A program made the position numbers and the translations under genes. The notes below the pieces were generated by a model. That model was given only the letters and a program-made list of their open reading frames with translations, was not told the DNA's origin and did not search any database. From a bacterium (lineage in GTDB: Bacteria > Patescibacteriota > Minisyncoccia > Phycocordibacterales > UBA5272), in NCBI GenBank assembly GCA_043717115.1, contig JAYSXQ010000040.1:1-36126 (forward strand): a stretch of DNA of 36,126 bases. Direction: 5' to 3'. Each line of letters opens with the position of its first letter. Position 1 is the first letter of the stretch. Below, in pieces: positions 1 to 36,126 of this stretch.

Positions 1-1
1 A

Positions 2-3000
2 CTACACATTCTCATTCACCAGCGGTCTCACTTCATCTACTATAAAAGTCTTTTCACCATTACGACTGGAAACTTTTCCTTTTATTATTACTGTCGCATC
101 TAGCTTTATATTATTTTTAATTTTCTCATATGTTTTTGGAAACACTGCCATCTCGATGATACCAGTATAATCACGCACATGTATGAGTGCCATATAGTCT
201 CCCTTTTTGGTTTTAGTTATTTTTAATTTTTCTATATAAGCAGCTATCGCTAACTCCTTGTCGTCATCACTACCACGTATAGTATCTATGTTAATACCAC
301 GCTCTTCCATTTTCTCACGCCACGGATCAAGAGGAAAACCAGAAACATAAAGTCCCAGTAACTCCTTTTCCCATTCTAGTTTTTGTGTTTTAGATGCAGG
401 TGTTTTAGCTGCTAATCTAAACTCTGGAGCAGTTATAATACTGAACATAGACTCTTGCGAGCTGTTATCCTTAACTACTGATTTGTGATACTCTAGTATG
501 CTCTCTATGTTGTGTATTATGCTATTACGTTCAGCTAGTTCGTCTAGCGCCCCACACATAGCTAAGGCCTCGATGGACTTTTTATTTAAGTTTTTATGAG
601 TGATACGCATTAAAAAGTTTTCAAAACTTGTGTATGGTCCATTTTTATTTCTTTCATTTATAATAGCATCTGATATATCAACACCTAGATTTTTAATAGT
701 ATATAGTCCAAAACGTATCTCCTCTACACCAGCAATATTTTTAACTATTTCAAAACTACCAGCTGAATGGTTGATGTCAGGTGGAAGCACAGTGATGTTC
801 ATACGCTGACACTCTGAGACTATTTCGGATATCTTATCTACATCTCCTGATTCGTGTGAGAGTATGGCAGTCATGTAGGCGTACGGGTAGTTGGCCTTCA
901 TATAGCTAGTCTGATATGCGACTAGTCCGTAACTAGCAGCATGAGCCTTGTTAAAACCATACGCTGCAAAAGGTTCAATACGATGCCATAGTTCATTGGC
1001 TATTGACTTGCTCAGTCCATGCTCTACAAATCCCTTTAGTAATTTATCCTTTTGCTCGGCCATTTCTGCCGGTATTTTCTTTCCCATTGCCTTGCGCAGC
1101 TTGTCAGCCTCCAGCCAGCTGTAACCAGCCAGATGTATAGCTGAGAGCATCACATCGTCCTGGTATACGATAACACCAAATGATTGATCCAGTATGTCTT
1201 CGAGTCTCGGATCTAAAAATTCTACCAGTTTTGGATTGTGTTTTCTTTTTATATATTCGGGTATCATTTCTAGTGGTCCTGGGCGATACAGTGCCACCAT
1301 AGCGTTGATGTCAAAAATTGTTGTCGGTTTTAGTTCTTTTAAAAACCTGGTCATACCACTACCATTTAATTGAAACAGTCCTACAGTCTCGCCACGCGCC
1401 AGCATGGCAAAAGTCTTCTCGTCGTCACGCGGTATCTCATCTATGTCTATACTGACACCGTATTTTTCTTTTACTGTTTCTATGGCTGTTGCTAATATGG
1501 AAAGATTTCTTATGCCTAAAAAGTCGAACTTTAGTAGTCCTGCATCCTCGATAGTGTACATGTCATATTGAGTGATCAGTTTTCCTTCACCTTTTGGGTC
1601 ATATTGTATAGGTGAGAACTCCCATATGGGAGCAGGGGATATAACTGTACCTGCGGCATGTACTGACACATGCCTAACACAACCTTCGACATTTTTTGCC
1701 ATGTCTAGTATCATTTGTGTCTCACGATCCGTATCATACATTTCTTTTAATTCTGGCACTTCTTCTAATGCCGTATCTATATAAACTGGAAAACCTTGGC
1801 GTGGCGGTGGTATCATCCGGGATATTCTATCGCCCACTATGTATGGAAACTTCATAGCACGTGCTACGTCGCGCACTGCGCCACGTGCCATCATAGTACC
1901 AAAAGTCCCTATTTGCGCTACATTGTCCATGCCGTATTTATTGCGGGCATAGTTGATAACGTCGTCACGCCTATCATCTGCATAGTCCATATCAATGTCT
2001 GGGGCCGATGGACGTTCTGGATTTAAAAACCTCTCAAAAGGTAGTTTGTACTCGAGTGGGTTACAAGCAGTAATGCGTAGTAGATAAGTAACCAGTGAAC
2101 CCGCAACCGATCCACGGATATTTGTAAGTATACCGTTCTCACGAGAAAACCGCAGCAAATCGTGCACCACTAAAAAGTACGGAGAGTAACCTTTGTTTTT
2201 GATAACCTCTAGTTCATATTCTAGTCTTTTTATCAGCACCTCTGTCCTTTCAAGTTTTCTGTCTTCTATGCCTGCATACGCTAGTACATACAGATCATTA
2301 TCGTATCCGTTTTTAGTTTCTATGTTCGGGAACACCCATTTACCTAGTTCTATTTCAAAGTTTATACTATCGGCTATTTTATGTGTGTTGACTATTGCAT
2401 CTGGCACGTCAGAAAACATTTTCTCTGCATCACTTGGTGAGGTAAATGAAAAGTCAGCATTTTGAAAAAAGTTTTTATAGTACTCCTGTGAGTCTATTTC
2501 TCCCTGTACAGCAATTAATGTTTTATGTGCAGCTTTGTCACCTGTCGATATGTAGTGCACATTACTAGTTGCAACTAGTGGTGTGTTAACTTGCCGAGCG
2601 AACTCTATAGAGTTCGCTCGCATCTCCACCCCATAGTCCATGTAGGTGTGATTAGTTATTTCTATATAATAGTCATCACCAAAAATGTTTTTATATTTTT
2701 CATATACGTTTTTTGCTTTCTCTATGTCATTTTTATTTACATTTTTTTGTAGCGCTTGACCTAATTCTCCCCATGGTCCACCACTGAGGGCTATGATGTC
2801 AGTATGTAGTTTAGTCTTAGTGCTGTTTGAAAATATATTAAAATCATCTAGTGTTAAGAACGGATGAGTATTGTGTATATTTTTTGTATTAGCAATACTT
2901 ACCAACTGCATCAAGTTTTGATACCCAGTAAAACTTTTTGCTATCAGTACTAATGAATAGTCTTTTTCATGAGAACGTATTTTTACTTCACAGCCGATTA

Positions 3001-3178
3001 TTGGCTTTATACCGTTTTTTTTACACTCTTTTACAAACTCTATCGCTCCATACATGTTGTTGTTGTCTGTCAAAGCCATCGCACCCATTCCAAAACCTTT
3101 TGCTGTTTTCACCAGTTTGTCTATTTTCGGTAGGGCAGTTAATAGTGAATAGTGGCTGTGTACTCGCAGATGTATCAT
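2..3178 (-). CDS. dnaE: DNA polymerase III alpha subunit (DnaE), complete 1058 aa
   Basis: N-terminal PHP domain signature (MIHLRVHSHYSLL...DNNNMYG). Long polymerase core with FDFLG and NKAHAASY-type motifs, and a C-terminal OB-like region. ATG at 3178 and TAG at 2-4. Confidence 0.95.
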   Translation of the reverse strand: MIHLRVHSHYSLLTALPKIDKLVKTAKGFGMGAMALTDNNNMYGAIEFVKECKKNGIKPIIGCEVKIRSHEKDYSLVLIAKSFTGYQNLMQLVSIANTKNIHNTHPFLTLDDFNIFSNSTKTKLHTDIIALSGGPWGELGQALQKNVNKNDIEKAKNVYEKYKNIFGDDYYIEITNHTYMDYGVEMRANSIEFARQVNTPLVATSNVHYISTGDKAAHKTLIAVQGEIDSQEYYKNFFQNADFSFTSPSDAEKMFSDVPDAIVNTHKIADSINFEIELGKWVFPNIETKNGYDNDLYVLAYAGIEDRKLERTEVLIKRLEYELEVIKNKGYSPYFLVVHDLLRFSRENGILTNIRGSVAGSLVTYLLRITACNPLEYKLPFERFLNPERPSAPDIDMDYADDRRDDVINYARNKYGMDNVAQIGTFGTMMARGAVRDVARAMKFPYIVGDRISRMIPPPRQGFPVYIDTALEEVPELKEMYDTDRETQMILDMAKNVEGCVRHVSVHAAGTVISPAPIWEFSPIQYDPKGEGKLITQYDMYTIEDAGLLKFDFLGIRNLSILATAIETVKEKYGVSIDIDEIPRDDEKTFAMLARGETVGLFQLNGSGMTRFLKELKPTTIFDINAMVALYRPGPLEMIPEYIKRKHNPKLVEFLDPRLEDILDQSFGVIVYQDDVMLSAIHLAGYSWLEADKLRKAMGKKIPAEMAEQKDKLLKGFVEHGLSKSIANELWHRIEPFAAYGFNKAHAASYGLVAYQTSYMKANYPYAYMTAILSHESGDVDKISEIVSECQRMNITVLPPDINHSAGSFEIVKNIAGVEEIRFGLYTIKNLGVDISDAIINERNKNGPYTSFENFLMRITHKNLNKKSIEALAMCGALDELAERNSIIHNIESILEYHKSVVKDNSSQESMFSIITAPEFRLAAKTPASKTQKLEWEKELLGLYVSGFPLDPWREKMEERGINIDTIRGSDDDKELAIAAYIEKLKITKTKKGDYMALIHVRDYTGIIEMAVFPKTYEKIKNNIKLDATVIIKGKVSSRNGEKTFIVDEVRPLVNENV

Positions 3179-3229
3179 GGTTACATTATAACATAATTTT
3201 AGAACCCGTTTTCATTATATATTTTTAGG

Positions 3230-3238
3230 TGTTATAAT
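3230..3238 (+). promoter_or_regulatory. Extended -10 box TGTTATAAT; predicted TSS coincides with the ATG at 3245 (leaderless)
   Basis: Read directly: TG at 3230-3231 and TATAAT at 3233-3238. The A of the ATG is 7 nt after the last T. No SD in between. Confidence 0.45.
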
Positions 3239-3244
3239 TAAAAT

Positions 3245-3607
3245 ATGGAAAAAGTTCACAGCCCATGTTTAGAATTAAATTGCTCACATTGTTGCGATCC
3301 TGTAAAAATAGAAAGTAGAAGGTCTTTTGATATGGAATTACCAAAAGATAAAGAAGGTAAAGATATTTGGATAAAAAGGCAAGAAGTTTTAAAACCAGAA
3401 AATAATCCAGAAGTTAGTATTACTACTTACGATTGTAAAAACTTTGATATTGTTACTGGACTTTGTCTTGATCATGAAAATAGGCCTAATATTTGTCGCA
3501 ACACAACATGTATAACAGATGAAACTGGAGATCTAGTTGCGCAACAAAAGAAAATGGCTAATGAAAAGTTTATAAAAATTATACCTATAATGCCAAAGAT
3601 GATGTAA
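3245..3607 (+). CDS. YkgJ-family cysteine-cluster (putative Zn/Fe-chelating) protein
   Basis: N-terminal C-x5-C-x2-CC (CLELNCSHCC). Downstream G-x-C-x5-RP-x2-CR motif (GLCLDHENRPNICR), typical of the CxxCxxCC/YkgJ family. Confidence 0.6.
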   Translation: MEKVHSPCLELNCSHCCDPVKIESRRSFDMELPKDKEGKDIWIKRQEVLKPENNPEVSITTYDCKNFDIVTGLCLDHENRPNICRNTTCITDETGDLVAQQKKMANEKFIKIIPIMPKMM

Positions 3608-3608
3608 T

Positions 3609-4670
3609 ATGCAAGATACAAAACAAGACACAATACTAGTGCTCTGTGGTGGGGGTGGTAGTGAACATGAGGTGTCGTTACGCAGTGCTCAAAATGTATA
3701 TGATGCTCTGGAGAGAGTTATAAGTATTGAAAATATTAAATACGACAGTAAATACAAGAGTAAGTATGATAATTTAAAACTAGAAAAAATAGAGTTTTCA
3801 AACATACAAGAAATAGAAAACAAAATAGAATACATAAAACAAAATGTAAAATTAGTTTTCATAATTGTACACGGCATGAATGGAGAAGATGGAAAACTGC
3901 AGAAAATATTTGATGAAAAACATATACAGTATGTAGGGTCTGGTGTAAAGTGTATGGAGTTAACGATAAACAAAATAAAGACTCAAAAAGTTTTACAAGA
4001 AAATGGTATAAAAGTTCCAAAATCTTTGATTGTTACTAAAGAGGAATATTCAAAAGACTGTCAAAAAGACTATTCAAAAGAAAATTTAAAAGAAAAACTT
4101 TCTGGGTTTAACTTTCCAATAATTATAAAGCCAAACACTGACGGTTCTAGTGTATCGTTGTATAAAATTACAGAAGAAAATAAAAATGAAGATAATCAAA
4201 AGTATATAGAAATAGAAAACATTTTAGAAAAAGAATTTACTGAAAAGAGTAGAACAGAAATGCTAGTACAGGAGTTCGTAACTGGCAGAGAATTCACTTG
4301 TGGTGTAGTTTCTGTAAATAAAATAGAAACAGCACTGGAACCAACAGAGATAATACTGACCAAGACAGAGGTGTTTGACTATGAAGCAAAATATAAAGTT
4401 GGTGGCTGTAACGAGGTAACTCCAGCAGACATATCAATAGAACTTAAAAATCAAATACAGCAATTAGTATTACGAGTACACAGTATATGTAAATGTAGAG
4501 ACATATCTAGAACAGATATGATATTAGACCAGAACGATGAGTTAGTGGTGCTAGAAATTAACACCATACCTGGTATTACCAGTACTAGTTTTATACCAGC
4601 ACAATTAGCTGCTTCTGGACTGAGTATGGAGAGGTTGGTTGCTGGTATGTTGGAGAAATATGTAAAATAA
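3609..4670 (+). CDS. ddl: D-alanine--D-alanine ligase (ATP-grasp)
   Basis: ILVLCGGGGSEHEVSLRSA N-terminus, HGMNGEDGKLQ, and ATP-grasp C-terminus LEINTIPGITSTSFIPAQ. Start is 1 nt after the upstream stop. Confidence 0.9.
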   Translation: MQDTKQDTILVLCGGGGSEHEVSLRSAQNVYDALERVISIENIKYDSKYKSKYDNLKLEKIEFSNIQEIENKIEYIKQNVKLVFIIVHGMNGEDGKLQKIFDEKHIQYVGSGVKCMELTINKIKTQKVLQENGIKVPKSLIVTKEEYSKDCQKDYSKENLKEKLSGFNFPIIIKPNTDGSSVSLYKITEENKNEDNQKYIEIENILEKEFTEKSRTEMLVQEFVTGREFTCGVVSVNKIETALEPTEIILTKTEVFDYEAKYKVGGCNEVTPADISIELKNQIQQLVLRVHSICKCRDISRTDMILDQNDELVVLEINTIPGITSTSFIPAQLAASGLSMERLVAGMLEKYVK

Positions 4671-4708
4671 GATCTAGCATGGTGTACATTTACATATAAC
4701 AAAAAGTA

Positions 4709-4717
4709 TGTTAGTAT
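4709..4717 (+). promoter_or_regulatory. Extended -10-like TGTTAGTAT; predicted TSS at the ATG at 4724
   Basis: TG at 4709-4710 and TAGTAT at 4712-4717. The ATG at 4724 is 7 nt after the hexamer. Confidence 0.35.
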
Positions 4718-4723
4718 GTGAAT

Positions 4724-5704
4724 ATGAAATACGAGAAAAGTGGAAAATACGAAAAAAAGTCTGGAAGCAAGTCATCTGGAAGAACGTCATACGGTAGACC
4801 AGACGCTATGCGTACAGGAAGGAGGATAACATCAACTACGAAAACTTTTGCAAAGTCTGTTGGTGGTGCTAAAAAAAGCACAGCTAAAAGTGTCGCAGGT
4901 GCACCGAGTGTTTTAGAGCAAACACAAAACGACTCTTTTTGTGTTTTTGGTATAAACGCAGTTACCGAAGCCATAGAAACCAATCCACAGAAAATAGAAA
5001 AGTTATACATACAAACAGGCAAGAAAAACTTTTCTGCTGAAAAGTACAAGACAGTACTTTCTAAAAATAAAATAGCATTACAAATGGTAGATGAGAGAAA
5101 GATCACAAGTCTAGTGGGTCCAGTTAATCATCAGGGTGTAGTCGTGTTGATGCGTGATTTTGAATATGTAGAAATGGATGAGTTTTTGAAAAGCCTAAAA
5201 ATAGAAAACAATCCATGCCTAGTGTTGCTAGACGAGATAGAGGATACACACAATGTAGGGGCCATAATACGCAGCGCGGTAGCTGCTGGTGTGTCGGGTA
5301 TAATTATACCTAAACATCGCGGGGCACCTATCAACGGTACAGTGTACAAAACGTCAGCTGGGCTAGTAGGAAAAGTTCCAATAATAAAAGTCACTAATAT
5401 AAATACAGCAATAGAAAAGTTAAAAGCAAAACATATATGGGTAGTAGGACTAGATGGCGAGAATACTTCAAAATCTTCAAATGATAGTACGAGAAGCGAT
5501 ATGTGCAAAAGCGACATGTGGAAGACAGACCTAAAAATGCCAATGTGTGTAGTGGTTGGGAATGAGGGTGAGGGGGTGAGAGAGAAAACAAAGGAACACT
5601 GTGACTATCTGGTCAGTATAGCTATGGATACACGTGCCGAGTCATTGAACGCTTCAGTTTCGGCAGCACTACTAATGTACGAGTGGAAAAGACAGAACAG
5701 TTAA
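4724..5704 (+). CDS. rlmB: SpoU/TrmH-family RNA 2'-O-methyltransferase (RlmB-like) with a basic N-terminal tail
   Basis: SpoU substrate-binding-like region (FGINAVTEAIETNP). SpoU motifs LLDEIEDTHNVGAIIRSA, VVGNEGEGV and SLNASVSAALLMYE. The track start at 4718 is GTG; I prefer the ATG at 4724 because of the promoter geometry. Confidence 0.85.
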   Translation: MKYEKSGKYEKKSGSKSSGRTSYGRPDAMRTGRRITSTTKTFAKSVGGAKKSTAKSVAGAPSVLEQTQNDSFCVFGINAVTEAIETNPQKIEKLYIQTGKKNFSAEKYKTVLSKNKIALQMVDERKITSLVGPVNHQGVVVLMRDFEYVEMDEFLKSLKIENNPCLVLLDEIEDTHNVGAIIRSAVAAGVSGIIIPKHRGAPINGTVYKTSAGLVGKVPIIKVTNINTAIEKLKAKHIWVVGLDGENTSKSSNDSTRSDMCKSDMWKTDLKMPMCVVVGNEGEGVREKTKEHCDYLVSIAMDTRAESLNASVSAALLMYEWKRQNS

Positions 5705-5726
5705 TATAGAATATTCCGCATTTTTT

Positions 5727-5735
5727 TGTTATACT
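5727..5735 (+). promoter_or_regulatory. Extended -10 TGTTATACT upstream of hpf
   Basis: TG at 5727-5728 and TATACT at 5730-5735. Predicted TSS is about 5742, which favours the ATG at 5745 over the one at 5739. Confidence 0.4.
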
Positions 5736-5744
5736 AGTATGTAT

Positions 5745-6107
5745 ATGAATATACATATACATCATCATGATTTAGAAATGACTGACGCGTTGCGTCAGTA
5801 TGCACTAGAAAAAATAGGGCAAGTGGAAAAGTACATGCATTCGAAAGAGGGCGCTGATCTAGATGTGTCTGTGGGTAAAATTAGCAAGCATCATAAACAC
5901 GGAGATCATTATAATGTAAAAGTTAATTTAAAATTTGGATCACGTAGAGTACACATAGACGTTATAAACTCGGACGTATATGCAGCAATAGACGAAGCAA
6001 AAGATAAACTGATAAGTGACGTTACTGAGGATAAGGACAAGAGGGTAAGCATGTTTAGAAAAATTGCAAGAGGAGTTAAGTCTGCACTCAAAAGACAGAA
6101 AAATTAG
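5745..6107 (+). CDS. hpf: Ribosome hibernation promoting factor / RaiA family
   Basis: MNIHIHHHDLEMTDALRQYALEKI matches the usual HPF N-terminus (MNIxIxGxxxElT). Size is about 120 aa. An alternative in-frame ATG lies at 5739. Confidence 0.85.
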   Translation: MNIHIHHHDLEMTDALRQYALEKIGQVEKYMHSKEGADLDVSVGKISKHHKHGDHYNVKVNLKFGSRRVHIDVINSDVYAAIDEAKDKLISDVTEDKDKRVSMFRKIARGVKSALKRQKN

Positions 6108-6126
6108 AAATTAGAAAATAAAAAGT

Positions 6127-6885
6127 ATGCAAGAAAAAAACCCTAAAACAATTAATATAATTATCGGTATAGTCATATTCGCTATAGCTGGAGCAATGAT
6201 ATACGTTTTAAATAGTGAGCCAAAAATAAAAGAGGATAATTTACAAATGGACACGTTAAATATAAATAATCAAAATACAAATAGTGTAAATGCAACCACA
6301 ACTAATAGTACGACTAATAGCACAAGCACAGCCACAACTACCAATTCAACAACAACAGAAAATATAAAACAGAATACAAAAACTATGCAAGACCAAAAAT
6401 ACAAAACAGTTACATTAAAAACAAGTAAGGGAGATATCACTATCGAGCTTTTTAATGACAGCGCGCCACTAACTACGGCAAACTTTGCAAAATTAGTTGC
6501 ATCAAAGTTCTATGACGGAGTAAAGTTCCACCGCGTTATAGCAGGGTTCATGATACAAACTGGTGACCCACTTTCAAAAGACGATGCTAAAAAAGCCTAC
6601 TGGGGTACAGGTGGTCCTGGCTATCAATTCGCTGATGAGTTAACAGGTAATGAGACTTATGAGCAGGGTACTGTTGCTATGGCTAACAGTGGAGCTAATA
6701 CCAACGGCTCACAATTTTTTATTGTTACTGCCAATATGCGTGCGACCTTACCTCCTAAATACACTGTATTTGGTCGTGTTACTAAGGGTATGGATGTAGC
6801 GCTTGCAATTGAAAAAGTTAACACTAATCCACAGAACGATCAGCCGATAGTTGATGTGACTATTAATTCTGCTACAGGCAAGTAG
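6127..6885 (+). CDS. Cyclophilin-type peptidyl-prolyl cis-trans isomerase, membrane-anchored with a Thr/Asn-rich linker
   Basis: N-terminal TM helix (IIIGIVIFAIAGAMIYVL). TTNSTTNSTSTATTTNSTTT linker. Cyclophilin core FHRVIAGFMIQTGDP ... VAMANSGANTNGSQFFI. Confidence 0.9.
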   Translation: MQEKNPKTINIIIGIVIFAIAGAMIYVLNSEPKIKEDNLQMDTLNINNQNTNSVNATTTNSTTNSTSTATTTNSTTTENIKQNTKTMQDQKYKTVTLKTSKGDITIELFNDSAPLTTANFAKLVASKFYDGVKFHRVIAGFMIQTGDPLSKDDAKKAYWGTGGPGYQFADELTGNETYEQGTVAMANSGANTNGSQFFIVTANMRATLPPKYTVFGRVTKGMDVALAIEKVNTNPQNDQPIVDVTINSATGK

Positions 6886-6944
6886 AAGAGAAAAGTAGTC
6901 TAGTGTAAAAATAGCAAATATAAACATAAAAAAGTTTTACAAAT

Positions 6945-6973
6945 AAAAAAGCCTACAATGTGTAGACTTTTTT
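6945..6973. terminator. Bidirectional hairpin terminator between convergent genes
   Basis: AAAAAAGCCTACA-ATG-TGTAGACTTTTTT. Short stem with one mismatch, flanked by an A-run and a T-run. Confidence 0.5.
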
Positions 6974-6988
6974 GCTATATTAAAAAGG

Positions 6989-7528
6989 TTAACCTTTTCC
7001 GTATCCGCGAGTTTTTTTAAACACAACTTGGGGACCCAAGTTGACGGTTGCAGAGATTTTTGACACAGAATTACCGATGATCTGTGCGAGTCGTAAAGGA
7101 CTTTCTCCTTTATAAACTGGTTGCGACATTAGGTCGCATACAGTCGTAGGATCGCGCCCCACAGTCGGTAGAATGTAGCACTCGTAAGTGAACACCGCCT
7201 CCTCTGTTACGAAGTAAGAGTCTAAAAATACTTTCTTCCCCTTTTTTTGCTCAAAGAATATTATGCTTGCCGTAGACCCTTTTTTATAAGGATCGGTTGT
7301 GATATTAATCATTTGCCCACTCTCGAGAGGTGTCGTAAACGACAACTCTTCTTCTCCTGTGACGACCAGCAGGTCGTCACAGGCTTGGGTGAATGGTATC
7401 ACTCGGCCATCTTGGCACTGTTTTGCTTCCATATGAGACAATACAGGCGAGGAACTCTCAGCATTGACAGCAGTCGCTGAAAATAGACCTACAAAAACTG
7501 TAGCCATCGAGATTGAAAAAAACTTCAT
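6989..7528 (-). CDS. Secreted hypothetical protein (179 aa), compositionally atypical
   Basis: Signal peptide MKFFSISMATVFVGLFSATAVNA-ES. No family recognised. Spot G+C counts are 26/60 (line 7081) and 34/60 (line 7141), against roughly a third or less in neighbouring genes. Confidence 0.7.
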   Translation of the reverse strand: MKFFSISMATVFVGLFSATAVNAESSSPVLSHMEAKQCQDGRVIPFTQACDDLLVVTGEEELSFTTPLESGQMINITTDPYKKGSTASIIFFEQKKGKKVFLDSYFVTEEAVFTYECYILPTVGRDPTTVCDLMSQPVYKGESPLRLAQIIGNSVSKISATVNLGPQVVFKKTRGYGKG

Positions 7529-7579
7529 TGTAATATCCTTTGATTACTACTAGAGACAACACGTCCTAGTCCTGTAAAG

Positions 7580-7608
7580 ACTATAACATATTGTATATAC
7601 TATGTCAA
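7580..7608 (-). promoter_or_regulatory. Near-consensus sigma70-type promoter for the 6989-7528 gene
   Basis: Minus strand reads TTGACA (7603-7608), a 17-nt spacer, then TGtTATAGT (-10 at 7580-7585). A leader of about 45 nt follows, with AAAGGA 7 nt before the ATG at 7528. Confidence 0.55.
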
Positions 7609-8549
7609 GCACTAATTTTTGTGATGTACCCATGCTTAAAGTCTAGCCAGCTCATCTGATCTTTCCCTTCTGGTGTCAGAGTAACTATGAGTGTATCTAA
7701 ATTATCTGCATTTAGGTTAATTTTATTTATTTTTATACGTAAAGTTTTATCTAGATGTGTGTGAAAGAAAAATACTCCAGGCCACGGTGTCAATGCACGG
7801 TATTTGTTTTTAATAGTGTTTATTTTTTCTATTAGCATCTCATCGTTGTCGGTATCGCTTGGTAAAAATACTTCACCTTGAGACTTTTCTATGAACTTAC
7901 AAATGGTAGCTTTTGTGTGGTCTTGGTCTTGTAGTTTTAAACTTCCGTCCATATAGTGAGGGATTATCTGTACTAGTAGTTCACCGCCAATTTGACCACA
8001 GACTTTTTCAAGTGAGCCATTGGTGTCAGTGTTTTGTATGTGAACTTTTTGTTTTACTAGTATAGGCCCATGATCCATTCCTGCGTCTAATTGTATAATG
8101 CTGACTGCAGTTTCTGTGAGGCCATCAAGTAGTGCTGACTGTATAGGTGATGGTCCACGATATAGCGGTAGATTAGACGGATGCACATTTATAAAACCAC
8201 GCTCTGGGACTTGTAACAGGTACTCTGGTATTATCTTTCCATAACTTGCAACTATTGCTAGGTCGTAATTTTCAAGTAGTGGAGAAGTGTCATCCAACGC
8301 TCCTAATTTTAAAGTTTCCGGTTGATATACTGCTATGTTTTTAGACTCACACCAAGTTTTTATAATTGGAGGAGTTAACACTTGATGTCTACCTATTTGC
8401 GAATCTGGTTTTGTAACTACTGTTTTTGGTATGATGCCAGATACATATAGTGTGTATAAAACACTTTCTGCCAGTGGTCCTGTACCAAAAAATATTATTT
8501 TCTTTTCTCCCAGTTTTTCTTGTATCTTTTCTTTTAATTTGTCTTTCAT
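7605..8549 (-). CDS. fmt: Methionyl-tRNA formyltransferase
   Basis: IIFFGTGPLAESVL N-terminus and HPSNLPLYRGPSPIQSALLDG motif. The track ORF extends to 8630 and overlaps def. The internal ATG at 8549 (MKDKLKEK) removes the overlap. Confidence 0.9.
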   Translation of the reverse strand: MKDKLKEKIQEKLGEKKIIFFGTGPLAESVLYTLYVSGIIPKTVVTKPDSQIGRHQVLTPPIIKTWCESKNIAVYQPETLKLGALDDTSPLLENYDLAIVASYGKIIPEYLLQVPERGFINVHPSNLPLYRGPSPIQSALLDGLTETAVSIIQLDAGMDHGPILVKQKVHIQNTDTNGSLEKVCGQIGGELLVQIIPHYMDGSLKLQDQDHTKATICKFIEKSQGEVFLPSDTDNDEMLIEKINTIKNKYRALTPWPGVFFFHTHLDKTLRIKINKINLNADNLDTLIVTLTPEGKDQMSWLDFKHGYITKISA

Positions 8550-8562
8550 ATATTTTAAATAC

Positions 8563-9084
8563 TTAATAGTTTTCTTTTGGGTGATCAGGATCATCACGAA
8601 AATCAAAACCATGGTCAGTAAATAGCACACCGTCCAAATGGTCTATCTCATGCTGTATGATGTGCGCCACTAGTCCACCTGCACCATAACTAAACACGTT
8701 TCCATGCTCATCATATGCTTTTACAGTGACGTTCGTTGCGCGCCAAGTGTTTCCGTATATACCACGCACAGACAAACACCCCTCGTCTTTTATCTCTTGT
8801 TTATTAGAAGTTTTTGTAATTGTAGGGTTTATAAAAACAGAAGGTCTCCACATAGCGTCATTTTTATAGCCTCTAGTTTCGTCTATGACAAATATCCTTT
8901 TATTTATGCCGATCTGTGGCGCAGCTAGTGCCACACCGTCGGACTCACGGTGGGCTATTTCTTTCATTTGAAATATCATCTTCTTTAGCTCTTCAGATCC
9001 AAATTCACTTTTTGATACAGGTGCCGATATGGCGCGTAGTATAGTGTCTCCCTCCTTGGTATGTGTTTGTACTAGCTTATACAT
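8563..9084 (-). CDS. def: Peptide deformylase
   Basis: The three PDF motifs are present: GVALAAPQIG, EGCLSV and HEIDHLDG. Confidence 0.93.
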   Translation of the reverse strand: MYKLVQTHTKEGDTILRAISAPVSKSEFGSEELKKMIFQMKEIAHRESDGVALAAPQIGINKRIFVIDETRGYKNDAMWRPSVFINPTITKTSNKQEIKDEGCLSVRGIYGNTWRATNVTVKAYDEHGNVFSYGAGGLVAHIIQHEIDHLDGVLFTDHGFDFRDDPDHPKENY

Positions 9085-9129
9085 GTTGACATTTTAGCAT
9101 ACATTAAACACCTTTTAAAGAGTCTTATT

Positions 9130-11070
9130 TTAAAGTCTAAAAAGAAACTCTGGATTAACTTGCAAGTTATATGTATTGAGGTTTAGTCTACACATGTCAC
9201 GCAGAACATTATCAGTTTCCCAAGTTTTTGAGTCTACAAATGCTATGGTCCTATATATTTTCTGTATACGTATAGTATAGTGTGTGTAATGCGTCAAAAA
9301 AGTCGGGGTTTTAATCTCAAACTCTGTATCGTATGTGATCACTGTAGTATATGGTGGTAAGTGCATTTGCTTTCTAGTACAAAGCTCATTTTCTAATGCT
9401 TCGCGTACAGACTTTTGGGTTATAAAGTCAAAAACTTTTTCTTTGTTTCTGGTCTGTAGTATGAGAGGGTACTTTATAGAATCCTTTATTTTCTCTTCCA
9501 GATTATGTATTATATAAAAAACATGTGCGTCCATGTTGTACTCTGGTATTGCAAATAGAGAATCTATACTTATAATTGCCATCAAGTCTATATCATTTGC
9601 TAATGGTAGCAACAACTCAGTTCCTATCAGAATGCTAGTTTTTTCTTTCGAAGACTCTAAAAACATATTGTATATTTTTATTGCTGATTTTTTAGTTTTA
9701 GCATGTTCTGTGTCTAATACAAAAACCGGAGTGTTTGGATACAGTTTTTGTATTTCATTTTTCAGCCCATTAGTACCTATACCTAGTGTCTCCATACGCC
9801 AGCTACCACACTTAACGCATAGCAATTCTTTTTCTTTATTTACAGTCTCATGAGTTTTACAATTTTGGCACACGTAGCTTCTTTCTTCTGTTCCATTTTT
9901 ATTTACAATATAAAGTACCAGCGGGCGTTCACAAGTTACACATTTTTTTATCTCACCACAGTCAGCGCAGACGCTAGTTGTGTGTGACCCTTTTCTTTGT
10001 GTATATAGTAATATTTTTCTACCTGTCTCTTCTTTATCTACTCCAGCCCCATCTTTTATTAGTCTCTGTATATTTTTATTTAACTCTCTAGATATGTATA
10101 TATTTTTCTCTTTTTTATCTTCAGTATTCATTTTTATTATGTTCACAGACACTTTTCTATCAATGTTTACTATTTCATCTCTCTTTCCATTAACTTTGTT
10201 TTTGACGACCTTATTCTCACTATCTGTAGACAATAGTTTTTTTATAGATAAGTATCTATTTACCGACGGCACACTGTCTACTATGGTTACAGAGATATTT
10301 AAATCTAAACAAAAACTACTAATTAGTGTATTCATGTTTATGTGAGTAAAATTATTATAATAGTAACGTGAAGAGTCATTATATAAAAATACTTGCCCAG
10401 TATTTTTGTCAGCTAAAAATATAACACTCGGAGTAGTGATTAGTAATTTTACAGTATCAGATGTTAGGCTTTCAGCAGAGACTATCTTTTTTTTAATAGT
10501 CTCTTCGCCGTGATACTTTATAGTAGGAACGAGATTTTTAAAATGCTTGTACATTTTCTCAACTTGCAAAACTGTAGGACATATAATGGTTACGCTAGCT
10601 CCAGAGTTTATATTTTCTGTTATATTTTTTTCTAGAAATTCTATTTGTTTTTTATTGTCTGTATATATAAAAGAGGCTTCATTTTTATCAGTTTTTTCAT
10701 TCAACCTCTCATTTAATTTTGATGGTGAAAATTGTAACTTATCTAAAAAAATGTTTGGTACTATGCTGTCTATTATATGCGCCAGACTCGCTCCCTGTAG
10801 ACCGGACTCATGTTCTAGTGTATACAGTACCGGTTTTGGTATACAGCTTGCTCTGAGTATCTTATTGATTTTCCTTATCGCGTAGTCACGTTTTTTGATT
10901 TCCTGTTTTAGTACACGCACATCGTCTATATGTATGACTATGCCCTCCAGCACTCTAGACTGTATCTGCACCTCTACTAGGTCACCCACAGTAATAGGTA
11001 GACTGGTATAGTAACTCAGCGTCTCTATATTTTTATGTACTCCTATTATTGATACTGTGGCTATTACCAT
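9130..11070 (-). CDS. priA: Primosomal protein N' (PriA) homolog with degenerate helicase motifs
   Basis: N-terminal 3'-DNA-binding-like region (LSYYTSLPITVGDLVEVQ...EGIV). Four CxxC pairs of the PriA zinc-binding insertion (CADCG..CVTC ... CQNC ... CVKCGS). GIGTNGL and ILIGTELL motifs. Conserved priA-def-fmt order. I cannot find a Walker A GxGKT, a DExH box or a GRAGR motif. Confidence 0.8.
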   Translation of the reverse strand: MVIATVSIIGVHKNIETLSYYTSLPITVGDLVEVQIQSRVLEGIVIHIDDVRVLKQEIKKRDYAIRKINKILRASCIPKPVLYTLEHESGLQGASLAHIIDSIVPNIFLDKLQFSPSKLNERLNEKTDKNEASFIYTDNKKQIEFLEKNITENINSGASVTIICPTVLQVEKMYKHFKNLVPTIKYHGEETIKKKIVSAESLTSDTVKLLITTPSVIFLADKNTGQVFLYNDSSRYYYNNFTHINMNTLISSFCLDLNISVTIVDSVPSVNRYLSIKKLLSTDSENKVVKNKVNGKRDEIVNIDRKVSVNIIKMNTEDKKEKNIYISRELNKNIQRLIKDGAGVDKEETGRKILLYTQRKGSHTTSVCADCGEIKKCVTCERPLVLYIVNKNGTEERSYVCQNCKTHETVNKEKELLCVKCGSWRMETLGIGTNGLKNEIQKLYPNTPVFVLDTEHAKTKKSAIKIYNMFLESSKEKTSILIGTELLLPLANDIDLMAIISIDSLFAIPEYNMDAHVFYIIHNLEEKIKDSIKYPLILQTRNKEKVFDFITQKSVREALENELCTRKQMHLPPYTTVITYDTEFEIKTPTFLTHYTHYTIRIQKIYRTIAFVDSKTWETDNVLRDMCRLNLNTYNLQVNPEFLFRL

Positions 11071-11170
11071 ATATCAAGTATACAAGCATTTGACAGATAA
11101 TGTAACTGTAGATTTTATTTTGTTTTTATTGTATAATCTATACAAATATATACAAAATGTATACAATAAT

Positions 11171-12043
11171 ATGAAAACAAGAGTGCTGCTATTTTATAAA
11201 TACGTGACTGTTGAAAACCCAAGTGTTGTTATGGAGCGGGAGAGATGCGTATGTAATGTGCTAGGACTAAAAGGGCGTATTATAGTTGCAAATGAAGGTA
11301 TAAACGGAACAGTGGAGGGTAGTCTGGAGGAAACAGAAAAATATATAGCGCACCTTAGAAGTGACAAGCGTTTTCGTGACATGTACATAAAAGAGTCAAT
11401 TGGCGATGGTAAAGCCTTTCCGAGATTGTCTATAAAAGTAAAACCAGAAATAGTTTCTACAAAGTTTTCGTCTGATATAGACCCACGTAAAAAAACTGGC
11501 AAATATTTACAGCCACATGATTTAAAAAGAATGTACCAGAACAATGATGATTTTATAGTGATAGATATGAGAAATGAGTTCGAGATTGCCAGTGGGTATT
11601 TTAAAAACACCGTGAATCCAGGACTGACTACTTCACGTGATCTTGCAAAAACAGATGTAATAGAAAAACTTAAAATACATCGTGATAAAAAAGTCGTCAC
11701 TGTATGTACCGGAGGAGTTAGATGTGAAAAAATGTCGGCTTTTTTAATTGATCAGGGATTTACAAATGTTCACCAGCTGCACAATGGTATGCATGGGTAT
11801 ATGGAAAAGTACCCAGGTGAGGACTTTTTGGGAACGCTGTATACATTTGATGATCGCAAGGTTATGGATTTTGGTGGTGATCGTACTGTTGTAGGCAGAT
11901 GCGGTACCTGCGGTACCGCATCTGAAAAATACGAAAATTGTGCTAACATGAAGTGTCACGATAATTTTATAACATGTAGTGCATGTATGGAAAAGTATGG
12001 GGGTGTGGCATACTGTAGTGATGTCTGCAAAGAGGGCTATTAG
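11171..12043 (+). CDS. trhO: Rhodanese-domain protein of the UPF0176/TrhO (YceA) family, a putative tRNA U34 hydroxylase
   Basis: LLFYKYVTVENP...GRIIVANEGINGTVEG N-terminal domain. Rhodanese active-site loop CTGGVRCEK. Cys-rich C-terminus. The track start at 11057 overlaps priA; the ATG at 11171 (MKTRVLLFYKY) fits the family N-terminus. Confidence 0.85.
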   Translation: MKTRVLLFYKYVTVENPSVVMERERCVCNVLGLKGRIIVANEGINGTVEGSLEETEKYIAHLRSDKRFRDMYIKESIGDGKAFPRLSIKVKPEIVSTKFSSDIDPRKKTGKYLQPHDLKRMYQNNDDFIVIDMRNEFEIASGYFKNTVNPGLTTSRDLAKTDVIEKLKIHRDKKVVTVCTGGVRCEKMSAFLIDQGFTNVHQLHNGMHGYMEKYPGEDFLGTLYTFDDRKVMDFGGDRTVVGRCGTCGTASEKYENCANMKCHDNFITCSACMEKYGGVAYCSDVCKEGY

Positions 12044-12050
12044 CTAATTT

Positions 12051-12068
12051 GATCCCGCTATGGTCCAC
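12051..12068 (+). repeat. 18-bp exact copy of the 3' end of tRNA-Ala (T-arm/acceptor segment)
   Basis: GATCCCGCTATGGTCCAC at 12051-12068 is identical to 13143-13160 inside the tRNA gene. Same orientation, 1092 bp apart. Confidence 0.9.
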
Positions 12069-12072
12069 AAAT

Positions 12073-12099
12073 AAAATAAAAATATTTGAATAGAAAAAT
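12073..12099 (+). repeat. 27-bp direct repeat, copy 1, immediately upstream of the VanY-like start codon
   Basis: AAAATAAAAATATTTGAATAGAAAAAT at 12073-12099 is identical to 12988-13014. Confidence 0.9.
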
Positions 12100-13008
12100 A
12101 TGCAATTAAAGTATTTAGAAAATAGAAAAAATAAAGTATTTTTTACAGTAATTATCCTACTGTTAATTCTATGCTCTTATTTTATTTACATAAGTACAGA
12201 ATACAAAAAACAAAATCAGCAATTTGTGATAGACAGAAATGATCTAAAAATAAAACTAGATGAACTAAATAAAAAGTATACAGAAATAGTAAATCAATTA
12301 GAAATAAGTCAAGCTGATAAAACAATGCTGACTCAGAGCTTTGATCAAGTTGGTAGTCAGTATAACAGTCTAATGCAAGAATACACAGTCAAATCTGTAG
12401 AGGTAGACAAGTTGCAAAAAACTGTACAGATAGATGATGAGTTGCTAAAAAAATATTCAAAATATTATTTTCTAAATGAAAACTACGTACCTGCATCTAC
12501 TACTTTAGTAGATATTAATTTAACTTTAAATAATAAAAATATACTAATTTTGAGCGAAGTAAAATCTAAACTTGAAAATATGATCAATGCTGCAAAAACA
12601 CAAAGTGTAAATATCATAGTGTATTCTGGGTACAGGTCATTCAAAGAGCAACTCTCACTCAAAAGTGCTTATACTCAAAAGTTCGGGCTATCAAAATCAA
12701 ATCAGTTTTCCGCAGATCAGGGATATAGCGAGCATCAACTCGGGACTGCGGTTGATGTTAGTGATGGAAAGACAGGACTATCTACAGGTTTTGAAAAAAC
12801 TGCAAGTTTTATATGGCTACAAGATAATGCTTACAAATACGGGTTTATACTATCATACCCCAAAAACAATTCTTATTATCAATATGAGCCATGGCACTAT
12901 AGATACGTAGGTGTAGAGCTGGCAACGTATCTCAAAACAAACGATTTAAATTTTTACGATTTAGATCAAAAAATAATAGATGCGTACAAAATAAAAATAT
13001 TTGAATAG
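12100..13008 (+). CDS. VanY-like D-alanyl-D-alanine carboxypeptidase (peptidase M15B), membrane-anchored
   Basis: N-terminal TM helix and coiled-coil-like linker. M15 zinc/catalytic motifs SGYRSFKEQ, SEHQLGTAVD and EPWHYRYVG. Confidence 0.88.
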   Translation: MQLKYLENRKNKVFFTVIILLLILCSYFIYISTEYKKQNQQFVIDRNDLKIKLDELNKKYTEIVNQLEISQADKTMLTQSFDQVGSQYNSLMQEYTVKSVEVDKLQKTVQIDDELLKKYSKYYFLNENYVPASTTLVDINLTLNNKNILILSEVKSKLENMINAAKTQSVNIIVYSGYRSFKEQLSLKSAYTQKFGLSKSNQFSADQGYSEHQLGTAVDVSDGKTGLSTGFEKTASFIWLQDNAYKYGFILSYPKNNSYYQYEPWHYRYVGVELATYLKTNDLNFYDLDQKIIDAYKIKIFE

Positions 13009-13014
13009 AAAAAT
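12988..13014 (+). repeat. 27-bp direct repeat, copy 2, covering the last 6 codons and stop of the VanY-like gene
   Basis: Identical to 12073-12099. Encodes ...KIKIFE-stop. Confidence 0.9.
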
Positions 13015-13015
13015 T

Positions 13016-13043
13016 AAAAACTTCACAATTGTGAAGTTTTTTT
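13016..13043 (+). terminator. Rho-independent terminator after the VanY-like gene
   Basis: AAAAACTTCAC-AATT-GTGAAGTTTTTTT: hairpin followed by a T-run. Confidence 0.7.
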
Positions 13044-13051
13044 GTTATACT
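13043..13051 (+). promoter_or_regulatory. Extended -10 TGTTATACT upstream of tRNA-Ala
   Basis: TG at 13043-13044 and TATACT at 13046-13051. This predicts a pre-tRNA leader of about 29 nt. Confidence 0.4.
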
Positions 13052-13086
13052 ACTAAAGTCTACGCAAAAAGACCAAAAGAAAAATA

Positions 13087-13162
13087 GGGCCATTAGCTCA
13101 TTTGGTAGAGCGCATCCATGGCATGGATGAGGTGAGCGGTTCGATCCCGCTATGGTCCACCA
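13087..13162 (+). tRNA. tRNA-Ala (anticodon GGC), CCA encoded
   Basis: Manual cloverleaf: acceptor GGGCCAT/ATGGTCC with the G3:U70 alanine identity pair, D stem GCTC/GAGC, anticodon stem CATCC/GGATG, loop AUGGCAU, T stem AGCGG/CCGCT with TTCGATC loop, discriminator A plus CCA. Length 76 nt. Confidence 0.93.
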
Positions 13163-13165
13163 GAG

Positions 13166-13209
13166 AACACGGATTAAAAATACCCAAAAAGATATTTTTA
13201 ATCCGTGTT
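13166..13209. terminator. 17-bp perfect inverted repeat (hairpin) directly after the tRNA
   Basis: AACACGGATTAAAAATA (13166-13182) and TATTTTTAATCCGTGTT (13193-13209) with a 10-nt loop. Likely a tRNA terminator; it also marks the left edge of the G+C-rich island. Confidence 0.6.
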
Positions 13210-13220
13210 GCATAATGTCG

Positions 13221-13229
13221 TGTTATAAT
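13221..13229 (+). promoter_or_regulatory. Extended -10 TGTTATAAT; predicted TSS at the ATG at 13236 (leaderless)
   Basis: TG at 13221-13222 and TATAAT at 13224-13229. The ATG lies 7 nt after the hexamer. Confidence 0.45.
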
Positions 13230-13235
13230 AAAAAT

Positions 13236-13757
13236 ATGAAAATATGGTTATTTCTTTTGGCAACACTTATGTTGCAGGAACTCTTTTCTTCCGCGGCAGT
13301 ATTGACACCTCTGTATGCTGCACATTACAGTACCTGGCTAATACATCTCACCTTCATTATCGCCACAATACTTGATATCTCCATAGGATACTATGTCGGT
13401 AGTTATATCAAGAGGAATGCTTCATCTAATCGCTTTGTTACCTTTATACAGAAAAAGGCTGCACGGTATCAGTTTCTTTCTAGACGGACTCCACGAAGAC
13501 GTCTAGCATTATTTGTATTCGGTCCTCCGCTATTCCCTATTACTGCATTCTTTGCACCACTTATCGGCTTCTCATTCTATGAAAGCTTCTCTATCCTTCT
13601 CCTCGGGGAAATCACGTTCTGGTATGGTCCCGAATGGCTCTTAATACTTGGAATGCACACGTTTTTAGGTAGTCATCTATGGATGATAAGTATCATACTG
13701 GTACTTATCTTTTGGGTATATCCTCTATTTAAGGACAGTTCTTTTTTTCGGAAGTAA
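13236..13757 (+). CDS. Small polytopic membrane protein of unknown family
   Basis: About 173 aa with 4-5 hydrophobic helices. The track ORF start at 13152 lies inside the tRNA, so I use the ATG at 13236 (MKIWLFLLATLML). Spot G+C is 27/60 (line 13441). Confidence 0.65.
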   Translation: MKIWLFLLATLMLQELFSSAAVLTPLYAAHYSTWLIHLTFIIATILDISIGYYVGSYIKRNASSNRFVTFIQKKAARYQFLSRRTPRRRLALFVFGPPLFPITAFFAPLIGFSFYESFSILLLGEITFWYGPEWLLILGMHTFLGSHLWMISIILVLIFWVYPLFKDSSFFRK

Positions 13758-14882
13758 TGGGTAGAATGTTTGTGCCCAGAAGCCAGATGGAAGTTCTTCA
13801 TTATCCAAACCATAGGTATCGGGCCATTTTTCTTTTGGGAAGTAGTAAGTGCTAAAGATTTTATCTATCCATGGAAAATGAATGGCAAAATTTTTATCGA
13901 TGGCATCTTTTTGTGAGGCGTGATGCCAATGATGGAAACGCGGTTGAACAATATATGGTTCCAACCATTTTATAGCCGGACGAAAATTACAATGTGCCCA
14001 AGTTGCATGTATGGTAACCCAAAATAGATATGCCACTATGATGCCATGGGGAAATATAAACATCATCGGGACCAACATGAATCCTCGTACTACTACGTCT
14101 TCTACAATGTGTGCACGTGAGCCTGCTATCCAATCAAGAGCCTTCGAAGAATGGTGAATGGCATGGAATTTCCACATAAATGGCACTGTATGAAATATTC
14201 GATGTACAAAATATTGACTGAGATCCGCTACAAAAATAGCAAGCAAGATTTGCACAAGCCAAGGTAGACTTCCTATCGCCGCCAGTACACTTGGTATCCC
14301 TAGATATGTTGAAAGCTGGGTTGCAGGCAGTAGGATAAGAAAAGAGGTAATTTGGATTGGTAAGTGTGTCGCTAAGAAGTAGCCAATATCTAGCAGCCAT
14401 TCTTTTCTAAAAACTTTCTGCTTTGGATATGCAGGCCAAAGAACTTCTATTGGAGAAAAAATTAGTGTCATAAGCAATATATCAAGCAAGAACCAATCTA
14501 GTCCAATAGATGGACCATTCTGAAGGTGTTCGTTGATTGGAACACTTGACCCACCGAGTATACTTGCTGCGAGAGTGAAGATCATTCCAGTGAGAGCTAG
14601 AACTTTCTTCTTGCGTAACATTGCGGAGATGACCCCAAACACTATTGAACCCAACATGACTATCTGGATCAATGGTCGAATGATGTCCATGTCATAGTAT
14701 TGTCGTAACTCAGGAGAAGTAAGAATTTGTGGAAAGTGGAGACATATCACCGCACCGAATGCGAGTATTCCGAAGAATGCTGATAATATTCCACTCCACC
14801 AACCTGATCCAAAATTAGTTGAATCATCATCTCCAAATACTTCATGAATTTTTTCTTCGAGCATATGAAAAAAGTATATCAT
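13725..14882 (-). CDS. Fatty acid hydroxylase / sterol desaturase family membrane protein (di-iron His-box enzyme)
   Basis: His boxes HRIFH, HAIHHSS and HHWHH in the C-terminal half. Multi-TM N-terminal half. Spot G+C is 28/60 (line 14101). The 3' end overlaps the convergent upstream gene by 33 bp. An alternative start lies at 14864. Confidence 0.8.
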   Translation of the reverse strand: MIYFFHMLEEKIHEVFGDDDSTNFGSGWWSGILSAFFGILAFGAVICLHFPQILTSPELRQYYDMDIIRPLIQIVMLGSIVFGVISAMLRKKKVLALTGMIFTLAASILGGSSVPINEHLQNGPSIGLDWFLLDILLMTLIFSPIEVLWPAYPKQKVFRKEWLLDIGYFLATHLPIQITSFLILLPATQLSTYLGIPSVLAAIGSLPWLVQILLAIFVADLSQYFVHRIFHTVPFMWKFHAIHHSSKALDWIAGSRAHIVEDVVVRGFMLVPMMFIFPHGIIVAYLFWVTIHATWAHCNFRPAIKWLEPYIVQPRFHHWHHASQKDAIDKNFAIHFPWIDKIFSTYYFPKEKWPDTYGLDNEELPSGFWAQTFYPLLPKKRTVLK

Positions 14883-14957
14883 GTATTAAAAAAATATGAA
14901 ATTAAGTACAGGATAAAATTGAATAGTTATTTATTCTTTAAATGAACACACTTAAAC

Positions 14958-14982
14958 AAAAAAACCACTCACAAGGAGTGGT
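14958..14982 (-). terminator. Rho-independent terminator of the desaturase gene
   Basis: Minus strand reads CCACTC-CTTGT-GAGTGG followed by TTTTTTT, 8 nt after the TAA at 14990-14992. Confidence 0.7.
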
Positions 14983-14989
14983 CTTGACT

Positions 14990-15847
14990 TTAGAAGCCAA
15001 GATTTTTGAGCGGCACATCCTCCGGGATTCTCATCCCGGTCTCGGTTGCCTTCACCAGCCCAATAGACTTCATCACCTTTACAGTCAGGAATCCGAAGTC
15101 GTATTCGGAATCGTTATGACTGAGGCGTAGCATGCCAGCGGCATGGTGGTGATTATTCTGCCAACATGCACTGAAGGTTGCGGTCACAGGAAGCCATTCC
15201 CCGACGTTTTCGGCCTTGTCATCATCGCCGGGATAGCGTCGATGTCCGAACCCAGGTGTGTGCGTCCAGTAGTTTTGGATCATGTTGACCCAGAGTGCGA
15301 AGACACGTATACCGATCCACATCACCAGTGCAAATGTTAAGCTACGCGCGACCAAGTACAAGAGCCAGAAGCTAAAGATCTGTGCCGGAATGGCATAGAA
15401 CATGCTATTAGCAACTCGGAATGTCCGAGATTGCAGAATCTTGTCGTTTGCCACGTTCTCTTTGCAAGGATATGGAAATAGGCACAGATAAAGTGTCTTC
15501 CAGAACCCGTCGCTTGCAAGCTTGTTCGGATCACCTTCGTGATCCGAGTATCGATGATGTAGTCGATGGCGGTTTACCCACTCGAGTCCATTTACGTAAA
15601 TCGCAAACGTATTGTTTACGACCGTGACCAGCTTGGCGAACCACTCCTTGAACTCGAGCGAACGATGGGCAATCCCTAGGTGCAGGACATCTGCCATATA
15701 AAGTCCGCCCATGAGCCAGATGAAGATGAAGTATGCGGCTCCGATAAGGAGCCCATTCCAAAGCCCCAACTCTGACGGCGCAAAAATTCCGCAGGCAAAG
15801 AAATAGGCAAGGATAATCGAGTAGCCGTACATGTTGTACGATTTCAT
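14990..15847 (-). CDS. Acyl-CoA/acyl-lipid Delta9-type fatty acid desaturase
   Basis: Three His boxes in canonical order: HLGIAH(RS), HRLHHRYSDHEGDP and WQNNHHH. Four hydrophobic spans. GGAGGT SD at 15857-15862. Spot G+C is 28/60 and 32/60 (lines 15541 and 15601). Confidence 0.85.
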   Translation of the reverse strand: MKSYNMYGYSIILAYFFACGIFAPSELGLWNGLLIGAAYFIFIWLMGGLYMADVLHLGIAHRSLEFKEWFAKLVTVVNNTFAIYVNGLEWVNRHRLHHRYSDHEGDPNKLASDGFWKTLYLCLFPYPCKENVANDKILQSRTFRVANSMFYAIPAQIFSFWLLYLVARSLTFALVMWIGIRVFALWVNMIQNYWTHTPGFGHRRYPGDDDKAENVGEWLPVTATFSACWQNNHHHAAGMLRLSHNDSEYDFGFLTVKVMKSIGLVKATETGMRIPEDVPLKNLGF

Positions 15848-16054
15848 AGTACTAATACCTCCAATGGTAATGTGTCAAAGGAAAAAACTCCAGAGCTTAG
15901 TATAACACAGGTTATCACTTTTGTCTATTTTTTATAGCATTATTGATTCTAAAATAGATATTCTAACTCCTTTACAATTTGGTTCAGAAAAACATTATCG
16001 AAGTCCACTGATATTGTAGTTGATAAATTATTAAAATAAGAATACTATATAAAT

Positions 16055-16741
16055 ATGAAAAACTCACAAAAAAGTTTTGCAAATATTGTTTTACTAGCGT
16101 TAGTAGTTATTCTCGCTGGAGCTATTGGATATTTCTTGTCAGTGACAATAAAGAATCCTCCAGCAGCCGTACCAGTAACACCTTTTTTATCAACAGATAA
16201 AAAGAGTATAAGTACTGATAGTAAAATCTTGTTAGTTATTGACAATGATACAATTTTTAATTGGTTTAAAACCAAAAGCCAGTTGTGTGACGGATATAAC
16301 TTAACCAGTAGTCCTGATCGTAAGATGTTTTGCGAAAACAAAACATCTTTTAAGAGCCAAACTAGATTTACTTCAATCGTTATTTCTCCCGATAAAATGA
16401 AAATTGGTTTTACTATAGAAAGTGATACATTATCTCCTGATAAAGTCGTCGGTGTTTTTTCACTCTCTACTAATTCAGTTAACTTGCTGGGTAGTTACTA
16501 TCTTGGAAACGAGTTTATTAGTTTTTCTCCAAATGGTATAAATTTTGTTTACAAAGGTGATTGCTTTGAGGGAATGTGTGGACTATATGTAAAAAATTCG
16601 GAAACACTTACCGATAAAACTAGTCTAAGTGATTCAGAGTTTGCTGATGCCAGAACCAGAACTGCTACTTTTGTAAAATGGTTATCGGATAATGAGATAG
16701 AGTATAAACTCGGCACAGAATTAAAACGAATATCATTTTAA
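16055..16741 (+). CDS. Membrane-anchored hypothetical protein (228 aa), possibly with PD40/TolB-like beta-strand repeats
   Basis: N-terminal TM anchor (IVLLALVVILAGAIGYFL). SPDK.../SPNG... repeat-like segments. A TACTAT -10-like box at 16043-16048 puts the TSS at the ATG. Function not recognised. Confidence 0.65.
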   Translation: MKNSQKSFANIVLLALVVILAGAIGYFLSVTIKNPPAAVPVTPFLSTDKKSISTDSKILLVIDNDTIFNWFKTKSQLCDGYNLTSSPDRKMFCENKTSFKSQTRFTSIVISPDKMKIGFTIESDTLSPDKVVGVFSLSTNSVNLLGSYYLGNEFISFSPNGINFVYKGDCFEGMCGLYVKNSETLTDKTSLSDSEFADARTRTATFVKWLSDNEIEYKLGTELKRISF

Positions 16742-16760
16742 TTCTAAATTTTAATCTTTA

Positions 16761-16779
16761 AAAATAAAACACACCCAAT
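16761..16779 (+). repeat. 19-nt direct repeat, copy 1 (left arm of the terminator hairpin)
   Basis: AAAATAAAACACACCCAAT at 16761-16779 is identical to 18227-18245. Confidence 0.9.
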
Positions 16780-16791
16780 GAAGGTGTGTTT
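16767..16791 (+). terminator. Hairpin terminator after the 16055-16741 gene
   Basis: AAACACACC-CAATGAA-GGTGTGTTT followed by an AT-rich tail. Confidence 0.6.
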
Positions 16792-16980
16792 ATATTTAAC
16801 TTTTGACTATTTTATGTTATTATATACATGTAGAAGGTGGGTTAAAAAATACCAATCAAAATGCTTATATTTTCAATATAGAACGAGTCGAGTGCGGAGT
16901 TAATGCTGTAGAATTGGTAAAGTTTGCGAAGGTTTATAAAAAAGATATTAAACACTTTATTAAAATAGTAACATAAATTT

Positions 16981-17673
16981 ATGTTTTGGAATAAAAAAAT
17001 TAAAATCGAGGAAACTGATTTAGATTCAGCTATGATCGAGCTTGGGCGAGAAATCGAAAGAGGTCTTTTACTTTTAGGTGCGGTTGTTCAGCAACATTGG
17101 ACAACAGAAGAAGAGGAAAATGATTATAATAAAGCCGTATCAGTCACTATGAATATGATTCTAAATGATAAAACATTGACTGATATGGATAGACTGGAAA
17201 AAGCAAAATATATACTCGATTTGTCAAAGGTGTATAGAAAATTTATAGACGCTTCGTCATCTAAATATGGGGATTTTATTCTTTCCAGACTAAATCAGTT
17301 TGAGCAGATGTTAGAACCACTACCAAAAATAAAGTCGCATGAAAAAGTTGAGGAGTGGATAAAGCTTACTAGTGAGTTGTGTAAAATACGTGCTGACGAA
17401 ATTAATGCTATTGAAGCCCGTATAGAACTCGACAATTTTATACCAAAGCTTGTTATTAGAGATGAGGGAAATTCAGAACAGAATATGACGGAAGAAGAAG
17501 GAAATCAATTTGCACATCTAGTCGCCACTTACGGCTCTAAACGACAGCTTGCTTATGAAGCCGAAAAGAAAATTGAGCCGATGAGATCAAATCTAGCTGA
17601 AAGTATGTTTGGAAAACTTAACGAGTATATGAAAGATGGTAGTTACTCCAGGTTACTAATAATGAAACCTTAA
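16981..17673 (+). CDS. Hypothetical acidic, predicted all-helical protein (230 aa); first gene of the cassette
   Basis: Long ORF in native-like AT-rich codon usage. Its stop is 10 nt before the next start. No motif I recognise: no nucleotidyltransferase GS..D.D, no HTH signature. Confidence 0.7.
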   Translation: MFWNKKIKIEETDLDSAMIELGREIERGLLLLGAVVQQHWTTEEEENDYNKAVSVTMNMILNDKTLTDMDRLEKAKYILDLSKVYRKFIDASSSKYGDFILSRLNQFEQMLEPLPKIKSHEKVEEWIKLTSELCKIRADEINAIEARIELDNFIPKLVIRDEGNSEQNMTEEEGNQFAHLVATYGSKRQLAYEAEKKIEPMRSNLAESMFGKLNEYMKDGSYSRLLIMKP

Positions 17674-17683
17674 ATTAAGGAGA

Positions 17684-18142
17684 ATGAATCAACTAATTAA
17701 AAAAGAGAGAATACCTATTCAGTCGATTTTATTTTCTTTAACTGAATGTTTAGATGCGTTAGTTGCGTTAGATGAGGTGAATAGACTTCATACACAAATT
17801 CCTATAATGAATCTTCTGGAAAGAGAAAGTTTAAATTTTCGTCCAGAAATCATGGTTACTTTAGTTAGTGTGACAAGAGATTGTTTTTGTATTCGCATAG
17901 CAAATCTTTTTGATAATCGTAAAGATACTCACTCATTAAAAAAATATTTTCATGGTGATACTGTTGATAAACTAGAAAAACATCCTATAACGGTTGCGGC
18001 CATTAAGGCACGACACAACAACATTGCGCACATGGGGAAAGCGTATACAAAATGGCCTGAGATAGATGCTATTCTCGTCGCGACTGATTTGAGAGATTTA
18101 TTGGAGAGTATCAGAATTGGTATTTCGATAAATCGTCAGTAG
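17684..18142 (+). CDS. HEPN-like (AbiU2/Abi-type) putative RNase toxin, 152 aa
   Basis: Predicted helical. R-x5-H motif R110-HNNIA-H116 (nt 18011-18031) with a polar residue after the Arg and AH at the end, as in many HEPN families. It sits in the C-terminal third, as expected. The assignment rests on motif and size only. Confidence 0.45.
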   Translation: MNQLIKKERIPIQSILFSLTECLDALVALDEVNRLHTQIPIMNLLERESLNFRPEIMVTLVSVTRDCFCIRIANLFDNRKDTHSLKKYFHGDTVDKLEKHPITVAAIKARHNNIAHMGKAYTKWPEIDAILVATDLRDLLESIRIGISINRQ

Positions 18143-18226
18143 GAGCAATCTTTGACGTTTTATAATATCTCCTAGCGCTACGCGCGTTCGTAGTAGATTC
18201 GAGCAAATGCTAGAATAACACCACCA

Positions 18227-18245
18227 AAAATAAAACACACCCAAT
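18227..18245 (+). repeat. 19-nt direct repeat, copy 2
   Basis: Identical to 16761-16779. Confidence 0.9.
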
Positions 18246-18260
18246 AGGGTGTGTTTTATT
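18229..18260. terminator. Bidirectional terminator with a 14-bp perfect stem
   Basis: AATAAAACACACCC-AATA-GGGTGTGTTTTATT between convergent genes ending at 18142 and 18297. Confidence 0.75.
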
Positions 18261-18296
18261 AAATGCTATAGTTTTATATTAGCACTAAGTTTGAAA

Positions 18297-18812
18297 CTAC
18301 TTCATAATGTAATGTCTCACGTCTACTGCGCCGTGATTTAAAAATATGTCTTCAGTGCTAGCAGGAGTACCACGTGATATTATCAAAATATCGCCACGTC
18401 TCACATGGTCCTCGTACATGTGAACGTCAGCTTCGTCTACTCCTAGATTAATTAATCCTCCTATCATACCACCAGCCACTGCACCACCAGCTGCACCTGC
18501 TACTGCAGTTGCTGCTGTAGCACCTATGCCTAATGCAGCTGCTAATGGTCCTGCGACTAGCACAGTACCAAAACCAGGTAAAACTACATTAGCGACTACG
18601 AGTCCTGCTAGACCTCCTATTATTGCTCCTGCTGTAGCTCCTGTTGCTGCTGCTCCGCCTACCTTTTCGCCAGTTTGGCCGTCTTTTATATTACCTTTTT
18701 CATTGGTATATACATAAGATAGATCAGTTTCGTTCACTCCAAACTCTTTTAATTCGTTAAGAGCGCTTTCTGCTGCTGTGTGAGTAGTAAATACTCCTAT
18801 GGTTGTTATCAT
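18297..18812 (-). CDS. YflT-like general stress domain protein with a central glycine-zipper membrane segment
   Basis: N-terminus MITTIGVFTTHTAAESALNELKEFGVNETDLSYVY resembles the general stress protein 17M/YflT domain. Central region is a GxxxG/Ala-rich run (GGAAATGATAGAIIGGLAGLVV...). Confidence 0.6.
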   Translation of the reverse strand: MITTIGVFTTHTAAESALNELKEFGVNETDLSYVYTNEKGNIKDGQTGEKVGGAAATGATAGAIIGGLAGLVVANVVLPGFGTVLVAGPLAAALGIGATAATAVAGAAGGAVAGGMIGGLINLGVDEADVHMYEDHVRRGDILIISRGTPASTEDIFLNHGAVDVRHYIMK

Positions 18813-18936
18813 ATTTTTTTATTATCCAAGTTTTAACCTATTTTTACATCTAGGAGCTTGCATACATATCATGACGTTTGGTTTCGATATATCTTACAAG
18901 ACTTGCTTTTGATACATTTTATGTTGTTTATAAATA

Positions 18937-18945
18937 TGTTATAAT
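18937..18945 (+). promoter_or_regulatory. Extended -10 TGTTATAAT; predicted TSS at the ATG at 18952 (leaderless)
   Basis: TG at 18937-18938 and TATAAT at 18940-18945. The ATG lies 7 nt after the hexamer. Confidence 0.45.
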
Positions 18946-18951
18946 CAACTC

Positions 18952-19467
18952 ATGAACAATTACACATATATACAAACAGTCATACTAGGTGGACTTAAAA
19001 ACTTGGTAGTTATACTGCAAAAAGGTAAAGCTCACACCGAGTCAGCAGGTATGTCCGAGGCTGATCTTATGAACGCCACTCTCTACGATGACATGTTGCC
19101 ATTTGCAAAGCAGATACAGATTGCATCTGACAATGCAAAGGGTGGTATGGCAAAACTATCGGGGACGACCGCTCCAGTGATGGAGGATACTGAGACTACT
19201 TTTGATGAGTTGATTTCTCGTGTGCAGAAAACTATCGACTACGTTGGTACGTTCACAGCAGACAGTTTTGTTGATGCTGAAAATGTACAGATCACTTTTC
19301 CTTGGATGCCAGGCAAATACATCAGTGCTACTGATTATATTAATGACTTCTTGTTGAACAATTTTTTCTTTCACACAGTCACAGCATATGACATACTACG
19401 CCACAAAGGTGTAATGATAGGCAAGTCCGACTACATAGGTGCAATGAATATGAAGGATGTCGCGTAG
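18952..19467 (+). CDS. DUF1993-family (DinB-like helical bundle) protein
   Basis: Characteristic LYDDMLPFAKQIQIASDNAK, ED.E.TF.EL and LLNNFFFHTVTAYDILRHKGVMIGKSDYIG segments. Confidence 0.7.
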   Translation: MNNYTYIQTVILGGLKNLVVILQKGKAHTESAGMSEADLMNATLYDDMLPFAKQIQIASDNAKGGMAKLSGTTAPVMEDTETTFDELISRVQKTIDYVGTFTADSFVDAENVQITFPWMPGKYISATDYINDFLLNNFFFHTVTAYDILRHKGVMIGKSDYIGAMNMKDVA

Positions 19468-19500
19468 TTATACAAGTTTATTTAAATAAAATTTTCAGTT

Positions 19501-20262
19501 ATGCACGCGCTTGAAATAAAAAACGTAAAGAAAACATATGATACAGGTAAACACGCATTAAAAGGTGTGGACCTGGTTGTGGAGGCGGGGGATGTGTTCG
19601 CATTGCTCGGGCCAAATGGAGCTGGGAAAAGCACATTGATTAATTGCACTGTGGGACTGGTAAAAAAAACCTCGGGGTCTATAGAGGTGTTCGGTGTATC
19701 TATTGATGAGGATCATGTCACCACTAAATCAAATATCGGTATAGTCCCTCAAGAGTTCAATTTTAATATTTTTGAAAAGGTTATAGACATAGTGGTCACT
19801 CAGGCAGGGTATTATGGTGTACCGAGGAAAATTGCTACAGAAAGAGCCGAGGTGATACTCAAAAAATTAGACTTGTGGGAGAAACGTAATGCAAAGTCTA
19901 TGACTCTGTCCGGTGGTATGAAAAGACGCCTGATGATAGCTCGCGCTCTAGTGCATCAGCCAAAATTGTTAATACTTGACGAGCCTACAGCAGGAGTGGA
20001 TGTAGAGCTGCGCCACGGTATGTGGACTTTTCTACGTGAATTAAATGCTAGCGGCACAACCATCATCATGACTACCCACTACTTAAAAGAGGCAGAGGAA
20101 CTGTGTAACAAGGTAGCTATGATACGTGACGGCGAGATAGTTTTAAATGGCGATATGAAAAACATACTGAATAAATACGGTACAGATCTAGAAAGTATAT
20201 ACCTAAAAGAAATGTCTAGCGCAGAAAATAAAACTGTAGATATCAAAACAGAAAATAAATAA
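19501..20262 (+). CDS. ABC transporter ATP-binding protein (ABC-2 exporter type)
   Basis: Walker A GPNGAGKST, signature LSGGMKRR, Walker B LLILDEPTAGVD, and H-loop TTHY. Confidence 0.92.
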   Translation: MHALEIKNVKKTYDTGKHALKGVDLVVEAGDVFALLGPNGAGKSTLINCTVGLVKKTSGSIEVFGVSIDEDHVTTKSNIGIVPQEFNFNIFEKVIDIVVTQAGYYGVPRKIATERAEVILKKLDLWEKRNAKSMTLSGGMKRRLMIARALVHQPKLLILDEPTAGVDVELRHGMWTFLRELNASGTTIIMTTHYLKEAEELCNKVAMIRDGEIVLNGDMKNILNKYGTDLESIYLKEMSSAENKTVDIKTENK

Positions 20263-20265
20263 AAT

Positions 20266-21060
20266 ATGAAAAAAATAATTTCAAATAAAAACTTGCGTAT
20301 ACAAATAGTAGCTATACAGACTATATTATCAAAAGATCTGGTGCGTATGTTTCGTATCTGGCCACAGACATTTTTACCATCAGTAGTCACTACGGCATTA
20401 TACTTTTTAATATTTGGTAAATTCATAGGGTCACAGATACAAAGTGTGGGAGGTGTCAGTTATATGCAGTTCATAGTGCCAGGTCTGGTGATGATGGCTG
20501 TGATAACCAACGCATTTGCAAACACAGTGTTTGCATTTTTCGGCGCAAAGTTTCAAAAGACACTAGAGGAGCTACTGGTCGCGCCTGTCTCATATACAGC
20601 GATGATATCAGGCTATGTTTTTGGTGGGGTTGCGCGAGGGTTTTTAGTTGGTACCATGACCCTCGTTACAGCTCTATTTTTCACACCTCTCTCTATTGCG
20701 CACATTGGCTGGGTTATATTTTTTGCTGTTATGTCTAGTGTAGTGTTCTCATTAGCTGGACTAGTTAACGGTGTATATGCAAAGACTTTTGATCAAACGT
20801 CTCTTGTCACTACATTTGTATTAGTCCCTATGACGTATCTGGGCGGCGTGTTTTATAGTGTAAAGTTACTACCAGAAATATGGCAACAGGTATCCTATTT
20901 TAATCCAGTATTGTATATTGTGAATGGATTTAGATATGGTTTCTTGGGAACTTCAGATATTAATATATGGTACTCTGCAGCTACTGTCACTGGTCTCGCT
21001 GTCGTATTTTTTATATGGGCTATATATCTATTTTCAAGTGGCAGAGCGATAAAGATGTAG
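20266..21060 (+). CDS. ABC-2 type transporter permease
   Basis: Six hydrophobic spans, 264 aa. Starts 4 nt after the ATPase stop. Confidence 0.85.
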   Translation: MKKIISNKNLRIQIVAIQTILSKDLVRMFRIWPQTFLPSVVTTALYFLIFGKFIGSQIQSVGGVSYMQFIVPGLVMMAVITNAFANTVFAFFGAKFQKTLEELLVAPVSYTAMISGYVFGGVARGFLVGTMTLVTALFFTPLSIAHIGWVIFFAVMSSVVFSLAGLVNGVYAKTFDQTSLVTTFVLVPMTYLGGVFYSVKLLPEIWQQVSYFNPVLYIVNGFRYGFLGTSDINIWYSAATVTGLAVVFFIWAIYLFSSGRAIKM

Positions 21061-21085
21061 ACATACTTATACAAACTGTCAATCG

Positions 21086-21114
21086 TTGCAATATTACAAT
21101 AATAAGAGTAGTAT
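21086..21114 (+). promoter_or_regulatory. Candidate promoter TTGCAA-17-TAGTAT for the adhesin gene
   Basis: TTGCAA at 21086-21091, a 17-nt spacer, and TAGTAT at 21109-21114. Predicted TSS is about 21121, which favours the ATG at 21126. Confidence 0.35.
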
Positions 21115-21125
21115 TAATGGAAATT

Positions 21126-24100
21126 ATGAAAAAAATATCATCTATTAAAAGCCTTATTAAAAATATATTCAATACAAAATCGCTATTTGCATTTTTATTT
21201 GTAATTACTAGTGTTAGTATACTACTTAAAACTGACTCCGCTTTTGCTATAGCACAACCAGCACTTTTACCAAACACTATAACTTTTAATTCACTAGCTA
21301 CAAAGACTTATGGTGATGCTGACTTCACAGTTAGTGCTACTTCCCAGAATGTTCCACCTCCAGCTATTACTTTTTCTGCTACTGGAAATTGTACTGTATC
21401 TGGTACTACTGTACATATAGTCAAGGCTGGTTCATGTACTATAACAGCTGACCAAGCAGTAGACAGCACATATTCTGCTGCACCATCAGTGTCACAGGCT
21501 TTTACAATAAATAAAAAAGATATAACTATACTTAGTGGTGACTTTGCAGATCCTACTAAGTTATACGATGGTACTACAAATGCAAACAAAGTTTCTTCAC
21601 TATTTGGTGTAGTGCCAGGAGTAACTTTTTCTGGTTTAGTATCAGGAGACTTTGTACGCATTAGTGATAATTCTGCAAACGCAACCCTAGCTAGTAAAAA
21701 CGCTAGTAATACAGCTACTGTAGTTACTTTTTCTGGTTATGGTTTTTGTATGAGTGTTTTATGTGGTAATGATTATCAGAATTACAACCTGGTCAATCAG
21801 CCAGCTACTGAAACTCAGATAGTTAACCCTAAACCAATAACTGTTACTAGTGTTATGGCTTCAAAAACATATGATGGAAATACTTCATCTAGTGTAACTC
21901 CTAATGTTAATGTAGTTGTTGCAGTAGGCGATACTCGTAATTTTATACAAAATTACGATACTTCAGCAAGAGGTATTGCTAAGACTTTGACACCTTCAGG
22001 TTCTGTATTAGACGGTAATAGTGGAGCTAATTATACTGTTACTCTTGTAAGCTCTACAAATGGAACTATAACTCCAAAAGAATTAACTGTTACAGGAGTA
22101 ACTGCAAATAGTAAAGTCTATGACGGAACTGACGCCGCTACTAGTACTGGAGTGCCATTGCTAGTTGGTGTAGTGTCGCCAGATGTTGTTACTATAGGAG
22201 GAACTATGTTTTTGAATTTTAACAACATAAACGTAGGTACAGCAAAACCAATATCAGTAATAGGATTGACTATATCTGGAGCTGCTTCTACTAATTATAC
22301 ATTGACTCAACCTACATTATCATCGGATATTACTAAAAGAGACGTTACTGTTTTTGGTCTATCAGCTTCGAATAAAATCTATGATACTAACATCACTGCT
22401 GTTATAACAGGTACATCAGTATTAAACGGCAAGGCATCAGCAGACGTATTGCCAGCAGCATTATCACTTGGAGGTTCTGCTATAGGTTCATTTTTGACTA
22501 AAATAGTAGCAAATGCAAAACTAGTAAACGTAACAGGGCTTAATCTTATCGGATCTGCAATTGCAAATTACAACTTAATATCACCTACATCCAGTGCTAA
22601 CATAACAGCTGCACCATTAGTTGTTACTGTAACTGGCATTAACAAAAATTATGATGGTAATACATCGGGGACTGTTACATTTGCTGACAACAGATTATCA
22701 GGTGACAATATAACTATCACTGGTACTATTAATTTTTTTAATAAAAATGTAGGTAATGGAAAAGCTGTAACGGTTACTAACATAACCATTACTGGAGCAG
22801 ATAGTAATAATTACAGTTTAGCTACTACTTCTGCATACACTACTGCTAATATAATTAAAAAGAGCATGACTGCAACTGCAGTATCTACATCAAAAATATA
22901 CGACTCTAATACAAATGCAAGTACGGTAGTTTCGTCTATTGATAAAGTAACTGGAGACAGTATAAATTACACACATACAACTTCAAACTTTTCGGATAAA
23001 AATGTAGGTAATGGAAAAACAGTAACCACAAACAGTATTGCTATATCTGGTCTCGATGCCGGTAATTATAATCTATTGAACACTACCGCGATATCAATTG
23101 CTAATATCACTCCTCATGATTTGACAATTACTGTAGTAGCGCAGAACAAAGTCTATGATGCAACCACAACAGCAGCTGTATCGTCTATAACTAACAACAT
23201 GATATTAGGAGATGTTATAGGTACTATAGGTTCAACAGATGCTAATTTCTCAGATAAAAATGTAGGAACAGGTAAACTGATAACAGTTAATCTTAATATA
23301 ACAGCAGGTTTAGATAATATAAACTATACTATACCGACATTTGCAACTACAACTGCAAATATAACAAAACGCACACTCGGTATAGGCGCAACTGGTGTTA
23401 ACAAGGTATATGACGGTAACACTAGCGCAACAGTTAACTTCACAGACAATAGATTAACAGGAGACGTGTTCACAGTGGCTAGTACTAGTGCTACATTTGT
23501 TAACAAAAATATCGGTGTAGCAAAAGTTGTGACTATAACTGGTCTGTCATTGTCAGGAACAGATGCTGGTAACTATACAGTTACTCCAAACAGTACAACT
23601 ACTAGTGCAGATATAATTGCAAAAGCAATAACTGTAACAGCAGACAACAAAACCAAAGTTTATGGTACTGCAGATCCATTGTTAACAGCCACAACAACAG
23701 GTTTAGTTTCTCCAGATGTTTTGACTGGAACACTAGTAAGAGTAGTAGGAGAGAATGTGGGAACATACGATATAAACAAGGGTACATTAACAGCAGGTAA
23801 TAACTATACAGAGATTTTTGTAACAGGTACAATGGCTATCACAAAAGCAAGTCAAACTATTACAATAACACCTGTAAGTAATAAAAATCCAGAAGATGTA
23901 GCGTTCAATGTTATAGCAACTACAACGTCAGGACTACCAATTGTTTTCAGTTTAGGGTCTGGTGTGAATGCTTGTACACTTGCAACTAGCACAGTGACTC
24001 TATCTGGTGTACTTGGAACATGTAGTATAGTAGCAAATCAAACTGGTAATTCTAATTATAATGCCGCATCAAGTACTAGTATAACGATTAATATAGTAGA

Positions 24101-24686
24101 TACTCATGCTCCAGTTATAACACTAAATGGCGCTGCAACTACAACACTATTTGTAGGTAATGCGTACACAGAACTGGGTGCTACTGTGTCAGACTTTGTA
24201 GACGGTACTAGTACCGCAACTGTGGGAGGTGACATAGTAAATACTAACATTGCAGGAACATACACTGTTAGGTACAATGCTACTGATACTGCAGGTAATG
24301 TAGCTATAGAGCAGACCAGGTCTGTGGTAGTTGCAAATAACGGAGGTATTATATTTGGAGGTGGAGGAGGTTCTAGCTCAGGTGTGATAGGTGGCGGACT
24401 ATTAAGTTTTGGTGTAGTATTGCCAACACCTACAAATAGTGGAGGTATAGTATTAGGAGCTTCTAAGTTTAGATTTACAAAGAATCTTAGTTTCGGCATG
24501 AAGAAAAATACTGACGTAAAAGAATTGCAAAAAGTTTTATTCACACTTGGTTTCTACAAAGCTAGTACAACAGGTAATTTTGATAAGTTAACATCAAATG
24601 CTGTAAAAGCGTATCAAAAATCTAACAACATAAAACCAGCAAGTGGATATGTGGGTGTACTAACACGTGCCATATTAAATAAATAG
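21126..24686 (+). CDS. Giant cell-surface repeat protein (YDG/MBG-type repeats, Ig-like DUF5011-type domain, C-terminal peptidoglycan-binding domain)
   Basis: Signal/anchor MKKISSIKSLIKNIFNTKSLFAFLFVITSVSILL..AFA. At least eight roughly 90-aa repeats carrying K(V/I/T)YDG(N/T)T...NVG.(A/G)K...(I/L)(S/T)G......NY motifs. One KTKVYGTADP...GENVGTYDI MBG-like unit. DTHAPVITLNG...TAGN Ig-like domain. Gly/Ser linker. PG_binding_1-like tail (VKELQKVLFTLGFY...AVKAYQKSNNIKPASGYVG). The track start at 20967 overlaps the permease and is rejected. Confidence 0.85.
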   Translation: MKKISSIKSLIKNIFNTKSLFAFLFVITSVSILLKTDSAFAIAQPALLPNTITFNSLATKTYGDADFTVSATSQNVPPPAITFSATGNCTVSGTTVHIVKAGSCTITADQAVDSTYSAAPSVSQAFTINKKDITILSGDFADPTKLYDGTTNANKVSSLFGVVPGVTFSGLVSGDFVRISDNSANATLASKNASNTATVVTFSGYGFCMSVLCGNDYQNYNLVNQPATETQIVNPKPITVTSVMASKTYDGNTSSSVTPNVNVVVAVGDTRNFIQNYDTSARGIAKTLTPSGSVLDGNSGANYTVTLVSSTNGTITPKELTVTGVTANSKVYDGTDAATSTGVPLLVGVVSPDVVTIGGTMFLNFNNINVGTAKPISVIGLTISGAASTNYTLTQPTLSSDITKRDVTVFGLSASNKIYDTNITAVITGTSVLNGKASADVLPAALSLGGSAIGSFLTKIVANAKLVNVTGLNLIGSAIANYNLISPTSSANITAAPLVVTVTGINKNYDGNTSGTVTFADNRLSGDNITITGTINFFNKNVGNGKAVTVTNITITGADSNNYSLATTSAYTTANIIKKSMTATAVSTSKIYDSNTNASTVVSSIDKVTGDSINYTHTTSNFSDKNVGNGKTVTTNSIAISGLDAGNYNLLNTTAISIANITPHDLTITVVAQNKVYDATTTAAVSSITNNMILGDVIGTIGSTDANFSDKNVGTGKLITVNLNITAGLDNINYTIPTFATTTANITKRTLGIGATGVNKVYDGNTSATVNFTDNRLTGDVFTVASTSATFVNKNIGVAKVVTITGLSLSGTDAGNYTVTPNSTTTSADIIAKAITVTADNKTKVYGTADPLLTATTTGLVSPDVLTGTLVRVVGENVGTYDINKGTLTAGNNYTEIFVTGTMAITKASQTITITPVSNKNPEDVAFNVIATTTSGLPIVFSLGSGVNACTLATSTVTLSGVLGTCSIVANQTGNSNYNAASSTSITINIVDTHAPVITLNGAATTTLFVGNAYTELGATVSDFVDGTSTATVGGDIVNTNIAGTYTVRYNATDTAGNVAIEQTRSVVVANNGGIIFGGGGGSSSGVIGGGLLSFGVVLPTPTNSGGIVLGASKFRFTKNLSFGMKKNTDVKELQKVLFTLGFYKASTTGNFDKLTSNAVKAYQKSNNIKPASGYVGVLTRAILNK

Positions 24687-24707
24687 TTAGCTTAAGATGT
24701 AAAATAT

Positions 24708-24746
24708 ACTAAAATACCCTATATAATATATATAGGGTATTTTAGT
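24708..24746 (+). terminator. 18-bp perfect-stem hairpin terminator
   Basis: ACTAAAATACCCTATATA-ATA-TATATAGGGTATTTTAGT, 22 nt after the adhesin stop. Confidence 0.75.
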
Positions 24747-24754
24747 GCTATACT
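24746..24754 (+). promoter_or_regulatory. Extended -10 TGCTATACT; predicted TSS 1 nt before the ATG at 24762
   Basis: TG at 24746-24747 and TATACT at 24749-24754. Confidence 0.45.
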
Positions 24755-24761
24755 ATTTTAC

Positions 24762-25814
24762 ATGGAAGTACCTAAACCAGTACATCGTAAAGTAGTACAT
24801 CACTTTAAGCATTGGTTCGTGCCGCATGAACACAATGAGTACAGACCTCATTTCTTTCGAGAGCTATCTATTGCAACGCTATTGATTTTACTTTTTATAA
24901 TAATGGCTGTTACTGCTAGTTCAGCTTATGTTTTACAAAACACTGAAACTGGTGTGGGTATAGTGTCTAGGGTACTAATAGACTTAACTAATCAAAATAG
25001 AAGTCAGAACAGTTTATCATCACTCACGTACAATTCTACACTAGAAAGCGCGGCTCAATTAAAAGCTTTAGATATGGCTAGTAATAGTTATTTTGCACAT
25101 ATTAGTCCAGCTGGTATAACCCCATGGTATTGGATGCAAAAGGCAGGATATGGATTTACATATGCTGGTGAGAATTTGGCTGTTAATTTTACTAACTCAT
25201 CAGACGTTAGTAACGCATGGATGGCTTCACCACTACACAAGGCGAATATCTTAAGTCCTAACTTTAAAGAAATAGGTATATCTATGCATGATACAGTGTA
25301 CGAAAATAAAAATACTATTTTTGTGGTACAGATGTTCGGTACCAGAGCTATAGCAGAAGACGCTACTAAAAAAGAATCTATATTAAACACTCAAAAAGTT
25401 ATAAACAAAGTTTCTATAGTCTCAAAAACTCCAACAGTAACTACAAGTATAAAAATAGCTACAAATACAAAGACAAATATTAGCACCACTAGTCCCACAA
25501 CCACTACACAAGTACAACCAGAACAAATAACAGCTAAAGTATCAGAAGTGAAGGGTGAGTCTACTACTTCTGCACCTTCTGGTCCTTATGCAACCAATGT
25601 AGATCAGACTATTTTCAATAGCACACAATATGCAAGTATTTTACTGACCATAATATTTGTTTTCGTTTTTGTAGGAGTACTTATTCTTATATTTTTTGAA
25701 ATAGAAAAACAACATCCAAAACATATACTGTATGGCTTTTTTACTCTTAGTCTAATTCTTGTATGTGCTTATATTGTCAAAAACGTTTTTATAATGCATT
25801 TTGTTTTGTTGTAG
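24762..25814 (+). CDS. CAP/SCP (YkwD-like) domain protein with N- and C-terminal TM segments and a Thr-rich linker
   Basis: CAP core: NQNRSQNSL...AAQLKALDMASNSYFAHISP...GENLAVNF...AWMASPLHKANIL...EIGISM. Thr-rich stretch TTSPTTTTQ. C-terminal hydrophobic helices. Confidence 0.8.
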   Translation: MEVPKPVHRKVVHHFKHWFVPHEHNEYRPHFFRELSIATLLILLFIIMAVTASSAYVLQNTETGVGIVSRVLIDLTNQNRSQNSLSSLTYNSTLESAAQLKALDMASNSYFAHISPAGITPWYWMQKAGYGFTYAGENLAVNFTNSSDVSNAWMASPLHKANILSPNFKEIGISMHDTVYENKNTIFVVQMFGTRAIAEDATKKESILNTQKVINKVSIVSKTPTVTTSIKIATNTKTNISTTSPTTTTQVQPEQITAKVSEVKGESTTSAPSGPYATNVDQTIFNSTQYASILLTIIFVFVFVGVLILIFFEIEKQHPKHILYGFFTLSLILVCAYIVKNVFIMHFVLL

Positions 25815-25836
25815 ATTTATTAGTCAGACTTTACAT

Positions 25837-25865
25837 TTGCAAATTATTTTCCTTTATAGTATTAT
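25837..25865 (+). promoter_or_regulatory. Candidate promoter TTGCAA-17-TATTAT
   Basis: TTGCAA at 25837-25842, a 17-nt spacer, and TATTAT at 25860-25865. A leader of about 47 nt carries GGGAG at 25909-25913. Confidence 0.4.
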
Positions 25866-25918
25866 AAAATGGTTTATACCACCGGTGTAAATGTTTTTAA
25901 TTAAACTAGGGAGCGAAG

Positions 25919-26164
25919 ATGAAAAGTATGCAAAGTCAAGCACGCAGCACTGTCAAAGTTTCACCTGGAAACCCCAGAAACAGAACCGGGCGAGATCCGC
26001 ATCCACAGCATCACACACCGAAACCACAACCACCAGAAGTAAAAGCACAAAAAGGAATAAGTAGACAAAGAAATAAAATAAATAGACTCATAAGACAGGG
26101 TGAAAAATCATCCAAAGTCAAACAGGCTCTCAATGTTTTATTTAGACAGATAGGAAACAATTAA
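25919..26164 (+). CDS. Small, highly basic, probably disordered protein (81 aa), unknown function
   Basis: GGGAG SD 5 nt upstream. Pro/His/Arg/Lys-rich N-terminal half and an amphipathic C-terminal helix (INRLIRQGEKSSKVKQALNVLFRQI). A strong terminator follows. The 5' half is C-rich (34/60 G+C in line 25981). Confidence 0.55.
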   Translation: MKSMQSQARSTVKVSPGNPRNRTGRDPHPQHHTPKPQPPEVKAQKGISRQRNKINRLIRQGEKSSKVKQALNVLFRQIGNN

Positions 26165-26184
26165 CCTATTTCAATTAAACTGGT

Positions 26185-26209
26185 AGCCCGAGCATTGCTC
26201 GGGCTTTTT
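26185..26209 (+). terminator. Strong rho-independent terminator
   Basis: AGCCCGAGC-ATT-GCTCGGGCT followed by TTTT. Confidence 0.85.
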
Positions 26210-26225
26210 ATATATAATAGTTATA

Positions 26226-26234
26226 TGTTATAAT
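26226..26234 (+). promoter_or_regulatory. Extended -10 TGTTATAAT; predicted TSS at the serS ATG at 26241 (leaderless)
   Basis: TG at 26226-26227 and TATAAT at 26229-26234. The ATG lies 7 nt after the hexamer. Confidence 0.45.
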
Positions 26235-26240
26235 CATAAG

Positions 26241-27515
26241 ATGTTAGATATAAAATTCATCCGAGAAAATAGTGAACTTATAAAATCAGGGGTTACAAAA
26301 AAACGTATGACGTTTGATGTAGATGCACTATTAAAACTAGACACACAAAGACTAGAAGTACAGAAAAAAGTAGAAGACTTACGCGCCAGACAAAATGCAG
26401 CAAATGACGCTATACAAAAAGCCGACCCAGTACTGCGTAGTACCCTTGTAGAAGGTATGCGTGTTGTAAAAGAAGAATTAAAAAAAGATGAAGAAAAACT
26501 AGATACAATTATGAAAGGTTGGCGTGACATGATGCTAGCAGTTCCGAACATTCCAGACATGAGTGTGCCAGATGGAGAGAGTGACGCAGATAATATGGAA
26601 GTTAAAAAGTGGGGTGACATAAAAACTTTTGATTTTGAGGCAAAGGACCATGTTGAATTAATGACTAATTTAAAAATGGTAGATTTTGAGCGTGGTGTAA
26701 AAGTGCACGGTTTCAGGGGTTACTTTTTAACAGGAGATGGTGTCAGACTATCACTTGCGATATGGAGTTATGCGATGGATTTTTGGAGTAAAAAAGGTTT
26801 TGTGCCAGTTATACCACCGATCATAGTACGCAAAAATGTTTTCATGGGTACCGGTTATCTACCACAAGGTGAGGACGATCTGTATAAAACTCAAGACGGG
26901 GAGTATTTGGCAGGAACAGCAGAAGTGCCAATAATGGGCATGCATGCAGATGAGGTTCTAGAGGGACTAGAAATTAAACCTTTAAAATATCTCGGTTTTT
27001 CACCATGCTATAGACGTGAAGCGGGTAGTCACAGCAAAGACGTAAAAGGTCTAATACGCGTACAGGAGTTCTACAAATGGGAACAAGTAGTACTGTGCGA
27101 GGCTTCACATGCAAAATCAGTAGAACTGCACGAAGAGATAAACAGAAATACAGAAGAGTTTATAGAGTCTCTTAGCATACCATATCATACAGTAGTAAAC
27201 TGTGGAGGAGATCTAGGGCTGGGGCAAGTTAAAAAGTACGACATAGAATTATGGGTTCCAAAAGAGGAAAAGTACAGAGAGATATCATCTGCAAGTTATT
27301 TTCACGATTTTCAAACCAGAAGAAGCAATATAAAATACAAAGATACAGAAGGTAAGATGAGATATGCCCACTCACTGAACTGTACAGCTATACCTACACC
27401 TCGTATACTAGTGTCTCTAATTGAAAATTACCAAAATGCAGATGGTAGTATAACTATACCAGATGTTTTAGTGCCGTACATGGGAAAGAGTACAATCACC
27501 CATGAGTCAAATTAA
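26241..27515 (+). CDS. serS: Seryl-tRNA synthetase
   Basis: N-terminal coiled-coil arm (MLDIKFIRENSELI...). Class II motifs FSPCYRREAGS, RVQEFYKWE and the C-terminal GSITIP. Confidence 0.95.
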   Translation: MLDIKFIRENSELIKSGVTKKRMTFDVDALLKLDTQRLEVQKKVEDLRARQNAANDAIQKADPVLRSTLVEGMRVVKEELKKDEEKLDTIMKGWRDMMLAVPNIPDMSVPDGESDADNMEVKKWGDIKTFDFEAKDHVELMTNLKMVDFERGVKVHGFRGYFLTGDGVRLSLAIWSYAMDFWSKKGFVPVIPPIIVRKNVFMGTGYLPQGEDDLYKTQDGEYLAGTAEVPIMGMHADEVLEGLEIKPLKYLGFSPCYRREAGSHSKDVKGLIRVQEFYKWEQVVLCEASHAKSVELHEEINRNTEEFIESLSIPYHTVVNCGGDLGLGQVKKYDIELWVPKEEKYREISSASYFHDFQTRRSNIKYKDTEGKMRYAHSLNCTAIPTPRILVSLIENYQNADGSITIPDVLVPYMGKSTITHESN

Positions 27516-28116
27516 AAACATATTTTCAAATATATTAAAATACACACTCGTAGTATCAATGATAGGGTTACTATCATATGGCGTATATAAACTAGTGAAC
27601 TGGAAGATGATCTTTGATAAAGAGTATATAGAATCTGTAAATAAAAAACCAGAAATAGAGTTACCTCCAACACTGGGCACTACGACTCTTAATTACGATC
27701 AAAAAGTCTGGGTAGGTAGCTTTATAAAAAAGTTAAAAATGCAAAGTATAATCATTCAGCAGTTAGAAACTTATGAGTATAATGATGTTTACTTTATGAC
27801 TACAGAGGGACTAATAATAAAAACAAATACCCAAGTGGATATTGATAGTGCGTGGAATAGTTTTGTCAGTTCGTATTTTCAAGACAACATACAAAAGTCT
27901 AATAAGAAACTAGAATACATAGACATCAGATTCAAAAATAAAATATTTTACAGATTTGTTGGGGACGAAAAACTAGAACAAAAACTAGAACAAAAACAAG
28001 TGACTGTTGCCACTACAACAATTCACGCAACCACTACTCACTCGACCACAACAGCAAGCACAACAGCAACTACAACACACAGCACTTCATCTGCGACTAC
28101 TAGTGTAAACAGGTAA
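27502..28116 (+). CDS. Membrane-anchored hypothetical protein with a Thr-rich tail; tentatively FtsQ/DivIB-like
   Basis: TM anchor (YTLVVSMIGLLSYGVY). C-terminal LEYIDIRFKNKIFYRF resembles the conserved FtsQ ..DLR....v.y segment. The functional call is weak. Overlaps serS by 14 nt. Confidence 0.55.
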   Translation: MSQIKNIFSNILKYTLVVSMIGLLSYGVYKLVNWKMIFDKEYIESVNKKPEIELPPTLGTTTLNYDQKVWVGSFIKKLKMQSIIIQQLETYEYNDVYFMTTEGLIIKTNTQVDIDSAWNSFVSSYFQDNIQKSNKKLEYIDIRFKNKIFYRFVGDEKLEQKLEQKQVTVATTTIHATTTHSTTTASTTATTTHSTSSATTSVNR

Positions 28117-28196
28117 GAGTTTGAATAAGGCATCAAAATATAGTATAATGTCAAGGCTATATATTGCTAAACCAATATAAAAATTATAGATACAGC

Positions 28197-29204
28197 ATGA
28201 AAAACTTTTGGAAAGAAAAACTAGAACTCGCTAAAAACGAGAACAGGCCGCTAGTTGTGGTCGCACCTATGGCAGATGTCACCGATGTGGCTTTTAGGCG
28301 CATGATAGCCAAATACTCGCGTATGGGCAGGCTTTGCGGTGGGCCGGATGTAATGTGGAATGAGTTCGTGTCTGCAGATGGTCTAGCAAGTGCTGGGCGC
28401 GAGGCACTAAAGAGAGATCTAGAGTTTTCTGATATCGAGCGCCCCATTATGGCACAACTGTTCACTAGTAATCCAGAGAAAATGTATGAGGCCGTAAAGT
28501 GCTGTAAAGAGATGGGATACGATGGGGTTGATATTAACATGGGATGTCCAGTAGATAAAATAGAAAAGCAGGGTGCAGGTGCAGCGATGATGTGTAATCC
28601 AGAAAATGCCCAAGAAGTTATACGCGCAGCGCAACGTGCAGCAGGTAACGATTTTCCTATAACAGTAAAAACTAGAATAGGCTGGAACAAAGTAGAATGG
28701 CAACAGTGGTTGCCTAAAATACTAGAGTGCAATGTTCCTGTTTTAACTGTGCATCTGAGGACACGAAAAGAAATGTCACTTGTAGACGCACACTGGGACA
28801 TGTATCCGGAGATAAAAAGTTTTTGTAAGTCTATATCTCCAGACACTATAATTATTGGTAATGGAGATGTAAAAAGTTTAGCGGATGCGCAGGATAAATA
28901 CAAAAAATATGGAGCAGAAGGAGTAATGATAGGGAGAGGTATTTTTGGTACCCCTTGGTTTTTTGATTGGGAACAAAAAGAAAAAACACTACGCGCCAAA
29001 ATGGAAATAATGCTAGAGCATACTAAAATTTTTGAAGAAACTGTAGGTAAATATAAAAGTTTTTCTATTATGAAAAAACACTACAAGGCATATGTGAATG
29101 GTTTCGATGGAGCTTCAACACTACGTGTAAAACTAATGGAAACTAACAACTATGATGAAGTAAATGTTGTAGTGCAAGAGTTTTTAGATACTCTAGTTGA
29201 ATAA
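28197..29204 (+). CDS. tRNA-dihydrouridine synthase
   Basis: VVAPMADVTDVAFR, DINMGCP, the catalytic Cys context, and TVHLRT / IGNGDV motifs of the Dus family. The track start at 28164 is TTG; I prefer the ATG at 28197. Confidence 0.9.
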   Translation: MKNFWKEKLELAKNENRPLVVVAPMADVTDVAFRRMIAKYSRMGRLCGGPDVMWNEFVSADGLASAGREALKRDLEFSDIERPIMAQLFTSNPEKMYEAVKCCKEMGYDGVDINMGCPVDKIEKQGAGAAMMCNPENAQEVIRAAQRAAGNDFPITVKTRIGWNKVEWQQWLPKILECNVPVLTVHLRTRKEMSLVDAHWDMYPEIKSFCKSISPDTIIIGNGDVKSLADAQDKYKKYGAEGVMIGRGIFGTPWFFDWEQKEKTLRAKMEIMLEHTKIFEETVGKYKSFSIMKKHYKAYVNGFDGASTLRVKLMETNNYDEVNVVVQEFLDTLVE

Positions 29205-29233
29205 TTTTATAAGTGTGTAGTCTGTATATCTTA

Positions 29234-29242
29234 TGATATACT
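29234..29242 (+). promoter_or_regulatory. Extended -10 TGATATACT; predicted TSS about 3 nt before the dnaX ATG
   Basis: TG at 29234-29235 and TATACT at 29237-29242. ATG at 29252. Confidence 0.4.
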
Positions 29243-29251
29243 TATAAACAT

Positions 29252-30244
29252 ATGAGCCTTTATCAAAAATATAGACCAAAAGTTTTTGCAGATGTAGTGG
29301 GGCAAATTGAAGCTATCACACTCCTGAATAATCTATGCAAGAAAGCACAAGATGGACAAAACATACCGCACGCATATGTTTTTTGCGGATCGCACGGTAT
29401 AGGCAAGACCACACTTGCTAGGATATTTGCTCGTGAGTTAGGTACTGCACCAGATGATGTGTATGAGTTAGATGCAGCCAGTACTAGTCGTAGAATAGAA
29501 AACATGAGGGACCTGATAGAGAGTATGTATACATTGCCTATACTATCAAAATACAAAGTCTATATACTAGATGAGGCGCATGCACTGACAAAAGAGAGCA
29601 GTAATGCTTTTTTAAAGTCACTAGAAGAGCCACCAACGCATGTTCTGTTTATACTGTGTACAACAGATCCAGATAAAATAATACCAACAGTTAGATCACG
29701 GTGTACTATGGTGCACTTTAAAAGTGCAAGTACTGAAAATATAGTAAAGCAGTTGACGTTTATAGCAGAAAAAGAAAACGTATCCATAGACAAAGATTCT
29801 CTCTTGCTGCTCGCAAAACACTCTAACAGTTCGTACAGAGACTCTATTACACACCTTGAAAAACTGATTAACACTTTTGGTGAAGTGATTAAGATAAATG
29901 ACACAGAAAAACTTTTTGGTAGTAATGGAATAGAAATATACACACAGCTATTGGATATATTGTCTCAGAAAGATACAGACTCACTGTATATGTACATAGA
30001 AAAAAATGCAGAACACATGCATTTTGAAAATCTTATAGAATTTTTGAGACTCGGTATCTTATATAGACACAAAGTCTTAGCTAAAGAAGACAATATAGAG
30101 TTGTTTTCATTTGTAGATACGCACAGCGGACTATTTACAAGTAAGACACTGTTATACATGCTAGAGAAATTACATTTGTATACAAAAGTTTCCGATAAGA
30201 AGTCTTTTTATGTGGGAGTTTTCGGAGAGTTTATGAGCCTGTAA
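29252..30244 (+). CDS. dnaX: DNA polymerase III gamma/tau subunit, short form (330 aa)
   Basis: LYQKYRPKVFADVVGQ, Walker A GSHGIGKTT, Walker B YILDEAHAL, and sensor SRC. There are no tau-specific C-terminal domains. Confidence 0.88.
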   Translation: MSLYQKYRPKVFADVVGQIEAITLLNNLCKKAQDGQNIPHAYVFCGSHGIGKTTLARIFARELGTAPDDVYELDAASTSRRIENMRDLIESMYTLPILSKYKVYILDEAHALTKESSNAFLKSLEEPPTHVLFILCTTDPDKIIPTVRSRCTMVHFKSASTENIVKQLTFIAEKENVSIDKDSLLLLAKHSNSSYRDSITHLEKLINTFGEVIKINDTEKLFGSNGIEIYTQLLDILSQKDTDSLYMYIEKNAEHMHFENLIEFLRLGILYRHKVLAKEDNIELFSFVDTHSGLFTSKTLLYMLEKLHLYTKVSDKKSFYVGVFGEFMSL

Positions 30245-30290
30245 ATTATAGAAAAATATAAAAACACAGAAAATAAGAAAATATAAAAGT

Positions 30291-31352
30291 ATGAGTTCAC
30301 TATTTTTAAATATTAAAAAAGTTATTGATTTCTCAAAATTACACATTAATCACGCTATTACATTAATGTTTTTAGTAGGTTTTGCGTTAGACATGTATGC
30401 ACTACCGCCTATCACTAACAAGCTATATATCTATATAGGCTTTACATATTTTATTCTTACTTTTATACTTTTGTACTTCAAGTTTTTATTTGAAAATAGT
30501 CAGATATCTTGGAGAGGTATCTCTATAAAAACTGTCAATGATTTAGCATTTTCTTTCTTTTCAGGGTCTTTTTTATCTTATGTGCTAGTATATTATCTAC
30601 GAAGTGGGGACAGTATCTCCAGTCTTCCTATATTAATATTTATAATTTTTTCAGTTATAGCTAATGAAATAATTAACAATAAGTACTCAGAAAATATTTT
30701 TAATTTTATAATAGTTAGTGTATCTACAACTTTTTTTGCACTTTATAATATACCAGTGTTAATAGGTTATGTGAACGATATGACTTTTATAGTCAGCATC
30801 ATTATTTCAGTTGCAACGCTATTACTTTTCGTATATATAATTAAAAAATCTATAATTAACAAATCTCTAAAAATGTACAGCGTCTGTGTATTAGTACCTC
30901 TTATCATATCACTGTTGTATTTTACAGGTACTATGCCAGCTGTACCGTTAACTATGCGGGACGCAGGTATTTATAGTAATATACAAAGAGTTAACGGTGA
31001 GTATATTTTTGATAATTTAATTACAAATAAAAAAGAAAATATCTTTACAAATTTACTATTTTGGAAATACGATAGTTTTGTTATTACTAATAGTACTGTG
31101 TATTTTTATTGTTCTGTGATATCGCCGACTGATGTGACTTCTAACATTACTCATGTCTGGCAAAAATATGACATCAATACAAAAACTTGGAAAGAAATAA
31201 ATAGAGTCACCTACAAAACTAGTGGTGGTAGAGCAGAAGGTTACAGAGGATATAGTTTTAAATCTAATATCACTAGTGGACAGTACAAGGTAAAAGTCCA
31301 AGTGGGTGAAAGAGTGCTAGGACAAAAGACTTTTACACTTTTAGATTTTTAA
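30291..31352 (+). CDS. Polytopic membrane protein with a C-terminal DUF2914-like domain
   Basis: About 7 TM helices, then ITHVWQKYD...W.....V.Y.TSGGRAEGYRGYSFK....GQYKVKV....G..LG...F, resembling the DUF2914 GGR..GYR signature. Confidence 0.65.
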   Translation: MSSLFLNIKKVIDFSKLHINHAITLMFLVGFALDMYALPPITNKLYIYIGFTYFILTFILLYFKFLFENSQISWRGISIKTVNDLAFSFFSGSFLSYVLVYYLRSGDSISSLPILIFIIFSVIANEIINNKYSENIFNFIIVSVSTTFFALYNIPVLIGYVNDMTFIVSIIISVATLLLFVYIIKKSIINKSLKMYSVCVLVPLIISLLYFTGTMPAVPLTMRDAGIYSNIQRVNGEYIFDNLITNKKENIFTNLLFWKYDSFVITNSTVYFYCSVISPTDVTSNITHVWQKYDINTKTWKEINRVTYKTSGGRAEGYRGYSFKSNITSGQYKVKVQVGERVLGQKTFTLLDF

Positions 31353-32682
31353 TATATTCACACAACTCTGATATTTTGACAGTATCCTGCGAATGTCTTT
31401 TCATATTTCTAACTATGACTGTTTTGTCCATGGCTTCTTTTTGTCCAAATATAATACAGTAAGGTATCTCCATTTTCTCAGCTAGGGCTAGCTGGGCAGA
31501 CAGAGAGTCTTTTGATAATGACTGATGTACTGGAACTTTTCCTTTTCTGAGTATCTCTATAACGCCCAAGGCTTTTAGTTTTGCTTCAAATCCTAACTGT
31601 ATAAAATACACTTTTGCTGGTTTCATTATACGTGGAGATATTTTTTGGCATTCTGGGAACATAGCTATACGCTCGAAACTGATACCAGCTCCTACAGCAG
31701 GTACGTCTTTTTTACTACCCATTTCTTTTGCTAAATAGTCGTATCTTCCGCCGCCACAAATGGAAATATCTTTTTCGTTTCCTTTGTCATCTATATCTAC
31801 TTTTACTACTTCAAAAACAGTGCGAGAGTAGTAGGACAGTCCACGCACCAAATTAGGATTTACTCTATAAGGTATGTTCATTTCTTCTAGATACTGTAAC
31901 AACTCTTTAAAATGTTTTCTAGCATCAGGACTTAAAAATGCTAGTGACTGAGGAGCGTTTTCTTTGAATGGTTGACACTCATCACGCTTACAATCTAGCA
32001 GTCGCATAGGGTTAGACTTTATCCTTTCTTTACAATCATCGCACATGTTTGTAATGTGTTTTTTGTAGTAGTTAGTCAGTTCACGTATATACGCTGGCCT
32101 AGTCTCCTTGTCACCCATAGAATTAATCTCGATTGTCATGTCAGAAAAACCAAACTCCTCCAGTATGTCATAGAGTGTTCTAATTATTAGAGCATCAGCA
32201 ATAGACTTTGTGGTACCCAGTATCTCCATGTCAAACTGTCTAAACTGACGCCATCTGCCGCGTTGAGGATTCTCGTGACGAAATGTTTGACCATATGCAT
32301 ACAGTAACACCGGCTGAGGCAGTGTCTGCATACCATGCTCTAAATACGCACGCATGATAGATGCTGTGTATTCTGGACGAAGAGCTATCTTGTCGCTACC
32401 TTTTACAGAAAATGCATACATCTCTTTGTCTATGATGTCTGTCCCTTCTCCTATGGCACTAGTAAAAGTCTCTGCTCTCTCTAGTACTGGAGTCTCTATG
32501 GGTTTGAAACCATAGTAGACGGCCACCTCTTGAGCTTTTTCAAACATACCTTGAAATTGATAGTAACTGTCTTCTAGGAGATCGTCCATACCTTTTAGTC
32601 TTGTTGGTGGATTTTTAACTACAGTAGTCTTTTTAATTACACTATTTAACTTGCTTTCTGTTGTAGTTTTATTTTCTTTCAT
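31333..32682 (-). CDS. hisS: Histidyl-tRNA synthetase
   Basis: KGMDDLL, class II motif 2 FRHENPQRGRWRQFRQFDME, GGGRYD, and a C-terminal anticodon-binding domain. Confidence 0.93.
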   Translation of the reverse strand: MKENKTTTESKLNSVIKKTTVVKNPPTRLKGMDDLLEDSYYQFQGMFEKAQEVAVYYGFKPIETPVLERAETFTSAIGEGTDIIDKEMYAFSVKGSDKIALRPEYTASIMRAYLEHGMQTLPQPVLLYAYGQTFRHENPQRGRWRQFRQFDMEILGTTKSIADALIIRTLYDILEEFGFSDMTIEINSMGDKETRPAYIRELTNYYKKHITNMCDDCKERIKSNPMRLLDCKRDECQPFKENAPQSLAFLSPDARKHFKELLQYLEEMNIPYRVNPNLVRGLSYYSRTVFEVVKVDIDDKGNEKDISICGGGRYDYLAKEMGSKKDVPAVGAGISFERIAMFPECQKISPRIMKPAKVYFIQLGFEAKLKALGVIEILRKGKVPVHQSLSKDSLSAQLALAEKMEIPYCIIFGQKEAMDKTVIVRNMKRHSQDTVKISELCEYIKNLKV

Positions 32683-32716
32683 AGTGTGTCTTTTCTATAG
32701 TATACAGAAATGATTT

Positions 32717-33433
32717 TTAGTATGCAACTTTACCTGGGTTTATGCTGATGTTGTTGTATAGCTCAATGACTGCACGTCCTGAAAATTGAGACTTGTGTAT
32801 GGGTCCCCAGTATCTACTGTCATAACTGCCACTACGATTATCACCCATCACAAAGTATTCGTCGTCTTTTAGTTTCATTGTCACATGCTGAGAAAGTTTC
32901 GGTAATTTTACAAAGCTTTCATCCGGTTTTAGTACTGTACCGCCTTTTGTTTTGATGGTTGTGCTGGTATCGTCGATAGTGATAGTGTCACCAGGTAGTC
33001 CTATCAGGCGTTTTAAAAAGTATTTACCGTCTAAACTACTGCCTTCTTGGTGGAACTTGAAGACCACCACATCTCCGCGACTAGGCTCGCCTAACTTATA
33101 ACTGATTTTATCTATTATTAACATGTCGTTATTTGTAAATGTAGGAGTCATGGATCCACCGTCAACTATAAATGGCTGAAACACAAATACTTGTAATATG
33201 CGTACTATAACGATAACGCTTAGTATCCATAGCAGAAAACTTTTTGGTGACTCATCTGCATCTAGTATAAACATTTTTACTAGCATGTTTTTGAAACCAT
33301 CTGAAAACATTGCTATGAAAAGTGAAATTATTAATAATGCTATTAAAAAAGAAAGAGCTATTGATAATGGACTAGTTGATATTTCAAAAAATTGCGATAG
33401 AAAGTTCGACGCTTGAGTGCTTAATTGTTGCAT
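32717..33433 (-). CDS. lepB: Signal peptidase I
   Basis: Boxes GGSMTPTF (catalytic Ser), GDVVVFK, KRLIGLPGD (catalytic Lys) and VMGDNRSGSYDSRYWG. Confidence 0.92.
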   Translation of the reverse strand: MQQLSTQASNFLSQFFEISTSPLSIALSFLIALLIISLFIAMFSDGFKNMLVKMFILDADESPKSFLLWILSVIVIVRILQVFVFQPFIVDGGSMTPTFTNNDMLIIDKISYKLGEPSRGDVVVFKFHQEGSSLDGKYFLKRLIGLPGDTITIDDTSTTIKTKGGTVLKPDESFVKLPKLSQHVTMKLKDDEYFVMGDNRSGSYDSRYWGPIHKSQFSGRAVIELYNNISINPGKVAY

Positions 33434-33474
33434 AGATAATAGATGGGTACTATATGTTGTACTGTGTTTTATAG

Positions 33475-33480
33475 TATACT
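33475..33480 (+). promoter_or_regulatory. -10 box TATACT; predicted TSS 1 nt before the pth ATG
   Basis: TATACT at 33475-33480 and ATG at 33488. No SD. Confidence 0.35.
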
Positions 33481-33487
33481 ATAAAAC

Positions 33488-33982
33488 ATGCAATTTTACA
33501 TTAGTTCTCTCGGTAATCCTGGAGCAGAATATAGCAAAACTCGTCATAATGCAGGTCGTATATCTGCAGATGCTGTATGTTTTGAGAATCTTGATATAGA
33601 TAAAGTACAGATACACTATATAGTACCAGATACATATATGAATCTATCTGGAGAGTATATAAAAAAGAAACTTAAAAATGTAAAAGATAGTCGCGTGTTA
33701 ATTCTAATTTACGATGATATAGATATAGCAATGGGAGATGTAAAGATAAGTTTTGCTAGAAGTAGTGGTGGACATAATGGAGTACAAAGCGTCATAGACG
33801 CTCTAGGTACTGCTGATTTTTATCGTGTAAGGATAGGTATAGGTGCAAAGACGTATCCAGAAATGCTGTTGCAGGATTATGTCTTGTCACAATTGAAAGA
33901 AGATGAGATTCTACTTTTAAAAACTACTGTGCGTGACAAAGTAATAGAATCAGTAAAAGAGATAATAAAAAACTGTTTATAA
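33488..33982 (+). CDS. pth: Peptidyl-tRNA hydrolase (short form, 164 aa)
   Basis: LGNPGAEYSKTRHNAG, PDTYMNLSG, DDIDIAMGDVKI and GGHNGVQS motifs. Confidence 0.9.
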   Translation: MQFYISSLGNPGAEYSKTRHNAGRISADAVCFENLDIDKVQIHYIVPDTYMNLSGEYIKKKLKNVKDSRVLILIYDDIDIAMGDVKISFARSSGGHNGVQSVIDALGTADFYRVRIGIGAKTYPEMLLQDYVLSQLKEDEILLLKTTVRDKVIESVKEIIKNCL

Positions 33983-34022
33983 CAAATATAGTAAATACCT
34001 TTTCTTATAGTATAATTAGAAG

Positions 34023-34116
34023 TAGGAAAAGACACTCTATATCGCAAGCGACCGCACTCACATAGGCATTTGTTGTTGGAGTTAGCACCTCGCTTGCGTT
34101 ATGGGGTGTTTTTTGT
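34023..34116 (+). ncRNA. Candidate small structured RNA or long terminator/leader hairpin (about 90 nt)
   Basis: TATAAT at 34011-34016 is not followed by an ATG. A long imperfect hairpin forms instead. Perfect 9-bp core CGCAAGCGA (34043-34051) / TCGCTTGCG (34090-34098). This is extended by ACACTCTATA (34032-34041) pairing with TATGGGGTGT (34100-34109) using G-U pairs, with one T/T mismatch (34042/34099) between the two helices. The stem ends in TTTTT. Confidence 0.35.
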
Positions 34117-34162
34117 TATATTTGCAAAAGATCATAAATCATTTTTTTGAAAAGAGGACAAT

Positions 34163-34627
34163 ATGCTTTGTTATCCAGCTTTTGTATTAACAGGTCAAGC
34201 ACATGATCTCGTAAGGAGTATTCAAGATCGCCATGAAGCACAGATAAAAGGGGTGTACAGGAGACCTAATTCAGAGCCACACATGACTCTCGTTATTCCG
34301 GCTGATTTTAGTAAGCGCAACTTGATAGAGTTTGAAGATTCTTTCGACTACGCTTTTCAAAAGTTAGAGTTAAGTCCTGCTTTTGCATCATATAAAAATG
34401 TTGTAAATATCAAGCTATGCGAAGCTTCTTCACTTTTAATTGAAATAAGAAAAGTATTTAAGAATCTTTTCCCAGATCCATCTTTTGTATGTACACCTCT
34501 ACATGTGTGTCTACTAAAAGACGTAGAAAAACCGGAAATATCTCTTGAGTATTTGAGTGGACTAAGACTTGACTTATCGTGTTTAGCAGATAAAAATAAT
34601 TACAGGTTTGAAATCATAGACATGTGA
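34163..34627 (+). CDS. Hypothetical protein, possibly in the 2H phosphoesterase (LigT-like) superfamily
   Basis: AGAGGA SD at 34153-34158. First motif PHMTLV fits HxTx. The second candidate, PLHVCLL, is HxCx rather than Hx(T/S)x. At 154 aa it is short for the family. Confidence 0.35.
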   Translation: MLCYPAFVLTGQAHDLVRSIQDRHEAQIKGVYRRPNSEPHMTLVIPADFSKRNLIEFEDSFDYAFQKLELSPAFASYKNVVNIKLCEASSLLIEIRKVFKNLFPDPSFVCTPLHVCLLKDVEKPEISLEYLSGLRLDLSCLADKNNYRFEIIDM

Positions 34628-34632
34628 AAACG

Positions 34633-34657
34633 AAACGCACTATCACAGTGCGTTTTT
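34633..34657. terminator. Hairpin terminator
   Basis: AAACGCACT-ATCAC-AGTGCGTTT followed by TTATTTTT, between convergent genes. Confidence 0.7.
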
Positions 34658-34691
34658 ATTTTTAATATTTTAATAATATATTTCTTTACTA

Positions 34692-35783
34692 TTAATATAC
34701 AGTTTCTAGTGACAGGTTTGGAGTAGCAACTACTGTTGATGGGTCAGTTGGTTCATAACCGCTTTGTATACGCGCTACGGCAATGGCGGCTATCATGAGT
34801 GCGTTATCGGTAGAGAGGTTTTTGGCTGGTAAGTGTAATTGTATATTTTCTTCATCAGCAAGTTGCTGCATTTTCTCTCGTATGTGAGTATTAGCAGATA
34901 CTCCACCACCGACAATTAGTGACTTTGCATTGTATAGGTACAACGCTTCTCCAGTTTTTTTCACCAGCACGTCAGTGACTGCATTTTCAAACTCCATACA
35001 AAATGCCAATAACTCGTCCTCATCTAATGTATGTTTTTTAAGAGCGTATAATACTGCAGTTTTGAGTCCTGAAAACGAAAAGTTTAGATCACCGCTATGT
35101 AGCATAGGACGAGGTAGACGTAGGTCGTCTTTACAGATTAGAGATTTTTGTCTAGCTACACTGCTACGACGACTTATCTCAGGTCCTCCTGGGTATAGTA
35201 GTCCCATTGAACGTGCAGCTTTATCAAATGCTTCGCCTACTGCATCGTCAAGTGTCTGACCTACTTTTTTATATTGATGTTGATCTGTTATATGAACTAT
35301 TTCTGTGTGCCCACCAGAAATCAAAAGTGCGACAGCAGGTAGTGCGAATGAGTTGATTTGATATTCATCTTTTGACATTGCTGTTAAAACAGATGCATAT
35401 ATATGACCCTCCATGTGGTTAATAGGGTATAGGGGTATGTTACACTCGGTAGCTATTTGCTTTGCGGCCTCTATGCCTACCCACAACGCAGGCGATAATC
35501 CTGGTCCATATGTAACTGCTACAGCGTCTAATTTTGAAAACTCGATACCTTCCATAGCCTGCTCTATCAAAATAGGTAAGGCTTTTATATGTTCACGTTT
35601 TGCAAGGTCTGGGTATACACCACCATGCGGCCTATGCATTTCTATTTGAGATACAAGTATATTTTTAAGTACTTTAAATTTTAAGTCCTTTGTATTTACA
35701 GTCTTATCCCCAGTTGTTTTTCTGAATTCCAGTAGTGTTACAGCGGTTTCGTCGCAACTAGTCTCTATTGCCAGCAATTTCAT
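34692..35783 (-). CDS. tsaD: tRNA N6-adenosine threonylcarbamoyltransferase (Kae1/TsaD family)
   Basis: MKLLAIETSCDETAV N-terminus, HMEGH metal site, LLISGGHTE and GGVSAN motifs. The track start at 35801 is TTG; I prefer the ATG at 35783. Confidence 0.93.
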   Translation of the reverse strand: MKLLAIETSCDETAVTLLEFRKTTGDKTVNTKDLKFKVLKNILVSQIEMHRPHGGVYPDLAKREHIKALPILIEQAMEGIEFSKLDAVAVTYGPGLSPALWVGIEAAKQIATECNIPLYPINHMEGHIYASVLTAMSKDEYQINSFALPAVALLISGGHTEIVHITDQHQYKKVGQTLDDAVGEAFDKAARSMGLLYPGGPEISRRSSVARQKSLICKDDLRLPRPMLHSGDLNFSFSGLKTAVLYALKKHTLDEDELLAFCMEFENAVTDVLVKKTGEALYLYNAKSLIVGGGVSANTHIREKMQQLADEENIQLHLPAKNLSTDNALMIAAIAVARIQSGYEPTDPSTVVATPNLSLETVY

Positions 35784-35921
35784 ATTGTTATTATAGCACA
35801 AAGGGTATATACTTTTATATAGGTCTCAAGACATAGTAGAATATATAATTTTAGTCTAATGTCTTATCAGACTTTCTTTTGTAACAATTAATAATAATTA
35901 AAATCAATAAATAAAAACAGT

Positions 35922-36126
35922 ATGCAATTTTTTAAACAGTATAATCACAGCGTAATACTACTTCTAGTTCGTATAGGAGCGGGGCTCGCATTTATATCTC
36001 ACGGTTATGCAAAACTTATGACTCCAGAAATGTCTATAAATCTTTTCGATAAAGTAGGACTAGGAGGATCAAATATGATTATGTTTGTGGGTGCTGTAGA
36101 GCTACTAGGTGGACTCGCACTGCTGC
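35922..36126 (+). CDS. DoxX-family membrane protein, 3' end truncated by the window edge
   Basis: MQFFKQYNHSVILLLVRIGAGLAFISHGYAKL...FVGAVELLGGLALL is typical of DoxX N-termini. The ORF runs off the window. Confidence 0.7.
   Translation, partial: MQFFKQYNHSVILLLVRIGAGLAFISHGYAKLMTPEMSINLFDKVGLGGSNMIMFVGAVELLGGLALL

Follow-up and report, generated by a model that had tools for sequence, protein, structure and literature searches.

A compact cassette of two putative lipid-modifying oxidases, probably acquired horizontally by a Paceibacteria-like (CPR) bacterium

Background

Gene transfer is well documented in the Patescibacteria. A survey of 125 patescibacterial genomes reported genomic islands and individually transferred genes in the hundreds (mSystems 2025, PMC12455944). 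Exchange takes place mostly among the Patescibacteria themselves, with some donors from other phyla, and a lysophospholipase transferred from Pseudomonadota to Paceibacteria has been read as an aid to lipid scavenging (PMC12455944). The cassette described here fits this pattern. It differs in its cargo, which is composed of predicted O2-dependent lipid-modifying enzymes and not of a lipase, in having a junction resolved to the nucleotide and in carrying two genes that appear to come from different sources. In the literature searched, we found no paper that connects CPR genomes with fatty-acid desaturases or hydroxylases.

Classical tRNA-targeted islands provide another comparison. The locus resembles them in the presence of a nearby tRNA gene, in atypical composition (of the desaturase gene at least) and in its absence from this site in a close relative. 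Unlike such islands, it shows neither an integrase nor an att repeat, a native gene separates the tRNA from the insert, and the breakpoint truncates a cargo gene, a signature of illegitimate recombination.

Both cargo proteins also have described counterparts. PF04116 represents a class of O2-dependent di-iron membrane enzymes that includes sterol desaturases, carotene hydroxylases and the ornithine-lipid hydroxylase OlsE (PMC12971839). One product of the cassette (called the hydroxylase below) shares with this superfamily a full-length domain with HX3H, HX2HH and HX2HH boxes. The other (the desaturase) shares with SCD1 (4YMK, 4ZYO, 6WF2) and cyanobacterial DesC its predicted fold, the HX4H (HLGIAH) and HX2HH (HRLHH) boxes, the NX3H element (N192...H196) and the C-terminal NNHHH box, all of them invariant in its family. 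It is, however, only 17% identical to SCD1 (sequence E-values of about 1e-3), is shorter than SCD1 and DesC (285 aa), has a third box that reads Q-N-N-H-H-H rather than H-X2-H-H, and occurs in strict pairing with a PF04116 enzyme, something that SCD and DesC do not show.

Results

Host, features and integrity of the contig

We analysed a contig of 36,126 nucleotides (GCA_043717115.1, JAYSXQ010000040.1:1-36126), referred to as the window, and all positions are counted from its first letter. The best named matches of its SerRS are to Candidatus Nomurabacteria/Paceibacterota (71-73%). As the initial annotation of the sequence had suspected, the host therefore looks like a Paceibacteria/Nomurabacteria-like CPR bacterium. 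The features of interest are listed below; contigs used for comparison carry the prefix L.

13087-13162, plus strand: tRNA-Ala, anticodon GGC (ARAGORN; Rfam, 57 bits)
13166-13209, plus strand: perfect inverted repeat of 17 bp with a 10-nt loop, just 3' of the tRNA (repeat search)
13236-13757, plus strand: MEMB, polytopic membrane protein, 173 aa (ORF; homologue in L142)
13756-13759, no strand: left junction, where native DNA gives way to acquired DNA (MEMB stop codon TAA at 13755-13757)
13725-14864, minus strand: enzyme of the fatty-acid-hydroxylase/sterol-desaturase superfamily, 379 aa (PF04116)
14873-14900, minus strand: promoter-like site of the hydroxylase, TTCATA-16-TATACT with TG (consensus match only)
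14961-14985, minus strand: intrinsic-terminator-like hairpin and T-run directly after the desaturase stop (hairpin scan)
14990-15847, minus strand: membrane di-iron desaturase with predicted SCD fold, 285 aa (ORF, AF2 model, Foldseek)
15848-15941, minus strand: 5' region of the desaturase, carried with the gene and ending at the right edge of the acquired DNA (L004 alignment)
15859-15863, minus strand: desaturase Shine-Dalgarno (SD) sequence GGAGG, 10 nt upstream of the ATG
15927-15899, minus strand: promoter-like site of the desaturase, TAGACA-17-TATACT (promoter scan)
16055-16741, plus strand: hyp228, with an N-terminal TM or pilin-like segment, right flank (ORF, GC3 0.24)

The contig is not chimeric, because three independent Logan assemblies (SRR23617194, SRR22198330 and SRR23617193) reproduce both junctions at 100% identity, in matches that cover positions 4990-17077.

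Native flanks

In the close relative L142 the same small membrane gene is likewise preceded by a tRNA-Ala gene (TGC). Its MEMB copy is 88% identical to that of the window in amino acids and 86% in DNA, with a dS of 0.53; in the window 73 nt lie between the tRNA and MEMB. In L142 the two genes are followed by unrelated sequence, and the hydroxylase is absent there. This is the kind of sister-genome comparison that had been proposed, and it finds the junction without the pair, in a single contig of 1458 bp in which the pair could sit further downstream. That L142 keeps tRNA-Ala and MEMB and then continues into unrelated DNA argues that both are native. The tRNA would then be part of the native flank and not the integration site, and MEMB would lie outside the acquired DNA. 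The initial annotation had described a horizontally acquired island of three genes. A small polytopic membrane protein is indeed encoded and both oxidase genes came from outside the lineage, but MEMB appears to belong to the host.

The inverted repeat resembles a terminator or a processing hairpin. MEMB seems to belong, as a divergent sequence, to a small VTT/DedA-like family with only 109 representatives among 1.84 billion. Pfam VTT_dom (PF09335) is matched by 7 of 42 family members (best E 4.7e-7) and Sm_multidrug_ex by four, and the protein of the window itself has no Pfam match even at E<=10. On the other side, hyp228 is AT-rich and host-like, has no significant match in Pfam, NCBIfam or PADLOC, and is also the neighbour of the desaturase in L002 and L003, two independent assemblies.

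Junctions of the acquired segment

Homology to L142 stops at 13758 in the DNA alignment, and the alignment with the L057 and L056 hydroxylase genes ends at 13756. The breakpoint is thus at the stop codon of MEMB, with MEMB between the tRNA and the insert, a position that is at odds with the integration at the tRNA initially proposed. The last 10 codons of the hydroxylase (13725-13757) are the antisense of MEMB and take the place of the native C-terminus of the family. To the right, 79% DNA identity with L004 extends up to 15941, which marks the approximate edge. From these alignments the insert would span only about 13758-15941, or some 2.2 kb and two genes. Integrase and recombinase families are absent from all ORFs of at least 100 aa of the window, and no repeat of the tRNA 3' end occurs in 12900-16300, where only short A/T-rich chance matches were found. 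The absence of both had been correctly observed. The cassette was probably inserted at the 3' end of the native MEMB gene by illegitimate recombination and not by an integrase.

Base composition

The segment 13163-15900 has a G+C content of 42.2%, compared with 35.7% in the remainder of the window. Among sliding windows of this size it ranks essentially first: 0.5% of them equal or exceed its G+C content, and all of these overlap it. The spot counts given earlier (12/60 at 12121 and 20/60 at 16081) are correct and the segment is the G+C maximum of the window, but the shift is uneven and does not begin at the tRNA, as had been supposed. At the level of individual genes the desaturase is the sole outlier (GC 50%, GC3 0.61, z=+5, for a host mean GC3 of 0.29), whereas the hydroxylase (GC 39.8%, GC3 0.34) and MEMB (GC3 0.385) deviate by no more than 1.5 sd from the other 31 genes. 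In synonymous-codon fit the hydroxylase and MEMB are among the poorest four genes, with MEMB second-worst. Co-transfer of the pair in a single event leaves the difference in GC3 between the desaturase (0.61) and the adjacent hydroxylase (0.34) unaccounted for.

The desaturase

The motifs HLGIAH, HRLHHRYSD and NNHHH recognised in the initial annotation are present in the product, and H56, H61, H94, H97, H98, H196, H233, H234 and H244 are all retained. HLGIAH, HRLHH and QNNHHH, together with H196 and H244, are invariant in an alignment of 46 sequences (window protein included). The AF2 model (pLDDT 80, pTM 0.82) matches 4ZYO, 6WF2 and 4YMK in Foldseek at TM 0.59-0.66, with E-values of 2e-5 to 2e-4 and a probability of 1.0, and the next match has E>1. 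The model thus predicts an SCD-like fold, a type built from four TM helices and a cytosolic cap, over the whole length of the protein. On PF00487 the protein reaches 28.8 bits, just short of the gathering score (29.7), and for most of its close homologues a PF00487 match is on record from precomputed searches. With a score of 30.7 against 400 there is no equivalog match to the NCBIfam DesA model. These values do not support the earlier 'Delta9-type' label. JGI names homologues 'sn-1 stearoyl-lipid 9-desaturase' or 'stearoyl-CoA desaturase'. The GGAGG SD and the gene's own terminator were both confirmed, and alignment shows that the -35, -10, TAAG, ACCAC...GGAGG and ATGAAA elements are common to the window, L004, L057 and L006.

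The hydroxylase

The ORF extends to an upstream ATG at 14882 (13725-14882), but translation probably starts at M7 (14864), because gene callers and all homologues start there. PF04116 is matched at 97.4 bits (gathering score 31) over residues 213-345. The motifs reported previously (HRIFH, HAIHHSS and HHWHH) were recovered; HRIFH, HAIHH and HHWHH, with H286 and H291, are invariant across 42 sequences, and the protein retains every family-invariant residue. It is 84-85% identical to the homologues P0141 and P0142 and 75% identical to a Burkholderiales protein. One 84%-identical homologue is encoded on a 66%-GC contig, in a thrS-infC-rplT-pheST context, with a GC3 of 0.91.

The best curated NCBIfam match is OlsE (NF052566; E=1e-24, residues 202-376), at 87.2 bits against a cut-off of 475. 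This is far below equivalog level and concerns just the C-terminal 175 residues. Unlike OlsE, the protein has an additional N-terminal polytopic extension of about 200 aa, which is conserved, includes GWWSG and CLHFP motifs and has no Pfam match. JGI names some homologues 'lathosterol oxidase'. The structure model is poor (pLDDT 66), and neither the sequence nor this low-confidence model identified a related solved structure in the PDB. The promoter-like site of the gene falls within the spacer 14870-14981, a stretch that shares 79% identity with L004.

Pairing and phylogeny

Both enzymes share 68-84% identity with proteins of Acidobacteriota, Pseudomonadota and Myxococcota, and in these three phyla the two genes are neighbours that make up a conserved, self-contained pair. 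Proteins of Acidoferrales/Terriglobales, Eisenbacteria and Proteobacteria match the desaturase at 66-71% identity. Of 53 other loci, 42 have the hydroxylase next to the desaturase, in convergent orientation in 40 and in tandem in 2, and no third conserved neighbour was found in these 53 loci.

Phylogenies of both oxidases, which had been recommended, are incongruent with the host and with each other; they are neighbour-joining (NJ) trees from limited and partly unlabelled sampling. In the desaturase tree the CPR-like sequences are monophyletic (500/500 bootstraps) and, with wider sampling, form an 8-member clade (180/200); Terriglobia appear as their sister group with 233/500 support. In the hydroxylase tree the window groups with L057 and L056 (500/500), apart from Terriglobia sequences. 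The desaturase clade would thus be nearest to Terriglobia-type sequences and the hydroxylase nearest to a proteobacterial-type lineage, and the two genes appear to have different histories in CPR-like genomes. L004 is probably also a CPR member, with a SerRS 58-64% identical to Paceibacteria sequences; L006 and L144 are assigned to the CPR, tentatively, from their gene-dense, small-gene content only.

Compared with its copy in L004, a distant relative, the desaturase of the window shows a dS of 0.94 and a dN of 0.12, with 79% DNA identity that includes non-coding flanks, while SerRS of the same two genomes is 62% identical as protein and saturated in dS. This suggests that the desaturase moved between CPR lineages later than those lineages split. 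With a dN/dS of about 0.1, both genes are intact and under purifying selection, and the earlier reading of them as intact His-box di-iron enzymes holds. A horizontal origin of both oxidase genes is well supported by the cross-phylum identities, the discordant trees and the comparison with L004.

Discussion

Alternative explanations

We consider it likely that a member of the Paceibacteria (CPR) gained a two-gene, lipid-modifying cassette of some 2.2 kb by horizontal transfer from ordinary soil or water bacteria, with insertion at the 3' end of MEMB. An old, decayed three-gene island whose integration target was the 3' end of tRNA-Ala, with integrase and att sites eroded, would explain a tRNA only 73 nt upstream of the first of three genes, the G+C maximum and the poor codon fit of MEMB. 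In addition, a tRNA gene lies 0.75-1.5 kb from the pair in L006 (tRNA-Gln) and L056 (tRNA-Pro), and a MEMB homologue (36% identity) flanks the pair in L057 too. Such an island is nevertheless very unlikely given that L142 keeps tRNA-Ala and MEMB without the hydroxylase, that the breakpoint coincides with the MEMB stop codon and that there is no integrase in ORFs of at least 100 aa and no repeat of the tRNA 3' end. Nor does 'old or decayed' describe intact genes with this dN/dS, a sharp junction, a relative at dS 0.53 that has no insert at the site, and a desaturase that keeps its conserved promoter, SD and terminator. Joining of an Acidobacteria or Proteobacteria fragment to a CPR contig during assembly or binning would account for the non-host GC3 of the desaturase and for its closest named relatives, which are soil Acidobacteriota. 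We regard this as extremely unlikely: the assemblies that agree over both junctions are from different runs, the hydroxylase has a host-like GC3 compared with 0.91 in its 84%-identical homologue, its ORF continues, as a fusion, into sequence antisense to a native gene, and the same cassette is found in other low-GC contigs (L004 and L057).

It is very unlikely that the pair is ancestral to the patescibacterial lineage and was inherited vertically, with a G+C excess due to gene-specific bias. At least five CPR-like contigs have the desaturase, in one clade; in L004 it is on the same side of SerRS as in the window (at 7 kb and 10 kb, respectively); L006 and L144 have a pyrG-FtsX context in common; and the codon composition of the hydroxylase is like that of the host. 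Vertical inheritance is, however, hard to reconcile with cross-phylum identities of 68-84%, which far exceed those of housekeeping genes, with a CPR desaturase clade nested among Acidobacteriota and Proteobacteria sequences, or with a hydroxylase that groups with a 66%-GC non-CPR contig. The desaturases of the window and L004 are also much closer than the saturated SerRS, closer sisters (SerRS 78-79%) have TrhO right beside SerRS without the block, and L142 lacks the pair at the junction. A last alternative, unlikely but less so than the others, accepts the same acquisition and proposes a different chemistry, acting on an ornithine/amino-lipid head group, a hopanoid/sterol-like triterpenoid, a carotenoid or a sphingolipid, or with a desaturase as the second enzyme. 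The OlsE match, the 'lathosterol oxidase' labels, the breadth of PF04116 (PMC12971839) and the marginal PF00487 score of the desaturase agree with this, and the strict cross-phylum pairing suggests a dedicated two-step product. Conversely, the OlsE score is far from its cut-off, the only significant PDB fold matches of the desaturase model are acyl-CoA desaturase (SCD1) structures, and a CPR cell without lipid biosynthesis would be likelier to contain the common glycerolipids of a host than lipids of specialised classes.

Proposed function and significance

Returning to the acquired lipid-modifying cassette, we infer substrate, regiospecificity, electron donor and physiological role as follows. 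Both enzymes would sit in the membrane and use O2 and electrons from a soluble donor whose gene is not close by; the window has no gene for a ferredoxin, flavodoxin or cytochrome b5. The role of the desaturase would be to create a double bond in acyl chains, and that of the PF04116 enzyme to hydroxylate or further oxidise a lipid. The initial annotation contrasted O2-dependent enzymes with a largely anaerobic CPR host. This contrast is weakened because relatives encode Fe/Mn superoxide dismutase, photolyase and even alternative oxidase (AOX), which speaks for an oxic lifestyle in them.

The pair may enable a cell that depends on scavenged lipids to adjust its membrane in a cold, oxic habitat, and probably lets the tiny, reduced CPR host modify lipids that it cannot itself make. 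A compact, predicted-functional two-gene cassette appears to circulate among CPR bacteria of oxic habitats.

Gene content and base composition of the locus

The locus contains a single tRNA, a small membrane protein gene and two genes for putative lipid oxidases (hereafter 'the pair'):

13087-13162 (+), tRNA-Ala(GGC), found by both ARAGORN and Rfam, the sole tRNA in the window
13166-13209, a perfect 17-bp hairpin directly 3' of tRNA-Ala
13236-13757 (+), MEMB, an ORF for a polytopic membrane protein of 173 aa
13725-14864/14882 (-), hydroxylase, 379/385 aa, with a full PF04116 domain (97 bits)
14990-15847 (-), desaturase, 285 aa, whose sole Pfam match is PF00487 FA_desaturase (28.8 bits; gathering score 29.7)

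All His motifs quoted for the two oxidases in the initial annotation were found in the ORF products. A GGAGG sequence is located 10 nt 5' of the desaturase ATG, and the proposed terminator of this gene is present as a hairpin directly 3' of its stop codon. The G+C-rich island described from 13163 to 15900 is also real (42.2% compared with 35.7% elsewhere; window mean 36.2%) and is essentially the top sliding window of that size, but the signal comes essentially from the desaturase, the only gene set apart by gene-by-gene values (50% G+C; third-position G+C (GC3) 0.61; z=+5 against the 31 other window genes). The GC3 values of the hydroxylase (0.34) and MEMB (0.385) both lie within 1.5 standard deviations of the host mean, and the synonymous-codon fit of these two genes is among the four poorest in the window. 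An Rfam scan of 12900-16400 identified the tRNA and no riboswitch or leader.

An A/T-rich 18-mer (TATAATAAAAATATGAAA-like) occurs in three copies (13224-13241, 14884-14901 and 16043-16060). Two of the three overlap the ATG of a plus-strand gene, MEMB and the right-flank gene (16055-16741), and the element is probably a shared -10/start context of short-leader transcripts. Elsewhere in the window, an ORF of 179 aa between PPIase and Fmt (6989-7528, minus strand) has 44% G+C, a GC3 of 0.43 and the third-worst codon fit. It gave no match in Pfam, NCBIfam or PADLOC and is possibly another foreign gene.

Host, assembly and neighbourhood

The remaining genes of the window are housekeeping genes (DnaE, Ddl, Fmt, Def, PriA-like, TrhO, SerRS, HisRS, Dus, HolB, Pth, TsaD). 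The closest named relatives of SerRS belong to Candidatus Nomurabacteria and Paceibacterota (71-73% identity), and the host is therefore a member of the CPR/Patescibacteria of the Paceibacteria type.

A desaturase protein of identical sequence is found on independently assembled contigs from three runs (SRR23617194, SRR22198330 and SRR23617193); these match the window at 100% identity across 4990-17077, a stretch that includes both flanks of the pair. These three identical assemblies, together with the host-like codons of the hydroxylase and its fusion to a native gene, rule out an assembly chimera.

In three sister Paceibacteria contigs (L058, L060 and L061; SerRS 78-79% identical) TrhO directly adjoins SerRS, whereas in the window the two are separated by about 14 kb of accessory-looking genes (12100-26240): VanY, tRNA-Ala, MEMB, the lipid pair, three hypotheticals, YflT, DUF1993, an ABC-2 transporter, a 1239-aa YDG/MBG surface protein and a CAP-domain protein. 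All of this block resembles a variable region, and the pair lies inside it. A metagenome scan with the VanY neighbour yielded 80 loci, all at 54% identity or less, and in none was VanY followed by tRNA-Ala or the pair; in other CPR bacteria it adjoins HPF-Fmt-Def-PriA. PADLOC found nothing in the hypothetical flank genes. One ORF, of 152 aa (17684-18142, plus strand), gave a weak, sub-threshold Pfam hint of HEPN_AbiU2 (E=0.006) and no PADLOC match.

Limits of the acquired segment and mode of insertion

The MEMB family is rare: a full-library search of 1.84 billion sequences returned 109 representatives. One of these, 88% identical to the window protein, is encoded on L142, a contig of 1458 bp from another run. 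Here the order is tRNA-Ala(TGC), MEMB (86% DNA identity to window 13222-13758) and then unrelated sequence with an ORF of 72 aa and a GC-rich tail; this single contig carries no hydroxylase. Judged from this shared arrangement, tRNA-Ala and MEMB are native. The L142 tail (1250-1458, about 270 bp past the MEMB stop codon, approximately 53% G+C) resembles nothing in the window, and the foreign DNA at this insertion site may differ between strains.

On the left, DNA homology between the window and the hydroxylase genes of L057 (a CPR-like contig) and L056 (a contig of 66% G+C outside the CPR) ends at 13756, and in a four-way alignment the change falls at 13756-13759, the position of the MEMB TAA. 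The last ten codons of the hydroxylase (LLPKKRTVLK*) are the antisense of the MEMB 3' end, and the native C-terminus of the family (FRQKKAPPVV* in L057) has been replaced. On the right, homology with L004, a second CPR-like contig, includes the desaturase and the terminator spacer (14870-14981) and continues for 94 bp 5' of the gene, up to 15941. The window, L004, L057 and L006 (also CPR-like) share the elements of this upstream segment: a -35/-10 promoter-like site, TAAG, the ACCAC...GGAGG leader and the ATGAAA start. With these limits the acquired segment is approximately 13758-15941 (2.2 kb) and includes two genes only.

The earlier model of a three-gene island integrated at the tRNA-Ala 3' end therefore does not hold. 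MEMB, which is native and shared with L142, lies between the tRNA and the insert, no integrase was identified in any window ORF of at least 100 aa, and the att search revealed no tRNA-derived repeat. A breakpoint that clips the cargo gene at a native stop codon is instead a signature of illegitimate recombination. No mobile carrier was identified: tblastn with the desaturase gave no match in 72,556 plasmids and 50,697 phage genomes, and IMG/VR returned one partial match of 50 residues (41%).

Members of the MEMB family, which is VTT/DedA-like, occur next to the pair in two divergent hosts, at opposite ends of it (window 13236-13757, plus strand; L057 113-625, minus strand; 36% identical). This could reflect an insertion hot spot near tRNA-Ala/MEMB or a functional connection with the handling of lipids.

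The two enzymes

The predicted model of the desaturase is confident (pLDDT 80, pTM 0.82) and matches only stearoyl-CoA desaturases in the PDB (4ZYO, 6WF2 and 4YMK; TM 0.59-0.66, probability 1.0). This fold search decided the assignment, sequence comparison with the PDB giving only weak SCD1 matches (E ~1e-3). The His boxes, the NX3H element and the QNNHHH third box are invariant in the family alignment. By its sequence the protein is a divergent family member, scoring 30.7 on the NCBIfam DesA model against a cut-off of 400. Because of this divergence from both DesA and SCD1, the 'Delta9-type' attribution is a label that reflects annotation habit and not a result.

The second enzyme clearly belongs to PF04116 and carries a conserved N-terminal extension of about 200 aa. 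Among curated families OlsE is its best match, but one that falls far short of the threshold (87 compared with 475). The AF2 model, for which 42 sequences were aligned, was too poor for use (pLDDT 66); with Foldseek it retrieved only noise from the PDB (E>=0.4), and neither sequence nor profile searches matched any PDB entry.

Both proteins are predicted to be O2-dependent di-iron membrane enzymes, which would draw on a soluble electron donor encoded elsewhere. The desaturase would desaturate acyl chains and the second enzyme would hydroxylate or further oxidise a lipid, probably the same one, since the two genes are strictly paired. Action of the pair on a non-acyl substrate is a less likely possibility.

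Distribution and origin of the pair

Both enzymes show unusually high conservation between phyla. Proteins of Acidoferrales/Terriglobales, Eisenbacteria, Hyphomicrobiales and others share 66-71% identity with the desaturase. For the hydroxylase, identity is 84% to the homologue on L056, where the gene context is thrS-infC-rpmI-rplT-pheST (an arrangement typical of Proteobacteria), and 75% to a Burkholderiales protein. A hydroxylase homologue adjoins the desaturase in 42 of 53 other desaturase loci (40 convergent, tail-to-tail, and 2 tandem); five of the other 11 are cut by a contig end. The orientation is tandem in the window and L057 and convergent in nearly all other genomes. Clustering of neighbours over 54 loci, the window included, recovered the pair and a spurious antisense ORF, with no third conserved partner such as an electron donor or regulator. 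Database clusters number 2037 for the desaturase and 3409 for the hydroxylase. The two genes make up a self-contained module that soil and freshwater bacteria commonly carry.

Closest relatives of the window pair, all on CPR-like contigs (identity to window proteins)
L004 (GCA_043779085.1): desaturase 80%
L057: desaturase 76%, hydroxylase 85%
L006 (GCA_043742365.1): desaturase 73%, hydroxylase 71%
L144: also among the closest relatives

In bootstrapped neighbour-joining trees the CPR-like desaturases form one clade (500/500), which lies nearest to Terriglobia-type sequences in a weak placement (233/500); with wider sampling (164 sequences) an eight-member clade is supported at 180/200. The hydroxylase tree groups the window and L057 with the high-GC contig L056 (500/500), joined by L006 and Myxococcota (497/500) and apart from the Terriglobia sequences. 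The desaturase of L056 itself is placed elsewhere in the desaturase tree. Since the two trees disagree, the genes have different histories, which fits both the tandem versus convergent orientation and their very different codon composition.

Timing, selection and the GC3 excess

Sequence divergence of native and acquired genes (NG86 estimates)
MEMB, window versus L142: dS 0.53, dN 0.06
Desaturase, window versus L004: dS 0.94, dN 0.12
SerRS, window versus L004: dS saturated, dN 0.33 (62% protein identity)
SerRS, window versus the closer sisters L058/L060: dS 1.8-4.3, dN 0.16

In the comparison of the window with L004, the fraction of conserved residues encoded by the same codon is 0.62 in the desaturase and 0.41 in SerRS. 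The low desaturase dS compared with the saturated SerRS indicates that the desaturase cassette and its non-coding flanks were shared between divergent Paceibacteria after their hosts had split. Together with the cross-phylum identities and the discordant trees, this upholds the proposal that a CPR bacterium acquired O2-dependent lipid oxidases horizontally. The qualification 'old and decayed' does not survive: L142, from a relative closer to the host than L004, L058 or L060, is without the pair at the junction, dN/dS is about 0.1 for both genes and every family-invariant residue is kept. The last two observations indicate function.

The desaturase GC3 exceeds that of its neighbours by 0.15-0.35 in every CPR-like genome.

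GC3 of CPR-like desaturase genes (comparison in brackets)
Window, 14990-15847: 0.61 (host mean 0.29)
L004, 9866-10723: 0.68 (SerRS 0.41)
L057, 741-1598: 0.64 (MEMB-like flank gene 0.28)
L006, 10001-10858: in the GC3-elevated set
L144, 10001-10861: 0.79 (flank genes 0.51-0.65)
L147, 1450-2307: 0.69 (flank ORF 0.43)

These copies differ from one another by dS values from 0.9 to saturation, and the adjacent hydroxylase is mostly ameliorated. The excess may be due to selection on GC3 or to repeated replacement from a GC-richer pool.

Oxygen and habitat

According to current descriptions, CPR/Patescibacteria do not synthesise lipids, and most are anaerobic fermenters that reuse the lipids of their hosts. 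The initial annotation had stressed this contrast. The O2-dependent enzymes are indeed present, but O2 dependence is not paradoxical for the window lineage given the oxygen-related genes of its relatives. These encode an Fe/Mn superoxide dismutase (SOD) and a DNA photolyase, as well as ClpB, just downstream of SerRS (L058, 7674-12549; L060, 12507-17429); in L058 SOD is the gene immediately after SerRS, and in L060 two small ORFs intervene. Such genes are markers of an oxic, light-exposed lifestyle. The window ORF at the SOD position (27502-28116, 204 aa) is unrelated to SOD. L004 (JAYWEY010000035.1) encodes a protein with a strong match to alternative oxidase (2821-3510; PF01786, 242 bits), which, with a DUF347 protein, lies between SerRS and the desaturase, and L006 encodes a hemerythrin. 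A quinol oxidase in a Paceibacteria-like genome such as L004 was unexpected.

The name BUSI22 is attached to one sister contig, and GL.. MAG names to several GTDB matches. These labels fit glacier-fed-stream metagenomes (PMC9021309, PMC12684718) and suggest a habitat of this kind, though they do not verify where the window came from. Horizontal transfer into Patescibacteria is abundant, occurs mostly between Patescibacteria and includes a lysophospholipase that Paceibacteria gained from Pseudomonadota (PMC12455944); aerobic traits have also been laterally gained (PMC7304191). In the literature library searched, no paper connects CPR genomes with fatty-acid desaturases or hydroxylases, the matches concerning carotenoid desaturases or phage AMGs.

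Significance

The pair in the window is an accessory cassette that a member of the Patescibacteria acquired horizontally. As a system it is of a known type: horizontal transfer into CPR, including that of lipid-related genes, and oxygen-related genes in CPR are already known. Its specific features are the nucleotide-level junction, the mosaic origin of the two genes, evidence of exchange among CPR lineages and an uncharacterised, widespread enzyme pair. The insertion is a nucleotide-resolved case of a reduced genome gaining genes without mobile-element machinery.

A possible, though doubtful, overall reading is that Paceibacteria of cold, oxic streams exchange a self-contained O2-dependent lipid-tailoring cassette drawn from two non-CPR gene sources, which would give lipid-auxotrophic, supposedly fermentative episymbionts autonomous control of the unsaturation and hydroxylation of host lipids. 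Within this tentative reading, the pair, 70-85% identical across Acidobacteriota, Pseudomonadota, Myxococcota and CPR, may be a widespread uncharacterised two-step lipid-modification system, and the rare VTT/DedA-like neighbour (window and L057) could point to a functional link with lipid flipping. In soil bacteria the two genes constitute a very widespread and strongly conserved lipid-oxidase module whose product is uncharacterised. If the pair is functional and selectively maintained, some CPR lineages would actively remodel their membranes with oxygen, and this trait would be a concrete adaptation to habitats that are cold and oxic.

Follow-up and report, generated by a model that had tools for sequence, protein, structure and literature searches.

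The interval at 16791-18207 of the window (the whole 36,126-nt stretch of DNA analysed) is probably a decayed and immobilised copy of a cargo cassette of Patescibacteria, carrying a stand-alone Abi-type HEPN gene, here termed P2, with the preceding gene, P1, as independent cargo. A preliminary description had presented the two genes as a HEPN module with an undescribed partner. P1 and P2 are not a new HEPN-plus-partner system, and the message of the window is one of correction, in that it holds a remnant of a mosaic cassette.

Anatomy of the interval

Both open reading frames were found on the + strand as previously described, P1 at 16981-17673 (230 aa) and P2 at 17684-18142 (152 aa), separated by a gap of 10 nt that carries AAGGAG. 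The neighbouring gene downstream, which is YflT-like, is convergent with P2. Two copies of a palindrome flank the pair. The left copy, hairpin 1 (16760-16797, + strand), is the terminator of the upstream gene of 228 aa and folds at -12.7 kcal/mol (z -4.2), with a terminator-like site called on the - strand too. The right copy, hairpin 2 (18226-18262, strand-neutral), is a perfect 14-bp palindrome that folds at -19.8 kcal/mol on the + strand and -21.6 kcal/mol on the - strand (z about -6), and, lying between P2 and the YflT-like gene, it can serve as a terminator in both directions.

The left arms of the two hairpins, previously given as identical over 19 nt, share one base more, with the 20-nt sequence AAAAATAAAACACACCCAAT perfect at 16760-16779 and 18226-18245. 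As had been noted, the right arms are almost the same, and across the repeat unit of approximately 33 nt the copies differ in one 1-nt indel in the loop and in a few substitutions. When the window was simulated 200 times with a first-order Markov model, exact direct repeats reached at most 19 nt overall and at most 17 nt at distances within 3 kb, hence the shared arm exceeds every exact repeat in the simulations. The 13-nt core of the repeat has no other mismatch-free copy in the window.

Insertion of a module into a pre-existing terminator, as proposed from these arms, fits the anatomy. The homology of both flanks to the ends of a cassette family (described below) supports a probable insertion of foreign DNA, but no empty site was found: in twelve genomes that encode a homolog of the upstream 228-aa protein, none of the other neighbours is shared with the window, and the only further contigs with exactly this YflT-like protein match the window at 100% identity throughout the cassette. 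Several other origins were considered and rejected. Neither IntI nor attI accompanies the interval, as an integron cassette would require, and a serine integrase acting at the terminator palindrome would need attP/attB half-sites identical over 20 nt. Repeats of the tRNA-Ala 3' end were also discarded as island boundaries, their only other copy being a tRNA pseudogene (approximately 12034-12070) upstream of VanY.

P2, a HEPN-like protein

P2 contains the sequence R110-HNNIA-H116 (RHNNIAH), with a polar residue after the Arg, in agreement with the HEPN Rx4-6H motif originally proposed, and the motif is conserved: H116 is present in all of approximately 36 homologs and R110 in all but one. Residues R110, N113, I114 and H116 are invariant across 27 P2 homologs, as is D66 in helix 2, and residue 111 of the family is either H or N. 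In the divergent set H116 is again invariant and R110 is retained in 12 of 13 members, the homolog without the Arg being P0136.

The sole Pfam family matched by most P2 members was HEPN_AbiU2 (PF18734), the AbiU2 family of HEPN domains to which AbiU of Lactococcus lactis belongs (Anantharaman et al. 2013; PMC3710099). Weak matches were obtained from 24 of the 27 homologs (best E 5.8e-5), those from different members being collinear over profile positions 17-161. The window P2 scored 16.6 bits (E 0.0058), and the divergent members and the consensus 13.7-17.6 bits; no P2 match reached the PF18734 gathering threshold of 26.8 bits, with scores of about 14-18 bits among the matches listed. By its sequence, P2 is hence a distant AbiU2 relative and not a member of PF18734 by the Pfam criterion.

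The AF2 model of P2 (pLDDT 88.4) comprises helices at residues 11-41, 54-74, 101-114 and 127-151, with an insert at 75-100; the motif at 110-116 closes helix 3 (101-114) and runs into the loop before the last helix. Compared at the level of secondary structure, this topology agrees with the HEPN description in PMC3710099, and together with the conserved motif and the weak Pfam matches it bears out the earlier assignment of the second protein as HEPN-like. Foldseek searches of the model against the PDB returned generic helical bundles (best E 0.33), with the HEPN entries 3jrt, 7ae6 and 1jog at E 1.7-3.6, and no significant match was found in BFVD. The family profiles of P2 and P1 each retrieved nothing under E 0.29 from PDB sequences. 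PADLOC (PADLOC-DB 2.0, E up to 1) matched neither protein to any defence-system protein model, and NCBIfam and PHROGs gave nothing, or noise, for both. When the word-indexed protein search with P2 was run again from a profile, it brought in the close family only, with no bridge to annotated HEPN proteins. No relatives were found when viral contigs were scanned with the family profiles of P1 and P2, and nothing meaningful was retrieved by tblastn of P2 against plasmids or of P1 against phages. The P2 family was confined to Patescibacteria metagenomes. Both genes are under purifying selection, with dN/dS of 0.09-0.21 for P2 and 0.12-0.29 for P1.

Judged from its sequence and model, P2 is probably a small HEPN-type RNase. 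It would represent a minimal stand-alone member of the HEPN superfamily, distantly AbiU2-like, and most likely a metal-independent RNase that acts through R110 and H116, probably as a dimer. Single-gene Abi HEPN proteins of lactococci are thought to stay latent until triggered and then to cleave RNA. P2 may likewise remain latent until triggered, whereupon RNA cleavage would lead to growth arrest or abortive infection, and we infer a role in defence or addiction for this predicted effector.

P1, a helical protein and probable cargo

The product of P1 had been described as strongly acidic; it is acidic (pI 5.1, net charge -9), albeit only moderately so. Its model (pLDDT 86.7) forms an all-helical bundle of long helices, for which Foldseek retrieved only generic helical bundles from the PDB, and no family or fold match was obtained from Pfam, PADLOC, NCBIfam, PHROGs, the PDB profile search or Foldseek against the PDB. 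As noted previously, P1 carries no MNT motif, and no nucleotidyltransferase domain was detected in it or in any other neighbour upstream of P2. A role as Sel1/TPR partner of AbiU2 was considered and rejected, the modelled helices being approximately 40 residues long and not repeat hairpins. P1 has 20 close homologs and 86 remote relatives, the latter mostly of 340-400 aa with a C-terminal transmembrane hairpin. It is one of several interchangeable genes in the cassettes, and would be cargo in its own right, the soluble form of a helical family whose members are mostly anchored in the membrane, rather than the antitoxin of P2.

A cassette family in other Patescibacteria

The flanks of the interval are homologous to the ends of a family of XRE-HTH-led cassettes in other Patescibacteria. 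A gene for an XRE-type HTH protein, missed in the first reading, is the recurrent upstream companion of both P1 and P2 in most, though not all, contexts, and several of these contexts are defence islands containing AbiEii, RelB, MmeI and Panacea. In an intact cassette, this small regulator gene would appear to head an operon of variable genes that ends in a conserved 3' stem-loop, with long inverted repeats on either side. The repeats of the intact copies measure 99-428 nt with 94-100% identity, and the 3' stem-loops fold at -25 to -31 kcal/mol. Features of the cassette ends are the HTH promoter, the 3' stem-loop CAATCCCCGCCGTTTT...AAAACGGCGGGGATTG and the sub-palindrome AAAACCAAAAAATTTCCTTGCATTT.

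The cassettes of relatives have tRNA genes close by on their upstream side, and a recombinase gene is bracketed by inverted repeats of its own (134-159 nt). A tRNA gene and the gene of a large serine recombinase both adjoin the cassette at loci L002 and L007, whilst L037 has a recombinase and L012 a tRNA. Loci L007 and L008 carry the segment in opposite orientations, an inversion that could be real or an assembly artefact. The Abi-like cargo observed in the slot comprised an AbiU2-like HEPN protein, AbiEii and an Abi_alpha-like protein. Odd open reading frames over the inverted repeats were considered as tmRNA and rejected, as Rfam searches of the window and eight loci gave tRNAs only, so that these frames correspond to no known RNA.

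Tentatively, these relatives might constitute an undescribed small mobile or invertible module of Patescibacteria that immediately follows a tRNA gene, and in which the gene of a large serine recombinase and the XRE-led cargo operon lie within separate pairs of near-perfect inverted repeats of approximately 100-430 nt. Abi-like effectors and membrane proteins would be shuffled through the cargo slot, and the recombinase would invert or exchange the cargo segment. If so, the locus would be a phase-variable or cassette-swapping defence locus for CPR bacteria, and the window would hold a fossil copy whose HEPN gene was retained by the host.

The probable cassette remnant in the window

Positions 16791-16827 (+ strand) show 83% identity over 36 nt to the region just before the HTH start in L002 and L012, and include a sigma-70-like site, TTAACT-16-TATTAT with TG, at 16796-16823; this segment is the putative retained promoter, or 5' region, of the cassette's XRE-HTH gene. 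The gene itself persists as a pseudogene (16828-16976, + strand), in which the homologous ATG (16828) is followed at once by TAG (16831), a small insertion is present, and the loss of approximately 87 nt has removed the first helices. By blastn, 16791-16862 matched the promoter and start of the HTH gene, and 16863-16967 was 83-84% identical to its 3' part (both in L002/L012). By tblastn, the 57-aa open reading frame in this place aligned over its residues 9-54 with the 72-aa HTH_3 protein of L001/L012 (residues 27-72, 57-61% identity).

On the right, a remnant of the conserved 3' end of the cassette extends from 18143 to 18207 (+ strand), and shows 81-91% identity to the stretch that immediately follows the last gene, which is AbiEii in L007 and P2 in L013 and L002. 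Its first part (18143-18174) is a decayed copy of the post-stop stem-loop, without significant structure (z +0.33), and the rest (18175-18207) is a piece of the right inverted repeat, of which 33 nt are kept. The window copy has no recombinase homolog, no long inverted repeats and no adjacent tRNA gene, so that its assignment to a mobile family rests on the homology of approximately 70 nt of non-coding left flank, approximately 105 nt of HTH pseudogene and approximately 65 nt of right flank. Its nearest tRNA gene, for Ala (13087-13162), is 3.6 kb away, and the 3' end of this gene is not repeated near the cassette. Because the tRNA gene, recombinase and att-type repeats expected of such an element are missing here, and are present in part in the relatives, the window copy is regarded as a remnant and not as an element. 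The survivors would be the putative promoter, the dead HTH gene, P1, P2 and some 65 nt of the 3' end, with a copy of the host terminator palindrome on each side. With the HTH repressor dead, P1 and P2 would be transcribed from the retained promoter without that control, ending at hairpin 2.

Alternative interpretations of the two genes

The proposal that P1 is a dedicated partner, antitoxin or sensor of P2 was not supported by comparison with other genomes. Homologs of P2 with 65-90% identity are found behind at least seven unrelated upstream genes, encoding P1, a 172-aa TM protein, a 260-aa protein, a 266-aa TM protein, a 145-aa pilin-like TM protein (at a locus without HTH), a 397-aa TM protein and a 113-aa Zn-ribbon TM protein. 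P1 homologs in turn precede P2, a 222-aa protein with AbiEii, a 275-aa protein, a Y1 transposase, UvrD or a 188-aa protein, five of these architectures holding P1 without P2. Apart from the window, the two adjoin in no more than one related lineage (L010/L011); this adjacency accounts for two of approximately nine distinct P2 architectures and two of seven P1 architectures, both from one lineage (P1 80% identical). Neither the partner that characterises HEPN-MNT systems, in the case of P2, nor the conserved pairing of type II toxin-antitoxin systems, in the case of P1 and P2, was therefore observed. It is hence unlikely that they form a two-component HEPN toxin-antitoxin or Abi module in which an acidic P1 neutralises or gates a basic RNase (pI 8.5 for P2), even though the short gap with its strong ribosome-binding site ahead of P2 and the opposite charges suit one. 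In L010/L011 a truncated P2 of 50 aa lies beside an intact P1, the decay order expected of antitoxin and toxin, and partner swapping is known in toxin-antitoxin networks, as the available part of PMC10440598 describes. However, several of the upstream genes encode membrane or secreted proteins whose N-terminal anchors would prevent them from neutralising a cytoplasmic RNase, and L004 has P2 with neither P1 nor HTH. Some functional coupling of P1 and P2 may exist, since their adjacency recurs in L010/L011.

It is similarly improbable that the HEPN likeness of P2 is superficial and that the protein is no nuclease, serving instead as a helical accessory factor, for instance a recombination directionality factor or regulator at the 3' stem-loop and inverted repeat. 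P2 is in every case the last gene of its cassette, directly before these two features, and its lack of significant structural match to HEPN, the sub-threshold Pfam scores and the missing Arg of P0136 are consistent with such a role. Against it, AbiEii replaces P2 in cassettes with the same ends, including P1 cassettes, and therefore P2 is not needed by the element; moreover, P2 is kept under purifying selection where recombinase and repeats are absent (the window and L004), and its invariant R/H/D pattern and helix topology agree with HEPN in particular. XRE-type antitoxins are common, and the layout with HTH first and P2 last is the commonest (L001, L012, L013, L031 and, as a pseudogene, the window), which would suit a split addiction pair of 5' regulator or antitoxin and 3' toxin stabilising the cargo between them, the window copy being a disarmed remnant. 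We consider this very unlikely, as the same HTH (94% identical between L007 and L013) heads a cassette without P2 in L007, P2 occurs without HTH in the available sequence of L004 and L030, and in the window the HTH is dead whilst P2 is intact and conserved. The reading of P2 as a stand-alone HEPN gene on a decayed cassette is hence preferred.

Relation to known systems

P2 shares with AbiU2 an R-x5-H motif that closes helix 3 and whose Arg is followed by a polar residue, the insert between helices 2 and 3, the acidic residue in helix 2 and contexts that are mobile and defence-linked. It differs in that all matches fall under the Pfam cut-off, in its length of only approximately 150 aa relative to a 193-position profile, in its restriction to Patescibacteria metagenomes and in the absence of the Sel1-repeat or R-M neighbours listed for AbiU2 in Table 1 of PMC3710099. 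P2 also recalls HEPN-MNT (type VII) and other HEPN toxin-antitoxin pairs, being small, HEPN-like and encoded on mobile DNA within a tightly coupled operon, yet it has neither an MNT nucleotidyltransferase nor any conserved partner among its upstream families.

The intact relatives are of more interest than the window, given their nested inverted repeats, serine recombinase, tRNA adjacency and variable Abi-like cargo. Patescibacteria have tiny genomes with few recognised defence systems, and CPR bacteria mostly lack CRISPR. A conserved minimal HEPN family on recombinase-linked cassettes would enlarge the known immune and mobile gene pool of these organisms.

As far as the available part of the report on Prochlorococcus integrative elements allows comparison (bioRxiv 10.1101/2020.12.28.424599), the relatives resemble such tRNA-proximal cargo islands of streamlined genomes in being small elements beside tRNA genes, with an adjacent recombinase in two lineages, and resemble variable defence hotspots and cargo islands in having conserved ends around a variable, partly defence-like slot. 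On the same basis, they differ in that their recombinase is a large serine recombinase and that recombinase gene and cargo operon both lie in long near-perfect inverted repeats, whilst the window copy has lost all mobility parts. The G, H and C segments of Gin, Hin and Cin offer another parallel, as the inverted-repeat-bounded segment of the relatives adjoins a serine recombinase gene and is found in opposite orientations in L007 and L008 (a possible assembly artefact). In contrast to those systems, the repeats measure 100-430 nt rather than approximately 26-34 bp, the recombinase is of the large type (Resolvase, Recombinase and Zn-ribbon), and the segment holds its own promoter and a whole operon.

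Coding capacity and flanking hairpins of the gene pair

The two-gene, two-hairpin layout of the preliminary description was confirmed in the sequence, with open reading frames of 230 aa (P1, 16981-17673, + strand) and 152 aa (P2, 17684-18142, + strand) separated by a 10-nt spacer containing AAGGAG. The left hairpin arm, previously described as shared over 19 nt, proved to be a perfect 20-nt direct repeat, AAAAATAAAACACACCCAAT, each copy of which (16760-16779 and 18226-18245) forms the left arm of one hairpin. Exact direct repeats reached no more than 19 nt across 200 first-order Markov simulations of the window, and no further mismatch-free copy of the 13-nt repeat core was found elsewhere in the window. 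Hairpin 1 (16760-16797) had a folding energy of -12.7 kcal/mol; hairpin 2 (18226-18262) is a perfect 14-bp palindrome of about -20 to -22 kcal/mol on both strands, and its placement between P2 and a convergent YflT-like gene (18297-18812, - strand) would enable it to terminate both. P1, described as strongly acidic, is indeed acidic, if mildly so (pI 5.1, net charge -9), and P2 is slightly basic (pI 8.5). Both are under purifying selection (dN/dS 0.09-0.29), indicating that both are functional genes.

P2 is a probable distant relative of the HEPN_AbiU2 family

Approximately 36 proteins, all of metagenomic origin, make up the tight family to which P2 belongs, the few named records being Patescibacteria. 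Residues R110, N113, I114 and H116 were invariant in the first 27 homologs; in a set extending down to 44% identity H116 remained invariant, as did R65, D66 and R71, with R110 missing from one sequence only. Pfam HEPN_AbiU2 was matched by 24 of the 27 homologs (best E 5.8e-5) and was the sole family matched by most, the runner-up being matched by three. These matches were collinear across members (profile positions 17-74, 40-160 and 109-161), and the scores listed, 14-18 bits, all fell under the curated cut-off of 26.8 bits, such that P2 is a distant relative of HEPN_AbiU2 rather than a member by the Pfam rule.

The AlphaFold2 model of P2 was confident (pLDDT 88.4, pTM 0.83), with predicted helices at residues 11-41, 54-74, 101-114 and 127-151, an insert of two short helices following the second, and the motif placed at the end of helix 101-114, running on into the next loop. 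Compared at the level of secondary structure with the HEPN description of Anantharaman et al. (PMC3710099), this helix layout was of the HEPN type. A significant fold match was not obtained: Foldseek searches of the PDB returned generic helical bundles (best E 0.33), with the HEPN entries 3jrt, 7ae6 and 1jog at E > 1 only, and searches of BFVD returned no significant match. The conserved R110/H116 motif, the predominant if sub-threshold Pfam match and the model topology uphold the HEPN-like assignment first proposed, and we regard membership of HEPN as probable.

P1 and P2 occur with varied neighbours

No match to P1 was found in Pfam, NCBIfam, PADLOC or PHROGs, nor any PDB-sequence or fold match; its model (pLDDT 86.7) predicts very long helices in a bundle. 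A full HMMER scan retrieved 86 relatives, most of 340-400 aa, in which a P1-like domain precedes a transmembrane hairpin at the C-terminus, a feature absent from P1. One such relative adjoins a weak small-terminase match.

Synteny was compared across P2 homologs at least 65% identical to that of the window. P2 follows P1 in the window and in loci L010/L011, where P2 is shortened to 50 aa. Elsewhere it follows a 172-aa protein with an N-terminal anchor (L001-L003), a 260-aa protein (L012), a 266-aa protein with a C-terminal transmembrane hairpin (L013, L014 and L029), a 145-aa pilin-like protein at loci without an HTH gene (L004-L006), a 397-aa transmembrane protein (L031) or a 113-aa Zn-ribbon transmembrane protein (L030); several of these neighbours are probably extracytoplasmic. 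P1, in turn, precedes P2 in the window and L010, a 222-aa transmembrane protein and then AbiEii in L007, a 275-aa protein with a weak Abi_alpha match in L037 (a remnant in L036), a Y1 transposase in L036, a UvrD-like helicase in L035, and a 188-aa protein on the contig of P0032, in an island that also encodes RelB, MmeI and Panacea.

The preliminary description took P1 and P2 for a dedicated pair, which was not borne out: since a tight P2 family follows seven structurally unrelated upstream genes, and P1 is followed by varied genes, P1 is not plausibly a dedicated antitoxin or partner of P2, and the two appear from gene order to assort independently. Among the loci compared, they adjoin only in the window and L010/L011. 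A HEPN-MNT module was rejected as the identity of P1-P2, as was a conserved type II pair, and P1-P2 was not among the systems listed by PADLOC. Most likely, P2 would act as a stand-alone Abi-type HEPN RNase through R110/H116, a predicted mode of action likened to that of the single-protein lactococcal Abi HEPN families. It is closest to AbiU2 but falls under the Pfam membership threshold. We class it as a new and minimal HEPN-superfamily member, restricted to Patescibacteria, whose copy in the window sits on a decayed mobile cassette.

Two small membrane-protein families, both missing from the window, also recur near P1: one of 220/222 aa (80% identical), 3' of P1 in L007 (6718-7386) and 5' of it in L037 (5326-5988), and one of 79/80 aa (67% identical), upstream of P1 in L010 (6741-6983) and L036 (5757-5996). 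Each occurs in two architectures, approximately as frequent an association with P1 as that of P2.

Intact relatives of the cassette

In L002 (2476-6950), two repeat-bounded units come after a tRNA-Ser gene: a large serine recombinase gene between 134-nt inverted repeats (99% identical) and an operon, HTH-235aa-172aa-P2, between 201-nt inverted repeats (94% identical). L007 (3419-9372) has the same layout after a tRNA-Met gene, with the cargo HTH-P1-222aa-AbiEii and fully identical repeats enclosing the recombinase gene (159 nt) and the operon (428 nt), whilst in L013 (1-1996) repeats of at least 99 nt surround HTH-266aa-P2. Repeats of intact cassettes are GC-rich, share a conserved sub-palindrome (AAAACCAAAAAATTTCCTTGCATTT / AAATGGAAAGGAAATTTTTTGGTTTT) and carry spurious ORF calls; Rfam searches over them identified no known RNA. 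The 3' end of tRNA-Ser recurs as a direct repeat approximately 150-175 nt downstream of the tRNA in L010 (5484-5673; 16 nt, TCCTTCCGTCTCCGCA) and L012 (5504-5671; 21 nt, TTCGAATCTCACCCTCTCCGC); these copies look like att-type scars left where earlier elements integrated at the cassette site.

L008 (1942-8896) corresponds to L007 (5263-9372) with the repeat-bounded cargo inverted relative to the 319aa/PheS/PheT flank. The two derive from two samples of one study and are joined to the flank via the 428-nt repeat, L008 ending at the other repeat copy; the difference may reflect true inversion or the path an assembler took through this perfect repeat. The intact cassette family is a less ordinary object than the pair in the window, and a full-text literature search retrieved no description of it, which is not in itself proof of novelty. 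Unannotated proteins with HEPN-like motifs and no Pfam match adjoin the cassettes of L014 (1276-1734, - strand; 152 aa, RRRLAH) and L010 (5706-6431, - strand; 241 aa, RNKKIEH).

The window carries a decayed cassette

A small XRE-type HTH gene heads the operon upstream of P1 or P2 in most, though not all, contexts. In the window it persists as a pseudogene, a 57-aa ORF (16803-16976, + strand) that aligns to the L001/L012 HTH protein (72 aa) over residues 27-72 of the latter. Positions 16791-16862 match the HTH promoter and first codons, 16863-16967 match the 3' part of the gene at 83-84% identity, approximately 87 nt are deleted between these stretches, and the homologous ATG (16828) is directly followed by TAG.

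At the other end, the 32 nt directly 3' of the P2 stop are 81-91% identical to the DNA that follows the terminal gene in other cassettes, be it P2 or AbiEii. Intact copies of this stretch form a 15-16-bp stem-loop of -25 to -31 kcal/mol (L013, 1654-1701; L007, 8802-8850; L002, 6462-6507), composed of CAATCCCCGCCGTTTT, a loop of approximately 13 nt with TATAAT, and AAAACGGCGGGGATTG, and present whatever the last gene is. Lacking a U-tract, it may serve recombination or RNA stability instead of termination. The window copy (18143-18174) is decayed (z +0.33), and the 33 nt that follow correspond to part of an inverted repeat of L002. Neither a recombinase homolog nor long inverted repeats were found in the window; the nearest tRNA lies 3.6 kb from the cassette, and its 3' end is unrepeated near it. 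L004 and L010 are similarly stripped.

The cassette-family fragment (16791-18207) has a copy of a terminator palindrome on each side; this palindrome lies outside the conserved ends of the family and was found in none of the relatives. We infer that one bidirectional terminator originally separated the upstream 228-aa gene from the YflT-like gene, and was doubled on capture of the fragment, which could have proceeded by illegitimate or homology-facilitated recombination at this cruciform-prone palindrome. Capture by a serine integrase is unlikely, because the two left arms match at all 20 nt. An empty site with a single terminator was not found among genomes with a homolog of the 228-aa gene or the exact YflT-like protein. 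With the HTH repressor dead, P1-P2 would probably be transcribed from a retained promoter-like site (16796-16823), and transcripts would probably end at hairpin 2.

Other features of the neighbourhood

The 228-aa protein (16055-16741) has an N-terminal anchor and weak pilin-like matches. Its homologs (L015-L026, 58-75% identical) are scattered over MAGs labelled as many different Patescibacteria lineages, including Saccharibacteria, Paceibacterota, Peregrinibacteria, Jacksonbacteria and Nomurabacteria, with no neighbours in common, which suggests that this gene is itself horizontally mobile. Perfect 27-nt direct repeats (12073-12099 and 12988-13014) flank VanY (12100-13008), which makes it a second gene-sized unit between long direct repeats in the window and gives this neighbourhood the look of a recombination hotspot. 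Upstream of VanY, a tRNA-Ala pseudogene (approximately 12034-12070), retaining 18 nt of the 5' end and 20 nt of the 3' end around a 39-nt internal deletion, overlaps the end of a rhodanese-like ORF; an intact tRNA-Ala (13087-13162) lies downstream. Between this tRNA and the cassette, fatty-acid hydroxylase and desaturase-like genes (13725-15847, - strand), unusual in a reduced genome, form a patch with a G+C content of 0.44-0.47, compared to about 0.30-0.37 nearby, which may be foreign DNA.
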